Assembly: GCA_027028725.1 (NCBI GenBank)
Contig: JALVIB010000013.1
Location: forward strand, 1-40,722
From: Candidatus Altimarinota bacterium
GTDB taxonomy: Bacteria; Patescibacteriota; Gracilibacteria; UBA4473
Direction of reading: 5' to 3'
DNA length: 40,722 nt
A program made the position numbers and the translations under genes. Positions 1-40,722 of this stretch are shown here, piece after piece. Numbering within the stretch: position 1 is the first letter of the stretch; each line of letters opens with the position of its first letter. The notes under the pieces were generated by a model. It ran no database searches, had not been told where the DNA came from, and saw nothing but the letters and a program-made list of their open reading frames with translations.

Positions 1-2
1 GG

Positions 3-161
3 TTAATTCCTTTTGGGAAAGAAAAATTCCCGCGAATTTATCGCAAAACTTCCAAAAGAGAGTTAGAAAAATTATTAAAGAAAAATGGCTTTAAAGTTCG
101 CTATTGTGAGCTATTTCGCGGGAAAAATTTTGTGGTGATTGGAGAGAAACAAACCCCTTAA
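3..161 (+). CDS. 3' end of a CDS entering from the left edge (C-terminal fragment, family uncertain; tail looks like a class I methyltransferase C-terminus)
   Basis: Frame 3 is open from the window edge to TAA at 159-161 (...KRELEKLLKKNGFKVRYCELFRGKNFVVIGEKQTP*). Too short for a firm call. Contains motif cores at 29-36 and 115-122. Confidence 0.3.
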   Translation, partial: LIPFGKEKFPRIYRKTSKRELEKLLKKNGFKVRYCELFRGKNFVVIGEKQTP

Positions 162-246
162 TCCCCTTGTCAGGGGAAATTCATTTGGAAAATTTCGCGG
201 GATTTTTTATTTTTCAATTTTCCAGATTTAATCTAAAATACCGGCG

Positions 247-1560
247 ATGTTAGATTATATCCGAAAACTAATTCCAGAAAGATCCCCTATTCGCTTGTGG
301 TACCACAAGATTTCCGCGATTTTTTCCGCGATTTTTTGGATGTTCCCTGCTGAAAAATTAAAAGTTATTGCGGTCACTGGAACTTCTGGAAAATCGACAA
401 CGGTGGAAATTATTCACCATATTTTACAAAATACTGGTCATAAATGTGGAGCACTTTCAACAATTCAGTTTCATATTGGTGATAAAGTTATCCCAAACAA
501 ATCTCTGCGAACAACTTTGCGTCCGTGGGATATTCATAAAATGTTGCGCAAAATGGTTTCCGCGAAATGCGAGTATGTGGTGATTGAAGTTTCGTCACAC
601 GCTATAGATCAGCATCGTTTATGGGGAGTAAATATTGATACAGCGGTTTTGACAAATGTTTATGACAACGAGCATTTGGATTATCACGGAACTTTTGTTG
701 ATTATCTGAAAACCAAAGAAAAATTGTTTAAGCAATTAAATTACAACAAACGCAAACCGAATGTCCGCAAACAAATGGTTTTGAATCGTGATTCTGAACA
801 TTTTGAAAATTTCGCGGATTTTAATGCTGATAAAACTTGGACTTTTGCTAAAAGAAATCAAGCTGATATTCGTGCCGAAGACCCGCAATTTACCGCGAAA
901 AATACAGCTTTTGATATTCGTGTGCCAAATAACAGCGCACATATCGATGTCCCAATGGTGGGAAATCATAATTTGGAAAATGTTTTGGCAGCTCTCGCGA
1001 CCGGGATGAGCGCCGAAATTTCGATGGCGGATATGGCCAAAGCGCTGGAAAAACTTCCCGGAATTCCAGGACGGCTAGAATCAATTAATTTAGGACAACC
1101 TTTTTCCGTAATTGTTGATTTTTCTTACAAACCAAGTGCTCTAAAAGCGATTTTTAATTCATTGGAAGATTTAACTGAGGGCAGAGTTATTGTTATTTGG
1201 GGCGGAGCTGGTGGTCGCCATATCGAAAATTGGCAAGATTCCGCGAAAATAATTGATGAATATGCGGACGAATTTATTTTAACCACAGATGATCCAGGGA
1301 TGACCGATCCCAAAGAAATCGCGAAAATAATTCGCGAGACAATTGAACGCGAGGAAGCCGACGATTTTTTTGAAATTGAAGATCGCTATGAAGCAATTCG
1401 TTACGCTATTTACACTGCTCAACCTGGCGATACTGTGTTAATCGCGGGACGCGGACATGAGGAAATTCAGACTATTGGCAAAAAGAAAATAAAATTTGAT
1501 GACCGCGAAATAGCCCGCGAAATTTTGCAGTTTGCAGCAGATCATCAGTTGGAAGACTAG
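247..1560 (+). CDS. murE: Mur ligase, MurE type (UDP-MurNAc-L-Ala-D-Glu:diamino acid ligase) with a short N-terminal domain
   Basis: 437-aa ORF. P-loop VTGTSGKSTT. MurE-like blocks DNEHLDYHGTF, GNHNLENVLAALA, PGRLE, VDFSYKPSAL, TTDDPGMTDP, DRYEAI...AGRGHEEIQ. TAG stop. Confidence 0.8.
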   Translation: MLDYIRKLIPERSPIRLWYHKISAIFSAIFWMFPAEKLKVIAVTGTSGKSTTVEIIHHILQNTGHKCGALSTIQFHIGDKVIPNKSLRTTLRPWDIHKMLRKMVSAKCEYVVIEVSSHAIDQHRLWGVNIDTAVLTNVYDNEHLDYHGTFVDYLKTKEKLFKQLNYNKRKPNVRKQMVLNRDSEHFENFADFNADKTWTFAKRNQADIRAEDPQFTAKNTAFDIRVPNNSAHIDVPMVGNHNLENVLAALATGMSAEISMADMAKALEKLPGIPGRLESINLGQPFSVIVDFSYKPSALKAIFNSLEDLTEGRVIVIWGGAGGRHIENWQDSAKIIDEYADEFILTTDDPGMTDPKEIAKIIRETIEREEADDFFEIEDRYEAIRYAIYTAQPGDTVLIAGRGHEEIQTIGKKKIKFDDREIAREILQFAADHQLED

Positions 1561-1576
1561 AGATTAATTAATAGTT

Positions 1577-1692
1577 GTCATTGCGAGGAATGAGGAACGA
1601 ATGACGAAGCAATCTGCTTCTTTGTTTTGCGAAAAAAATTAGCTAAAAATTTGAAGTAGATTGCCACGGTCGTTTCACTCCCTCGCAATGAC
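1577..1692. mobile_element. MITE-like element with 12-bp perfect terminal inverted repeats GTCATTGCGAGG / CCTCGCAATGAC
   Basis: TIRs read directly. Internal GAAGCAATCT ... AGATTGCCACG blocks are shared with the copy at 4171-4298. Non-coding. Lies between murE and argH. Confidence 0.7.
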
Positions 1693-1795
1693 GATATAAA
1701 TAAATTTTTCGCGGGATTTTTATTTGCAATTTTTCGCTCGGAGTAGAAAATTATTGAGATGCGAATTTTCGCGGAATTCTCTAACCCCCACTAAA

Positions 1796-3130
1796 ATGTC
1801 GGACAAAAAAGACACTATCAAAAAGAAAATTTGGTTCAAAGATGGTGCTGTTGAACTAAACCGAATTATTGAAGAATACAACGCCGGTGAGGACATTCTT
1901 TATGATCAAATGATGATTGGAGATGATGTCTGGTGTAGTCGTTGTTATGCGCAACTTTTGGAAAAACATGACTTAATAACACCAGAAGAATTGGCTCAAC
2001 TAGAGCAAGGTTTAGACGAGATTCTGGAACTTTGGGAAAAAGGAGAATTTCAATTACGAGTAGAAGACGAAGATTGTCATACAAAAATTGAGGAATACTT
2101 AATTGAAAGATTTGGGGACACTGGAAAGAAAATTCACACTGGACGATCACGAAATGACCAAGTACTAGTGATGATGCGGTATTTTTTGAAAAATAAGGCG
2201 ACAAAAATCCGCGAAAATATTCTAGATTTAGCGGAATATTTTTTGAAATTCGCGAAAGAATACGAGTTTGTGCCAATGCCGGGATATACTCACATGCAAA
2301 AAGCAATGCCGACAAGTGTCGGGACTTGGGCAAGTTCGTTTGTGGAGTCTTTGCTTGATGATGCACGACTTTTGACCGTGATTACGGACGAAATAATTGA
2401 CCAAAATCCGCTCGGATCAGGAGCTGGATATGGTTCGCCATTTGATTTTGATCGCGATTGGTTGAGTGAAAAACTTGGTTTCAGCCGAACACAAATTAAT
2501 CCGATTTACTGCCAAAATTCTCGCGGGAAATTTGAAGGACTAGTCTTGGAAGCGTGTTGTAACATTATGCTGACTTTAAACAAATTTGCTTCGGATATGC
2601 TTTTCTTTACGACACAAGAATTTCAGTTTTTCAAAATGGATGATTCGATTGCGACTGGTTCTTCCATTATGCCACAAAAGAAAAACCTTGATGTTGCGGA
2701 GTTAATTCGCGGGCGAACAGCAACAGTTTTTGCTTGTCGTCAGGAAATTGCGACTAATACGCTAAACAAAATTTTGGGATATCATCGTGACGGACAAGAG
2801 ATGAAACGACCGCTTTTCCTTGGTTTGCGATATACCGATATGTCGATTGATGCGGCCAAAGCAATTATCGCAAACATTGAACCGAACGAAGAAGTTATGA
2901 TTGAATCGATGATAGCTTCGCCGGGATTATTCGCCGCACACAAAGCGTTTGAATTGGTTAAACAAGGTATGACTTTCCGTGATGCTTATCGTCAAATTGG
3001 ATCAAATATTCAAGGTATTGAAATTTCTCCCGAAGAAATTCGCGAGATGTTGAAACAATCAACTCACCAAGGTGGGACTGGTAACCTTCAACTTGATAAA
3101 CTAGAAGAACAAATCAAAGCAATGCGGTAA
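1796..3130 (+). CDS. argH: argininosuccinate lyase (fumarate-lyase superfamily)
   Basis: Signature blocks HTGRSRNDQV, GYTHMQKAMP, GSSIMPQKKNLDVAELIRG. I prefer the ATG at 1796 (MSDKKD...) over the TTG at 1724, because the 24-aa extension is read through a repeat-filled spacer. Confidence 0.85.
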   Translation: MSDKKDTIKKKIWFKDGAVELNRIIEEYNAGEDILYDQMMIGDDVWCSRCYAQLLEKHDLITPEELAQLEQGLDEILELWEKGEFQLRVEDEDCHTKIEEYLIERFGDTGKKIHTGRSRNDQVLVMMRYFLKNKATKIRENILDLAEYFLKFAKEYEFVPMPGYTHMQKAMPTSVGTWASSFVESLLDDARLLTVITDEIIDQNPLGSGAGYGSPFDFDRDWLSEKLGFSRTQINPIYCQNSRGKFEGLVLEACCNIMLTLNKFASDMLFFTTQEFQFFKMDDSIATGSSIMPQKKNLDVAELIRGRTATVFACRQEIATNTLNKILGYHRDGQEMKRPLFLGLRYTDMSIDAAKAIIANIEPNEEVMIESMIASPGLFAAHKAFELVKQGMTFRDAYRQIGSNIQGIEISPEEIREMLKQSTHQGGTGNLQLDKLEEQIKAMR

Positions 3131-3138
3131 AATAAAAT

Positions 3139-3146
3139 CCCGCGAA
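3139..3146 (+). repeat. short motif core CCCGCGAA, 8 nt after the argH stop
   Basis: TAAAATAAAATCCCGCGAAATAT. Confidence 0.9.
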
Positions 3147-3168
3147 ATATTTTATAACCCCCTTAAAA

Positions 3169-4143
3169 ATGGCTGAACCATGGAACATGCTCGAACTTCT
3201 CCGCGAAAAAATCAAAGCAAAAGGTGGACCTGTTTGTTGTCATGCGCATTTTGATAAAGCGTATGTGGTTACGCCAGAAACTTTGCAAATGTGTAACGAT
3301 CACATGGAAGTAAAATGGGATTTATGGAAAGAGGTTAAAGAAAACTACACTCACAAAGATTTAGTAGAAAGAATTTCGCGGAGTGCGCAAAATTTTGTAA
3401 ACCAAGGTTGCGATATCGTGCGGACAAATATTGATGTTGATGCAACTGTTGGAATGAAATGTATTGAAGCCGCGCTAGAAGTTAAGGAAAAATTCGCGGG
3501 AAAAATTGATATTCAAATTGTTTCACAAGTTTTGGAAGGCGCTCTAACACCGGAAGCGCAAAAGATGATTGAAAAAGCCGCGAAATATGTTGATGTCTTG
3601 GGCGGACTCCCCTCTCGTGATCGACCACATGAAAACGAGCATTTAGATTTCTTGTTCGATCTCGCGAAAAGAATGAATAAAACGGTTGATGTTCACATTG
3701 ACCAAAATAATGATCCCGACGAACGCGATACGGAATTGTTGGTTAAAGCAGTTATCAGAAATGGCATGCAGGGACGAGTGAACGCGATCCATTCTTGTTC
3801 GCTAGCTGCTCAACCTGATGAGTATATTCGCGATGTTGCACAAATGCTTAAAGAAGCAGATATGAGCGTGGTTGTTTGTCCGCGAGCGATGATTGATAAT
3901 CAGCAACCGCGACATAAAACAGGACCAATTCATAACTCAATTGCACCAGTTCCACACTTGATTGAAGCCGGCGTAAATGTTGCACTAGGAGTGGACAATG
4001 TTTATGACTTTTTCTGTCCGTTTATTGATGGAAACTTGTTTACAGAATTAGTTTTCTTGTTGGAAACTACGCGATTTTACGATGTTGATAAACTTGTAGA
4101 TATCGCGACAACTAACGGACGAAAGGTTTTGGAGAATGTTTAA
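3169..4143 (+). CDS. metal-dependent amidohydrolase, cytosine-deaminase-like
   Basis: 324 aa. HxH motif (CCHAHFD), VHIDQ, HSCSL and GVDNVYD blocks are spaced as in the amidohydrolase TIM-barrel fold (CodA-like). Substrate not inferable. Confidence 0.55.
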   Translation: MAEPWNMLELLREKIKAKGGPVCCHAHFDKAYVVTPETLQMCNDHMEVKWDLWKEVKENYTHKDLVERISRSAQNFVNQGCDIVRTNIDVDATVGMKCIEAALEVKEKFAGKIDIQIVSQVLEGALTPEAQKMIEKAAKYVDVLGGLPSRDRPHENEHLDFLFDLAKRMNKTVDVHIDQNNDPDERDTELLVKAVIRNGMQGRVNAIHSCSLAAQPDEYIRDVAQMLKEADMSVVVCPRAMIDNQQPRHKTGPIHNSIAPVPHLIEAGVNVALGVDNVYDFFCPFIDGNLFTELVFLLETTRFYDVDKLVDIATTNGRKVLENV

Positions 4144-4146
4144 AAT

Positions 4147-4154
4147 CCCGCGAA
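4147..4154 (+). repeat. short motif core; the amidohydrolase stop codon is part of the motif flank
   Basis: TAAAATCCCGCGAAATTTT, with TAA at 4141-4143. Confidence 0.9.
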
Positions 4155-4170
4155 ATTTTCCACTTATTCC

Positions 4171-4298
4171 GTCATTGCGATCCCGCTCTGCGGGGGAAGC
4201 AATCTACTCCCTCGAACCAGTCATCTACTATAAATCTAGCTAAATTAATAAACAAAGAAGGAGATTGCCACGCTCCACTATGTTCCGCTCGCAATGAC
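4171..4298. mobile_element. MITE-like element, second copy (GTCATTGCGA ... TCGCAATGAC)
   Basis: 10-bp perfect TIR. Shares GAAGCAATCT and AGATTGCCACG with 1577-1692. Lies between the amidohydrolase stop and the terminator hairpin. Confidence 0.7.
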
Positions 4299-4302
4299 AA
4301 AT

Positions 4303-4337
4303 AAAAAAAGTCCAAACCTGCGGTTTGGACTTTTTTT
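4303..4337. terminator. bidirectional Rho-independent terminator between the convergent amidohydrolase and lipoprotein genes
   Basis: AAAAAAA-GTCCAAACC-TGC-GGTTTGGAC-TTTTTTT: 9-bp perfect stem, 3-nt loop, A-run and T-run on either side. Confidence 0.8.
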
Positions 4338-4343
4338 AAAAAT

Positions 4344-4351
4344 TTCGCGGG
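4344..4351 (-). repeat. short motif core, 4 nt after the lipoprotein stop (sense orientation)
   Basis: Minus-strand reading is TAAAAATCCCGCGAAATTTTT. Confidence 0.9.
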
Positions 4352-4355
4352 ATTT

Positions 4356-4907
4356 TTAGAATTCGTCAGAGTTAGCGAAAGCTTCCATAGATTTTAATCC
4401 TAATTCAAGAGTGGCAAGTGTTGCTTTTTTATCAACTTCAGTCCAGTCTCCAAATTCTTCATCTGGATTAAACTCTTTATCTTCTTCGTCAGGCAATCCT
4501 AATTCGTCAGACAATTCATCTGCTTTTTTATAACAAATAATTGCTCCTTCTTTTGTCTCTGCTTCTTCTAGACATGATTTATAAAAAGTCATTACTTGAA
4601 TTGATTTAGGCAAATTTTCTTTCATTTTATTTAATTCATCTTTCATCGCTCCCATAGCATTTCCATTCGCCAAAGCTTCTTTCATAGAATCCCCCACCTC
4701 ATCGCTATACTCATCTCCCATGGCTTCTTTCATTCCTTCCGCCATTTTGTCTGCCATTTCGTCATTGGTCATAGTTGTTACTTTGTCTAATTTTTCCGCG
4801 ACTTTATCGGCTAATTCATTACCGCGTTTTTCGGTTTCTGTTTGTCCACAAGCGGTCAAAGAAACAGCCAACGCCAACACAAAGGTGATTGTTAATAGTT
4901 TTTTCAT
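4356..4907 (-). CDS. acidic lipoprotein, unknown function
   Basis: Internal start MKKLLTITFVLALAVSLTAC gives a signal peptide with a lipobox (LTAC). The upstream 21 codons of the tracked ORF look spurious. The rest is E/D/K/M-rich. Confidence 0.6.
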   Translation of the reverse strand: MKKLLTITFVLALAVSLTACGQTETEKRGNELADKVAEKLDKVTTMTNDEMADKMAEGMKEAMGDEYSDEVGDSMKEALANGNAMGAMKDELNKMKENLPKSIQVMTFYKSCLEEAETKEGAIICYKKADELSDELGLPDEEDKEFNPDEEFGDWTEVDKKATLATLELGLKSMEAFANSDEF

Positions 4908-4975
4908 TTTATTAAAAGTTAGAAAATATAAAGTTTGGGCAATTCTAAAACTGCTTATCAGATAAGTCAAAAATT

Positions 4976-5015
4976 AAAAATCCCGCGCTGTGCCCCGCAA
5001 GGCGGTGGAAATTTT
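4976..5015 (+). repeat. composite element copy a (intergenic, abuts trmD stop)
   Basis: AAAAATCCCGCG-CTGTGCCCCGCAAGGCGGTGG-AAATTTT: short motif split by a 21-nt cassette. Confidence 0.9.
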
Positions 5016-5667
5016 ACTGGCAATTATCCTTTCGCCATTGTTCAATCTTGGCGTGATGTCCCGACAGGAGAACTTCAGGAACTTTTAACCCGCGAAAATT
5101 TTCTGGGCGCGTATAGTGTGGATACTCTATTTTTCCATCTAATTTCGCGGAAAAAGACTCTTCCTGATGACTTTCTTCTTTGCCCAGAACATCAGGCAAA
5201 AGTCGCGCTACCGCATCAATAAAAATTTGCGCGGGTAGTTCTCCGCCAGTCAAAACAAAGTTCCCAATAGAAATTTCCATATCAACTAATTCATCGCGAA
5301 CTCGCTGATCAATTCCTTCATAATGTCCGCAGAGCAAAATAACTCGGTCAAAATCCCGCGAAATTTTTTCCGCCATTTCTTGATTAAATATTTCTTTACT
5401 TGGCGTGAAAAAAATCACTGGTGCCTTGTCTTTTTCCAAATTTTTGACATGCTCAATACTATCAAACAATGGTTGACAAGTCATCAACATTCCCGCTCCG
5501 CCACCATAAGGAACATCGTCCACTTTTTTATGTTTGTTTTTAGAAAATTCGCGAATATCCCACAACCTTACTTCAAATTTTTTCTCCTCAATCGCTCGTC
5601 CAATAATAGAAGTCGATAAAAAACTTTCAAAAGCTTCGGGGAAAAGTGTTAAAACTTCAAATTTCAT
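5014..5667 (-). CDS. trmD: tRNA (guanine37-N1)-methyltransferase
   Basis: MKFEVLTLFPE..., DDVPYGGGAGMLM, LLCGHYEGIDQRV, ISIGNFVLTGGELPA, YTRPENFRGLKVPEVLLSGHH: full set of TrmD (SPOUT) blocks. Confidence 0.93.
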   Translation of the reverse strand: MKFEVLTLFPEAFESFLSTSIIGRAIEEKKFEVRLWDIREFSKNKHKKVDDVPYGGGAGMLMTCQPLFDSIEHVKNLEKDKAPVIFFTPSKEIFNQEMAEKISRDFDRVILLCGHYEGIDQRVRDELVDMEISIGNFVLTGGELPAQIFIDAVARLLPDVLGKEESHQEESFSAKLDGKIEYPHYTRPENFRGLKVPEVLLSGHHAKIEQWRKDNCQ

Positions 5668-5824
5668 CAGCTGATTTATAGCATTTTTTCGAGTTTTGCA
5701 AAATTTCCTGCCTAACTTGTTGTTTTAGTTTTACCTGCCGGCAGGCAGGCGCGGGAATTTTAGAATAAACTTAAAAGTAAAAAAGTCGAAGAGACAAAAA
5801 ACTCCAAATTTTTCACTTCGGAAA

Positions 5825-5848
5825 GCGCGGTCACGTGACCGCGCCTAC
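5825..5848 (-). repeat. REP-like hairpin (GTAG + 20-nt perfect palindrome)
   Basis: GCGCGGTCACGTGACCGCGC followed by CTAC (the complement reads GTAG-GCGCGGTCACGTGACCGCGC). Confidence 0.8.
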
Positions 5849-5866
5849 AAAGAAGTAATTACTTTT

Positions 5867-5892
5867 AGGGCTGGCACAAGACCAGCCCCTAC
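5867..5892 (-). repeat. REP-like hairpin
   Basis: AGGGCTGG-CACAAGA-CCAGCCCCTAC. The complement starts with GTAGGGGCTGG. Confidence 0.75.
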
Positions 5893-6001
5893 ATTTTCTT
5901 CTGACCCCCAAATTTCTATCCTTTTTCAGCGAGAATTCCCGCGAAATTTTGATTTTTTAGAAAAAAAATTATAAAGTTGGAGTGTAAATAAACCCCCCTT
6001 T

Positions 6002-7810
6002 ATGAAAAAAAGAATAATCGCTTTCGTTTTAATTTTAACTTGTGGACTTGCACTTGTCCCACAGGCAAATGCTTTCCGCAGTAGATACGCTGATTTTTGG
6101 GCACAACTTTTTGGACACCATTTCAGCAACAAAAATCCCGCGAAAAAAACAATTTCGCCTTATGCTCGACGGACTACTCGCCGAACTATTAAAAGAAAGC
6201 CATTTTCGCGACTATCAAAGAGACGTTTATTATTTTCCCCCTTCGCCAAGGCTACGGCGGACAGGTCACGGGATTTTCGAAACCGTTATAATCTAAATCG
6301 GCAAAATAACACAACTGGATTGATCGCGACAATTTCGCCAACTACTCCACATCAAAGTATTTACAAAGTTACCGACGATCCGGTTAGTGTTTTTAAAATT
6401 GGTGTTCGCAATAATTCCCGCACCAGTTCGACTAAATTTCCCGCGAATTTTTTGTTGGACAAAGCGGAATTTCAACTTTTTTCTAGAAACGGAATTTTTA
6501 CCGATCCCAGCGATTTTGATTTAGTGGTGAATGGCGAATCTTTTCAGTTTGATAAAAATGGAAAAGCGACAATTAGATTCAACAATGCCAGACTGGCGGA
6601 AGGCGAAAGTTTAGAACTAGATGTTGCGATAAAAGCTGATGATCCGGACAATATGTTACATCAAAACGGAAGTGCAAAATTGCGCTTACTAAATATTACG
6701 GCAAAAAAAGAATTTTCGCGGGATTTTGTGCCAGTTCTTATTCGCGGAAGCCGTATTTCGAAACTTATTTCCTATTTGCCAACACCAGTTGTCAGTAGTA
6801 GCGGAAATTCGACAATTGTTTCAACTGCCGGTTCGTCAATTTACGGCGACTTAATTTTAGCTGGTGAAGAAAAATTTGTTTTAGCGGTTCATATGAATGC
6901 GAGTTACGACGATTTGGCGATTCGAAAAATGACGGTTCACAATGTTTATGGCAACCTGATTGATTCGCAAGTTCAGGAAATTCAAGCCGTAAATCTTTTG
7001 ACCGGAGAACTTTTGGATACTGCGATGTTTACTAACGGTGAAGCACGATTTCAGTTTTCGCCACGCGTAATTATCCCACGAAATGGTTCGGGAAAAATTG
7101 GGTTCAAGGTAAAAACCCGCGAAAATCCGCGAAATCATGGTGATCGGCGTTTGAAACTAACTTTGTCAGCCAACGATGTTTTGGTAGAAAGTTTATCTAA
7201 TGGTCGCGAATTACCGAATTCTCACAAAAATTTCAATATTGATTCTTACGATTTTGTGGTTGTGCGAAGTTCACTAGAAGTTTCTCCGCAAAATCAACCT
7301 AACAATTTTTCAATTGGAACAGGAAGCCCAGAAGGAGTTTATAATTTCGCAATAAATTCGCGGGATTCTGCAGAGCTAGCACGAATTAGTTTTGATGTTT
7401 ATCCAAACGGCTTACAATTTGCTGGAGGAAGCATTTCCCCAGACGATTTTGAGTTAGTCGAAGTTTATGGAAATCACGAAGAAAATCTAAACACAAATAT
7501 TTCAGTTAGCGGAAATAAAGTCACTTTTGATTTCGTAAATCCTCTTTCTTTCTTTCAAAATTCCGCGAAAAATTTCCGTTTAAAAGTTGCCTTGGATGAA
7601 TTAGGTGCGAGCAATGATAATGATGGAGTTTCTGTGCGAATTTCTAGCGATGGAAGTTATATTAACAATACTTTAAATTCAGTGCGTACCAGTGGAGCCA
7701 ACTTCATTTGGTCAGACGAATCCGCCAGTCCACACTCAACAAATAGTGATGACTGGTTTAGCGGATACCGAATGAATTTTCCATCTAATTCAGTTTATAT
7801 TAAGCGATAA
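6002..7810 (+). CDS. secreted protein, unknown function
   Basis: 602 aa. Signal peptide MKKRIIAFVLILTCGLALVPQANA. A basic, low-complexity N-terminal stretch partly encoded by repeats, then a beta-rich region with no motif I recognise. Confidence 0.6.
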   Translation: MKKRIIAFVLILTCGLALVPQANAFRSRYADFWAQLFGHHFSNKNPAKKTISPYARRTTRRTIKRKPFSRLSKRRLLFSPFAKATADRSRDFRNRYNLNRQNNTTGLIATISPTTPHQSIYKVTDDPVSVFKIGVRNNSRTSSTKFPANFLLDKAEFQLFSRNGIFTDPSDFDLVVNGESFQFDKNGKATIRFNNARLAEGESLELDVAIKADDPDNMLHQNGSAKLRLLNITAKKEFSRDFVPVLIRGSRISKLISYLPTPVVSSSGNSTIVSTAGSSIYGDLILAGEEKFVLAVHMNASYDDLAIRKMTVHNVYGNLIDSQVQEIQAVNLLTGELLDTAMFTNGEARFQFSPRVIIPRNGSGKIGFKVKTRENPRNHGDRRLKLTLSANDVLVESLSNGRELPNSHKNFNIDSYDFVVVRSSLEVSPQNQPNNFSIGTGSPEGVYNFAINSRDSAELARISFDVYPNGLQFAGGSISPDDFELVEVYGNHEENLNTNISVSGNKVTFDFVNPLSFFQNSAKNFRLKVALDELGASNDNDGVSVRISSDGSYINNTLNSVRTSGANFIWSDESASPHSTNSDDWFSGYRMNFPSNSVYIKR

Positions 7811-7811
7811 T

Positions 7812-7819
7812 TTCGCGGG
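7812..7819 (-). repeat. short motif core, 1 nt after the 602-aa gene stop
   Basis: TAATTTCGCGGGATTTTGG. Confidence 0.9.
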
Positions 7820-7860
7820 ATTTTGGAAAGTCGCGCCTACAATTTTTCACACTTCTGAAA

Positions 7861-7884
7861 GCGCGGTCACGTGACCGCGCCTAA
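7861..7884 (-). repeat. REP-like hairpin, same palindrome as 5825-5844 with a variant head
   Basis: GCGCGGTCACGTGACCGCGC followed by CTAA instead of CTAC. Confidence 0.75.
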
Positions 7885-7905
7885 AAGAAAATCGCAACTT
7901 GGAAA

Positions 7906-7929
7906 GCGCGACGGCGCCGTCGCGCCTAC
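7906..7929 (-). repeat. REP-like hairpin
   Basis: GCGCGACGGCGCCGTCGCGC + CTAC. Identical to the copy at 9511-9534. Confidence 0.8.
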
Positions 7930-7951
7930 AAAAAAGGAATTATTTTAAATT

Positions 7952-7977
7952 AGGGACGGTTTTAAACCGTCCCCTAC
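7952..7977 (-). repeat. REP-like hairpin
   Basis: AGGGACGG-TTTTAAA-CCGTCCCCTAC. Confidence 0.75.
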
Positions 7978-8170
7978 ATTCCTCAGACCTCTGAATTTCT
8001 CCCCTTCTTCCGTGAAATTCCCGCGAAATTTTTACTCCGCATCAGTGTACTAGTACATTAGTTCAGCCAAATCACTTTCTTATCTTATAAACTTATTGTC
8101 TTGTAAACTTGTGAACTCGTAAACCAACTCTTTATCTTTTCGACTTTTTAGCTTTTGAGCTGTCCTAAAT

Positions 8171-8198
8171 ATTAACTTTTAACTATTAACTATTAATT
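8171..8198 (+). repeat. AACTATTAAC tandem module
   Basis: ATTAACTTTTAACTATTAACTATTAATTT followed by CCCCAAAATCCCGCGAAATTT. Just 3' of the mraY stop. Confidence 0.8.
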
Positions 8199-8208
8199 TC
8201 CCCAAAAT

Positions 8209-8216
8209 CCCGCGAA
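8209..8216 (+). repeat. short motif core, 3 nt after the mraY stop
   Basis: Minus-strand reading is TAAAATTTCGCGGGATTTTGGGG. Confidence 0.9.
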
Positions 8217-8219
8217 ATT

Positions 8220-9275
8220 TTATAAATTCCCCATTCCGAGAATTCCTAAAATTAGTCCGATAATCCCAAATCCCGCTCCAATAATCCAAAATCGCGTTGT
8301 GATTTGGGCTTCTGACCAGCCAATTGCTTCAAAATGATGATGAATTGGCGCGATTTTAAAGAGCTTTTTCCCAAATTTCTTTTTCCAGAAAAGCTGTAAA
8401 ATGACTGATAAAGTTTCCGCGATAAAAACTCCACAAACAATTATGAGAACAATTACCGAATTCGTCAACATCGCGATAACTCCTAAAGTTGCTCCCAAAG
8501 CGAGCGATCCAGTGTCGCCCATGTAAATTTTCGCGGGCGGAACATTAAACCATAGAAAAGCAACTAAGCTAGCAACAATCATCGCGCAAAAAACCGCGAG
8601 AATTGGTAGTCCGTAAAAGTAAGAAATTACCGAAAAAACCCCAAAAGCAATTGCCAAAAGTCCGCCAGCAAGCCCATCTAAACCATCTGTAATATTGACC
8701 GCATTGGAAGTTCCCACGACTACGAAAATAAAAAGTGGCGCATACCATAAACCAATATCAAAATCCCCTATTCCCGGAATATGAATAATTGACCAACCTA
8801 ATTTGAAAGAAAACCAAAGCGCTCCCAAAACCGCAAAAAGCACTAGCGACCAAAGTTTTACTTTCGCGGAAAGTCCTTTTTGTGCGCTTCTTTCGGTGAT
8901 GTTTAGATAATCATCAATCAACCCCAGAACTCCAACTGATAATAAAGTCGCAATTGGCAAATAAGTTTCTCCACGATTGAGAATAGAGTGATCCAAAATT
9001 CCAAAATAAGATAAAACCCGCGAAAAAATCACTACCAACAAAACCGCTGCAATAACCAAAGCTCCCCCCATCGTCGGTGTCCCCGATTTATGCGCATGCA
9101 AAGCGGAAAACAAAGGTGATTTTTTACCATCTAATCCTTGGGAACGAATTTTTTGCGTTAGTTTGAATTTCTGAATTAATTTAATAAATTTGGGAAAAAA
9201 ACTGATTACTAATAAAAAAACCAGTCCCGAATAGGAAAAAATTTCAATCAAATTAGCAATGTGTATTTCCTTCAT
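8220..9275 (-). CDS. mraY: phospho-N-acetylmuramoyl-pentapeptide transferase
   Basis: Multi-TM protein with NAVNITDGLDGLAGG, YMGDTGSLALG and APIHHHFE blocks. Confidence 0.95.
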   Translation of the reverse strand: MKEIHIANLIEIFSYSGLVFLLVISFFPKFIKLIQKFKLTQKIRSQGLDGKKSPLFSALHAHKSGTPTMGGALVIAAVLLVVIFSRVLSYFGILDHSILNRGETYLPIATLLSVGVLGLIDDYLNITERSAQKGLSAKVKLWSLVLFAVLGALWFSFKLGWSIIHIPGIGDFDIGLWYAPLFIFVVVGTSNAVNITDGLDGLAGGLLAIAFGVFSVISYFYGLPILAVFCAMIVASLVAFLWFNVPPAKIYMGDTGSLALGATLGVIAMLTNSVIVLIIVCGVFIAETLSVILQLFWKKKFGKKLFKIAPIHHHFEAIGWSEAQITTRFWIIGAGFGIIGLILGILGMGNL

Positions 9276-9377
9276 CTGTAAATAATAATCTCGCGGGAAT
9301 TTTAGGGAAACTCCTTCGTCTTGTAAACAAAAAAGAATTCAGAGACTTTTCCTAATTTTTTCGCGGGATTTTGGAAA

Positions 9378-9401
9378 GTATGAATTCAAATTCACGCCTA
9401 C
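9378..9401 (-). repeat. REP-like hairpin (imperfect stem)
   Basis: GTATGAATTCAAATTCACGC + CTAC, in the same GGAAAG...CCTACAA context as the other copies. Confidence 0.55.
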
Positions 9402-9510
9402 AATTTTTTCATATTTCCGAAAGCACGAATTCTGTCCCCCTCATTGAGGGGGAATAAATACGAAGAATGAGTATTTCAGGGGGAGCTAAAAAATCGCGGG
9501 AATTTGGTAA

Positions 9511-9534
9511 GCGCGACGGCGCCGTCGCGCCTAC
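9511..9534 (-). repeat. REP-like hairpin
   Basis: GCGCGACGGCGCCGTCGCGC + CTAC. Confidence 0.8.
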
Positions 9535-9552
9535 AAAAAAAGAATAATTTTT

Positions 9553-9578
9553 AGGGCTGGTATAAGACCTGCCCCTAC
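9553..9578 (-). repeat. REP-like hairpin
   Basis: AGGGCTGG-TATAAGA-CCTGCCCCTAC (one stem mismatch). Confidence 0.7.
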
Positions 9579-9587
9579 AAAGTAAAT

Positions 9588-9609
9588 GGCGATTGATAAT
9601 CGCCCCTAC
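9588..9609 (-). repeat. REP-like hairpin, left copy flanking rplS
   Basis: GGCGATTGATAATCGCCCCTAC. Exact reverse complement of 10240-10261. Confidence 0.85.
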
Positions 9610-9611
9610 AA

Positions 9612-9643
9612 AACTATTAACTTCTAACTATTAACTATTAATT
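9612..9643 (+). repeat. AACTATTAAC tandem module
   Basis: AACTATTAACTTCTAACTATTAACTATTAATTT followed by CCCCAAAATCCCGCGAAATTT. Just 3' of the rplS stop. The final ~40 nt (module end plus motif) are identical to 8178-8220. Confidence 0.8.
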
Positions 9644-9653
9644 TCCCCAAAAT

Positions 9654-9661
9654 CCCGCGAA
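9654..9661 (+). repeat. short motif core, 2 nt after the rplS stop
   Basis: Minus-strand reading is TAAATTTCGCGGGATTTTGGGG. Confidence 0.9.
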
Positions 9662-9663
9662 AT

Positions 9664-10101
9664 TTAGCTTGCTGCTTCTTCTGTTTTTTCTTCGGCTACT
9701 TCTTCTTTGGCAATTTCTTTAACTGGTTTTTCAAAAGTTTTGAAAGTCACTTCTTTTTTAATTTCTTTCAATCGTAGAGCTTTACCTTGTCTTTCTCGCA
9801 AGTAGTTCAATTTAGCTCGGCGAACTTTTTGGGAACGCATCACTTCAATCTCGACAATGTTTGGGGAGTGAATTGGGAAAACTTTCTCAACTCCAACTCC
9901 AGAAGCAATTCTTCGTACAGTGAAAGTAGAATTAACTCCGTGTCCAGGATTTACCGCGATAACCGTTCCTTGAAAAACCTGAATACGAGTTTTATTTCCT
10001 TCTTTAATTTTTTGGTGAACTTTAACAATCTGTCCTGGAATTAAGTTTGGTACTTTGTCCTTGCAGTGTTTAAGAGTGAAATCGCGTAAAATTTGAGACA
10101 T
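9664..10101 (-). CDS. rplS: 50S ribosomal protein L19 with an acidic C-terminal extension
   Basis: GQIVKVHQKIKEGNKTRIQVFQGTVIA, TFTVRRIASGVGVEKVFPIHSP, RRAKLNYLR blocks. Confidence 0.93.
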   Translation of the reverse strand: MSQILRDFTLKHCKDKVPNLIPGQIVKVHQKIKEGNKTRIQVFQGTVIAVNPGHGVNSTFTVRRIASGVGVEKVFPIHSPNIVEIEVMRSQKVRRAKLNYLRERQGKALRLKEIKKEVTFKTFEKPVKEIAKEEVAEEKTEEAAS

Positions 10102-10239
10102 TTTTAAATTAATTAAGTCAAAATCAGGCGAATACTAATAATTTTGTTTTTTCTGGCAAGTTTTTTCGCGGGATTTTGAGATAGCGAAAAAGTCAACAAG
10201 TCGAAAAGACAAAAATTTAGTTTACAAGTTCGCAAGCAA

Positions 10240-10261
10240 GTAGGGGCGATTATCAATCGCC
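10240..10261 (+). repeat. REP-like hairpin, right copy flanking rplS
   Basis: GTAGGGGCGATTATCAATCGCC. Confidence 0.85.
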
Positions 10262-10321
10262 TATATAAAAAAAATCCCGCGAAATTTTGAGCTAACACAA
10301 GATTAGAACCTGCATAAATTA

Positions 10322-10517
10322 TTAAGGAAACTCTGATAAATAACGCAAAATAGAAAATTTTAAGATTTTTGAGATAATTTTTTTGAGAAATTGATTTTCG
10401 TAGCGGGCTACGGAAATCACTATTTCGAGGGAAAATTAGCCAAAAAGATGAATTTTGTTTTTGCGCCTGCCTAATTCCTTTATTGTGTAGAATTTTTATT
10501 TATCAGAATTTCCTTAA
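10322..10517. mobile_element. 196-bp element bounded by 21-bp inverted repeats (candidate MITE or long hairpin)
   Basis: TTAAGGAAACTCTGATAAATA (10322-10342) versus TATTTATCAGAATTTCCTTAA (10497-10517): 20 of 21 complementary. Internal hairpin CGTAGC-GG-GCTACG. Non-coding. Confidence 0.5.
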
Positions 10518-10543
10518 CTATTAACTTTTAACTATTAATTTTT
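10516..10543 (+). repeat. AACTATTAAC tandem module
   Basis: AACTATTAACTTTTAACTATTAATTTTT followed by GTAAATCCCGCGAATTTTT. 34 nt upstream of the mutL start. Confidence 0.8.
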
Positions 10544-10576
10544 GTAAATCCCGCGAATTTTTCTAAAATACTTCCG

Positions 10577-12460
10577 ATGTCTATTCAGGTTTTGCCTCCC
10601 GAAATCGCTAATCAAATTGCCGCCGGTGAAGTTGTCGAAAGACCCGCCAGCGTGGTCAAAGAATGCGTTGAAAATTCCCTCGATGCCGGCGCGAAAAATA
10701 TTGAAATTCATATTTCAGACGGCGGAAAAGAACTGATTAAAATCATCGATGATGGGAAAGGAATGTCGCCTGAAGACGCGAAAAAATGCCATTTGCGACA
10801 CGCTACTTCTAAAATTTCTAAAATCGATGACTTATTTACAGTGCAATCTTTTGGTTTTCGCGGAGAAGCACTTGCCGCAATTTCTGCGGTTTCGGATTTT
10901 ACTTTGATTACGAAACGCGCGGAAGACGAAACCGGAACAAAAATCCAAATTTTCGCGGGAAAAAATATCACCGAATCCCCTGCTCCCGCCAATACCGGGA
11001 CAACGATTGAGATTAGAAAATTATTCTATCCAACTCCGGCTCGTTTGGCTCATTTAAAGACAAATGCGACCGAAATTCGCGAAATTTCGCGGGAAATTCA
11101 AGCTTTTGCGCTAGCTAATCCGCAAGTTAGTTTTAAGTTTTTTAAGGACGACAAACTTGCTCTGGATTTGCCGGCAACGGATAAAAAAACGCGTGTAGCC
11201 GAAATTTTGAAAGAAAATCCCGATGACTTGGCAGAAGTTTTCTTTAAATCCCGCGAAATTTCTATTTCCGGATTTCTCATTAAACCGGGAAAATGTGTTT
11301 CTAATAAAAAATCTCAATTTTTGTTTGTAAACGGACGCCGAATCGAAGACTATAAATTAGCTTACGCCATTCGTGAAGCGTATGTGCAGTCGGCAGGAAT
11401 TGAGCATCACTTGCATCCAAAATTCGCGATATTTATCGAAATTGATCCGATTTTGGTCGATGTAAATGTTCATCCGCGGAAATTGGAAGTGAAATTTGCG
11501 GAAGCGGGCGATGTTTTTCGCGCGGTCAAGCAGGCGTGTGTTTCGGCTTTGGAAAAAGTCCACACTACTCCTTTTTCTGGATTTGTAGGGACAGGTCGCG
11601 ACCTGTCCGCCCAAAATAGTCAAAATTTCGCGGGATTTCAGCCCTCACCCCAAACCCTCTCCCCGAGGGAGAGGGAGTTCTCATCAAACGGAAGAAAAAA
11701 TTATCAATCTTTTGGAATAAATAATAACGCGCACAAAATCCCGCGAAATTATCCGAAAATGTCCAAGTCCGGACTTAATACATATTCAAACACATCAAGT
11801 CCGGACTTAAAAACATTTTCTACTCAAAACTTTGAGCGAAATTTACAAAACACAGGCAATTTTCCACTTCCAGAAGAAAAAAATATTGTGCCAACCGGCG
11901 AACTAAAACTCATCGGGCAAATTTCGCGAAAATACATTATGGCGGAGGCGGAAAACGGGATTTGGATATTTGATCAGCATGCTTTGCACGAACGCCAGCG
12001 CTTTGAAGAGTTTTGGAAATCCCGCGAAAAATTGACCAAGGAAATTCAAAAATTACTTGTTCCGTATGTCTTAAAAATTGAAGACGAAGATTGGGAAACA
12101 ATTTGGCAAAATCGCTCGGAATTACAAAAACTTGGTTTTGAATTTAGCGAAAACAAAGAAGTTTTAGCCGTTCCCAAAATTCTAGTCAAAGAAAATCTTG
12201 ACCAAATTTTCGCGGGATTTTCGCAGTATTTTTCCGAAAATAAAGTCGGTGAAACGCCAGTTGATCGATTTTTACGAAAAATTCTGGAATACAAAAGTTG
12301 TCGTGGTGCGGTAATGTTTGGTGATAAAATGGAACCTGCCGAAATGCAAAAACTTTTGGACGATTTCCAGACTACGCAATGGCGAAATCTCTGTCCACAC
12401 GGCCGTCCAAATCATATTTTTTGGAGTTTTGATGATTTAGACAGAGAGTTTCATCGGTAA
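10577..12460 (+). CDS. mutL: DNA mismatch repair protein MutL
   Basis: N-terminal GHKL ATPase blocks (IQVLPPEIANQIAAGEVVERPASVVKECVENSLDAGA, DDGKGM, FGFRGEAL). C-terminal dimerisation domain with QHALHERQ and CPHGRP. The linker (about 11585-11810) is built from repeats. Confidence 0.93.
   Translation: MSIQVLPPEIANQIAAGEVVERPASVVKECVENSLDAGAKNIEIHISDGGKELIKIIDDGKGMSPEDAKKCHLRHATSKISKIDDLFTVQSFGFRGEALAAISAVSDFTLITKRAEDETGTKIQIFAGKNITESPAPANTGTTIEIRKLFYPTPARLAHLKTNATEIREISREIQAFALANPQVSFKFFKDDKLALDLPATDKKTRVAEILKENPDDLAEVFFKSREISISGFLIKPGKCVSNKKSQFLFVNGRRIEDYKLAYAIREAYVQSAGIEHHLHPKFAIFIEIDPILVDVNVHPRKLEVKFAEAGDVFRAVKQACVSALEKVHTTPFSGFVGTGRDLSAQNSQNFAGFQPSPQTLSPREREFSSNGRKNYQSFGINNNAHKIPRNYPKMSKSGLNTYSNTSSPDLKTFSTQNFERNLQNTGNFPLPEEKNIVPTGELKLIGQISRKYIMAEAENGIWIFDQHALHERQRFEEFWKSREKLTKEIQKLLVPYVLKIEDEDWETIWQNRSELQKLGFEFSENKEVLAVPKILVKENLDQIFAGFSQYFSENKVGETPVDRFLRKILEYKSCRGAVMFGDKMEPAEMQKLLDDFQTTQWRNLCPHGRPNHIFWSFDDLDREFHR
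11585..11608 (+). repeat. REP-like hairpin embedded in frame in the mutL linker
   Basis: GTAG + GGACAGGTCGCGACCTGTCC (perfect 20-nt palindrome). Translated as VGTGRDLS. Confidence 0.8.
11765..11776. repeat. AAGTCCGGACTT 12-nt perfect palindrome (in the mutL linker)
   Basis: Exact 12-mer, read as KSGL. Confidence 0.85.
11797..11808. repeat. AAGTCCGGACTT palindrome (in the mutL linker, different frame)
   Basis: Exact 12-mer, read as SPDL. Confidence 0.85.
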
Positions 12461-12463
12461 AAT

Positions 12464-12471
12464 CCCGCGAA
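12464..12471 (+). repeat. short motif core, 3 nt after the mutL stop
   Basis: TAAAATCCCGCGAAAAATTT. Confidence 0.9.
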
Positions 12472-12512
12472 AAATTTGATTTATAATATTTTTTGTGTTT
12501 TATTTAGATTAA

Positions 12513-13133
12513 ATGAAATTTAAAAATAAATTATTAATAGGTGGGTCTATCGTTTTAGGAAGCGTAACTATTGGTCTATTTCTAAATAATAAAAAAGAAA
12601 TCGCAAGGTTTGAGAATATAACAAAAGGAAAAATTGCAAAAATCATCGAAAATGAAGCAAAAATATATAAACAAGATCCTAAACTTTTAAAAACCTGTGC
12701 TCTTACTGAATCATTAAATAGTAACACGCCAAATGTTTTTCAATTAGAAACTAAGACTTACATAGAAATTGCTATAGAATTGTATCATGCTGGTCATACC
12801 GATATCGATACAACTTCTGCAGGTCTTAATAATTTAGAATCAAGTATTAAATGTGGAGTTAAGCATTTTTCGCGACTTTTATACAAATACAGTGATCATT
12901 ATGGTGGAAATTACAAATCTTATTATCCTCAAATACAAAAAATAATATCTGATCAGGGACTCAATAATCTATCTCCAGTTGTAGTTATGTCCTTGATAGC
13001 ACACAATCGTGGTGAAGGGAATATGGATAAGTGGCTCAAAAATGGTTGTAATTTTAAAGATTTACCAAGGATAACTAAAGAACATATTGCAAGGGCCGAT
13101 CGCAATATGCGTTGGATGCGAAAAAGCGCTTAA
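12513..13133 (+). CDS. membrane-anchored protein, possibly a lytic transglycosylase (SLT-like)
   Basis: 206 aa. N-terminal TM helix. TES...NVFQLE and AHNRGEGN loosely resemble the ES / LMQ / AYNxG blocks of family-1 lytic transglycosylases. Very AT-rich, with no CCCGCGAA motif. Confidence 0.35.
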   Translation: MKFKNKLLIGGSIVLGSVTIGLFLNNKKEIARFENITKGKIAKIIENEAKIYKQDPKLLKTCALTESLNSNTPNVFQLETKTYIEIAIELYHAGHTDIDTTSAGLNNLESSIKCGVKHFSRLLYKYSDHYGGNYKSYYPQIQKIISDQGLNNLSPVVVMSLIAHNRGEGNMDKWLKNGCNFKDLPRITKEHIARADRNMRWMRKSA

Positions 13134-13142
13134 TTAAAAAAA

Positions 13143-14525
13143 TTATCCAACAAACCTCTTTAAAACGCCAACTAAAATTTCTTTCTTTTCGGCGAGAGAT
13201 TTTTCATCGCGAGCTTCAATCCGAATGGAAATTTTTGGTGAAGTGTTGGAACAACGAATAATCCCCCACTCCAAGTTTCCAAATTCCACGCGAACTCCGT
13301 CTGTCGTGTCTGCATCAGGATATTTTTCGACTAAAATCCCGCGAATTTTTTCTAAAATTTCAAATTTTTCTTCGTCCGGAACACTGAATTTTTCGGAAAA
13401 CTCTAATAAAGTTGGCCAATGCACCAGAGTTTCTGCCAAAAGTTGCGGGAAAGATTGAATCGCCGTAATAAAGCGTAATCCCGCGAGAATTGCATCATCG
13501 TGTCCGTAAAAATTTTCGCCGAACATAAAGTGTCCACTCTGTTCTCCTCCTAATTTCGCGGGAATTTCGTGCATTTTTTCTTCGATATAAGAATGCCCGG
13601 TTTTGGAAAAAACAGGTTTTCCACCAATCTCGCGAATTTTTTCCGCCAGAGCTGTAGAACTCATCGCGTCAATTACAATCGACTCTCCAGGGTTTCGAGA
13701 AAGAAAATCCGCCGCCAAAATATACATAATTTTATCTGCGGAAAAAATTTCTCCTTCCTTGGAAACAATTCCAATTCGGTCGCCGTCTCCATCAAAAGCA
13801 AATCCGAAATCAGCTTTATTTTCGCGGGTTTTTTGGATTAAGTCTTGCAAATTTTCCACGCGTTCCGGATCTGGCTGATGATTGGGAAAAGTCGTATCCA
13901 AATCACAATACAGCTCAATCACATTGTGTCCAAATTCGCGCAAAATCTGCGGATAATAAAGTCCCGCCACTCCGTTTCCCGCATCAACAACGATGTTTAG
14001 AAGTTTTTGTTTTGGCGTAATTTCCTGCAATTTTTCTAAATATTCCGCGAAAAAATCGACTTTTTGGCAATTATTATCGCAAATTCCCATATCTTTTGCC
14101 AACAAGCACTTCGTGCATTCCGCCATTTTGGCGATTTTTTGCAGTTCTGCTCCGCAGACCGAGCCATTTTTGTCCATAAATTTTAGACCATTATCTTTCG
14201 CGGGATTATGGGAAGCGGTAATTTGCACCGTCGCGTTAAAACCAGCGTCATTGAAATAAAAATAATTCATTGGACTAGTAATTGTTCCGCCCCAAACAAC
14301 TTCTGCGCCAACTGATTCAAGTCCACCGACAACGGCCGGCCAAAGCTCCGGCATAGATTGTCGTCCGTCCCCAGCGACAAAAATTCGCGGGTTTTTAAGA
14401 TTGAATTTATCTTTAATATATCGTCCAAAAGCCGCCGCCGTCACAAAAAATCCGTCTTCGTCAAAGTCTTTAAAAGCTTCTCCGCGAATATCGTAAGCTC
14501 GGAATATTTTTTTGTTTAAAATCAT
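13143..14525 (-). CDS. phosphomannomutase/phosphoglucomutase (alpha-D-phosphohexomutase)
   Basis: FRAYDIRG, active-site TASHNPAKDNG, metal loop FDGDGDR, sugar loop GGEQSGH. Confidence 0.88.
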   Translation of the reverse strand: MILNKKIFRAYDIRGEAFKDFDEDGFFVTAAAFGRYIKDKFNLKNPRIFVAGDGRQSMPELWPAVVGGLESVGAEVVWGGTITSPMNYFYFNDAGFNATVQITASHNPAKDNGLKFMDKNGSVCGAELQKIAKMAECTKCLLAKDMGICDNNCQKVDFFAEYLEKLQEITPKQKLLNIVVDAGNGVAGLYYPQILREFGHNVIELYCDLDTTFPNHQPDPERVENLQDLIQKTRENKADFGFAFDGDGDRIGIVSKEGEIFSADKIMYILAADFLSRNPGESIVIDAMSSTALAEKIREIGGKPVFSKTGHSYIEEKMHEIPAKLGGEQSGHFMFGENFYGHDDAILAGLRFITAIQSFPQLLAETLVHWPTLLEFSEKFSVPDEEKFEILEKIRGILVEKYPDADTTDGVRVEFGNLEWGIIRCSNTSPKISIRIEARDEKSLAEKKEILVGVLKRFVG

Positions 14526-14645
14526 TTGGAAAAATAAAATTTCGCGGAAATATTAACTCAATTTCCCCAATTATGCTAAAAAAATTTGACTATAAATGAA
14601 ATTCCGCGAAAATTTAGGGGAACTATAATTTTTAACCAATAAAAA

Positions 14646-15140
14646 ATGAAAAAAATAGCTTTACTTCTAGCGATTGCCATTATGGCACCAGCATTGTCAT
14701 TCGCTATCCCTGCTTATCCAGAAAGCCACACTGCACCTACAACAATTAATTTTGAAGCATTGCGAAATTACCTACGCAGCCGAAATTTCTTACACCGAAA
14801 ATTTAATAACGGTTTGCGATCTTGGGAATTTAAGCCTCATGTTTACAAAGCTAAACGATTGCAATACAAAAATGTTAACGCCAAGAAAAAACCAACTTTT
14901 CCTGGAGTTGAATACAAAAAGCTATGTTTCCACTGGAAAAATTGCGTAAAACGCGTTTACCAAGCATCTAATGGATACGACAAAGCTTTTGAAAAATATC
15001 CTGGTGATACAAAAGTTGCTGGACCTAAAAAATTAGATTTAGCTTTTATGCCAAACCGAGAACGAAAATTAGGAGCTCGCGAAATTAGAAGTGGAAAATA
15101 TAAATTACTACACTGGAATATTGATTCACGAAACCACTAG
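14646..15140 (+). CDS. small basic secreted protein, unknown function
   Basis: 164 aa. Signal peptide MKKIALLLAIAIMAPALSFA. Followed by a hairpin plus T-run. No CCCGCGAA motif inside. Confidence 0.5.
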   Translation: MKKIALLLAIAIMAPALSFAIPAYPESHTAPTTINFEALRNYLRSRNFLHRKFNNGLRSWEFKPHVYKAKRLQYKNVNAKKKPTFPGVEYKKLCFHWKNCVKRVYQASNGYDKAFEKYPGDTKVAGPKKLDLAFMPNRERKLGAREIRSGKYKLLHWNIDSRNH

Positions 15141-15157
15141 TTTAGAGAATTAAATAC

Positions 15158-15190
15158 AAAAAAAGACGGCTCACGGAGTCGTTTTTTTTA
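15158..15190 (+). terminator. Rho-independent terminator after the 164-aa gene
   Basis: AAAAAAAG-ACGGCTC-ACG-GAGTCGT-TTTTTTT: 7-bp stem with one G-U pair, followed by a T-run. Confidence 0.65.
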
Positions 15191-15227
15191 TTTTAAAATT
15201 TCGCGGGATTTTGCTAATCTACCAAAG

Positions 15228-16067
15228 ATGAATTTCGACGGATTTTACTTAATTGATAAAGAAAAAGGCTGGACCAGTTTTGATGTTTGTGCCAAATTGC
15301 GTCGTTTATTTAAAACCCGCAAAGTTGGACATACCGGGACGCTTGATCCTTTCGCTACAGGACTTTTGATTGTTGCGGTAGGAAAATGTACCAAACTAAT
15401 CCCCTTTCTCGAAAAAGATCGTAAAACATATATTACCAAAATTGTTTTCGGACAAACTTCTGACACACTTGATCCCGAATCTGAAATAAGGGAAGAAAAA
15501 TCCCGCGAAATTTCGCTGGCAGAAGTTCAAAAAGTGCTTACTGAAAAATTCACAGGAAAAATCCAGCAAACTCCACCGCAATTTTCCGCGATTAAAATAA
15601 ATGGTAAAAAAGCTTGTGATTTAGCTAGAAAAGGCGAAAAAGTTGAACTAAAATCTCGCGAAACGGAGATTTTTTCCGCGAAAATTTTGTCTTATAATTT
15701 TCCAGAATTGGAAATCGAGTTGGAAACCTCCGCGGGATTTTATGTGCGGTCTTTTGCCCGAGATTTAGCGCAAGAATTAGGAACTTGCGGGATGTGTCAG
15801 GAATTACGGAGAACAAAAATTCGCGGGATTTCTGTTGAGGATGCAGTTAAAATTGAGGAAATTTCCACCCCCATTGATCCCAAATTTATATTAACCAACC
15901 TACCGCAACGAGAGATTCCAGCTGGTCGTGTGCAAGACTTTATCGCCGGTCGCGCCTTTAATTTCGCGGGAATTGATAGAGAAAAAATCCTTGTTTTAGT
16001 TGGCGGAAAATCTATCGGTGTTGGGGAAATGTTGCATGGAAAATTACAACCACGAATTGTGCTGTAA
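15228..16067 (+). CDS. truB: tRNA pseudouridine(55) synthase
   Basis: GWTSFDV...GHTGTLDPFATGLL catalytic-Asp block and overall TruB length. Confidence 0.9.
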   Translation: MNFDGFYLIDKEKGWTSFDVCAKLRRLFKTRKVGHTGTLDPFATGLLIVAVGKCTKLIPFLEKDRKTYITKIVFGQTSDTLDPESEIREEKSREISLAEVQKVLTEKFTGKIQQTPPQFSAIKINGKKACDLARKGEKVELKSRETEIFSAKILSYNFPELEIELETSAGFYVRSFARDLAQELGTCGMCQELRRTKIRGISVEDAVKIEEISTPIDPKFILTNLPQREIPAGRVQDFIAGRAFNFAGIDREKILVLVGGKSIGVGEMLHGKLQPRIVL

Positions 16068-16110
16068 AAAAATGCCCGAAGAACAAGAGAAGCTCAGAGA
16101 TTAGAATAAT

Positions 16111-16146
16111 AAAAAAGCACAACCGTGTAGCCGTGCTTATATTTTT
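16111..16146. terminator. weak hairpin between the convergent truB and trxA genes
   Basis: AAAAAAGCAC-(12-nt loop)-GTGCTTATATTTTT. The short stem and large loop make this tentative. Confidence 0.35.
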
Positions 16147-16160
16147 GAAAACCTAAATTG

Positions 16161-16189
16161 TTAACTATTAACTTTTAACTATTAACTTT
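16161..16189 (+). repeat. AACTATTAAC tandem module
   Basis: TTAACTATTAACTTTTAACTATTAACTTT. Ends 4 nt from the trxA stop. Confidence 0.8.
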
Positions 16190-16192
16190 CCC

Positions 16193-16504
16193 TTACACAT
16201 TCATCATTTCAATCAAAGCTTCTTTTGATTGCATTCCCAAAGTCTCGTTTACAATTTGTCCGTCTTTAAAAACTTTAAAAGTTGGAATAGACATTACTCC
16301 GTATTTCGCAGCAATTTCTGGTGCTTGGTCAATATCAATTTTTACAACCTTCTTTCCTGCTGGAAGTTCGTTTGATAATTCGTCAAGAACAGGAATCATT
16401 GCTTGACAAGGACCGCACCAAGTAGCGAAAAAGTCTACTAAAACTGTGTCTTTGCTGTTTAGAACTTCGTTTTGAAATTCAGCTGCTGTTATTTGTTTTG
16501 CCAT
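16193..16504 (-). CDS. trxA: thioredoxin
   Basis: 103 aa. WCGPCQ active site. VDFFATWCGPC...PTFKVFKDG fold blocks. Confidence 0.93.
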   Translation of the reverse strand: MAKQITAAEFQNEVLNSKDTVLVDFFATWCGPCQAMIPVLDELSNELPAGKKVVKIDIDQAPEIAAKYGVMSIPTFKVFKDGQIVNETLGMQSKEALIEMMNV

Positions 16505-16568
16505 TTTGTATTGGATTAAAAATTAAGACGAGTTAATTTTACTCTCGTCTAGTTCAAAAATCAATTTT

Positions 16569-16576
16569 TTCGCGGG
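16569..16576 (-). repeat. short motif core, 2 nt after the TPR gene stop
   Basis: Minus-strand reading is TAAATCCCGCGAAAAAATTG. Confidence 0.9.
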
Positions 16577-16578
16577 AT

Positions 16579-17193
16579 TTATTTTTCCTTTTTCCCAGCT
16601 TTCAAGATATTTAGAAATGCCAAACACTCTTTGGCTTGATTGGAATTCGGATTAATTTTTAAGACCTTTCTAAATGCTTCTTCGGCTTTTTTCGCATTAT
16701 CAGAATTCATATAACAAACTCCTAAATCACAAAGAATATTCGGATCATCCGGAGCTAAATTATTTGATCTCTCCAAAATCGCCAAACCTTGTTGTGAACG
16801 GCGATTAAAATTATGATAACTCCATCCTAAACACCGCAAGATTTCTGGATGATTTGGTGAAATTTGATCGGCTTTTTCTAATTCTTCAACAGAAGCTTCC
16901 CATTTTTGTTCTAGGGAATACAAAAATCCCAATAAATAATGAGCATTAGCTGACTTTGGACTTAGACGAACAGCTTCCTGAAGAGCTTTACGCGCTTTAT
17001 CAAGTTTCCGCAAAGAAATGTAGTTATCTCCAAGTTCCTCGAAAGCTTCAAAACAATTTGGTTCGTGAACAATCAGTTTATTAAGCAGTTTTACTGCTTT
17101 CTCGTGTTCGCCCATAATCTTTAAATCTTCCGATTGAGCCAACATATCGATAACGAATTGATCATAATTCATGGTTGTTTGATTATATTCCAA
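16579..17193 (-). CDS. tetratricopeptide-repeat protein
   Basis: 204 aa with several 34-aa TPR-like units (...AHYLLGFLYSLEQKWEASVEELEKADQISPNH...). Confidence 0.7.
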   Translation of the reverse strand: MEYNQTTMNYDQFVIDMLAQSEDLKIMGEHEKAVKLLNKLIVHEPNCFEAFEELGDNYISLRKLDKARKALQEAVRLSPKSANAHYLLGFLYSLEQKWEASVEELEKADQISPNHPEILRCLGWSYHNFNRRSQQGLAILERSNNLAPDDPNILCDLGVCYMNSDNAKKAEEAFRKVLKINPNSNQAKECLAFLNILKAGKKEK

Positions 17194-17195
17194 AT

Positions 17196-17203
17196 CCCGC
17201 GAA
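17196..17203 (+). repeat. short motif core between the galU stop and the TPR start
   Basis: CAAATCCCGCGAAATTTCAACTA. 7 nt from the galU stop and 2 nt from the TPR gene start codon. Confidence 0.9.
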
Positions 17204-17210
17204 ATTTCAA

Positions 17211-18089
17211 CTATTTTCCCCTTGCAAACTTCTCAATAATCTGTTGAGCTTTATCTCCTTCTTTTTTGAGAGCAAAGTGTAAAGTTGCTTCTAAAAAACC
17301 AAGTTTGTCCCCAATATCAAAGCGTTTTCCTTCTAAAACTTTTCCCATAAGTTGTCCGCCATTTTGCAAATATTGCCGAAAAGCTGCTGATAAACGAATT
17401 TCACCGCTCTGATCTGCTTCTAATTTCGCGAGATTTTTCAAAATTTCCGGTGTGATAATGTATTTCCCCACAATTGCTAAATTGGATGGAGCTTCATTTG
17501 GTTTTGGTTTTTCGACAACATCTAAAATATCGCCAGATTGCTGAAAATCCCGCGAAATTTTCACGATTCCGTATTTTTCAGAATCTTTTTGGTCGATTTT
17601 TTGTAATAAAATAACTGGATTTTGAGTTTTTTCGTAAATTTCCATTAACTGCTGAACCGAATTTTTTCCTTTTTCATTATCTACAATATCGTCTCCAAAT
17701 AGCACCAAAACAGACTCATCCGGCGCAATTAAATTTTTAGCACACAAGATGGCGTGTCCATCCCCCAGCGGTTCTGGCTGACGAACATAAGAAAAATTCG
17801 CCATTCGTGAAATCCGTTGAATTTGTGCTAATTCTTCAAATTTTTCGCGGGATTTTAATAAATTTTCCAGTTCTACATTTCGATCAAAATGATCTTCAAT
17901 TGCTCTTTTTCCGCGTCCAGTAATTAAAATTATTTCCTCTATTCCCGCTTCTACCGCTTCCTCAACGATAAATTCAATCGCCGGCGTATCAAAAATAGAC
18001 AGCATTTCCTTGGGCTGAACTTTGGTCGCCGGTAAAAACCTCGTCCCAAATCCCGCTACGGGCAAAATCGCTTTGGTAATCTTTTTCAT
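17211..18089 (-). CDS. galU: UTP--glucose-1-phosphate uridylyltransferase
   Basis: KAILPVAGFGTRFLPATKVQPKEML N-terminal signature. Start moved to the internal MKKITKAILP (ATG complement at 18087-18089), which removes the overlap with the upstream gene. Confidence 0.88.
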   Translation of the reverse strand: MKKITKAILPVAGFGTRFLPATKVQPKEMLSIFDTPAIEFIVEEAVEAGIEEIILITGRGKRAIEDHFDRNVELENLLKSREKFEELAQIQRISRMANFSYVRQPEPLGDGHAILCAKNLIAPDESVLVLFGDDIVDNEKGKNSVQQLMEIYEKTQNPVILLQKIDQKDSEKYGIVKISRDFQQSGDILDVVEKPKPNEAPSNLAIVGKYIITPEILKNLAKLEADQSGEIRLSAAFRQYLQNGGQLMGKVLEGKRFDIGDKLGFLEATLHFALKKEGDKAQQIIEKFARGK

Positions 18090-18109
18090 ACGGAAACAGC
18101 TTACAAAAT

Positions 18110-18117
18110 CCCGCGAA
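18110..18117 (+). repeat. short motif core, 4 nt after the Cys-rich gene stop
   Basis: AAAATCCCGCGAAAAAATCA. Confidence 0.9.
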
Positions 18118-18121
18118 AAAA

Positions 18122-19801
18122 TCAATTTAAAACATCTAAATAACACTCCTCACACAAAATTCGTCCGTTATATTTTTCTGGCCAAGAAGTTTGGATTTTT
18201 TTCGCGCATTTTCCGCATTTCGTGTCGCGGAGTTTTCCGTTGAACGGCATCCACGCGAAGTTTTCTTTAATTCGGCGCATATAGTAAGTATTCGGCAACG
18301 GACAACCTAAATCCCGCGAAAATTTAATATCAGCTGGTAAAATTTTGAATGGTCGGTGGTATTCTTCGTCCCAAAAAATTTGCTTTGTCAGCCACGCTTC
18401 TTTTTCCGGTGTTAAATCATCAACCGAATCAGGTATTTCGGAAGTTGGTAAATAATTTTTATTTTTTCGTTCGGAAATCTCCGAAACGCGAAAACCAAGT
18501 TTTTCTTGTGCTTCTCTGGTTAGAGGGAAATGATAACCTGCCCAACTTTCGTCATACGGATTTGGGGCGAAATATCCGGGAAAAAATTTTCCCCAAGTCC
18601 CTTCTTTTTTCATCTGTGCAATGATTTTTTCGCGGGTTTTTTCGTATTCTTCTTTGGTATACTGTTTATTAAAAATGCAGTATTTTTTACCAACTAAACC
18701 ACAACAACCAAAGCAGTTTTCGCATTGGAAACAATACATTGAATAATCGACAAAACGACACTGAACGAGTTGCACTCCAAAACGCGTCATATAACATTTA
18801 TCCTGAATCAACATCCCGCGAAAAACTAGTTCACTTGTTTGTCCATGCATATCTAACAAAGTTTTTCCCGTATAATTTCGTATTAAATTCGCACTTTCTT
18901 CAGTTCCGTTCACAAAATAACAATCGACACAATCGTTACAATTATCAGTATAGTTTCCAGTTGTGTTTTCGCATTTATCTAAATAAAGTGTGCGATGCCA
19001 CGCATTTTTTGTCATCATCTGAGCAAAAAAACTTTTGGCTTTATCGTAAATTTCGCGGGATTTTAGATTCCATTGGGCTTTCTTTTTTTCGTATTCTTCG
19101 CGAGAAAGTTGTTTGTTTCCAAAGCAATATTGTTTGTTCCGTAAATTAAAACAGAACATACAATTTGAGCAATTTCGGCAATCGTAAAGAAAGGCTGAAT
19201 CTTGAACATTTTGACAACTTAACAAGTATTTGGAATCAAAAATTTTTCGCGAATTTACGCAATCCAAAGCTAATTCATGATTAAAACCAAAGACACAAAA
19301 ATCTGAATCATTTGAATTTAAAAGACGATAACAATATTTTAAATCTTCGTCTTCAACTCCAGAATGACACAAATAACAATTTTTAGAATACCACCAGTCA
19401 TCAGTATATTCGCAATTTTCATTTCCCACTCCGGTATTGTGTGGAATAGGACACTTTTGAAAAAGTTCCCAAGCTTGTGAAAAGAAATCCCGCGCCGCGC
19501 CCCGCTCTGCGGTGGAAAAATCATAGTCCGCACTTGGCGGATTATTTTCTTTCATCCAAACATCTTTATGCCAAACCGGATAGGGACATTTTTCCGAAAA
19601 AACGGAAATAATTGGTTTACCGGTTTTATCACATTTGCGATTATGCAAGTTCCAGTGTTGCCAAAACGCTCCCAATTCACGAAATCTCACCCATGGTGCG
19701 GTTGTCGGTAAATCAAAAAAACCGAATTTTTCGCGGAGTTTTATTTCTAATTCCGAAACTTCAAATTCTTCGCCGGAAATTGTGCAGGTTTGTTTGGTCA
19801 T
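18122..19801 (-). CDS. very cysteine-rich repeat protein with a C-terminal zinc-ribbon-like CxxC...CxxC, unknown function
   Basis: 559 aa. Repeated Cys patterns (NCEYTDDWWYSKNCYLCHS, DCRNCSNCMFCFNLRNKQYCF, CFQCENCFGCCGLVGKKYCIFNKQY). Ends CGKCAKK...CEECY. TGA stop. Carries one composite repeat in frame (ERGAARDF). Confidence 0.6.
   Translation of the reverse strand: MTKQTCTISGEEFEVSELEIKLREKFGFFDLPTTAPWVRFRELGAFWQHWNLHNRKCDKTGKPIISVFSEKCPYPVWHKDVWMKENNPPSADYDFSTAERGAARDFFSQAWELFQKCPIPHNTGVGNENCEYTDDWWYSKNCYLCHSGVEDEDLKYCYRLLNSNDSDFCVFGFNHELALDCVNSRKIFDSKYLLSCQNVQDSAFLYDCRNCSNCMFCFNLRNKQYCFGNKQLSREEYEKKKAQWNLKSREIYDKAKSFFAQMMTKNAWHRTLYLDKCENTTGNYTDNCNDCVDCYFVNGTEESANLIRNYTGKTLLDMHGQTSELVFRGMLIQDKCYMTRFGVQLVQCRFVDYSMYCFQCENCFGCCGLVGKKYCIFNKQYTKEEYEKTREKIIAQMKKEGTWGKFFPGYFAPNPYDESWAGYHFPLTREAQEKLGFRVSEISERKNKNYLPTSEIPDSVDDLTPEKEAWLTKQIFWDEEYHRPFKILPADIKFSRDLGCPLPNTYYMRRIKENFAWMPFNGKLRDTKCGKCAKKIQTSWPEKYNGRILCEECYLDVLN
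19485..19521 (+). repeat. composite element copy b (in frame in the Cys-rich gene)
   Basis: AAATCCCGCG-CCGCGCCCCGCTCTGCGGTGG-AAAAAT. Read antisense as STAERGAARDF. Confidence 0.85.
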
Positions 19802-19803
19802 TT

Positions 19804-19989
19804 TCAGATTTGAGGAATATTTAAGTATTTACATATTTTCTGTGCCAAAATATTTGAAATCTCAGCATGTCGCGGAACTGTTTGGATATCTCCAGTTATA
19901 GTGTTTTGCCAAATAGAATGACTTCTCCCCTCTCTTCTCAAAACGCAATTATTTTTTCTCAAATGTTTCAGCAATATTTTTTGTTTCAT
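19804..19989 (-). CDS. hicA: HicA-family toxin (mRNA interferase)
   Basis: 61 aa. LLKHLRKNNCVLRREGRSHSIW...TVPRHAEISNILAQKICKYL matches the HicA/YcfA pattern (GSH-like RSH, P.H, Ilkq). The stop lies 2 nt before the next gene's start. Confidence 0.8.
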   Translation of the reverse strand: MKQKILLKHLRKNNCVLRREGRSHSIWQNTITGDIQTVPRHAEISNILAQKICKYLNIPQI

Positions 19990-19990
19990 A

Positions 19991-20197
19991 CTAAACGGCT
20001 AAAATTTCTCGCGAAAATCCCGCGAAATTTTTATCTGCTTCTTCTCGACGATACTTAAATAAAAGTTCTATGGCTTCCCGTAAACTTTTAACAGCTTCTT
20101 TGCGGGTTTCACCTTGTCCATTGGCTTCCGGAATTTCCGCACAAGTTGCAATCCAGAGATTTTTATCTTGAGTCAGAAAGATTGTTAAATTTTTCAT
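19991..20197 (-). CDS. hicB: HicB-like antitoxin (UPF0150 N-terminal domain only)
   Basis: Internal start MKNLTIFLTQDKNLWIATCAEIPEANGQGETRKEAVKSLREAIELL is the typical HicB N-domain. I see no RHH/HTH DNA-binding domain. The C-terminal tail NFAGFSREILAV is encoded by two motif copies. 1-nt gap to hicA. Confidence 0.7.
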   Translation of the reverse strand: MKNLTIFLTQDKNLWIATCAEIPEANGQGETRKEAVKSLREAIELLFKYRREEADKNFAGFSREILAV

Positions 20198-20263
20198 ACC
20201 ATAAATATAAGAAAATATTAGGCAATTTGCAAATCTTAAAAATTTCGCGGGATTTTTCATCCT

Positions 20264-20372
20264 GTCATTTCGACTGGGAGCTGAAATTTAAGTTCGTATA
20301 GAATGGAGAAATCTTCTATTGAGATCTCTCCACTGCTTACATTTTAACCAAATCTTTATCGGTCGAGATGAC
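20264..20372. mobile_element. MITE-like element with GTCATTTCGAC / GTCGAGATGAC termini
   Basis: 11-bp TIR with one mismatch. Internal hairpin GGAGAAATCT...AGATCTCTCC. Lies between the giant-gene stop and the hicB start. Confidence 0.6.
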
Positions 20373-20395
20373 AATAATGATTTGGAATTGAAAAT

Positions 20396-20403
20396 TTCGC
20401 GGG
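20396..20403 (-). repeat. short motif core, 3 nt after the giant-gene stop
   Basis: Minus-strand reading is TAAAATCCCGCGAAATTTT. Confidence 0.9.
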
Positions 20404-20406
20404 ATT

Positions 20407-23400
20407 TTATTGCACCACAATATCTTTTACCGGAATGAAAAATTCCGCGATTTTTTTGTCTATCCCTTTCTCGTTTTCGATGTTAATTGTAAAAATTAGT
20501 GGTTCTTTTTCATCAGTGGCTTTTTTCGGAAGAATTTTTAAGTTTTTCAAATAATCAGTTGCTTCAAATTTTCCCGAATTATTCAAAATTCCAACAGTCC
20601 GTTTGTTCGCATTGTCTAATAAAACAACTCCATCTGAAAAACTTTGCCAAACGAAATCATCTTGATCATCTGCGTCAACAACCTGAATTTCTGATGAATT
20701 TTTGACAGATTTCGCGGGAATTTCCGAAGTATTAGAGTTGATTTTGACATCATTTTCCCCGCTCGTTTTCAAGGTAATAGTCGCCATTTCCTCCATTTTG
20801 TCATCAGTAATTTTGATAGCAAAAGGTTTTGTCGTAATTCTCGTGTGAGCTTTTTTAGAATTCAAAATCATTGGACGACCAGTCGGCAAAATCGCCGCCA
20901 AAACTTCTTTTGTGTTTTTATCTTTTAATAAAATATTTCCAGATGTTCCTAATTCTTCTAACACAAAATTTCCACCTTTTTCAGAAATGGCAGTTTTTTC
21001 CAAAATATCTTTTCTCCCCTTTCGCTCACGCAAAACTCCAACTCTCAATCCACTAATCCCCTCTTTTATTTTCCCGCGAATTTTTTGTTCGCGCCGTGAA
21101 ACATCAATTAGTTTTAATTTTGGAACTTTAACTTCAATTGGAATAATTTGTGTCGCGATATTTCCGGATTCGTCAGCAATATTTAGCTCTACTTCAAAGT
21201 TCTGTGGAAAATTTTTCGCGGGCAATTTTATTTTTAATAATTGTGTCGGTGATTTTTTGTCTTTATCTGAATCAAGGAAAATGTGTCCGTCTCGCTTCCA
21301 CCAAACCCGCGAAATTTTTTGGTTATCATAACTTCCCGAAGCATCAATTTCAATCGGCGCTGTAATAAATGCTTCAATTTTACTTCCTTGTGAAATAATG
21401 ATTTGCGGCGGTTCGGTATCATCTCCCGGCTGTGGATCATGCAGTAAGTTTTTAGAGAGCACGAAACTTTCACCGTCTTTTTTGAAGGCCTTAAATTGTC
21501 CATAATGATTACCTAGATTTAGTTTTTGAAAGTTATCAATAAAATTTTCGCGGGAATTGAAGCTGTGTAGTTCATAACTTTCTCCACCATAAATGTGGAC
21601 TTTGGTATCGTTGTAAAGATTTAATTCTACTTCATCATTATTACCTAATTCAAAGCGCATATTGGAGAAAAAGTGATCTCCAACTTTCGGCACAAATTTT
21701 TCAATTTTTCCTAAATCCAAATAATTAATTTCTCCGCGAGTTAGACAAATTTCCGCGAAATCTACGGCAGTTTCTTCCCCCGCTCGCAAAATAATGTCGC
21801 GTTCTTCGGCTTGCTGTCCTTCTCGTTTTTTAGTTTTCACTCGGAATTGTGATTCTTTCCCAATTCCCACCAAAATTGTTTCTTCTGGGAAAAACGGCTT
21901 CACTACTTCCGGATCGCGACACTCGCTCGCGGAAAATCTCGCGATTTTTTTCATTTTATTTCCGTATAAAATTGGATGTCCAACAATCTTTTTAATTTGA
22001 GCTACTCCCGGACGAATCTCGTATTTATGACCTTTCGGGCGGATCAAAAATCCAATTCGTTTCCATTCTTTGGAATATTTTTCCACCGCCTTGCGGGGCA
22101 CTGCGCGGGATTTTGGTGTTTTTTCAAAGATTCGGTCCGGTCGCTCTGAAATAATCCACTCAAAGTAAGAAATTTCGCGGGATTTTGGTGGCAAAAATTC
22201 CAAACTAGATCCTATTGCATTAGTTTCTGAATTAAGTTCAATCGCTGGTGCGAAATATTTGGAAAATTCCGCGAAATTTTGGTGTATGACTTCTTTGGAA
22301 GTTTGTGATTCAGTTGGAAATTTATCTTTCAAGCGTTTCATAAAGAGTTGTCCGTCAATTGAGTAAAGTAATTCCGGTGTGCCATCTTCATCTAAATCAG
22401 AAACATTTAAAGTATGGATTTTCCCATTTACCGGAAAATCGGTAATCACTTCGGCTTTATCTTTTTGTGAATCGTAATAATATAGTTTGGCAATTGGTTG
22501 CGGCTCAATATTTTTTGGATCATATTTACTGGTATCAACATTATCCGGTAAGAAATTTGGTACATCATCAGCCGAAGCTAACATATTCTTGTAAAGAGCC
22601 AGATGTTTTTCAAGACGCGATTTAATTTTCTTTTGTTGAAAATCTAGCGGAATATCCGTTGCCGAATCAGCTAATTTTTTCAGTTTTTGTAAAACCGGTC
22701 TTGTGTCGATTTCTCCGGAATTATCTTCCACTTCGTCAAATAAATTTATCGCGACCGTTTCCACTTTCTCATTTTTTATCGACGAAGTTGGTAAATTTCG
22801 CGGGATTATACTTTCCGGATTTGGAATTCCACCTTTTCCCATCGTACTTAAAGTATTTGTGATGGCGTTCATTGTTTGTGCCAAAGCTGTCAAAGAAGCG
22901 TTTACACTTTCAAAAGCCGGCACAAGCGGAACTTTTGGTTTAATATTAATTGTTGGTGCTACCATTTTCGGCATAAGTGGTAGTTGTGCCGAAGGAACAA
23001 AATCCATTGGCAATAAACTTGTTCTATTTGTTAATTGCACAACTCGCGAAGCCACTTTCCATTCCGGAATTGGAATAATTCCCATTGATAACCAACACAG
23101 AATTGTTTTCATAAAAGGCTTAAAGGCAGAAACAATCGCCGTTACCGGTTTCAAAATATTTGGGAAATTTGGCGGTGGCAAAAGCGTTGGTAATTGAGGC
23201 AAATTAATTGTTGGCACTTTGATTTCCGGAACAACTTTTGGTAAAGGCGGCAAAACAACAATGTTTGGAACTTTGATTGTTGGAAATTTAGCGATAAAAT
23301 CAGCATTATAGTTGGCTGAATTTCCCGCGCTGTGCCCCGCTAAGCGGTGGAAATTTCCACCACCTGAAAGTGTTGATAAAGAAGAATCTAAACTAGCGTT

Positions 23401-26400
23401 ATAAGATTTAAGTTTGTTTTCAATGTTTTTTCCAGCGATTAACAGATCTGCTTCGTTGGTAATTCCTTCTAGTGAATCAAAAGTTAAATCTGTCATTTTT
23501 CCAACAGAACCAATTGAGGCAGTAAATCCTTTCAAAGAAGCGTTCAAGCTTTGATCAATTAATTTCGCGGGATTTATCTTGGCAGAAATAGTTGTCGGTA
23601 GTTTTGGTAAACTAACAGGAACTGGCGAAAATGATATTTCGGGAACTGTGACGGATACTCCAATTTTTACATCCGATAAATCAATCATTGTGTTCTGCAT
23701 TTGTGGCATCGGAATAACTGGCAATTTAACAGCGGAAAGCAAGATCTTTAATAACCAAGAAATCATCGTTCCACGATTAACTGAACTCGCTCCCCCACCT
23801 CCACCAGGGACACAACTCACTGTGAAGTCTTTAAATAGATTTGGAATATCATTCCAAGTATCAACGATGCCTTTAACTTTTTTCGCGAATTTTTTCCATT
23901 CTTTAACAGCTTGTTTGTTTTTATTTATCCAGGTTGACCAGTAAACTTCAACTACTTCGTTGATTTTTTCCATTTCCTCAACTGCTCGCTTAATTTTTTT
24001 AGGTAATTCTTTTAGTTTCTTGATCTCTGTCATATATGAATCCAATGCCCTAAGGTTTTCATCAAGAACTGTTTCTATTTTTTCAATCTCATCAATTTGT
24101 TCTTGAATTTTATTTTTCGCGGAATTTTTTAATTCTTGTGGTGTATTTTTTAATCCTATTAATTTTTCGTTAACTAAATTCTTCAATTCTGCCGATCGAG
24201 TCTTAATATTTTGAACCTCGTTTTTAATTGAAAGTTGTAAATCCGGTGGTAATTTACTCAGGTCTGGTAAATTGATTTCAGCTGAAAAATTATTATTAAA
24301 ATTTGTTTGAAAATCAGCAATAGCCCTATCAAAATCCTGAAAATCTGTCAGCTCTAAATCAACTAAACTTTGTGATAAACTCGCCTTGGCATCAGCGGAA
24401 GATTTTTTCCAAAAACTGAAATCTGTTTTTAATTTGTCTAATTTTTCGCGAGAAAAATCTGGATAATTTATCTGTAAATTTTTTCTTTTAACTTCGAAAT
24501 ATGGGGAAGCGGCTAATCTATCTAATGGCTTCATTGATTTATCACCGAATTTTAATTTCGGAAATTTAGGTAAAATTATATCAAACTGCGGGAATTTATA
24601 ATTACTAAATTCGTCCATTTGCGCCTTTGCCCATTCCGTAATAATATCCGGCGCTGCAATATTAAGATTTTGAGAATATCCACCGACTAACGGTGCAAAA
24701 GTTCCATAATTTACATTTCCGTTATCGGCAAAAGAATTTTGTAAAAAAGCATTTCGTGAAGCATTTTCATCAGAATTCGCGGGATTTTCAAAAATACAGT
24801 TATTTGAAGTGTCATTATTATTTCCATTTCCACTAGAAGACGAAGATGATAATGGTGGAACAATCACAAAACACTGTGGTGGGAAAGGGCTTCCGGTAGG
24901 CGACATTGAAGAATCGATAACTGGCCCACCGCAGATACCTATTCCTACTCGTAAAGTAGTTGTCGGCATTATATAAAGTCTAAACAGAGAAGTAGAATTT
25001 GGTCCTACCCCTACAAAAGGTGTAGATGGACCAACCCACAAAATAGGAAATCCTGGGAATTGTGGACCAGGAAAAGCAAACGGCGGAATATAGATGCTTT
25101 GTGGACCGGGAGCCAAGAACGCAATCGAAGGAATTTGTAATCCCGCGAAATTTTGTTTAACCGACATTTCTTGCATTAGTTCTTCAACATCCAGTGTATG
25201 ATAAAAAGGTGGCAAACCATCATCAGAAGAAGTTAAACACTCCAGCATATCACTTGCAGTCGATTCTGCATCAAAATCACTCGGAAAAGTTGTCCCCTCT
25301 GGAAAAGCATCAACGATTTTCTTGAGATGAGTTTTGACTATCGGTGAAGCCGGTGCATCAGGTGTTTTTTTCGCGGGATTTGGTGGATAAAGTTTGCCCG
25401 AACCATACGATAAATATTCGATAAATTTCTTTTTTCCATCAATCACCCACGGAATCAAAATATCATCAATGCCGTCTTTACCGACAAAATCAACCACTTT
25501 GAAACTAATTAACGGAACTTCTACTGTTTTTAATTTCCAAGAAATTCGAACAAGTTGTTGTTTTGGAATATTGCAACCGGAAATCATCATACTTTCCGAT
25601 TTTTCGGATATTTCGGGGTTTCCTTCGCAGTTTGTGAAATCAAAAGAATTGGTATCAACCTGAAATCCCGCGAATTTTGGAACAATTAATTTGAAGTTTT
25701 CCAAATCAATATTCGGTGAGTAAATAGTCACTTTTGCTGTAAATTCCGAATCTTTTTGAACTTTTAAATTATTTAAATTTCGCGGGTTTTCCTGTGTCAT
25801 TTCAAATTTAATGTTGAACGCTTTATTTTCAGTTACTCGTAAAAAATCAGTTTCTCCAATTTTTCGCAAGTTCGGCGTCCAAGCGTAGTCCAGAATATTA
25901 GAAAATCCCGCGAAAAAATTCTGTAAGTTTTTAAATTTATCAGGATTTATGTATTTCAAAGAACGATTTTGTCCATCAGCAGTTGTGTAGTACTCGGAAA
26001 TTTCTTGAAAAGTTGCTCCTGCCGAATCAAGCAATTGTGCTGAATAAAATCCGCCCTCTCGTCCGTAAACGAAATATAAATTATTGGAGTCATCAAGTAG
26101 AACTAAATCATCAAAAGCATCTGAATTAAGTTTGGCTACCGCGATTTTTTCAATTGGATTTAGCAATCCTAAATTAATTTTTTCGCGGGAAAATTTTCCG
26201 TCTTGATTGTGGTGAAAGATCAGTTTTCCCTCGTCATTAATTTGAATGATGTACTCTAAATCACCATTATTTTTATTGTAAGCGACAGTTTGTTTGGCAC
26301 CATCGGCAAACCGCAGAATTTTTCCGATATCACGGAAATTATCTTGATTGTGCGGATCAGCATAGAGCGCGGAAAGCGTGTCTCCGCTACGCACAAAAAT

Positions 26401-29400
26401 TTCGCGGGAATTATCAAAGTTTAAATCTCCTGTCATTACTTCGTCAATAACCCCCTGATTTGTGCGATAAATCGGCTTTCCTAAATCTTTGGTCAGACCA
26501 AGTTCGGATTTTTCGTTTTCGCTAGCCACTGATAAAGTCGGATCACCGAGCAAGATACAATTTTCGGAACAGGAAAATTTTGTCGCTTCTCCAACTGAAT
26601 TTTTCGCAGCAAAAAGTAGTCCTCCTTTCCAAGAAGTTGTCCAACCTAATTTTTCATCAGTTGTCGGAAAATTTGGCGCTTTCAATATTTTATCGGGTGT
26701 TTCAAATTCATTTTTCGCGATAACCGCAATTCCTTTCGGGGAAGTTGTGGTCAGCCCGTTTAAAGATTTTTCTAATTTAATAGACGGATCTAGACTCTGG
26801 AAAAATAACGAATTTCCCGCGAAATTTTTGGCTTGGAATATTTCTGAAACTTTTTTAGAAACCTCGAGTCCTGCTTCTTTTTTTGAAAACAATTTTTTCG
26901 GTGTTTGTAGTTCCTCCAAATTAAATTGAGGATCAGTCATTTTCAAAATAATTTCCCCCAATAATTTTCCTTCTAAATAAACTTCCCAATGATACAAAGA
27001 ATTATCTTTAATTCGTAATTCCAATTTGGAATTTTCGACAAAAATTCCCCCTTGCGGAGCAATTTTAAACAAAGGTTGTTCTTGATAAAAAATTTCGCGG
27101 GATTTTAGGTAAAACTCCTTAATATCTAATTCTTCAACAGGAATAAAATAAATTCCGTCTTCCTCTATTTTTTTTCTTCCTGCCCAAAAATCTACCTTCG
27201 AATCAAAATTGAATTTAGCAGAGACTTTTTTATTTAAAACGACCTCCCATTTACTACCAGAAACAACTTCCGGCTGAAAATCCCGCGCTGTGCCCCGCAA
27301 GGCGGTGGAAATTTTTCCGTCGGCAAAAATATTTCCTAATTTTTTCGCTTGTTTTTTATCAGCTATTTGTGTCGCTACCGCTTGCGTTTCACCATCAAAA
27401 AGAAAGCGATTTCCAATATTTGGCTTAGTTAAATCTCCTCCAGCAAACCCAAGTAATAATGTTAGCAAAGATTTCGGTGATAAATGCTTGAAATCACTTG
27501 TCGTCAAAACTTTTACTGCATCAATCTCGATTGTTCCCGGCAATAAATCGTCATTTTGCGCAACTATGTAAGCTTTTCCGCCATGCTCAACCGGATAAAT
27601 TTTATTAATACCTAAACCATTGGTAATTGTTAAATTTTCAGATTCTAAGGAAATAACTGGTGAAGAATTTGCGGGATTTTGGTTCTGATTCTGGACTAAG
27701 GCATCAACTTTTGCCGGATTATCCAAAATATTTAGATCCTTCAAATCTTGTGCTTTGTCCGCGAAATTTTCCGGTGGATTAACTGCAAACTGCACTTCTC
27801 CATCAAAGTCCGCGAGATTTCCATATTTATCGAGCACGCGAACTTGTAAATCTAGTGGGTTTTCATCGTCAACATTGAGAGTTTTCTTAGAACTTAAAAG
27901 TTGAATTTGATAAGGATCGCCCGCGAAAATTTGCAGGGAAAAATTGTTTTTCACAAAACCTGGTGCAGAAATTTGCACATTCAAATTGCCTGCTTTTTCG
28001 CCCGCGAAAATTTCTAGCTCCGCTTCCCCATTTTCAAAAACTATTTCTGGTAAAGCTGTCGCTTTGGCTTTATCGCTTACCAAAACCTGCGCAACAAAAT
28101 CATTTTTCAAAATTTTGCCGTCTGCCGTCTTGGCTAAAACCTTAATTTTTAACGGTTCTGTATCCCCCGCTCGCAAGTCTTTTTCCGGAATAATTGTTTC
28201 AAAAACTGGATTTTTAGCGAGTAAAATTTCCACCGCCTTGCGGGGCACAGCGCGGGATTTTTTAAGTAGAAGTGGTTTCTCATCTTCCTTTGTCGGAATT
28301 TCTGCAACCAAAGATATGTGTTCCGTAGGAATTTCGCGCTGTGCCCCGCTCTGCGGTGGGGATTTTTTCGTTGGTAAAATTTTGGTGATTTTTTTCAAAA
28401 ATTCTTCTTCCGGTTCATGTGCCTGAATGAATACTTCTCCTGCTTTTTCACCTTTTTCCAAGGTTAAATTTTCTCCAATCTGCCATTTTATTTGCTCTGC
28501 TAATTCTGGTATTTCGTTGCCATATTTATCAGTAATTCCCGTGAAAAAATTTTGCTTAACGCCGTTTATCACAAGTTTGTCTGGCGCGGAAAAAATCTCG
28601 ATTTTAGCTGGTTCAGCTGGCAAAATATCAAAATAAATTTTCGCGGGAGGAAGTAGTTTCTGTTCATCTTGTACAATAATTTCTGCTTCTCCGGCTTTAA
28701 TTCCTGGTAAGAAAACAATTTTAGCTATCCCATCTTTTATTTTGGCGCGAGCACCTGAAGTAAATTCTTCGGAAAAGAAACGCCCTTTTTCTGATGTAAA
28801 TTCTAAAATTTCGCCATCAAAACTGTGATCAATATTTCCTTCGTTATCCAAAATTTTCGCGGAAATTTCCGTTCCCGTTCCGTCTCCGGCGGTGATTTTT
28901 TCTTTATCGCTGGAAGCACTTATTCTCTTAGTTGAGATTTTTATTTGAACTTCGTTTGATTCAACTGAATTCCCGCGAAATTTAAACTTCACGACTCCCC
29001 CATTTGGTCCGCGTTTTGGCAAAAGGAAAAATTTCGCTTGTCCCGCTTTAACCAAAACTTTTTTCGCGGGCGTTATGGTAAAGAAATTTTCTAAATCTGA
29101 ACTATTACTAATCAATTCTACTTCTGTCGAATAATCGTTTTTCAAAATTTTGCCGTCAGCATCTTTGAGCGTAACTTTTATTTCCTGCGGAAAAGTCTCG
29201 TTGTTAGAAATTTTAATTGCACTTGGTTCAGCTGCAATTTCTGAAATAACAATTTCGTCTGCAGTTTTCACTGGACTTAAATCAAAAGAAGACAAATTTT
29301 TCGCGGGATTTTTATCTGTATTCTCTGAACTATCTTCTTTTTCTAAATCAACATTTGGAATTAGTTTTGTTATTTTACTCAAAACATTCGGCAATTCTTG

Positions 29401-31941
29401 TAGCCAAGGAACTAAACATTTTGAAGGCCAAGAAAAAATATTTCCCGTACAAGAATTTTCACTGGCTGATTTTTCAAAAAGCTTCTCGAATTCCTGTTGT
29501 AGTTTCAAATTTTCGCGGGAATTTATTTTTTTGTATTCTGTTGCAACTTCATCATTGGCTGAAGTTATATCGGCCTGATTTTTTAAGTCAACAAAACTGG
29601 TACTTGGTTTTTCATCACCACGCTCAAAAGCAATTTTTAGTCCGTTATTATTTTCAAAATCCGCTAATTCCCCGCGAATTTCTATTAACTCATAACCATC
29701 AAAATCTGATTGTTTTAAGGCATTTCGCGCTTTACCGGGCGCCGACATCGCCGCCGTCAACATTTCAATATTTTTTGTTTCCAAATCCTTTCCCAGCCAC
29801 TTAATCGCTTCAATTAGTTCTTTTTGTTTCCCCGAATTCATCCAGATAGAATCCGCGAAATATGATTCTTGGATTTTTCCAGCATTTCCCGCTGTTGAAT
29901 TAATTTCGTCTATTGTAGACAAAAGTTGTTGTTCTAAGTCCGCCTTAGTTAAAATTTCAAAATTTTCATCAGTTTCCTCACGCTTGTTAATTAAATCAAA
30001 AGCACTCGGAAAATAAATTCGGTAAAAATTATAATCGTAATCATAAAAAGAAATTCCGTGATGCGGATCAATTGGTAAAGCATTTGTTATTTTATTTTTC
30101 AGTTGGGCCTTAATTGTGTCTATTGTTGGTTCGTTGTGAACCATTAGAGAGGAAATTTCGATTTTCTTTTTGTTCGCAGCAGCAGTTCTAACTGCCGTAT
30201 CTTGTAATTCTAAAATAATAGGAGCGCAAGCACTAGCTCCATCATAGCGAGAATCAGAAATTTCGCGGGATCCTGTCATGCTAAAAATTGGAGAATTTAC
30301 TGATTCATACCAATGATTATAAGGTAGAGACTGAGTTGGATCATAAACTGCCTTATCCCAATAATAGTGAACTTTTACTTCTTCATTACTTCTCATATGA
30401 GATATATATAACGGTAAACGACATTTATGATAATCAATATCACTACCACTAATTTTTCCACAACAACGATCGTCTGGATAAATATCATCACTAGTAACAA
30501 CTTTGCTAAATTTATGCGGATTAAAAACCCGCGAAATTTCTACTTTTTGAGCAATTGGATTAGAGTCTGAACGAAGTGTTCCCCGATAAAGAGAACAATT
30601 CTCTGCAGGATACTTTATATCAGCTGTTTCATACTCTCCTGTTCTCCAATTCCATTTTTTAAAGTATTTGTTTTCTACTGGCTTACTAAAAGGTATCCCT
30701 AACCATTCAGCAGGAAAATGTTTTAAACAAGTACTTTCATCATTATTAACACATCCAACATCTTCTATTATAAGATTTACTTTGGCCGCAATATTATTTT
30801 CATCAACCTTATTAATTAAAATATTCTCTACTTCATCAGTAGCTTCTTTCAAAATATCTGATGCCCACTGGTCTTTTTTGGCAATTAGTGAAATGGTCGT
30901 ATCAATATCCGGCGCTTCCCAGCGACCAGCGACTTCTACTTGCTCATTAATTTGCGATAATAAATTTTTATTCGCGGTCAGATACCGCATTGACATTGTT
31001 TCAATTGGATTTTTGGTAAAAATATCAGGAATTTGCGATAAATCCATTGACTGATCTTGTCCTTGCATTGAGTTCGGCAAAAGTTCGTTTGGCACGCCTT
31101 GTCCCATTTCTTTATCTAGCAATTCCTGCAACCAATGCTTATTAAAGCGGTGATAAACAAAATCACCCAAATGATTAATCCAGTTCTCATAAAATTGTTT
31201 TTGTTTCTCACTTATCCCCCGTCGTTGACGGAAAAAATCCGCGAAAAAAACTTTTTTGGAATAATTTATCTTTTTCTGGTGAACTTGGTGATTACGCGTA
31301 AAATATTTTTTTAATTCTGCAATTTGCAATTCTAAATCATCAGCATCAGACCGAATTAATCCGTGCCAAATTTCCGGCTCATTATCTCCCCCAACCCATT
31401 TAAAGCGTTTTCTATCAAAATCCCATTGATAAGAAGTATCTTCAAAATCAACATACGGAAAAATCGCGGGATTTAGACCGCCGTTTTTGTCAACAATTGG
31501 CAGAGGAACCTCTCCGATTAAAATTGTTCCAATTAATTGTGACTTATGATCATTTTCGTATCCGGAAAAATAAAGTTGCGCCAAACCTTCCTGAATTTCT
31601 TTGGGAGAAGCGTCTTCCGGTACATTGATAACAATTGCCCGCGAATTTAGTTCATTCTGAACATCCTGTGCATATCGTTCGATGTCGCCTTTTAAATCTG
31701 TGTCTAGAAGTTCTTCCTGAACCAGAATTGCCACAATTTTTTCGCGGGAAATTGGCGGAAGTTCTTTTTCCGGCTTTTCTGAAATATCTTTCTGTTTATC
31801 CTTTTTAATGAAGTTTATATTCCCAAAATCAAAATCAAAAAGTGCTTTGGCTTCCGCGATTGGTGCCCCAATAGAGAAAAAAACTGACAAAAGCGCCACA
31901 AAACTAGCAAATTTTTGCCATAACTTTTCTTTAAAAAACAT
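20407..31941 (-). CDS. giant (3,844 aa) membrane-anchored surface protein with Ig-like (Big_1-like) and FG-GAP/VCBS-like repeats, Pro/Gly-rich hydrophobic segments and a coiled coil
   Basis: Single uninterrupted ORF. N-terminal signal/anchor (FASFVALLSVFFSIGAPIAEAKA). Invasin-like Ig repeats at about 27760-29250 (VTLKDADGKILKND..., AKILDNEGNIDHSFDG..., RVLDKYGNLADFDG...). FG-GAP-like DxDxDG-type segments (GDLNFDNSREIF, NSDAFDDLVLLDDSNNLYF, SDLDEDGTPELLYS). Contains 30 short motifs and 5 composite repeats, all in frame. Confidence 0.8.
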   Translation of the reverse strand: MFFKEKLWQKFASFVALLSVFFSIGAPIAEAKALFDFDFGNINFIKKDKQKDISEKPEKELPPISREKIVAILVQEELLDTDLKGDIERYAQDVQNELNSRAIVINVPEDASPKEIQEGLAQLYFSGYENDHKSQLIGTILIGEVPLPIVDKNGGLNPAIFPYVDFEDTSYQWDFDRKRFKWVGGDNEPEIWHGLIRSDADDLELQIAELKKYFTRNHQVHQKKINYSKKVFFADFFRQRRGISEKQKQFYENWINHLGDFVYHRFNKHWLQELLDKEMGQGVPNELLPNSMQGQDQSMDLSQIPDIFTKNPIETMSMRYLTANKNLLSQINEQVEVAGRWEAPDIDTTISLIAKKDQWASDILKEATDEVENILINKVDENNIAAKVNLIIEDVGCVNNDESTCLKHFPAEWLGIPFSKPVENKYFKKWNWRTGEYETADIKYPAENCSLYRGTLRSDSNPIAQKVEISRVFNPHKFSKVVTSDDIYPDDRCCGKISGSDIDYHKCRLPLYISHMRSNEEVKVHYYWDKAVYDPTQSLPYNHWYESVNSPIFSMTGSREISDSRYDGASACAPIILELQDTAVRTAAANKKKIEISSLMVHNEPTIDTIKAQLKNKITNALPIDPHHGISFYDYDYNFYRIYFPSAFDLINKREETDENFEILTKADLEQQLLSTIDEINSTAGNAGKIQESYFADSIWMNSGKQKELIEAIKWLGKDLETKNIEMLTAAMSAPGKARNALKQSDFDGYELIEIRGELADFENNNGLKIAFERGDEKPSTSFVDLKNQADITSANDEVATEYKKINSRENLKLQQEFEKLFEKSASENSCTGNIFSWPSKCLVPWLQELPNVLSKITKLIPNVDLEKEDSSENTDKNPAKNLSSFDLSPVKTADEIVISEIAAEPSAIKISNNETFPQEIKVTLKDADGKILKNDYSTEVELISNSSDLENFFTITPAKKVLVKAGQAKFFLLPKRGPNGGVVKFKFRGNSVESNEVQIKISTKRISASSDKEKITAGDGTGTEISAKILDNEGNIDHSFDGEILEFTSEKGRFFSEEFTSGARAKIKDGIAKIVFLPGIKAGEAEIIVQDEQKLLPPAKIYFDILPAEPAKIEIFSAPDKLVINGVKQNFFTGITDKYGNEIPELAEQIKWQIGENLTLEKGEKAGEVFIQAHEPEEEFLKKITKILPTKKSPPQSGAQREIPTEHISLVAEIPTKEDEKPLLLKKSRAVPRKAVEILLAKNPVFETIIPEKDLRAGDTEPLKIKVLAKTADGKILKNDFVAQVLVSDKAKATALPEIVFENGEAELEIFAGEKAGNLNVQISAPGFVKNNFSLQIFAGDPYQIQLLSSKKTLNVDDENPLDLQVRVLDKYGNLADFDGEVQFAVNPPENFADKAQDLKDLNILDNPAKVDALVQNQNQNPANSSPVISLESENLTITNGLGINKIYPVEHGGKAYIVAQNDDLLPGTIEIDAVKVLTTSDFKHLSPKSLLTLLLGFAGGDLTKPNIGNRFLFDGETQAVATQIADKKQAKKLGNIFADGKISTALRGTARDFQPEVVSGSKWEVVLNKKVSAKFNFDSKVDFWAGRKKIEEDGIYFIPVEELDIKEFYLKSREIFYQEQPLFKIAPQGGIFVENSKLELRIKDNSLYHWEVYLEGKLLGEIILKMTDPQFNLEELQTPKKLFSKKEAGLEVSKKVSEIFQAKNFAGNSLFFQSLDPSIKLEKSLNGLTTTSPKGIAVIAKNEFETPDKILKAPNFPTTDEKLGWTTSWKGGLLFAAKNSVGEATKFSCSENCILLGDPTLSVASENEKSELGLTKDLGKPIYRTNQGVIDEVMTGDLNFDNSREIFVRSGDTLSALYADPHNQDNFRDIGKILRFADGAKQTVAYNKNNGDLEYIIQINDEGKLIFHHNQDGKFSREKINLGLLNPIEKIAVAKLNSDAFDDLVLLDDSNNLYFVYGREGGFYSAQLLDSAGATFQEISEYYTTADGQNRSLKYINPDKFKNLQNFFAGFSNILDYAWTPNLRKIGETDFLRVTENKAFNIKFEMTQENPRNLNNLKVQKDSEFTAKVTIYSPNIDLENFKLIVPKFAGFQVDTNSFDFTNCEGNPEISEKSESMMISGCNIPKQQLVRISWKLKTVEVPLISFKVVDFVGKDGIDDILIPWVIDGKKKFIEYLSYGSGKLYPPNPAKKTPDAPASPIVKTHLKKIVDAFPEGTTFPSDFDAESTASDMLECLTSSDDGLPPFYHTLDVEELMQEMSVKQNFAGLQIPSIAFLAPGPQSIYIPPFAFPGPQFPGFPILWVGPSTPFVGVGPNSTSLFRLYIMPTTTLRVGIGICGGPVIDSSMSPTGSPFPPQCFVIVPPLSSSSSSGNGNNNDTSNNCIFENPANSDENASRNAFLQNSFADNGNVNYGTFAPLVGGYSQNLNIAAPDIITEWAKAQMDEFSNYKFPQFDIILPKFPKLKFGDKSMKPLDRLAASPYFEVKRKNLQINYPDFSREKLDKLKTDFSFWKKSSADAKASLSQSLVDLELTDFQDFDRAIADFQTNFNNNFSAEINLPDLSKLPPDLQLSIKNEVQNIKTRSAELKNLVNEKLIGLKNTPQELKNSAKNKIQEQIDEIEKIETVLDENLRALDSYMTEIKKLKELPKKIKRAVEEMEKINEVVEVYWSTWINKNKQAVKEWKKFAKKVKGIVDTWNDIPNLFKDFTVSCVPGGGGGASSVNRGTMISWLLKILLSAVKLPVIPMPQMQNTMIDLSDVKIGVSVTVPEISFSPVPVSLPKLPTTISAKINPAKLIDQSLNASLKGFTASIGSVGKMTDLTFDSLEGITNEADLLIAGKNIENKLKSYNASLDSSLSTLSGGGNFHRLAGHSAGNSANYNADFIAKFPTIKVPNIVVLPPLPKVVPEIKVPTINLPQLPTLLPPPNFPNILKPVTAIVSAFKPFMKTILCWLSMGIIPIPEWKVASRVVQLTNRTSLLPMDFVPSAQLPLMPKMVAPTINIKPKVPLVPAFESVNASLTALAQTMNAITNTLSTMGKGGIPNPESIIPRNLPTSSIKNEKVETVAINLFDEVEDNSGEIDTRPVLQKLKKLADSATDIPLDFQQKKIKSRLEKHLALYKNMLASADDVPNFLPDNVDTSKYDPKNIEPQPIAKLYYYDSQKDKAEVITDFPVNGKIHTLNVSDLDEDGTPELLYSIDGQLFMKRLKDKFPTESQTSKEVIHQNFAEFSKYFAPAIELNSETNAIGSSLEFLPPKSREISYFEWIISERPDRIFEKTPKSRAVPRKAVEKYSKEWKRIGFLIRPKGHKYEIRPGVAQIKKIVGHPILYGNKMKKIARFSASECRDPEVVKPFFPEETILVGIGKESQFRVKTKKREGQQAEERDIILRAGEETAVDFAEICLTRGEINYLDLGKIEKFVPKVGDHFFSNMRFELGNNDEVELNLYNDTKVHIYGGESYELHSFNSRENFIDNFQKLNLGNHYGQFKAFKKDGESFVLSKNLLHDPQPGDDTEPPQIIISQGSKIEAFITAPIEIDASGSYDNQKISRVWWKRDGHIFLDSDKDKKSPTQLLKIKLPAKNFPQNFEVELNIADESGNIATQIIPIEVKVPKLKLIDVSRREQKIRGKIKEGISGLRVGVLRERKGRKDILEKTAISEKGGNFVLEELGTSGNILLKDKNTKEVLAAILPTGRPMILNSKKAHTRITTKPFAIKITDDKMEEMATITLKTSGENDVKINSNTSEIPAKSVKNSSEIQVVDADDQDDFVWQSFSDGVVLLDNANKRTVGILNNSGKFEATDYLKNLKILPKKATDEKEPLIFTINIENEKGIDKKIAEFFIPVKDIVVQ
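22078..22114 (-). repeat. composite element copy c (in frame in the giant gene)
   Basis: Reverse complement is AAAATCCCGCG-CAGTGCCCCGCAAGGCGGTGG-AAAA. Read as KSRAVPRKAVEK. Confidence 0.9.
23319..23356 (+). repeat. composite element copy d (in frame in the giant gene)
   Basis: AATTTCCCGCG-CTGTGCCCCGCTAAGCGGTGG-AAATTT. Read antisense as NFHRLAGHSAGNS. Confidence 0.9.
27277..27316 (+). repeat. composite element copy e (in frame in the giant gene)
   Basis: AAAATCCCGCG-CTGTGCCCCGCAAGGCGGTGG-AAATTTTT. Read antisense as ISTALRGTARDF. Confidence 0.9.
28223..28263 (-). repeat. composite element copy f (in frame in the giant gene)
   Basis: Reverse complement is AAAAAATCCCGCG-CTGTGCCCCGCAAGGCGGTGG-AAATTTT. 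Read as KKSRAVPRKAVEI. Confidence 0.9.
28330..28368 (+). repeat. composite element copy g: the same cassette inside an opposite-orientation host motif (in frame in the giant gene)
   Basis: AATTTCGCG-CTGTGCCCCGCTCTGCGGTGG-GGATTTTTT. Read antisense as SPPQSGAQREI. Confidence 0.85.
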
Positions 31942-32007
31942 AATATCAGGGGGTTTGTTTTTCTTTGCCTGAATTATGTATCTTTTTTTCTAAAAACTCA
32001 ATAAATT

Positions 32008-32015
32008 TTCGCGGG
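32008..32015 (-). repeat. short motif core, 12 nt after the 1,796-aa gene stop
   Basis: Minus-strand reading is TAAAATCCCTAAAATCCCGCGAAAATTT. Confidence 0.9.
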
Positions 32016-32027
32016 ATTTTAGGGATT

Positions 32028-35000
32028 TTATTTTGGAGGACTCCAACTCATTAAAACTTTTTCAATAACTTCAGTATTTTCAAAGTATTTTTCGCGTGTT
32101 TCTGGACTATCTAATAATTTTTTTGCCTTTTCCCAAACACCACTTTCTTCCAACTTCTTTTTTCGCTCTTTATATTGAATTCCATATTCCAAAACACCCA
32201 TAAAATCTAAAACTTCTCCAAATCCATCATCACCACCAGCAACTTGAAAAACCTGTTTCATAAAACTATTAATTTGTTCTTTGCTTCTTTGAGCCGAAGC
32301 TGAATAACCTGTATCTTCCTTTCTCCAATCTTCTGCATTAAAGACTATTGAACCACGCTCCTGTCCAAGGTTAATATTACCTTGAAGTGTTTGAGTTACA
32401 GTTAAAGCCGCATTTAATCTGTCTCCAACCTCAATTAATGCTCTTTTCCTTTCTTTTTGCCAACCAGGTAATTCACCCCATTTTTCATCTCCTTCTTTAA
32501 TATAATCCCGCATCATTTGCATATATGTCGGAAATCCTGATAAATAACGACGCCAAAGGTCGTTTGACAATTTGTTTTCACCACCAGAAGATTGTGACAT
32601 ATTGTTTATAAGATGGACCTGCTTCCAGTCCGCGAAAAAACTTTCTGCATCATCATGATCTCCCTCTTTATCTGAAAAACGATCCATTCGCGAAACACGA
32701 TCACGAGCCGGTGGGGAAGCATGTACAATATGATAAAAGAATTTTTTTGTTTGTTCTTTAATATTAGAATCATTAAGAATATCAAAAGACCCACCTCCAT
32801 TACCAAGAAAGTCTCCCCAAGCCTTATAGTCTTCATATGTCCACCCTCTTTTTTCTGCTCCTGGAGTGTCTTCTGGAACAATTCTGCCATTTAATTTATA
32901 AGATTCCTTATCTGTTAAAAAATCAACATGTGGAAATCTTGCTAAAAATTTATCATTAATTCGCATAAAGGCATCTCGTGAAATTAAACTACGATTTGTT
33001 TTAGGATTTATAGTAGCAACCCCCATTACTAAAAAATACCATCTTTGATCAGGTTGTCCGTTCATTTTTCCTTTCTCAAAAGACTCATGAATAAAACATT
33101 CATATTTCGCGGGATCTACATCTGTACTATCTCCTCTTGCCCATTTTTTTAACATTGTTGATAAAATCCTACTCCTAGCTACAGGAGAGTCCTCATATCT
33201 AGCAAAATCAGCTTTAAAACTATCGATTGCTGAATCAAGTTTACCTTTAAGATTAGTATCCCAATCTCGGAATGTTTCTTTTGACCAAATAAATTCACAA
33301 GCATTACGAACTTTGTCCAAGATTTCTAAACGAGAAAGATTTAAGTCTTCAGGAATACGGAAAGTAACTGCATTTCCGGACAACCTCATCAAAGTTCTCC
33401 ATAGTCCAGGATCATCCCATTGCAAAACCCCCTTATCTAACATCAATCTAATCAAAGCTTTAGCTTCATCTTGGTCATTGGTACGATATAAGGCATCTTG
33501 CAAATCCCATCCCGGCACTTCTCCATACTGAGTTTCAAATTCTTTAACCCGGTTTTCTTCTGCTTCTTCTGCCTTTTGCTTAAAATCTTTTCCCCAAGCT
33601 GATTTCTCACCAAAAAAACTCATTCCAATATTTGCCACAGCTCGCTCTGAATCACGCTGCCATCTTCTTTCATGCACTTCAATTGCTTGTTTTACAATGG
33701 CATATAAATCATACAATGAGAATCTTTGATAATTCCTCTGAGGACCACTGTTTTTGGCATTATCATCATATTCTGTCACCCATTTTTTAATTTTTTGCGC
33801 ACTATCATTGGCGCTCTTTGAATAATCTCGCAAAGAATTAAAATCTGCCATTTCAGCAATAGCTTCTGCTCTGTCCTGCGGAGATGCATCATAACGATTA
33901 ATCCAGTCTTTTAGGAACCCTGACTTAAAAAATTTATCTGATTTTTCTTTAAATTCATTCAGTCTTGCTCTATGTTGACTCAAAATATCTTCTAAATACT
34001 CCTTATCCAAACCATATTTATTAAAGAAGTCTTGATCATCCATTTTGTTTAAATCTCGACGGATTCGACTTTCAACATCATTAATTGCTTCCTGATATTC
34101 CGCGAAATCTTTTTTAAACCCTTTAACTACCTCATTATAATTTTTGGTAAATTCTTCTTTATCAGGCGTATCATCATCAAAAAATTGCAACTCGGTCAGA
34201 AGCTCCAAAGCTCTATTGGAATCTTCCAAATATTTATTTAAAGACTCACTTTCTTTAGCAAATTTCCCGTCTCGAAAATTCAAAGCTGTTTCAAGTTTGA
34301 TGAAATTATCAGCGAAAATTTCCCAGAAAGTCTCTTTTCCCGTAAATTTATAATCAATTTTTTTCGCGTGTTTTTGCAAATTATCAAAAGTCTTCTGGAA
34401 ACTATCCAACATTTTCATTGGAACTTCCATCAATAAATCGGTAAATTCAGCCGGATTAACTCCTTCCGGCAAAACTTCGTTAATGACTGTACCTAAATCT
34501 AAAAATTTATTTCTTAATTTCTCCTTTTGTTCCGGCCATTTCTCAAAAAGTTTATCTAACTCATTTTTAGCTTCTGCTTGACGCAAACTCGCCGCAATCG
34601 GATCATCTTTCATCTTAGAAATCCCGCGAAATTTTTCAGCAATTTGGGCAATATCATCCCGTAATCCATTAGTTATTTCTGCAATTTCATTATTAACACT
34701 CTGTGTTTGTAAAGCTATTTCATTCAAAAACTCGCGCCCCGGAGCCCAAATTAATTTAGGTTTACCATTTTTATCTTTTCCCCAATATCGCCCGCCTCTT
34801 TGATAAGCTTGTTTGCGGTACTCAAAGGACTCTTCTAATTTATCTGCTTCATCTAAATAATGTTGTTTTTTCGCGGGATTTGTTTCTTCTTCAGCTTTAC
34901 GACGCAACCGTTCTACATAAGCTTCATTAACTTGGTGTGCATCTTCTATTTCTTGTGATGTAATTAATTTATTTTGCTCATAAGCCACATGATCTTCGTG

Positions 35001-37418
35001 TAATTTTGTCGGATCAACTCCCGCTGCCAAACCATTATGAATTCGGTCCCAACCAGCATAGAAGTCATTTAATTCTTCTTCGGTCAATTCATCACGAACA
35101 TCTCTTGAGGCAATATCAAAGATTCGATCTCGATAACTGTGAATTGCTCCATCAACAAGCTGTGAAAGTTGTTGTGGATGCGGAAATTCTTGTCGCAAAT
35201 CAAATCCTTCTTCTGCCAAACGCGCAATAATATTTTCGTAACTAAGCGCTTTATCTAGTTCGTTATACCATGGCGAGAATTTATCTTCTCCGTCTGAAAG
35301 ATGTTCAATATCCGGTAAAACAGTGTCTTCAAAAATTGATTCCAAAATTCCCGCGAATTTTTGACGAAATTCATTAACTTTTTCCTTATTTGGAGTGTTT
35401 AGAATATTATCGCGAAATTCCGCAAAATCTGCATAATAAGGATTTCGCGGATTATTAACTTCGTCTCCCCAGAGAACTTCAAAATCCGCCGCATATAAAT
35501 TTCGATTAGCAATTCTTGAATTTATATTACTTAAAAATAAATCCTTTGATTCTCTCGCGACTTTTTTCGGGTCTTTTAGGAAATGTTGCCAAGTTTTATA
35601 TGTGTCTAAATTCTTTGTTTCATCGCGAACCTTTTCTTTTAATTTTTTATATTTTTCATTTAGCTTATTTCTTTCTTCCTCGTAAGAACTTACGATTGGC
35701 ACTTGTCCATAAAGCGTTTTGGCTTGATTTTCCCACCTATTAATTTCTTGACCATACTTTTTAAATCCTTCCTGTTGTTTCTTGTAATTCTCATTTTCTT
35801 TTAAGTCTGAGCTAAGCTTAATTGATAATTCTCTAAATTCTTCAATAAATTTTTCGCGGGATTTTAAATCACTTCCTATGCTTGCCTTATCCGTTGAAAA
35901 TCTTTTTATTTTCGCGGGAATTCCTTCTTTTATCTCTTTTTCTTTATTTTCAAATCTTTTTTCATTATTTTTCAGTAATTCTTCTCTTCTCTTCTCATCT
36001 TCTATTTTCTGAATTTCTAAATCACTTTTAATTTTTTCCAATTCAAGTTCTTCTAATTTCTTTTCCTTTATGCTTTCCCATGCCTTTTCCAAATCCTTAA
36101 CCCATTCATCAAAATCTTTATTCCAATGTCTTTCAATAATTTCATTTTTTTCTTCTAATAATTTTTTATAGTTCTGCTCAATTACTTCTACTTTATTAAA
36201 ATCAACAATTTTAGACGCTTCCCAAGCGTCTTTAATTTTTTTCTTCTCCGTCTCATTTCCTTCTAAATAAGACTGAAGACCATATCTTTCTACTGACAAT
36301 TTTTTATTTTCCAAATCTCGCAGTTTCTTTTCCAACTTATCTAGTTCCTCATTTTCCGCAGAAAAATTGAGCCATTCATCTAAATCTTTAATTTGAACGA
36401 GTTCAAAATCTTCTTGCAAAATTTCGTGCAAAGCTTGCAGATGTGTCGGCAAGAAAACCGGCGATTTTTGCGCAAATTGCAAAAACTTAATCGCTTCAGT
36501 TGATTTAAATGCTTTATTAATCTCTTCTTCTTTTACGATACTGAGAATTTTGCGTCGCAAAGTTTCTGCCGACTCTACTTCTGATGGACTTCCCAAAAAC
36601 TCGCGAAGTAATTCCCAAGTAAAAGCCATATTAGGATTGTAAAGTTTCTTTGGCGACTTCAAGAGAGTGGCCACCGCCTGAACAGCAATATTATCCCAAT
36701 CATAAAACCGACTTTTTTCCGCCCATTTTCTCTCGTTCGGAAACATTCGACGAATCTCCAAAACAAGCAATTTTTCTTCCAAAGTCATTACTTCATTCTT
36801 CTTTGATTCAATAATATCGTAGGCCTTATCCCCGCTAGTGACAGACTTGGTCATCAAAGTAAAAGCCTTATCCACAATTTTTTCGCGGGCTTTTTCAAAA
36901 ACATCTTTTCGTTTCCCGTCTTTCAAAACAGCATTTTTTTGTAACCTTCGATACAAAGCACAAACTTTGGAAAGCTCAAAAGTGCTCCAATTATTTTTAT
37001 TCACAATGCTCCCCAAAGCACGCACCTGCTTATCAACTTCCGCGATAATTTGGTTCTGCATACGCTTTGGTAGAAGCTTACGCAGTGGAGAATCCGCTAA
37101 ATGATTCAACAATCGCGGTGGCAAATCTTCCATATCTTTCCCCCGCGCTAAGCTCAGCTGATATCCCGCGATATTTCGAAAACGACGCTTTTGAAAAGCG
37201 TTCATATGCTCCGCATTTTCTTCCAAAAATCGCAATTCTTTCACACCAAACCCTAGCGGACTGCGCAGAGCTTTTTCTATTTGTTTATCAATATCTTCCT
37301 TATCTTCAGGAACAGAAGGTCCTTTTGGTCCACCGGCAAAGTATAAAAATTTACCAGCGCCGTGCCCCGCTAAGCGGTGGAAATCTTCATTTTCAAACCC
37401 GTTAAATAATTTTTTCAT
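32028..37418 (-). CDS. large (about 1,796 aa) E/K-rich coiled-coil protein, no signal peptide, unknown function
   Basis: Uninterrupted ORF 86 nt upstream of the giant gene on the same strand. Start set at MKKLFNG (ATG complement 37416-37418), because the tracked 23-aa extension is read through a motif copy (FFAGF). No catalytic motif recognised. Confidence 0.65.
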   Translation of the reverse strand: MKKLFNGFENEDFHRLAGHGAGKFLYFAGGPKGPSVPEDKEDIDKQIEKALRSPLGFGVKELRFLEENAEHMNAFQKRRFRNIAGYQLSLARGKDMEDLPPRLLNHLADSPLRKLLPKRMQNQIIAEVDKQVRALGSIVNKNNWSTFELSKVCALYRRLQKNAVLKDGKRKDVFEKAREKIVDKAFTLMTKSVTSGDKAYDIIESKKNEVMTLEEKLLVLEIRRMFPNERKWAEKSRFYDWDNIAVQAVATLLKSPKKLYNPNMAFTWELLREFLGSPSEVESAETLRRKILSIVKEEEINKAFKSTEAIKFLQFAQKSPVFLPTHLQALHEILQEDFELVQIKDLDEWLNFSAENEELDKLEKKLRDLENKKLSVERYGLQSYLEGNETEKKKIKDAWEASKIVDFNKVEVIEQNYKKLLEEKNEIIERHWNKDFDEWVKDLEKAWESIKEKKLEELELEKIKSDLEIQKIEDEKRREELLKNNEKRFENKEKEIKEGIPAKIKRFSTDKASIGSDLKSREKFIEEFRELSIKLSSDLKENENYKKQQEGFKKYGQEINRWENQAKTLYGQVPIVSSYEEERNKLNEKYKKLKEKVRDETKNLDTYKTWQHFLKDPKKVARESKDLFLSNINSRIANRNLYAADFEVLWGDEVNNPRNPYYADFAEFRDNILNTPNKEKVNEFRQKFAGILESIFEDTVLPDIEHLSDGEDKFSPWYNELDKALSYENIIARLAEEGFDLRQEFPHPQQLSQLVDGAIHSYRDRIFDIASRDVRDELTEEELNDFYAGWDRIHNGLAAGVDPTKLHEDHVAYEQNKLITSQEIEDAHQVNEAYVERLRRKAEEETNPAKKQHYLDEADKLEESFEYRKQAYQRGGRYWGKDKNGKPKLIWAPGREFLNEIALQTQSVNNEIAEITNGLRDDIAQIAEKFRGISKMKDDPIAASLRQAEAKNELDKLFEKWPEQKEKLRNKFLDLGTVINEVLPEGVNPAEFTDLLMEVPMKMLDSFQKTFDNLQKHAKKIDYKFTGKETFWEIFADNFIKLETALNFRDGKFAKESESLNKYLEDSNRALELLTELQFFDDDTPDKEEFTKNYNEVVKGFKKDFAEYQEAINDVESRIRRDLNKMDDQDFFNKYGLDKEYLEDILSQHRARLNEFKEKSDKFFKSGFLKDWINRYDASPQDRAEAIAEMADFNSLRDYSKSANDSAQKIKKWVTEYDDNAKNSGPQRNYQRFSLYDLYAIVKQAIEVHERRWQRDSERAVANIGMSFFGEKSAWGKDFKQKAEEAEENRVKEFETQYGEVPGWDLQDALYRTNDQDEAKALIRLMLDKGVLQWDDPGLWRTLMRLSGNAVTFRIPEDLNLSRLEILDKVRNACEFIWSKETFRDWDTNLKGKLDSAIDSFKADFARYEDSPVARSRILSTMLKKWARGDSTDVDPAKYECFIHESFEKGKMNGQPDQRWYFLVMGVATINPKTNRSLISRDAFMRINDKFLARFPHVDFLTDKESYKLNGRIVPEDTPGAEKRGWTYEDYKAWGDFLGNGGGSFDILNDSNIKEQTKKFFYHIVHASPPARDRVSRMDRFSDKEGDHDDAESFFADWKQVHLINNMSQSSGGENKLSNDLWRRYLSGFPTYMQMMRDYIKEGDEKWGELPGWQKERKRALIEVGDRLNAALTVTQTLQGNINLGQERGSIVFNAEDWRKEDTGYSASAQRSKEQINSFMKQVFQVAGGDDGFGEVLDFMGVLEYGIQYKERKKKLEESGVWEKAKKLLDSPETREKYFENTEVIEKVLMSWSPPK
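37354..37385 (+). repeat. composite element copy h (degenerate left flank; in frame at the N-terminus of the 1,796-aa gene)
   Basis: CCAGCG-CCGTGCCCCGCTAAGCGGTGG-AAATC. Read antisense as DFHRLAGHGAGKF. Confidence 0.8.
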
Positions 37419-37555
37419 TTGTAATCCGAAGATTATACCATAAAATCCCGCGAAAAAATAGACACATGAAGCTATTTTCGCTTGCAATAAGACGACATAT
37501 GTTAATTTTATAAAATTTCGCGGAATTTTTTATTTTTTTCGTGCATTTGTTGTTG

Positions 37556-37581
37556 TAGAGACGTTGCATGCAACGTCTCTA
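37556..37581 (+). repeat. REP-like hairpin
   Basis: GTAGAGACGTTGCATGCAACGTCTCT. A 24-nt perfect palindrome that overlaps the GTAG head. Confidence 0.75.
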
Positions 37582-37614
37582 ACGCGTATTTCTAAATTTT
37601 TTCGCGGGATTTTC

Positions 37615-37640
37615 GTAGGGGCGATCCCTTGTGGTCGCCC
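37615..37640 (+). repeat. REP-like hairpin
   Basis: GTAGGGGCGATC-CCTTGT-GGTCGCCC. Confidence 0.7.
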
Positions 37641-37653
37641 AAATTTCTTCCCC

Positions 37654-37687
37654 AACTATTAACTTTTAACTATTAACTATTAATTTT
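37654..37687 (+). repeat. AACTATTAAC tandem module
   Basis: AACTATTAACTTTTAACTATTAACTATTAATTTT. In the divergent spacer between the 1,796-aa and 677-aa genes. Confidence 0.8.
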
Positions 37688-37826
37688 CTTCTGACCTCTA
37701 AATTTCCCCTATTCTTCAGCAAATAAATCACTTGTAATGACATACACATTACGCAGCCAAAAATAAACTTTTCTTTTTTTTCTAAATCCATATCATGAGG
37801 AAGATATATAAATAACAAACCTAAAA

Positions 37827-39860
37827 ATGTCATTTGCAGTTCACACTTTCGAAACTCATCCCGAAGATTCGGGACTGGCTTTTGCTTATCACGAAAATAT
37901 TGGCGAAGGTCAAGATGTTTTTTTTCGCGGGAAATTTCCCGAAGGCACAACTGATGCGACAACTGTTGCTGAATCTATTTTCGGGGCAATTGTTGATAGT
38001 TTAAAAATTCTTAAAAAAGGTGATAGCTACGATCGTTTTGAAGATGCTTTGAAGTCAGCAAATTTAGAATTCAAGAAAAATCTCGCGAAAATTCCAGCTA
38101 TGCCAGACATTGTTGTGAGTTATTTTGATTTTAACAATTTGTATTTAAGTCAGTCTGGAAAAGCCGAGGCTTACTTAATTCGCAACGGAGCAATTTCACA
38201 AATTTCCGAAACACCGGACTCTGATAGCGAATTATTTTTAAATATTCTAAGCGGACAAGTAGCCGTTAACGATATAATTTTAATTAGCAATAATCGCCTA
38301 TTGCACTCTATTACGACAAGCCAATTAATCGATATTTTTTCGCGGGCAGATTTCAAAGAAGCCGTAGCAACTTTGCGACACGAATTACAAATGAAATCCG
38401 AAGAAGATTTAATTGTTACGGTTATCGGAGTCGGGAAAAAAGAAGATTTAGGCGCTGCTGGATTTCTTTCACGTATGGTTTCCAAAATGTCTGCACCAAA
38501 AGTTTTAGACAAGGTTTACACTGCTGACAAAGATGAAGAAATCTCAGCCGAAATTGAAGAAAATCCCGCTGCGCCCCGCAAGGCGGTGGCGAAATTAGCT
38601 GAAGAAGTGCCAAATGAACCTGAATGTGAACCCAAATTAATTTCTGATGAAGACATTGAAGCACCGAAAAAACTTGATGAGAAATTTGAAATGGAAATGC
38701 CGAAAGTGGATTTGAAAAATATCGGAAAATTAGGCGAAAAAATCCCTAATTTTTTCCGCAACCTTCCGCCAAAAAAGGTTTTGATGAAATACGCGGGAAT
38801 TGTCGCGGGACTTTTGATTTTATTCATCGCTGGAAAAGCAATTATCGGATACGAATCAGAAGACACCAAAGCCATGCGCGAAGAATTATCTATCGCTCGT
38901 GAAGCTATTCAACAAGCTGATATTTTCTTGACCCAAGGAGATCGTCAATCAGCTTCTGATTTATTAACAAAAGCTCAAAGTTCTCTACAAGTTGTTTTGA
39001 ATTCTAAATCACAATTTCGTTCTGATGCTCAATTTTTATTGGCTGATATTCAAGAAAAACAACTTCAAGTCGAAAACGCCCACAAAGTTCAGGCGCAGGT
39101 TTTATCTGATTTAGCGACCAAAAACGACAACATTGTTGCTAACGGCTTGCTAAAACTCCGCGAAAATTTATTCGCTTATGACTCTCACTTAGTTTACAAA
39201 ACAATCAGAAATATTGTCGAAAAAGGTGTAACAATTTCCGATAAAGAAAGTATCGTATCAGGTGCGGTTCGTGAGCCACAAAACACCTTGGTATTTTTGA
39301 CAGATATACCGCGAGTTATTGAATACAAAAATGGAGTAATTTCTCCGATGTCCACTTCTGACGAAACTTGGAAACACGGTTTAGATATTGAAACCTACGG
39401 ATCTCGTTTTATCTACATTCTTGATCCGGTCGAAAACCAAATTTGGAAATACGAGCGCCGAAAAAACAACTACTCTGGAGCAATTGCTTATAATCAAGGT
39501 GCTGACTTATCTCGCGCTATTAGTTTCGCAATTGACGGTGCGCTTTATGTACTTTCTGATGATGGAACTATCCAGAAATTATTTCGCGGGGAAAAACAAG
39601 AATTCGCTTTCCGCGAAATGCCAAGCACTCCGATTTCTGGTAAAAATTTAAAGATTTACACTTCCGCTGACCTTGATTACCTCTATATTCTTGATCCGGA
39701 TAACGAACGAATTTTGATCTTCACCAAAGGTGAAAAATTCGCGACTTATAAGAAACAAATTATTTACAGCGTTCCTGGTGCGGCAGATTTCGTAATTGAT
39801 AGCGCCGGACAAAAAGCCAACATTGTCACTAAAGACAAAATTTACGAATTCTCACTATAA
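37827..39860 (+). CDS. bitopic membrane protein: cytoplasmic PP2C-like (apparently inactive) domain, one TM helix, large extracytoplasmic beta-rich domain
   Basis: 677 aa. Residues 1-210 follow the PP2C block order (...SGKAEAYLIRNGAISQISE..., ...NDIILISNNRLLHSIT..., ...EDLIVTVIGV), but the metal-binding Asp positions are replaced. TM helix YAGIVAGLLILFIAGKAIIGY at about 38775-38850. One composite repeat in frame (PAAPRKAVA). Confidence 0.5.
   Translation: MSFAVHTFETHPEDSGLAFAYHENIGEGQDVFFRGKFPEGTTDATTVAESIFGAIVDSLKILKKGDSYDRFEDALKSANLEFKKNLAKIPAMPDIVVSYFDFNNLYLSQSGKAEAYLIRNGAISQISETPDSDSELFLNILSGQVAVNDIILISNNRLLHSITTSQLIDIFSRADFKEAVATLRHELQMKSEEDLIVTVIGVGKKEDLGAAGFLSRMVSKMSAPKVLDKVYTADKDEEISAEIEENPAAPRKAVAKLAEEVPNEPECEPKLISDEDIEAPKKLDEKFEMEMPKVDLKNIGKLGEKIPNFFRNLPPKKVLMKYAGIVAGLLILFIAGKAIIGYESEDTKAMREELSIAREAIQQADIFLTQGDRQSASDLLTKAQSSLQVVLNSKSQFRSDAQFLLADIQEKQLQVENAHKVQAQVLSDLATKNDNIVANGLLKLRENLFAYDSHLVYKTIRNIVEKGVTISDKESIVSGAVREPQNTLVFLTDIPRVIEYKNGVISPMSTSDETWKHGLDIETYGSRFIYILDPVENQIWKYERRKNNYSGAIAYNQGADLSRAISFAIDGALYVLSDDGTIQKLFRGEKQEFAFREMPSTPISGKNLKIYTSADLDYLYILDPDNERILIFTKGEKFATYKKQIIYSVPGAADFVIDSAGQKANIVTKDKIYEFSL
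38560..38596 (+). repeat. composite element copy i (in frame in the 677-aa gene)
   Basis: AAAATCCCGC-TGCGCCCCGCAAGGCGGTGGC-GAAATT. Read as NPAAPRKAVAKL. Confidence 0.85.
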
Positions 39861-39881
39861 AAAATTTTTTAATAAATCACA

Positions 39882-39893
39882 AAGTCCGGACTT
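39882..39893. repeat. AAGTCCGGACTT palindrome, 22 nt after the 677-aa gene stop
   Basis: Exact 12-mer. Confidence 0.85.
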
Positions 39894-39913
39894 TAAATGT
39901 TCTGAAAAGAATT

Positions 39914-39925
39914 AAGTCCGGACTT
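39914..39925. repeat. AAGTCCGGACTT palindrome, second of a pair
   Basis: Exact 12-mer, 20 nt after the first copy. Confidence 0.85.
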
Positions 39926-39939
39926 AAATTTATAAAAAT

Positions 39940-39947
39940 CCCGCGAA
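39940..39947 (+). repeat. short motif core, 4 nt upstream of the FNR-family start codon
   Basis: AAAAATCCCGCGAAAAAAATG. Confidence 0.9.
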
Positions 39948-39951
39948 AAAA

Positions 39952-40674
39952 ATGAAAGATTTCACCAGCAAAATTCTCGATATCAAAAAAATTGCGACAG
40001 ACACCAAGCGTTTTATTTTTTCTAAACCAACTAATTACGATTTTCAAGCGGGACAATTTTTGATTATAAAATTCGCGAAAGATTTGATACGCGCTTATTC
40101 CATCGCTTCTCCGCCGAGTGAAGAAAATTTGGAACTAGTTATTCGCATTATTCCCAATGGTCGCGGGACAAGTATTCTGGATAAAGCCAAAATTAGTGAT
40201 GAGTTTACTATTTCTCAATCGATGGGACATTTTGTTTTATCAGAAAATCAAGAAGCGGAATTATTTTTTCTGGCTACAGGAACAGGAATTGCCCCATTTA
40301 AATCTATGATTTGCACAGAAGCGCAGAAAAAAATCCCGCGAAAAATGCATTTGTTTTACGGCGGACGCCAAGTGGAAGATTTACCTTATTTAGACGAAAT
40401 TTCCTCTTGGACAGAAAATTTGGAAGTTAAGATTGGTCTTTCTCGTGATCCTGATGCTAAAAAAAGAGAATTTTCAAACTTAAAAGCTGAAATTGATAAC
40501 TGCCGAATTACCAAATTCATTGAAAACGAAAATTTCCACCGCTTAGCGGGGCACGGCGCGGGAAATTCCGAGTTTTACATCTGCGGAAATAAAGGCATGG
40601 TCGAAGGAACTCGCGATTTATTATTAGAAAAAGGAATAGAAAAATCACGGATATTTTTTGAGAAGTTTAATTAA
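39952..40674 (+). CDS. ferredoxin-NADP reductase-family FAD/NAD(P)-binding oxidoreductase
   Basis: 240 aa. FAD motif RAYSIAS, NAD(P) motif LATGTGIAPFKSM, C-terminal YICG block. A 12-aa repeat-encoded insertion (FHRLAGHGAGNS) sits just before YICG. Confidence 0.75.
   Translation: MKDFTSKILDIKKIATDTKRFIFSKPTNYDFQAGQFLIIKFAKDLIRAYSIASPPSEENLELVIRIIPNGRGTSILDKAKISDEFTISQSMGHFVLSENQEAELFFLATGTGIAPFKSMICTEAQKKIPRKMHLFYGGRQVEDLPYLDEISSWTENLEVKIGLSRDPDAKKREFSNLKAEIDNCRITKFIENENFHRLAGHGAGNSEFYICGNKGMVEGTRDLLLEKGIEKSRIFFEKFN
40529..40567 (-). repeat. composite element copy j (in frame in the FNR-family gene)
   Basis: Reverse complement is AATTTCCCGCG-CCGTGCCCCGCTAAGCGGTGG-AAATTTT. Read antisense as NFHRLAGHGAGNS. 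Confidence 0.9.
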
Positions 40675-40684
40675 TTAAAAAAAA

Positions 40685-40696
40685 CAAGTCCGGACT
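40685..40696. repeat. AAGTCCGGACTT palindrome, 11 nt after the FNR-family gene stop
   Basis: Exact 12-mer. Confidence 0.85.
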
Positions 40697-40722
40697 TGGC
40701 ACAGGATAAAAAGATCTTAAGT

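Follow-up and report, generated by a model that had tools for sequence, protein, structure and literature searches.

A 21-nucleotide, apparently mobile DNA unit lies within copies of the hyper-abundant word of an uncultured Peribacteria bacterium

A host word split by a 21-nt cassette

We first studied a stretch of 40,722 nt from an uncultured Peribacteria bacterium (contig JALVIB010000013.1 of assembly GCA_027028725.1, positions 1 to 40,722), hereafter called the window. It contains a 3,844-aa gene (20407..31941, minus strand). The plus strand at 28331-28366 reads ATTTCGCG-CTGTGCCCCGCTCTGCGGTGG-GGATTTT, and deletion of 28339-28359 leaves ATTTCGCGGGATTTT, which is the exact reverse complement of the short word AAAATCCCGCGAAAT. 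The features at this site are as follows.

28331..28338, minus strand: 3' half of the split host word (CGCGAAAT on the minus strand); joining it to 28360-28366 gives AAAATCCCGCGAAAT.
28339..28359, plus strand: cassette K (CTGTGCCCCGCTCTGCGGTGG), with the host word reversed relative to K; it is antisense to the 3,844-aa gene and encodes PPQSGAQ. The ortholog in the congener G001 has the empty word variant AAAAAATCTCGCGAAAAT at this spot.
28360..28366, minus strand: 5' half of the split host word (AAAATCC on the minus strand).

The initial annotation had described this site as a reversed host motif interrupted just after CGCG by the cassette in its usual orientation, and we confirmed this description. 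Both sequences are far above chance in the window. The cassette has 8 matches at up to 3 mismatches, while none was found in 100 shuffles, and 10 matches with a looser pattern. AAATCCCGCG occurs 58 times in the window, against 0.15 expected.

We then examined the other nine copies in the window. They fall into register A, in which the junctions read AAATCCCGCG-K-AAATTT, and register B, in which they read AAATCCCG-K-CGAAAT, while the copy at 28339 belongs to register C, AAATTTCGCG-K-GGATTT. In the list below, G002 is a same-genus genome.

4988..5008, plus strand: K, register A, intergenic, left half-word at 4978-4987.
19495..19515, plus strand: K (CCGCG head, TCT loop), register A, left half-word at 19485-19494, antisense in ORF 18122..19801 (minus strand). 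G001 appears to have a decayed K at the matching spot (L113), as judged from similar flanking sequence rather than alignment; G002 is empty with the word there.
22083..22103, minus strand: K (CAGTG head), register A, left half-word at 22104-22113, sense to the 3,844-aa gene. G002 has KSRE / AAAATCCCGCGAAAAA with no gap.
23330..23350, plus strand: K (TAA loop), register A, in the word variant AATTTCCCGCG, antisense to the 3,844-aa gene, encoding HRLAGHS. G002 has NFAG / AAAATTTCGCGGGAAAT at the site.
27288..27308, plus strand: K, register A, left half-word at 27278-27287, antisense to the 3,844-aa gene, encoding TALRGTA. G001 and G002 have an exact 7-aa gap, and G002 reads AAAATTTCGCGGGATTT.
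28230..28250, minus strand: K, register A, left half-word at 28251-28260, sense to the 3,844-aa gene, encoding AVPRKAV. G001 and G002 both have an exact 7-aa gap, and G002 reads AAAATCCCGCGAAATTTT there.
37360..37380, plus strand: K (CCGTG head, TAA loop) in a decayed register-A word (ACCAGCG-K-AAATC), antisense in ORF 32028..37487 (minus strand). G002 has an intact word at the orthologous spot.
38569..38589, plus strand: K (CTGCG head), register B (AAAATCCCG-CTGCG...GGTGG-CGAAAT), sense in ORF 37827..39860, encoding AAPRKAV.
40536..40556, minus strand: K (CCGTG head, TAA loop), register A, in the word variant AATTTCCCGCG, antisense in ORF 39952..40674.

The initial annotation had stated that nine copies follow CCCGCG. 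We found that seven of the nine do so (4988, 19495, 22083, 23330, 27288, 28230 and 40536), while the copy at 37360 follows a decayed CCAGCG and the copy at 38569 lies in a different register.

K occupies three of four possible registers genome-wide

We next asked whether the configuration at 28339 was a one-off. The whole genome (G000) holds 121 copies of K: 35 in register A, 44 in register B, 32 in register C and 10 in decayed contexts. The configuration at 28339 is thus a regular class and not a mutation product, and its junctions are consistent over the 32 reversed-host copies. The fourth possible register, after TTCG, has none. At least 110 of the 121 copies lie in a word (within 1 mismatch). 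A split-word scan showed a peak only at a gap of 21 nt, and only in G000, and no longer K-bearing element was found.

K can be written as C(T/C)G(T/C)G-CCCCGC-NNN-GCGGTGG, and it has the same ends in three different flanking contexts. The tetranucleotide to its left is CGCG in 67 and CCCG in 37 of the 121 copies, and the rest are one-step variants. One rule fits these data: K sits immediately 3' of C(C/G)CG on its own strand, in a fixed orientation and with no target duplication or scar, that is, after CCCG or CGCG on the forward strand of the word AAATCCCGCGAAATTT and after CGCG on its reverse strand. Only 33% of C(C/G)CG strand-sites lie in words, yet at least 91% of K copies do (p about 1e-40). 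The target must be larger than this tetranucleotide. The earlier proposal that K is placed just after CGCG, independent of host polarity, therefore needs two amendments. The largest class (44 copies) sits after CCCG, in the middle of CGCG, and placement is not fully independent of polarity, because of the four possible CG positions only the three preceded by C(C/G) are used.

The hairpin of K is real but modest. It has a 6-bp stem with one bulged T, and its folding energies of -4 to -9 kcal/mol are not better than those of composition-matched shuffles (z -1.2 to +0.1). Stem positions are nearly invariant, while the head (positions 2 and 4) and the loop vary. Stem pair 6-21 shows C-G changed to T-A in 4 unique variants, but covariation is thin. 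Deamination of 5-methylcytosine was considered as the source of the C/T variation in the head, but no C5 methyltransferase (PF00145) was found in G000, G001 or G002.

K is tolerated inside genes

K is 7 codons long and stop-free in all six frames, and 100 of the 121 copies (83%) lie inside ORFs of at least 100 aa. Because of these properties, it persists inside genes as a 7-residue loop. In an AlphaFold model of glucose-6-phosphate isomerase (PGI), which carries three copies, the inserts are low-confidence loops on an otherwise confident predicted fold. We also found that the loop triplet varies with reading frame; for example, TCT or TCC replaces AAG where AAG would encode Pro-Pro-Pro-Cys. 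A peptide-tolerance model explains these changes and the near-absence of LCPARRW. However, it does not explain why register B is 75% sense, while A is 79% and C 87% antisense.

We considered whether K is kept at each place because it is functional, for example as an RNA or DNA structural signal or a protein-binding site, with its spread driven by selection. The nearly invariant stem would agree with this, as would the 2-3.8 times higher frequency of K in coding than in non-coding words and the identity of two shared copies in relatives about 8% diverged. However, K occurs in all six frames, in unrelated proteins and in both orientations to transcription, the copies in G001 are decaying, and many copies are younger than the 10% divergence described below, so that conservation is expected from age alone. 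Moreover, function would not explain how the same 21 nt arrive at a site. We regard this explanation as improbable.

K entered words that already existed

To investigate whether the word or the composite came first, we compared G000 with its relatives. G002 has 1,012 copies of the word 12-mer and no K, G001 has about 15 mostly decayed K, and thirty-eight further relatives have neither. Among GTDB species representatives, K was found only in this Peribacteria genus. Of 82 in-silico emptied sites that align across the junction to G002, 65 align without a gap and 54 have the word at that exact spot. These results support the nested reading of the initial annotation, in which the short word is the pre-existing target of the 21-nt unit.

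We then compared G000 with a relative about 90% identical, although this sample is small (about 21 kb, 10 informative sites) and partly ascertained through K itself. The relative shares K at 4 sites (C61, C57 and two in the S41 peptidase). It lacks K, by exactly 21 nt and with intact words, at 5 sites that are filled in G000 (C94, three in PGI and one in S41), and it has K at one site that is empty in both G000 and G002. In a 14-sequence alignment, none of the 13 other PGI homologs has any of the three inserts. These results indicate that insertions happened both before and after the split of the two lineages.

The reverse scenario, in which the composite is ancestral and the short words arose by deletion of the 21 nt, is contradicted by these data. 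A hairpin flanked by short repeats can be deleted by replication slippage, and excision by a peel-and-paste enzyme would also be scarless, so some empty sites could be secondary. However, words outnumber composites by about 20 to 1, the outgroups are empty at polymorphic sites, and the aligned PGI, S41 peptidase and MurF-type homologs from other lineages lack the 7 residues. We therefore consider this scenario very unlikely.

Although G000 is a 94-contig metagenome-assembled genome, an assembly or binning artefact can hardly account for K, as K-in-word copies occur in the independent assemblies JGI Ga0256832, ENA ERZ27262687 and the GTDB genome CAZYIR01, and they keep long ORFs open. By contrast, viral hits and four of the metagenome hits are chance matches in 59-71% GC DNA with no word; one of them (L129) reads ...IIVPRKAVAELAKLL, which may be a beta-clamp motif.

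Possible modes of spread

Based on the above results, we propose with reasonable though not full confidence that K behaves as a very small non-autonomous mobile element whose only target is the genus-specific hyper-abundant word. Consistent with the insertion of a discrete unit, the same subvariants occur across registers: CTGTG-AAG is found in 22 copies of A, 12 of B and 5 of C, and CCGCG-TCT in 2 copies of A and 6 of C.

We also considered whether K might spread without a dedicated enzyme, from filled to empty words, by ectopic template switching or microhomology-mediated gene conversion, with the 7-10-nt half-words acting as homology arms and the three registers representing three historical founder events. 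About 2,600 near-identical words per Mb supply microhomology everywhere. Many indels between G000 and its close relative end at a word, which suggests that words are breakpoints for illegitimate recombination, and register B is dominated by one subvariant, CTGCG-AAG, with 24 copies. However, the founders would still need three independent insertions of one unit with identical ends, one of them inverted, and the absence of the fourth register would have to be coincidence. Besides the sharing of subvariants across registers, flanks beyond the core keep their local, orthologously inherited variants (AAAT versus AAAA tails), and arms of 7-10 nt are probably far below what RecA-type exchange uses. 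This explanation thus remains possible but unlikely.

We infer that insertion is carried out in trans by an enzyme that cuts and joins single-stranded or hairpin DNA at the word core, perhaps in the manner of HUH/Y1 transposases of the IS200/IS605-RAYT type. A profile search identified two RAYT-like genes in G000 matching PF01797 (34.1 and 26.4 bits, cut-off 23), and none in G001 or G002. Three other hairpin repeat families also occur only in G000. However, no enzyme is tied to K. The C87 RAYT-like gene is flanked by, and contains, GTAG-tagged palindromes, the C24 gene contains GTAG-type palindromes, and neither has K nearby. The 114 GTAG-REPs of the genome are a separate set that sits in TTTT-..-TTTC non-coding contexts and not in words. 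Moreover, G001 has K remnants but no detected Y1 gene, although that genome is 92% complete. A single-strand insertion model also predicts one orientation of K relative to transcription or replication, whereas the registers differ in their orientation to genes, and GC-skew analysis could not separate replication from gene orientation in the 94-contig assembly. The link to RAYT is therefore only co-occurrence in G000, and our assignment to this enzyme class is tentative. Other genes specific to G000 include an IS256-type transposase fragment and a DpnII-type restriction-modification system, but nothing ties them to K.

A more far-reaching and rather doubtful possibility is that K is still mobile, at the lower size limit for mobile DNA, and is inserted by a word-specific single-strand DNA enzyme that cuts after C(C/G)CG. 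The registers would then mark the places where the genome-saturating word is actually cleaved and rejoined, and the word would be a recombination or cleavage site as well as a passive uptake or recognition tag. K would also act as a natural in-frame insertional mutagen that has added 7-residue loops to about 100 proteins within the last ~10% of sequence divergence. Independently of this possibility, this 1-Mb CPR genome has recently accepted 7-residue insertions in about 100 proteins, presence or absence of K gives a fine-scale strain marker, and K may also bear on what the word itself does.

Relation to known small repeats

The closest known case is SDR5, one of the very small mobile repeated elements (small dispersed repeats, 21-27 nt) of Nostocaceae, which is inserted inside the hyper-abundant octamer HIP1 (Elhai et al. 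2008, Genome Res 18:1484; PMC4390886; PMC5861425) and has stayed mechanistically unexplained since 2008. Like K, SDR5 appears to be a dispersed unit of about 21 nt with a small hairpin, placed at a fixed position in a genome-saturating word without duplication, confined to a narrow clade, different in presence between relatives, and without a known enzyme. K appears to represent a second, independent case, in a different phylum (CPR Peribacteria). Its host word is 16-18 nt and asymmetric, so that polarity can be read and a target rule with three registers, one inverted, and one forbidden position is exposed, which the palindromic HIP1 cannot show. In addition, 83% of K copies are inside genes, and HIP1 is methylated by dedicated methyltransferases, while no C5 methyltransferase was found in the three genomes searched here.

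REP / REPIN elements with RAYT (Y1, IS200-like) transposases are also short GC-rich imperfect palindromes in many copies, and REP families inserted within another repeated palindrome (T. roseum GTAG-23, H. neapolitanus CGTC-1) or lying wholly within ORFs have been described (Di Nocera et al. 2013, PMC3733652). In K, however, the head is C(T/C)G(T/C)G and the tail is TGG, with no GTAG or CGTC tag; it is a mostly intragenic singlet of 21 nt that does not flank the RAYT genes and is word-targeted, while the true GTAG-REPs of this genome behave classically. Rickettsia palindromic elements are likewise inserted in frame into functional protein genes and add a peptide segment, but they are about 100-150 bp, are not tied to a host word and belong to the CGTC-tagged class (PMC3733652).

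Elements of the IS200/IS605 family, such as IS608 (3' of TTAC) and ISDra2 (3' of TTGAT), typically insert immediately 3' of a specific short sequence, in one orientation and with no target duplication, as K does. They probably differ in having two different subterminal hairpins, a length of several hundred nt or more, and TnpA encoded by the element or its parent, whereas K is a single 21-nt hairpin with no parent element found. In such insertions the target stays intact on the left, so that tandem re-insertion is possible, and K-K doublets were identified in G001.

A 21-nt cassette interrupts a reversed host word

We first examined the arrangement at 28331-28366 on the + strand, which lies on contig C13 of a genome of 1,041,106 nt in 94 contigs with 38% GC (hereafter G000). 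Public records of its congener name that genome an uncultured Candidatus Peribacteria bacterium, a member of the candidate phyla radiation (CPR). The + strand at this position reads ATTTCGCG-CTGTGCCCCGCTCTGCGGTGG-GGATTTT, and removal of 28339-28359 leaves ATTTCGCGGGATTTT, the reverse complement of AAAATCCCGCGAAAT, which confirms the initial observation. The short word is extremely over-represented, as AAATCCCGCG occurs 58 times in the window against 0.15 expected, and TCCCGCGAAA occurs 1,925 times in the genome. Similarly, the cassette (K) has 8-10 copies in the window against 0 expected. The initial annotation had placed nine copies after CCCGCG. We found that seven of the nine other window copies indeed follow CCCGCG, while one follows a decayed CCAGCG and one (38569) is in a different register.

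K occupies three registers of the word

We then studied the arrangement of K at the genome-wide scale. A separate family of perfect palindromes was set aside, leaving 121 K copies, all of which are in word or decayed-word contexts, in three registers.

Arrangement of K relative to the host word in G000
Register A: AAATCCCGCG-K-AAATTT; 35 copies
Register B: AAATCCCG-K-CGAAAT; 44 copies
Register C: AAATTTCGCG-K-GGATTT (host word reversed; the 28339 type); 32 copies
Decayed: 10 copies
Register D: AAATTTCG-K-CGGGATTT; 0 copies

On the strand of K itself, the four bases to its left are CGCG in 67 copies and CCCG in 37, and the rest are single-step variants. The rule that K lies 3' of C(C/G)CG therefore accounts for the three registers and for the missing fourth, whose left context would be TTCG. 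It is fairly likely that this is a mechanistic rule rather than a historical accident. However, the tetranucleotide alone is not enough, given that only 33% of such sites lie in words, yet at least 91% of K copies do. A scan for split words with any spacer from 1 to 70 nt showed a peak only at 21 nt, and only in this genome. Moreover, K always has the same ends, to within the 1-2 nt that are ambiguous because the flanks repeat the terminal base. The main alternative is microhomology-driven copying between words without a dedicated enzyme. We consider this unlikely, since it still needs three independent founding insertions with identical ends and does not predict the missing register.

A second in-word cassette of 24 nt (8 codons), GCCCTTCAAC-nnn-GTTCAGGGCAA, was also identified at the following positions, none of which is in the window.
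G000 C87:15549-15572, one copy of the 24-nt cassette
G000 C6, C17, C30, C37 and C60, about 8 other places

This cassette is inserted after AAAATCCC of the word. In glucose-6-phosphate isomerase (PGI), a relative of G000 about 90% identical to it has the intact word AAAATCCCGCGAAATTTT at that site. Interestingly, one copy is in the TTCG register that K never uses.

K was inserted into pre-existing words

To investigate whether K or the word came first, we compared G000 with 40 relatives. Only the two other members of the genus have the word, with 1,012 copies of the 12-mer in one (G002) and 281 in the other (G001). G002 has no K even at 3 mismatches, while G001 has about 15 K copies, mostly decayed. 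About half of the K loci in G001 are head-to-tail K-K doublets after AAAATTTCGCG (loci L106, L107, L004 and L112, on G001 contigs C178, C111, C142 and C37), and most copies carry stem-breaking mutations, which looks like an older, decaying K population. Among 185,579 species-representative genomes, in a scan that may leave out records of the window's own genome, the exact 23-mer occurs only in G001. Viral hits and hits in high-GC metagenome contigs are chance matches.

Next, the whole of G002 was retrieved, K was removed in silico from the 100 genic copies, and the emptied peptides were aligned to G002. Of these, 82 alignments span the junction, 65 have no gap at the junction, and 54 have the word at that very spot in G002. 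In the giant gene of the window, the copies at 28230 and 27288 correspond to exact 7-residue gaps in both congeners, and G002 reads AAAATCCCGCGAAATTTT and AAAATTTCGCGGGATTT there. At 28339, G001 has the empty word variant AAAAAATCTCGCGAAAAT, while G002 has no word. These results support the interpretation in the initial annotation that the 21-nt unit is nested in the short word as its target, and the three registers and the tetranucleotide rule sharpen it.

K has been gained recently in two close lineages

We further examined whether K has moved recently. A pattern scan of metagenome contigs identified four contigs of a population 86-92% identical in nucleotide sequence to G000, and two more contigs came from protein look-ups. 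Across these contigs, K is shared at four sites, namely C61, C57 and two in an S41 peptidase. K is present only in G000 at five sites, namely C94, three in PGI and one in the S41 peptidase. Each of these is an exact 21-nt gap in the relative, whose word is intact at four of the sites and decayed at the fifth. Conversely, K is present only in the relative at one site where both G000 and G002 are empty. None of the other aligned homologs has the inserted residues, namely 13 for PGI, 5 more distant ones for the S41 peptidase, and 6 for a MurF-type ligase. The copy at window position 19495 appears to be shared with G001, judging from similar flanking sequence. Insertion has therefore gone on both before and after a split of about 10% divergence, in both lineages, and leaves no scar, although the close-relative sample is about 21 kb and partly ascertained through K. 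Taken together, we are highly confident that K is a discrete unit that was inserted recently into pre-existing words.

The same comparisons gave further indications of how words behave. When loci L119, L121 and L127 were compared with G000 contigs C61, C57 and C87, roughly 9 of 14 non-K indels of 6 nt or more between G000 and its ~90% relative had a word at, or forming, one boundary. This count, which was not set against word density, suggests that words are breakpoints for illegitimate recombination. In two of the three PGI composites (G000 C87:15247-16578, against L127), the CGCG next to K has mutated (CGCA, CACG), while the intact words of the relative keep CGCG, which hints that a split word is no longer maintained. 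In addition, at an orthologous Ile-Ser-Arg-Glu site (G000 C94:~10577 against G002 and locus L123), the word is in opposite orientations in two congeners (ATT TCC CGC GAA versus ATT TCG CGG GAA). Both encode the same residues, so the word can flip polarity by synonymous changes.

K is tolerated within genes

Gene calls rest on our own ORF heuristic (at least 90 aa, covering 84% of the genome). Of 121 copies, 100 lie in ORFs of at least 100 aa, and none interrupts a frame. The consensus K has no stop codon in any of the six frames. The TAA-loop variant is the exception, and it is seen only in frames where it is open. K is relatively more frequent in coding words than in non-coding words. For exact 11-mer words, 59 of 796 coding words are filled against 15 of 724 non-coding words (odds ratio 3.8, p = 1e-6), and with one mismatch allowed the odds ratio is 2.1. 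The encoded peptides are AVPRKAV or AAPRKAV, CAPQGGG, HRLAGHS, TALRGTA and PPQSGAQ, while LCPARRW is almost absent. In the frame where the usual AAG loop would give Pro-Pro-Pro-Cys, all eight register-C copies carry TCT, TCC or CCC loops instead, indicating selection on the peptide. In an AlphaFold model of the isomerase, the three inserts are low-confidence loops at helix ends, and the rest of the fold is mostly confident.

Remarkably, the orientation of K relative to the gene depends on register. Register B is sense in 30 copies and antisense in 10 (75% sense), A is sense in 5 and antisense in 19 (79% antisense), and C is sense in 4 and antisense in 26 (87% antisense). In the window, the copies at 22083, 28230 and 38569 are sense, and those at 19495, 23330, 27288, 28339, 37360 and 40536 are antisense. 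Fill rates per word frame differ up to 5-fold between registers that encode the same peptide. Neither a single-strand model nor peptide tolerance explains these differences in orientation.

K forms a modest hairpin

The stem of K (positions 6-11 with 15-18 and 20-21) is nearly invariant, while positions 2 and 4 (C/T) and the loop vary. Pair 6-21 shows C-G changed to T-A in four unique variants, and the covariation score exceeds all shuffles, but there is little variation to work with. Folding energies are -4 to -9 kcal/mol. Register B is the best because the flanking CG...CG extends the stem to 8 bp, but none is better than composition-matched shuffles. Calling K a hairpin is justified, whereas calling it a strongly selected structure is not.

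Candidate mobilising activities

K is a discrete unit with fixed ends, it is placed 3' of a tetranucleotide in one orientation, it makes no duplication, and its target stays intact to the left, which allows tandem re-insertion as seen in G001. Together, these four features would be the signature of insertion by HUH/Y1 single-strand transposases of the IS200/IS605-RAYT type. G000 has two RAYT-like genes that pass the Pfam Y1_Tnp cut-off, while none was detected in G001 and G002.
G000 C87:7199-7762 (locus L104, outside the window), RAYT-like Y1 transposase gene, flanked by GTAG-type palindromes and carrying one in frame (GCGCGACGGCGCCGTCGCGC, read as ...SATAPSR...)
G000 C24:1747-2451, RAYT-like Y1 transposase gene, carrying three in-frame REP-like hairpins (ETPRWGVS, EVPRWGVS, ETPHRGVS)

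G000 also has 114 GTAG-tagged REP hairpins of several families, 16 copies of a perfect palindrome, CCCCGC-AAG-GCGGGG(G), and the about 9 copies of the 24-nt cassette, and G002 has none of the first two. The palindrome (on C6, C18, C23, C27, C30, C32, C39, C41, C59, C67, C71, C78 and C85, not in the window) differs by one base from the K hairpin and is embedded in a longer conserved element (...AATAATTCC-n-TTCC[hairpin]GATTGAGGGGGAT...). It may be the source of the K hairpin, or a terminator-like repeat. A hairpin-mobilising activity thus seems to have been present in this lineage.

However, the link between these genes and K is still circumstantial. The palindromes associated with both RAYT-like genes are of the GTAG type, and K has no GTAG head. 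The GTAG-REPs sit in TTTT-GTAG...-TTTC non-coding contexts and never in words, although one lies inside ORF 10577..12460. Window examples are as follows.
11585 (+), GTAG-tagged REP hairpin
31188, 32745, 32793 and 34874 (minus-strand offsets), GTAG-tagged REP hairpins

The mobilising enzyme is unknown, and an HUH/RAYT-type enzyme is proposed only tentatively.

Comparison with known small repeats

The closest published case is SDR5, one of the 21-27-nt 'very small mobile repeated elements' of Nostocaceae, which is inserted between the third and fourth bases of the hyper-abundant octamer HIP1 (Elhai et al. 2008, as quoted in PMC4390886 and PMC5861425). K in its word is the same kind of thing, known but rare, in an unrelated phylum. 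REPs nested in other repeated palindromes and REPs within ORFs are also on record (PMC3733652), but K lacks the defining REP features, as it has no GTAG or CGTC tag, does not flank RAYT genes and is not extragenic. K matches Rickettsia palindromic elements only in being in frame. Relative to SDR5, three features are new here: an asymmetric host word that reveals polarity and a forbidden register, predominance inside genes, and direct evidence of gain in both of two close lineages.
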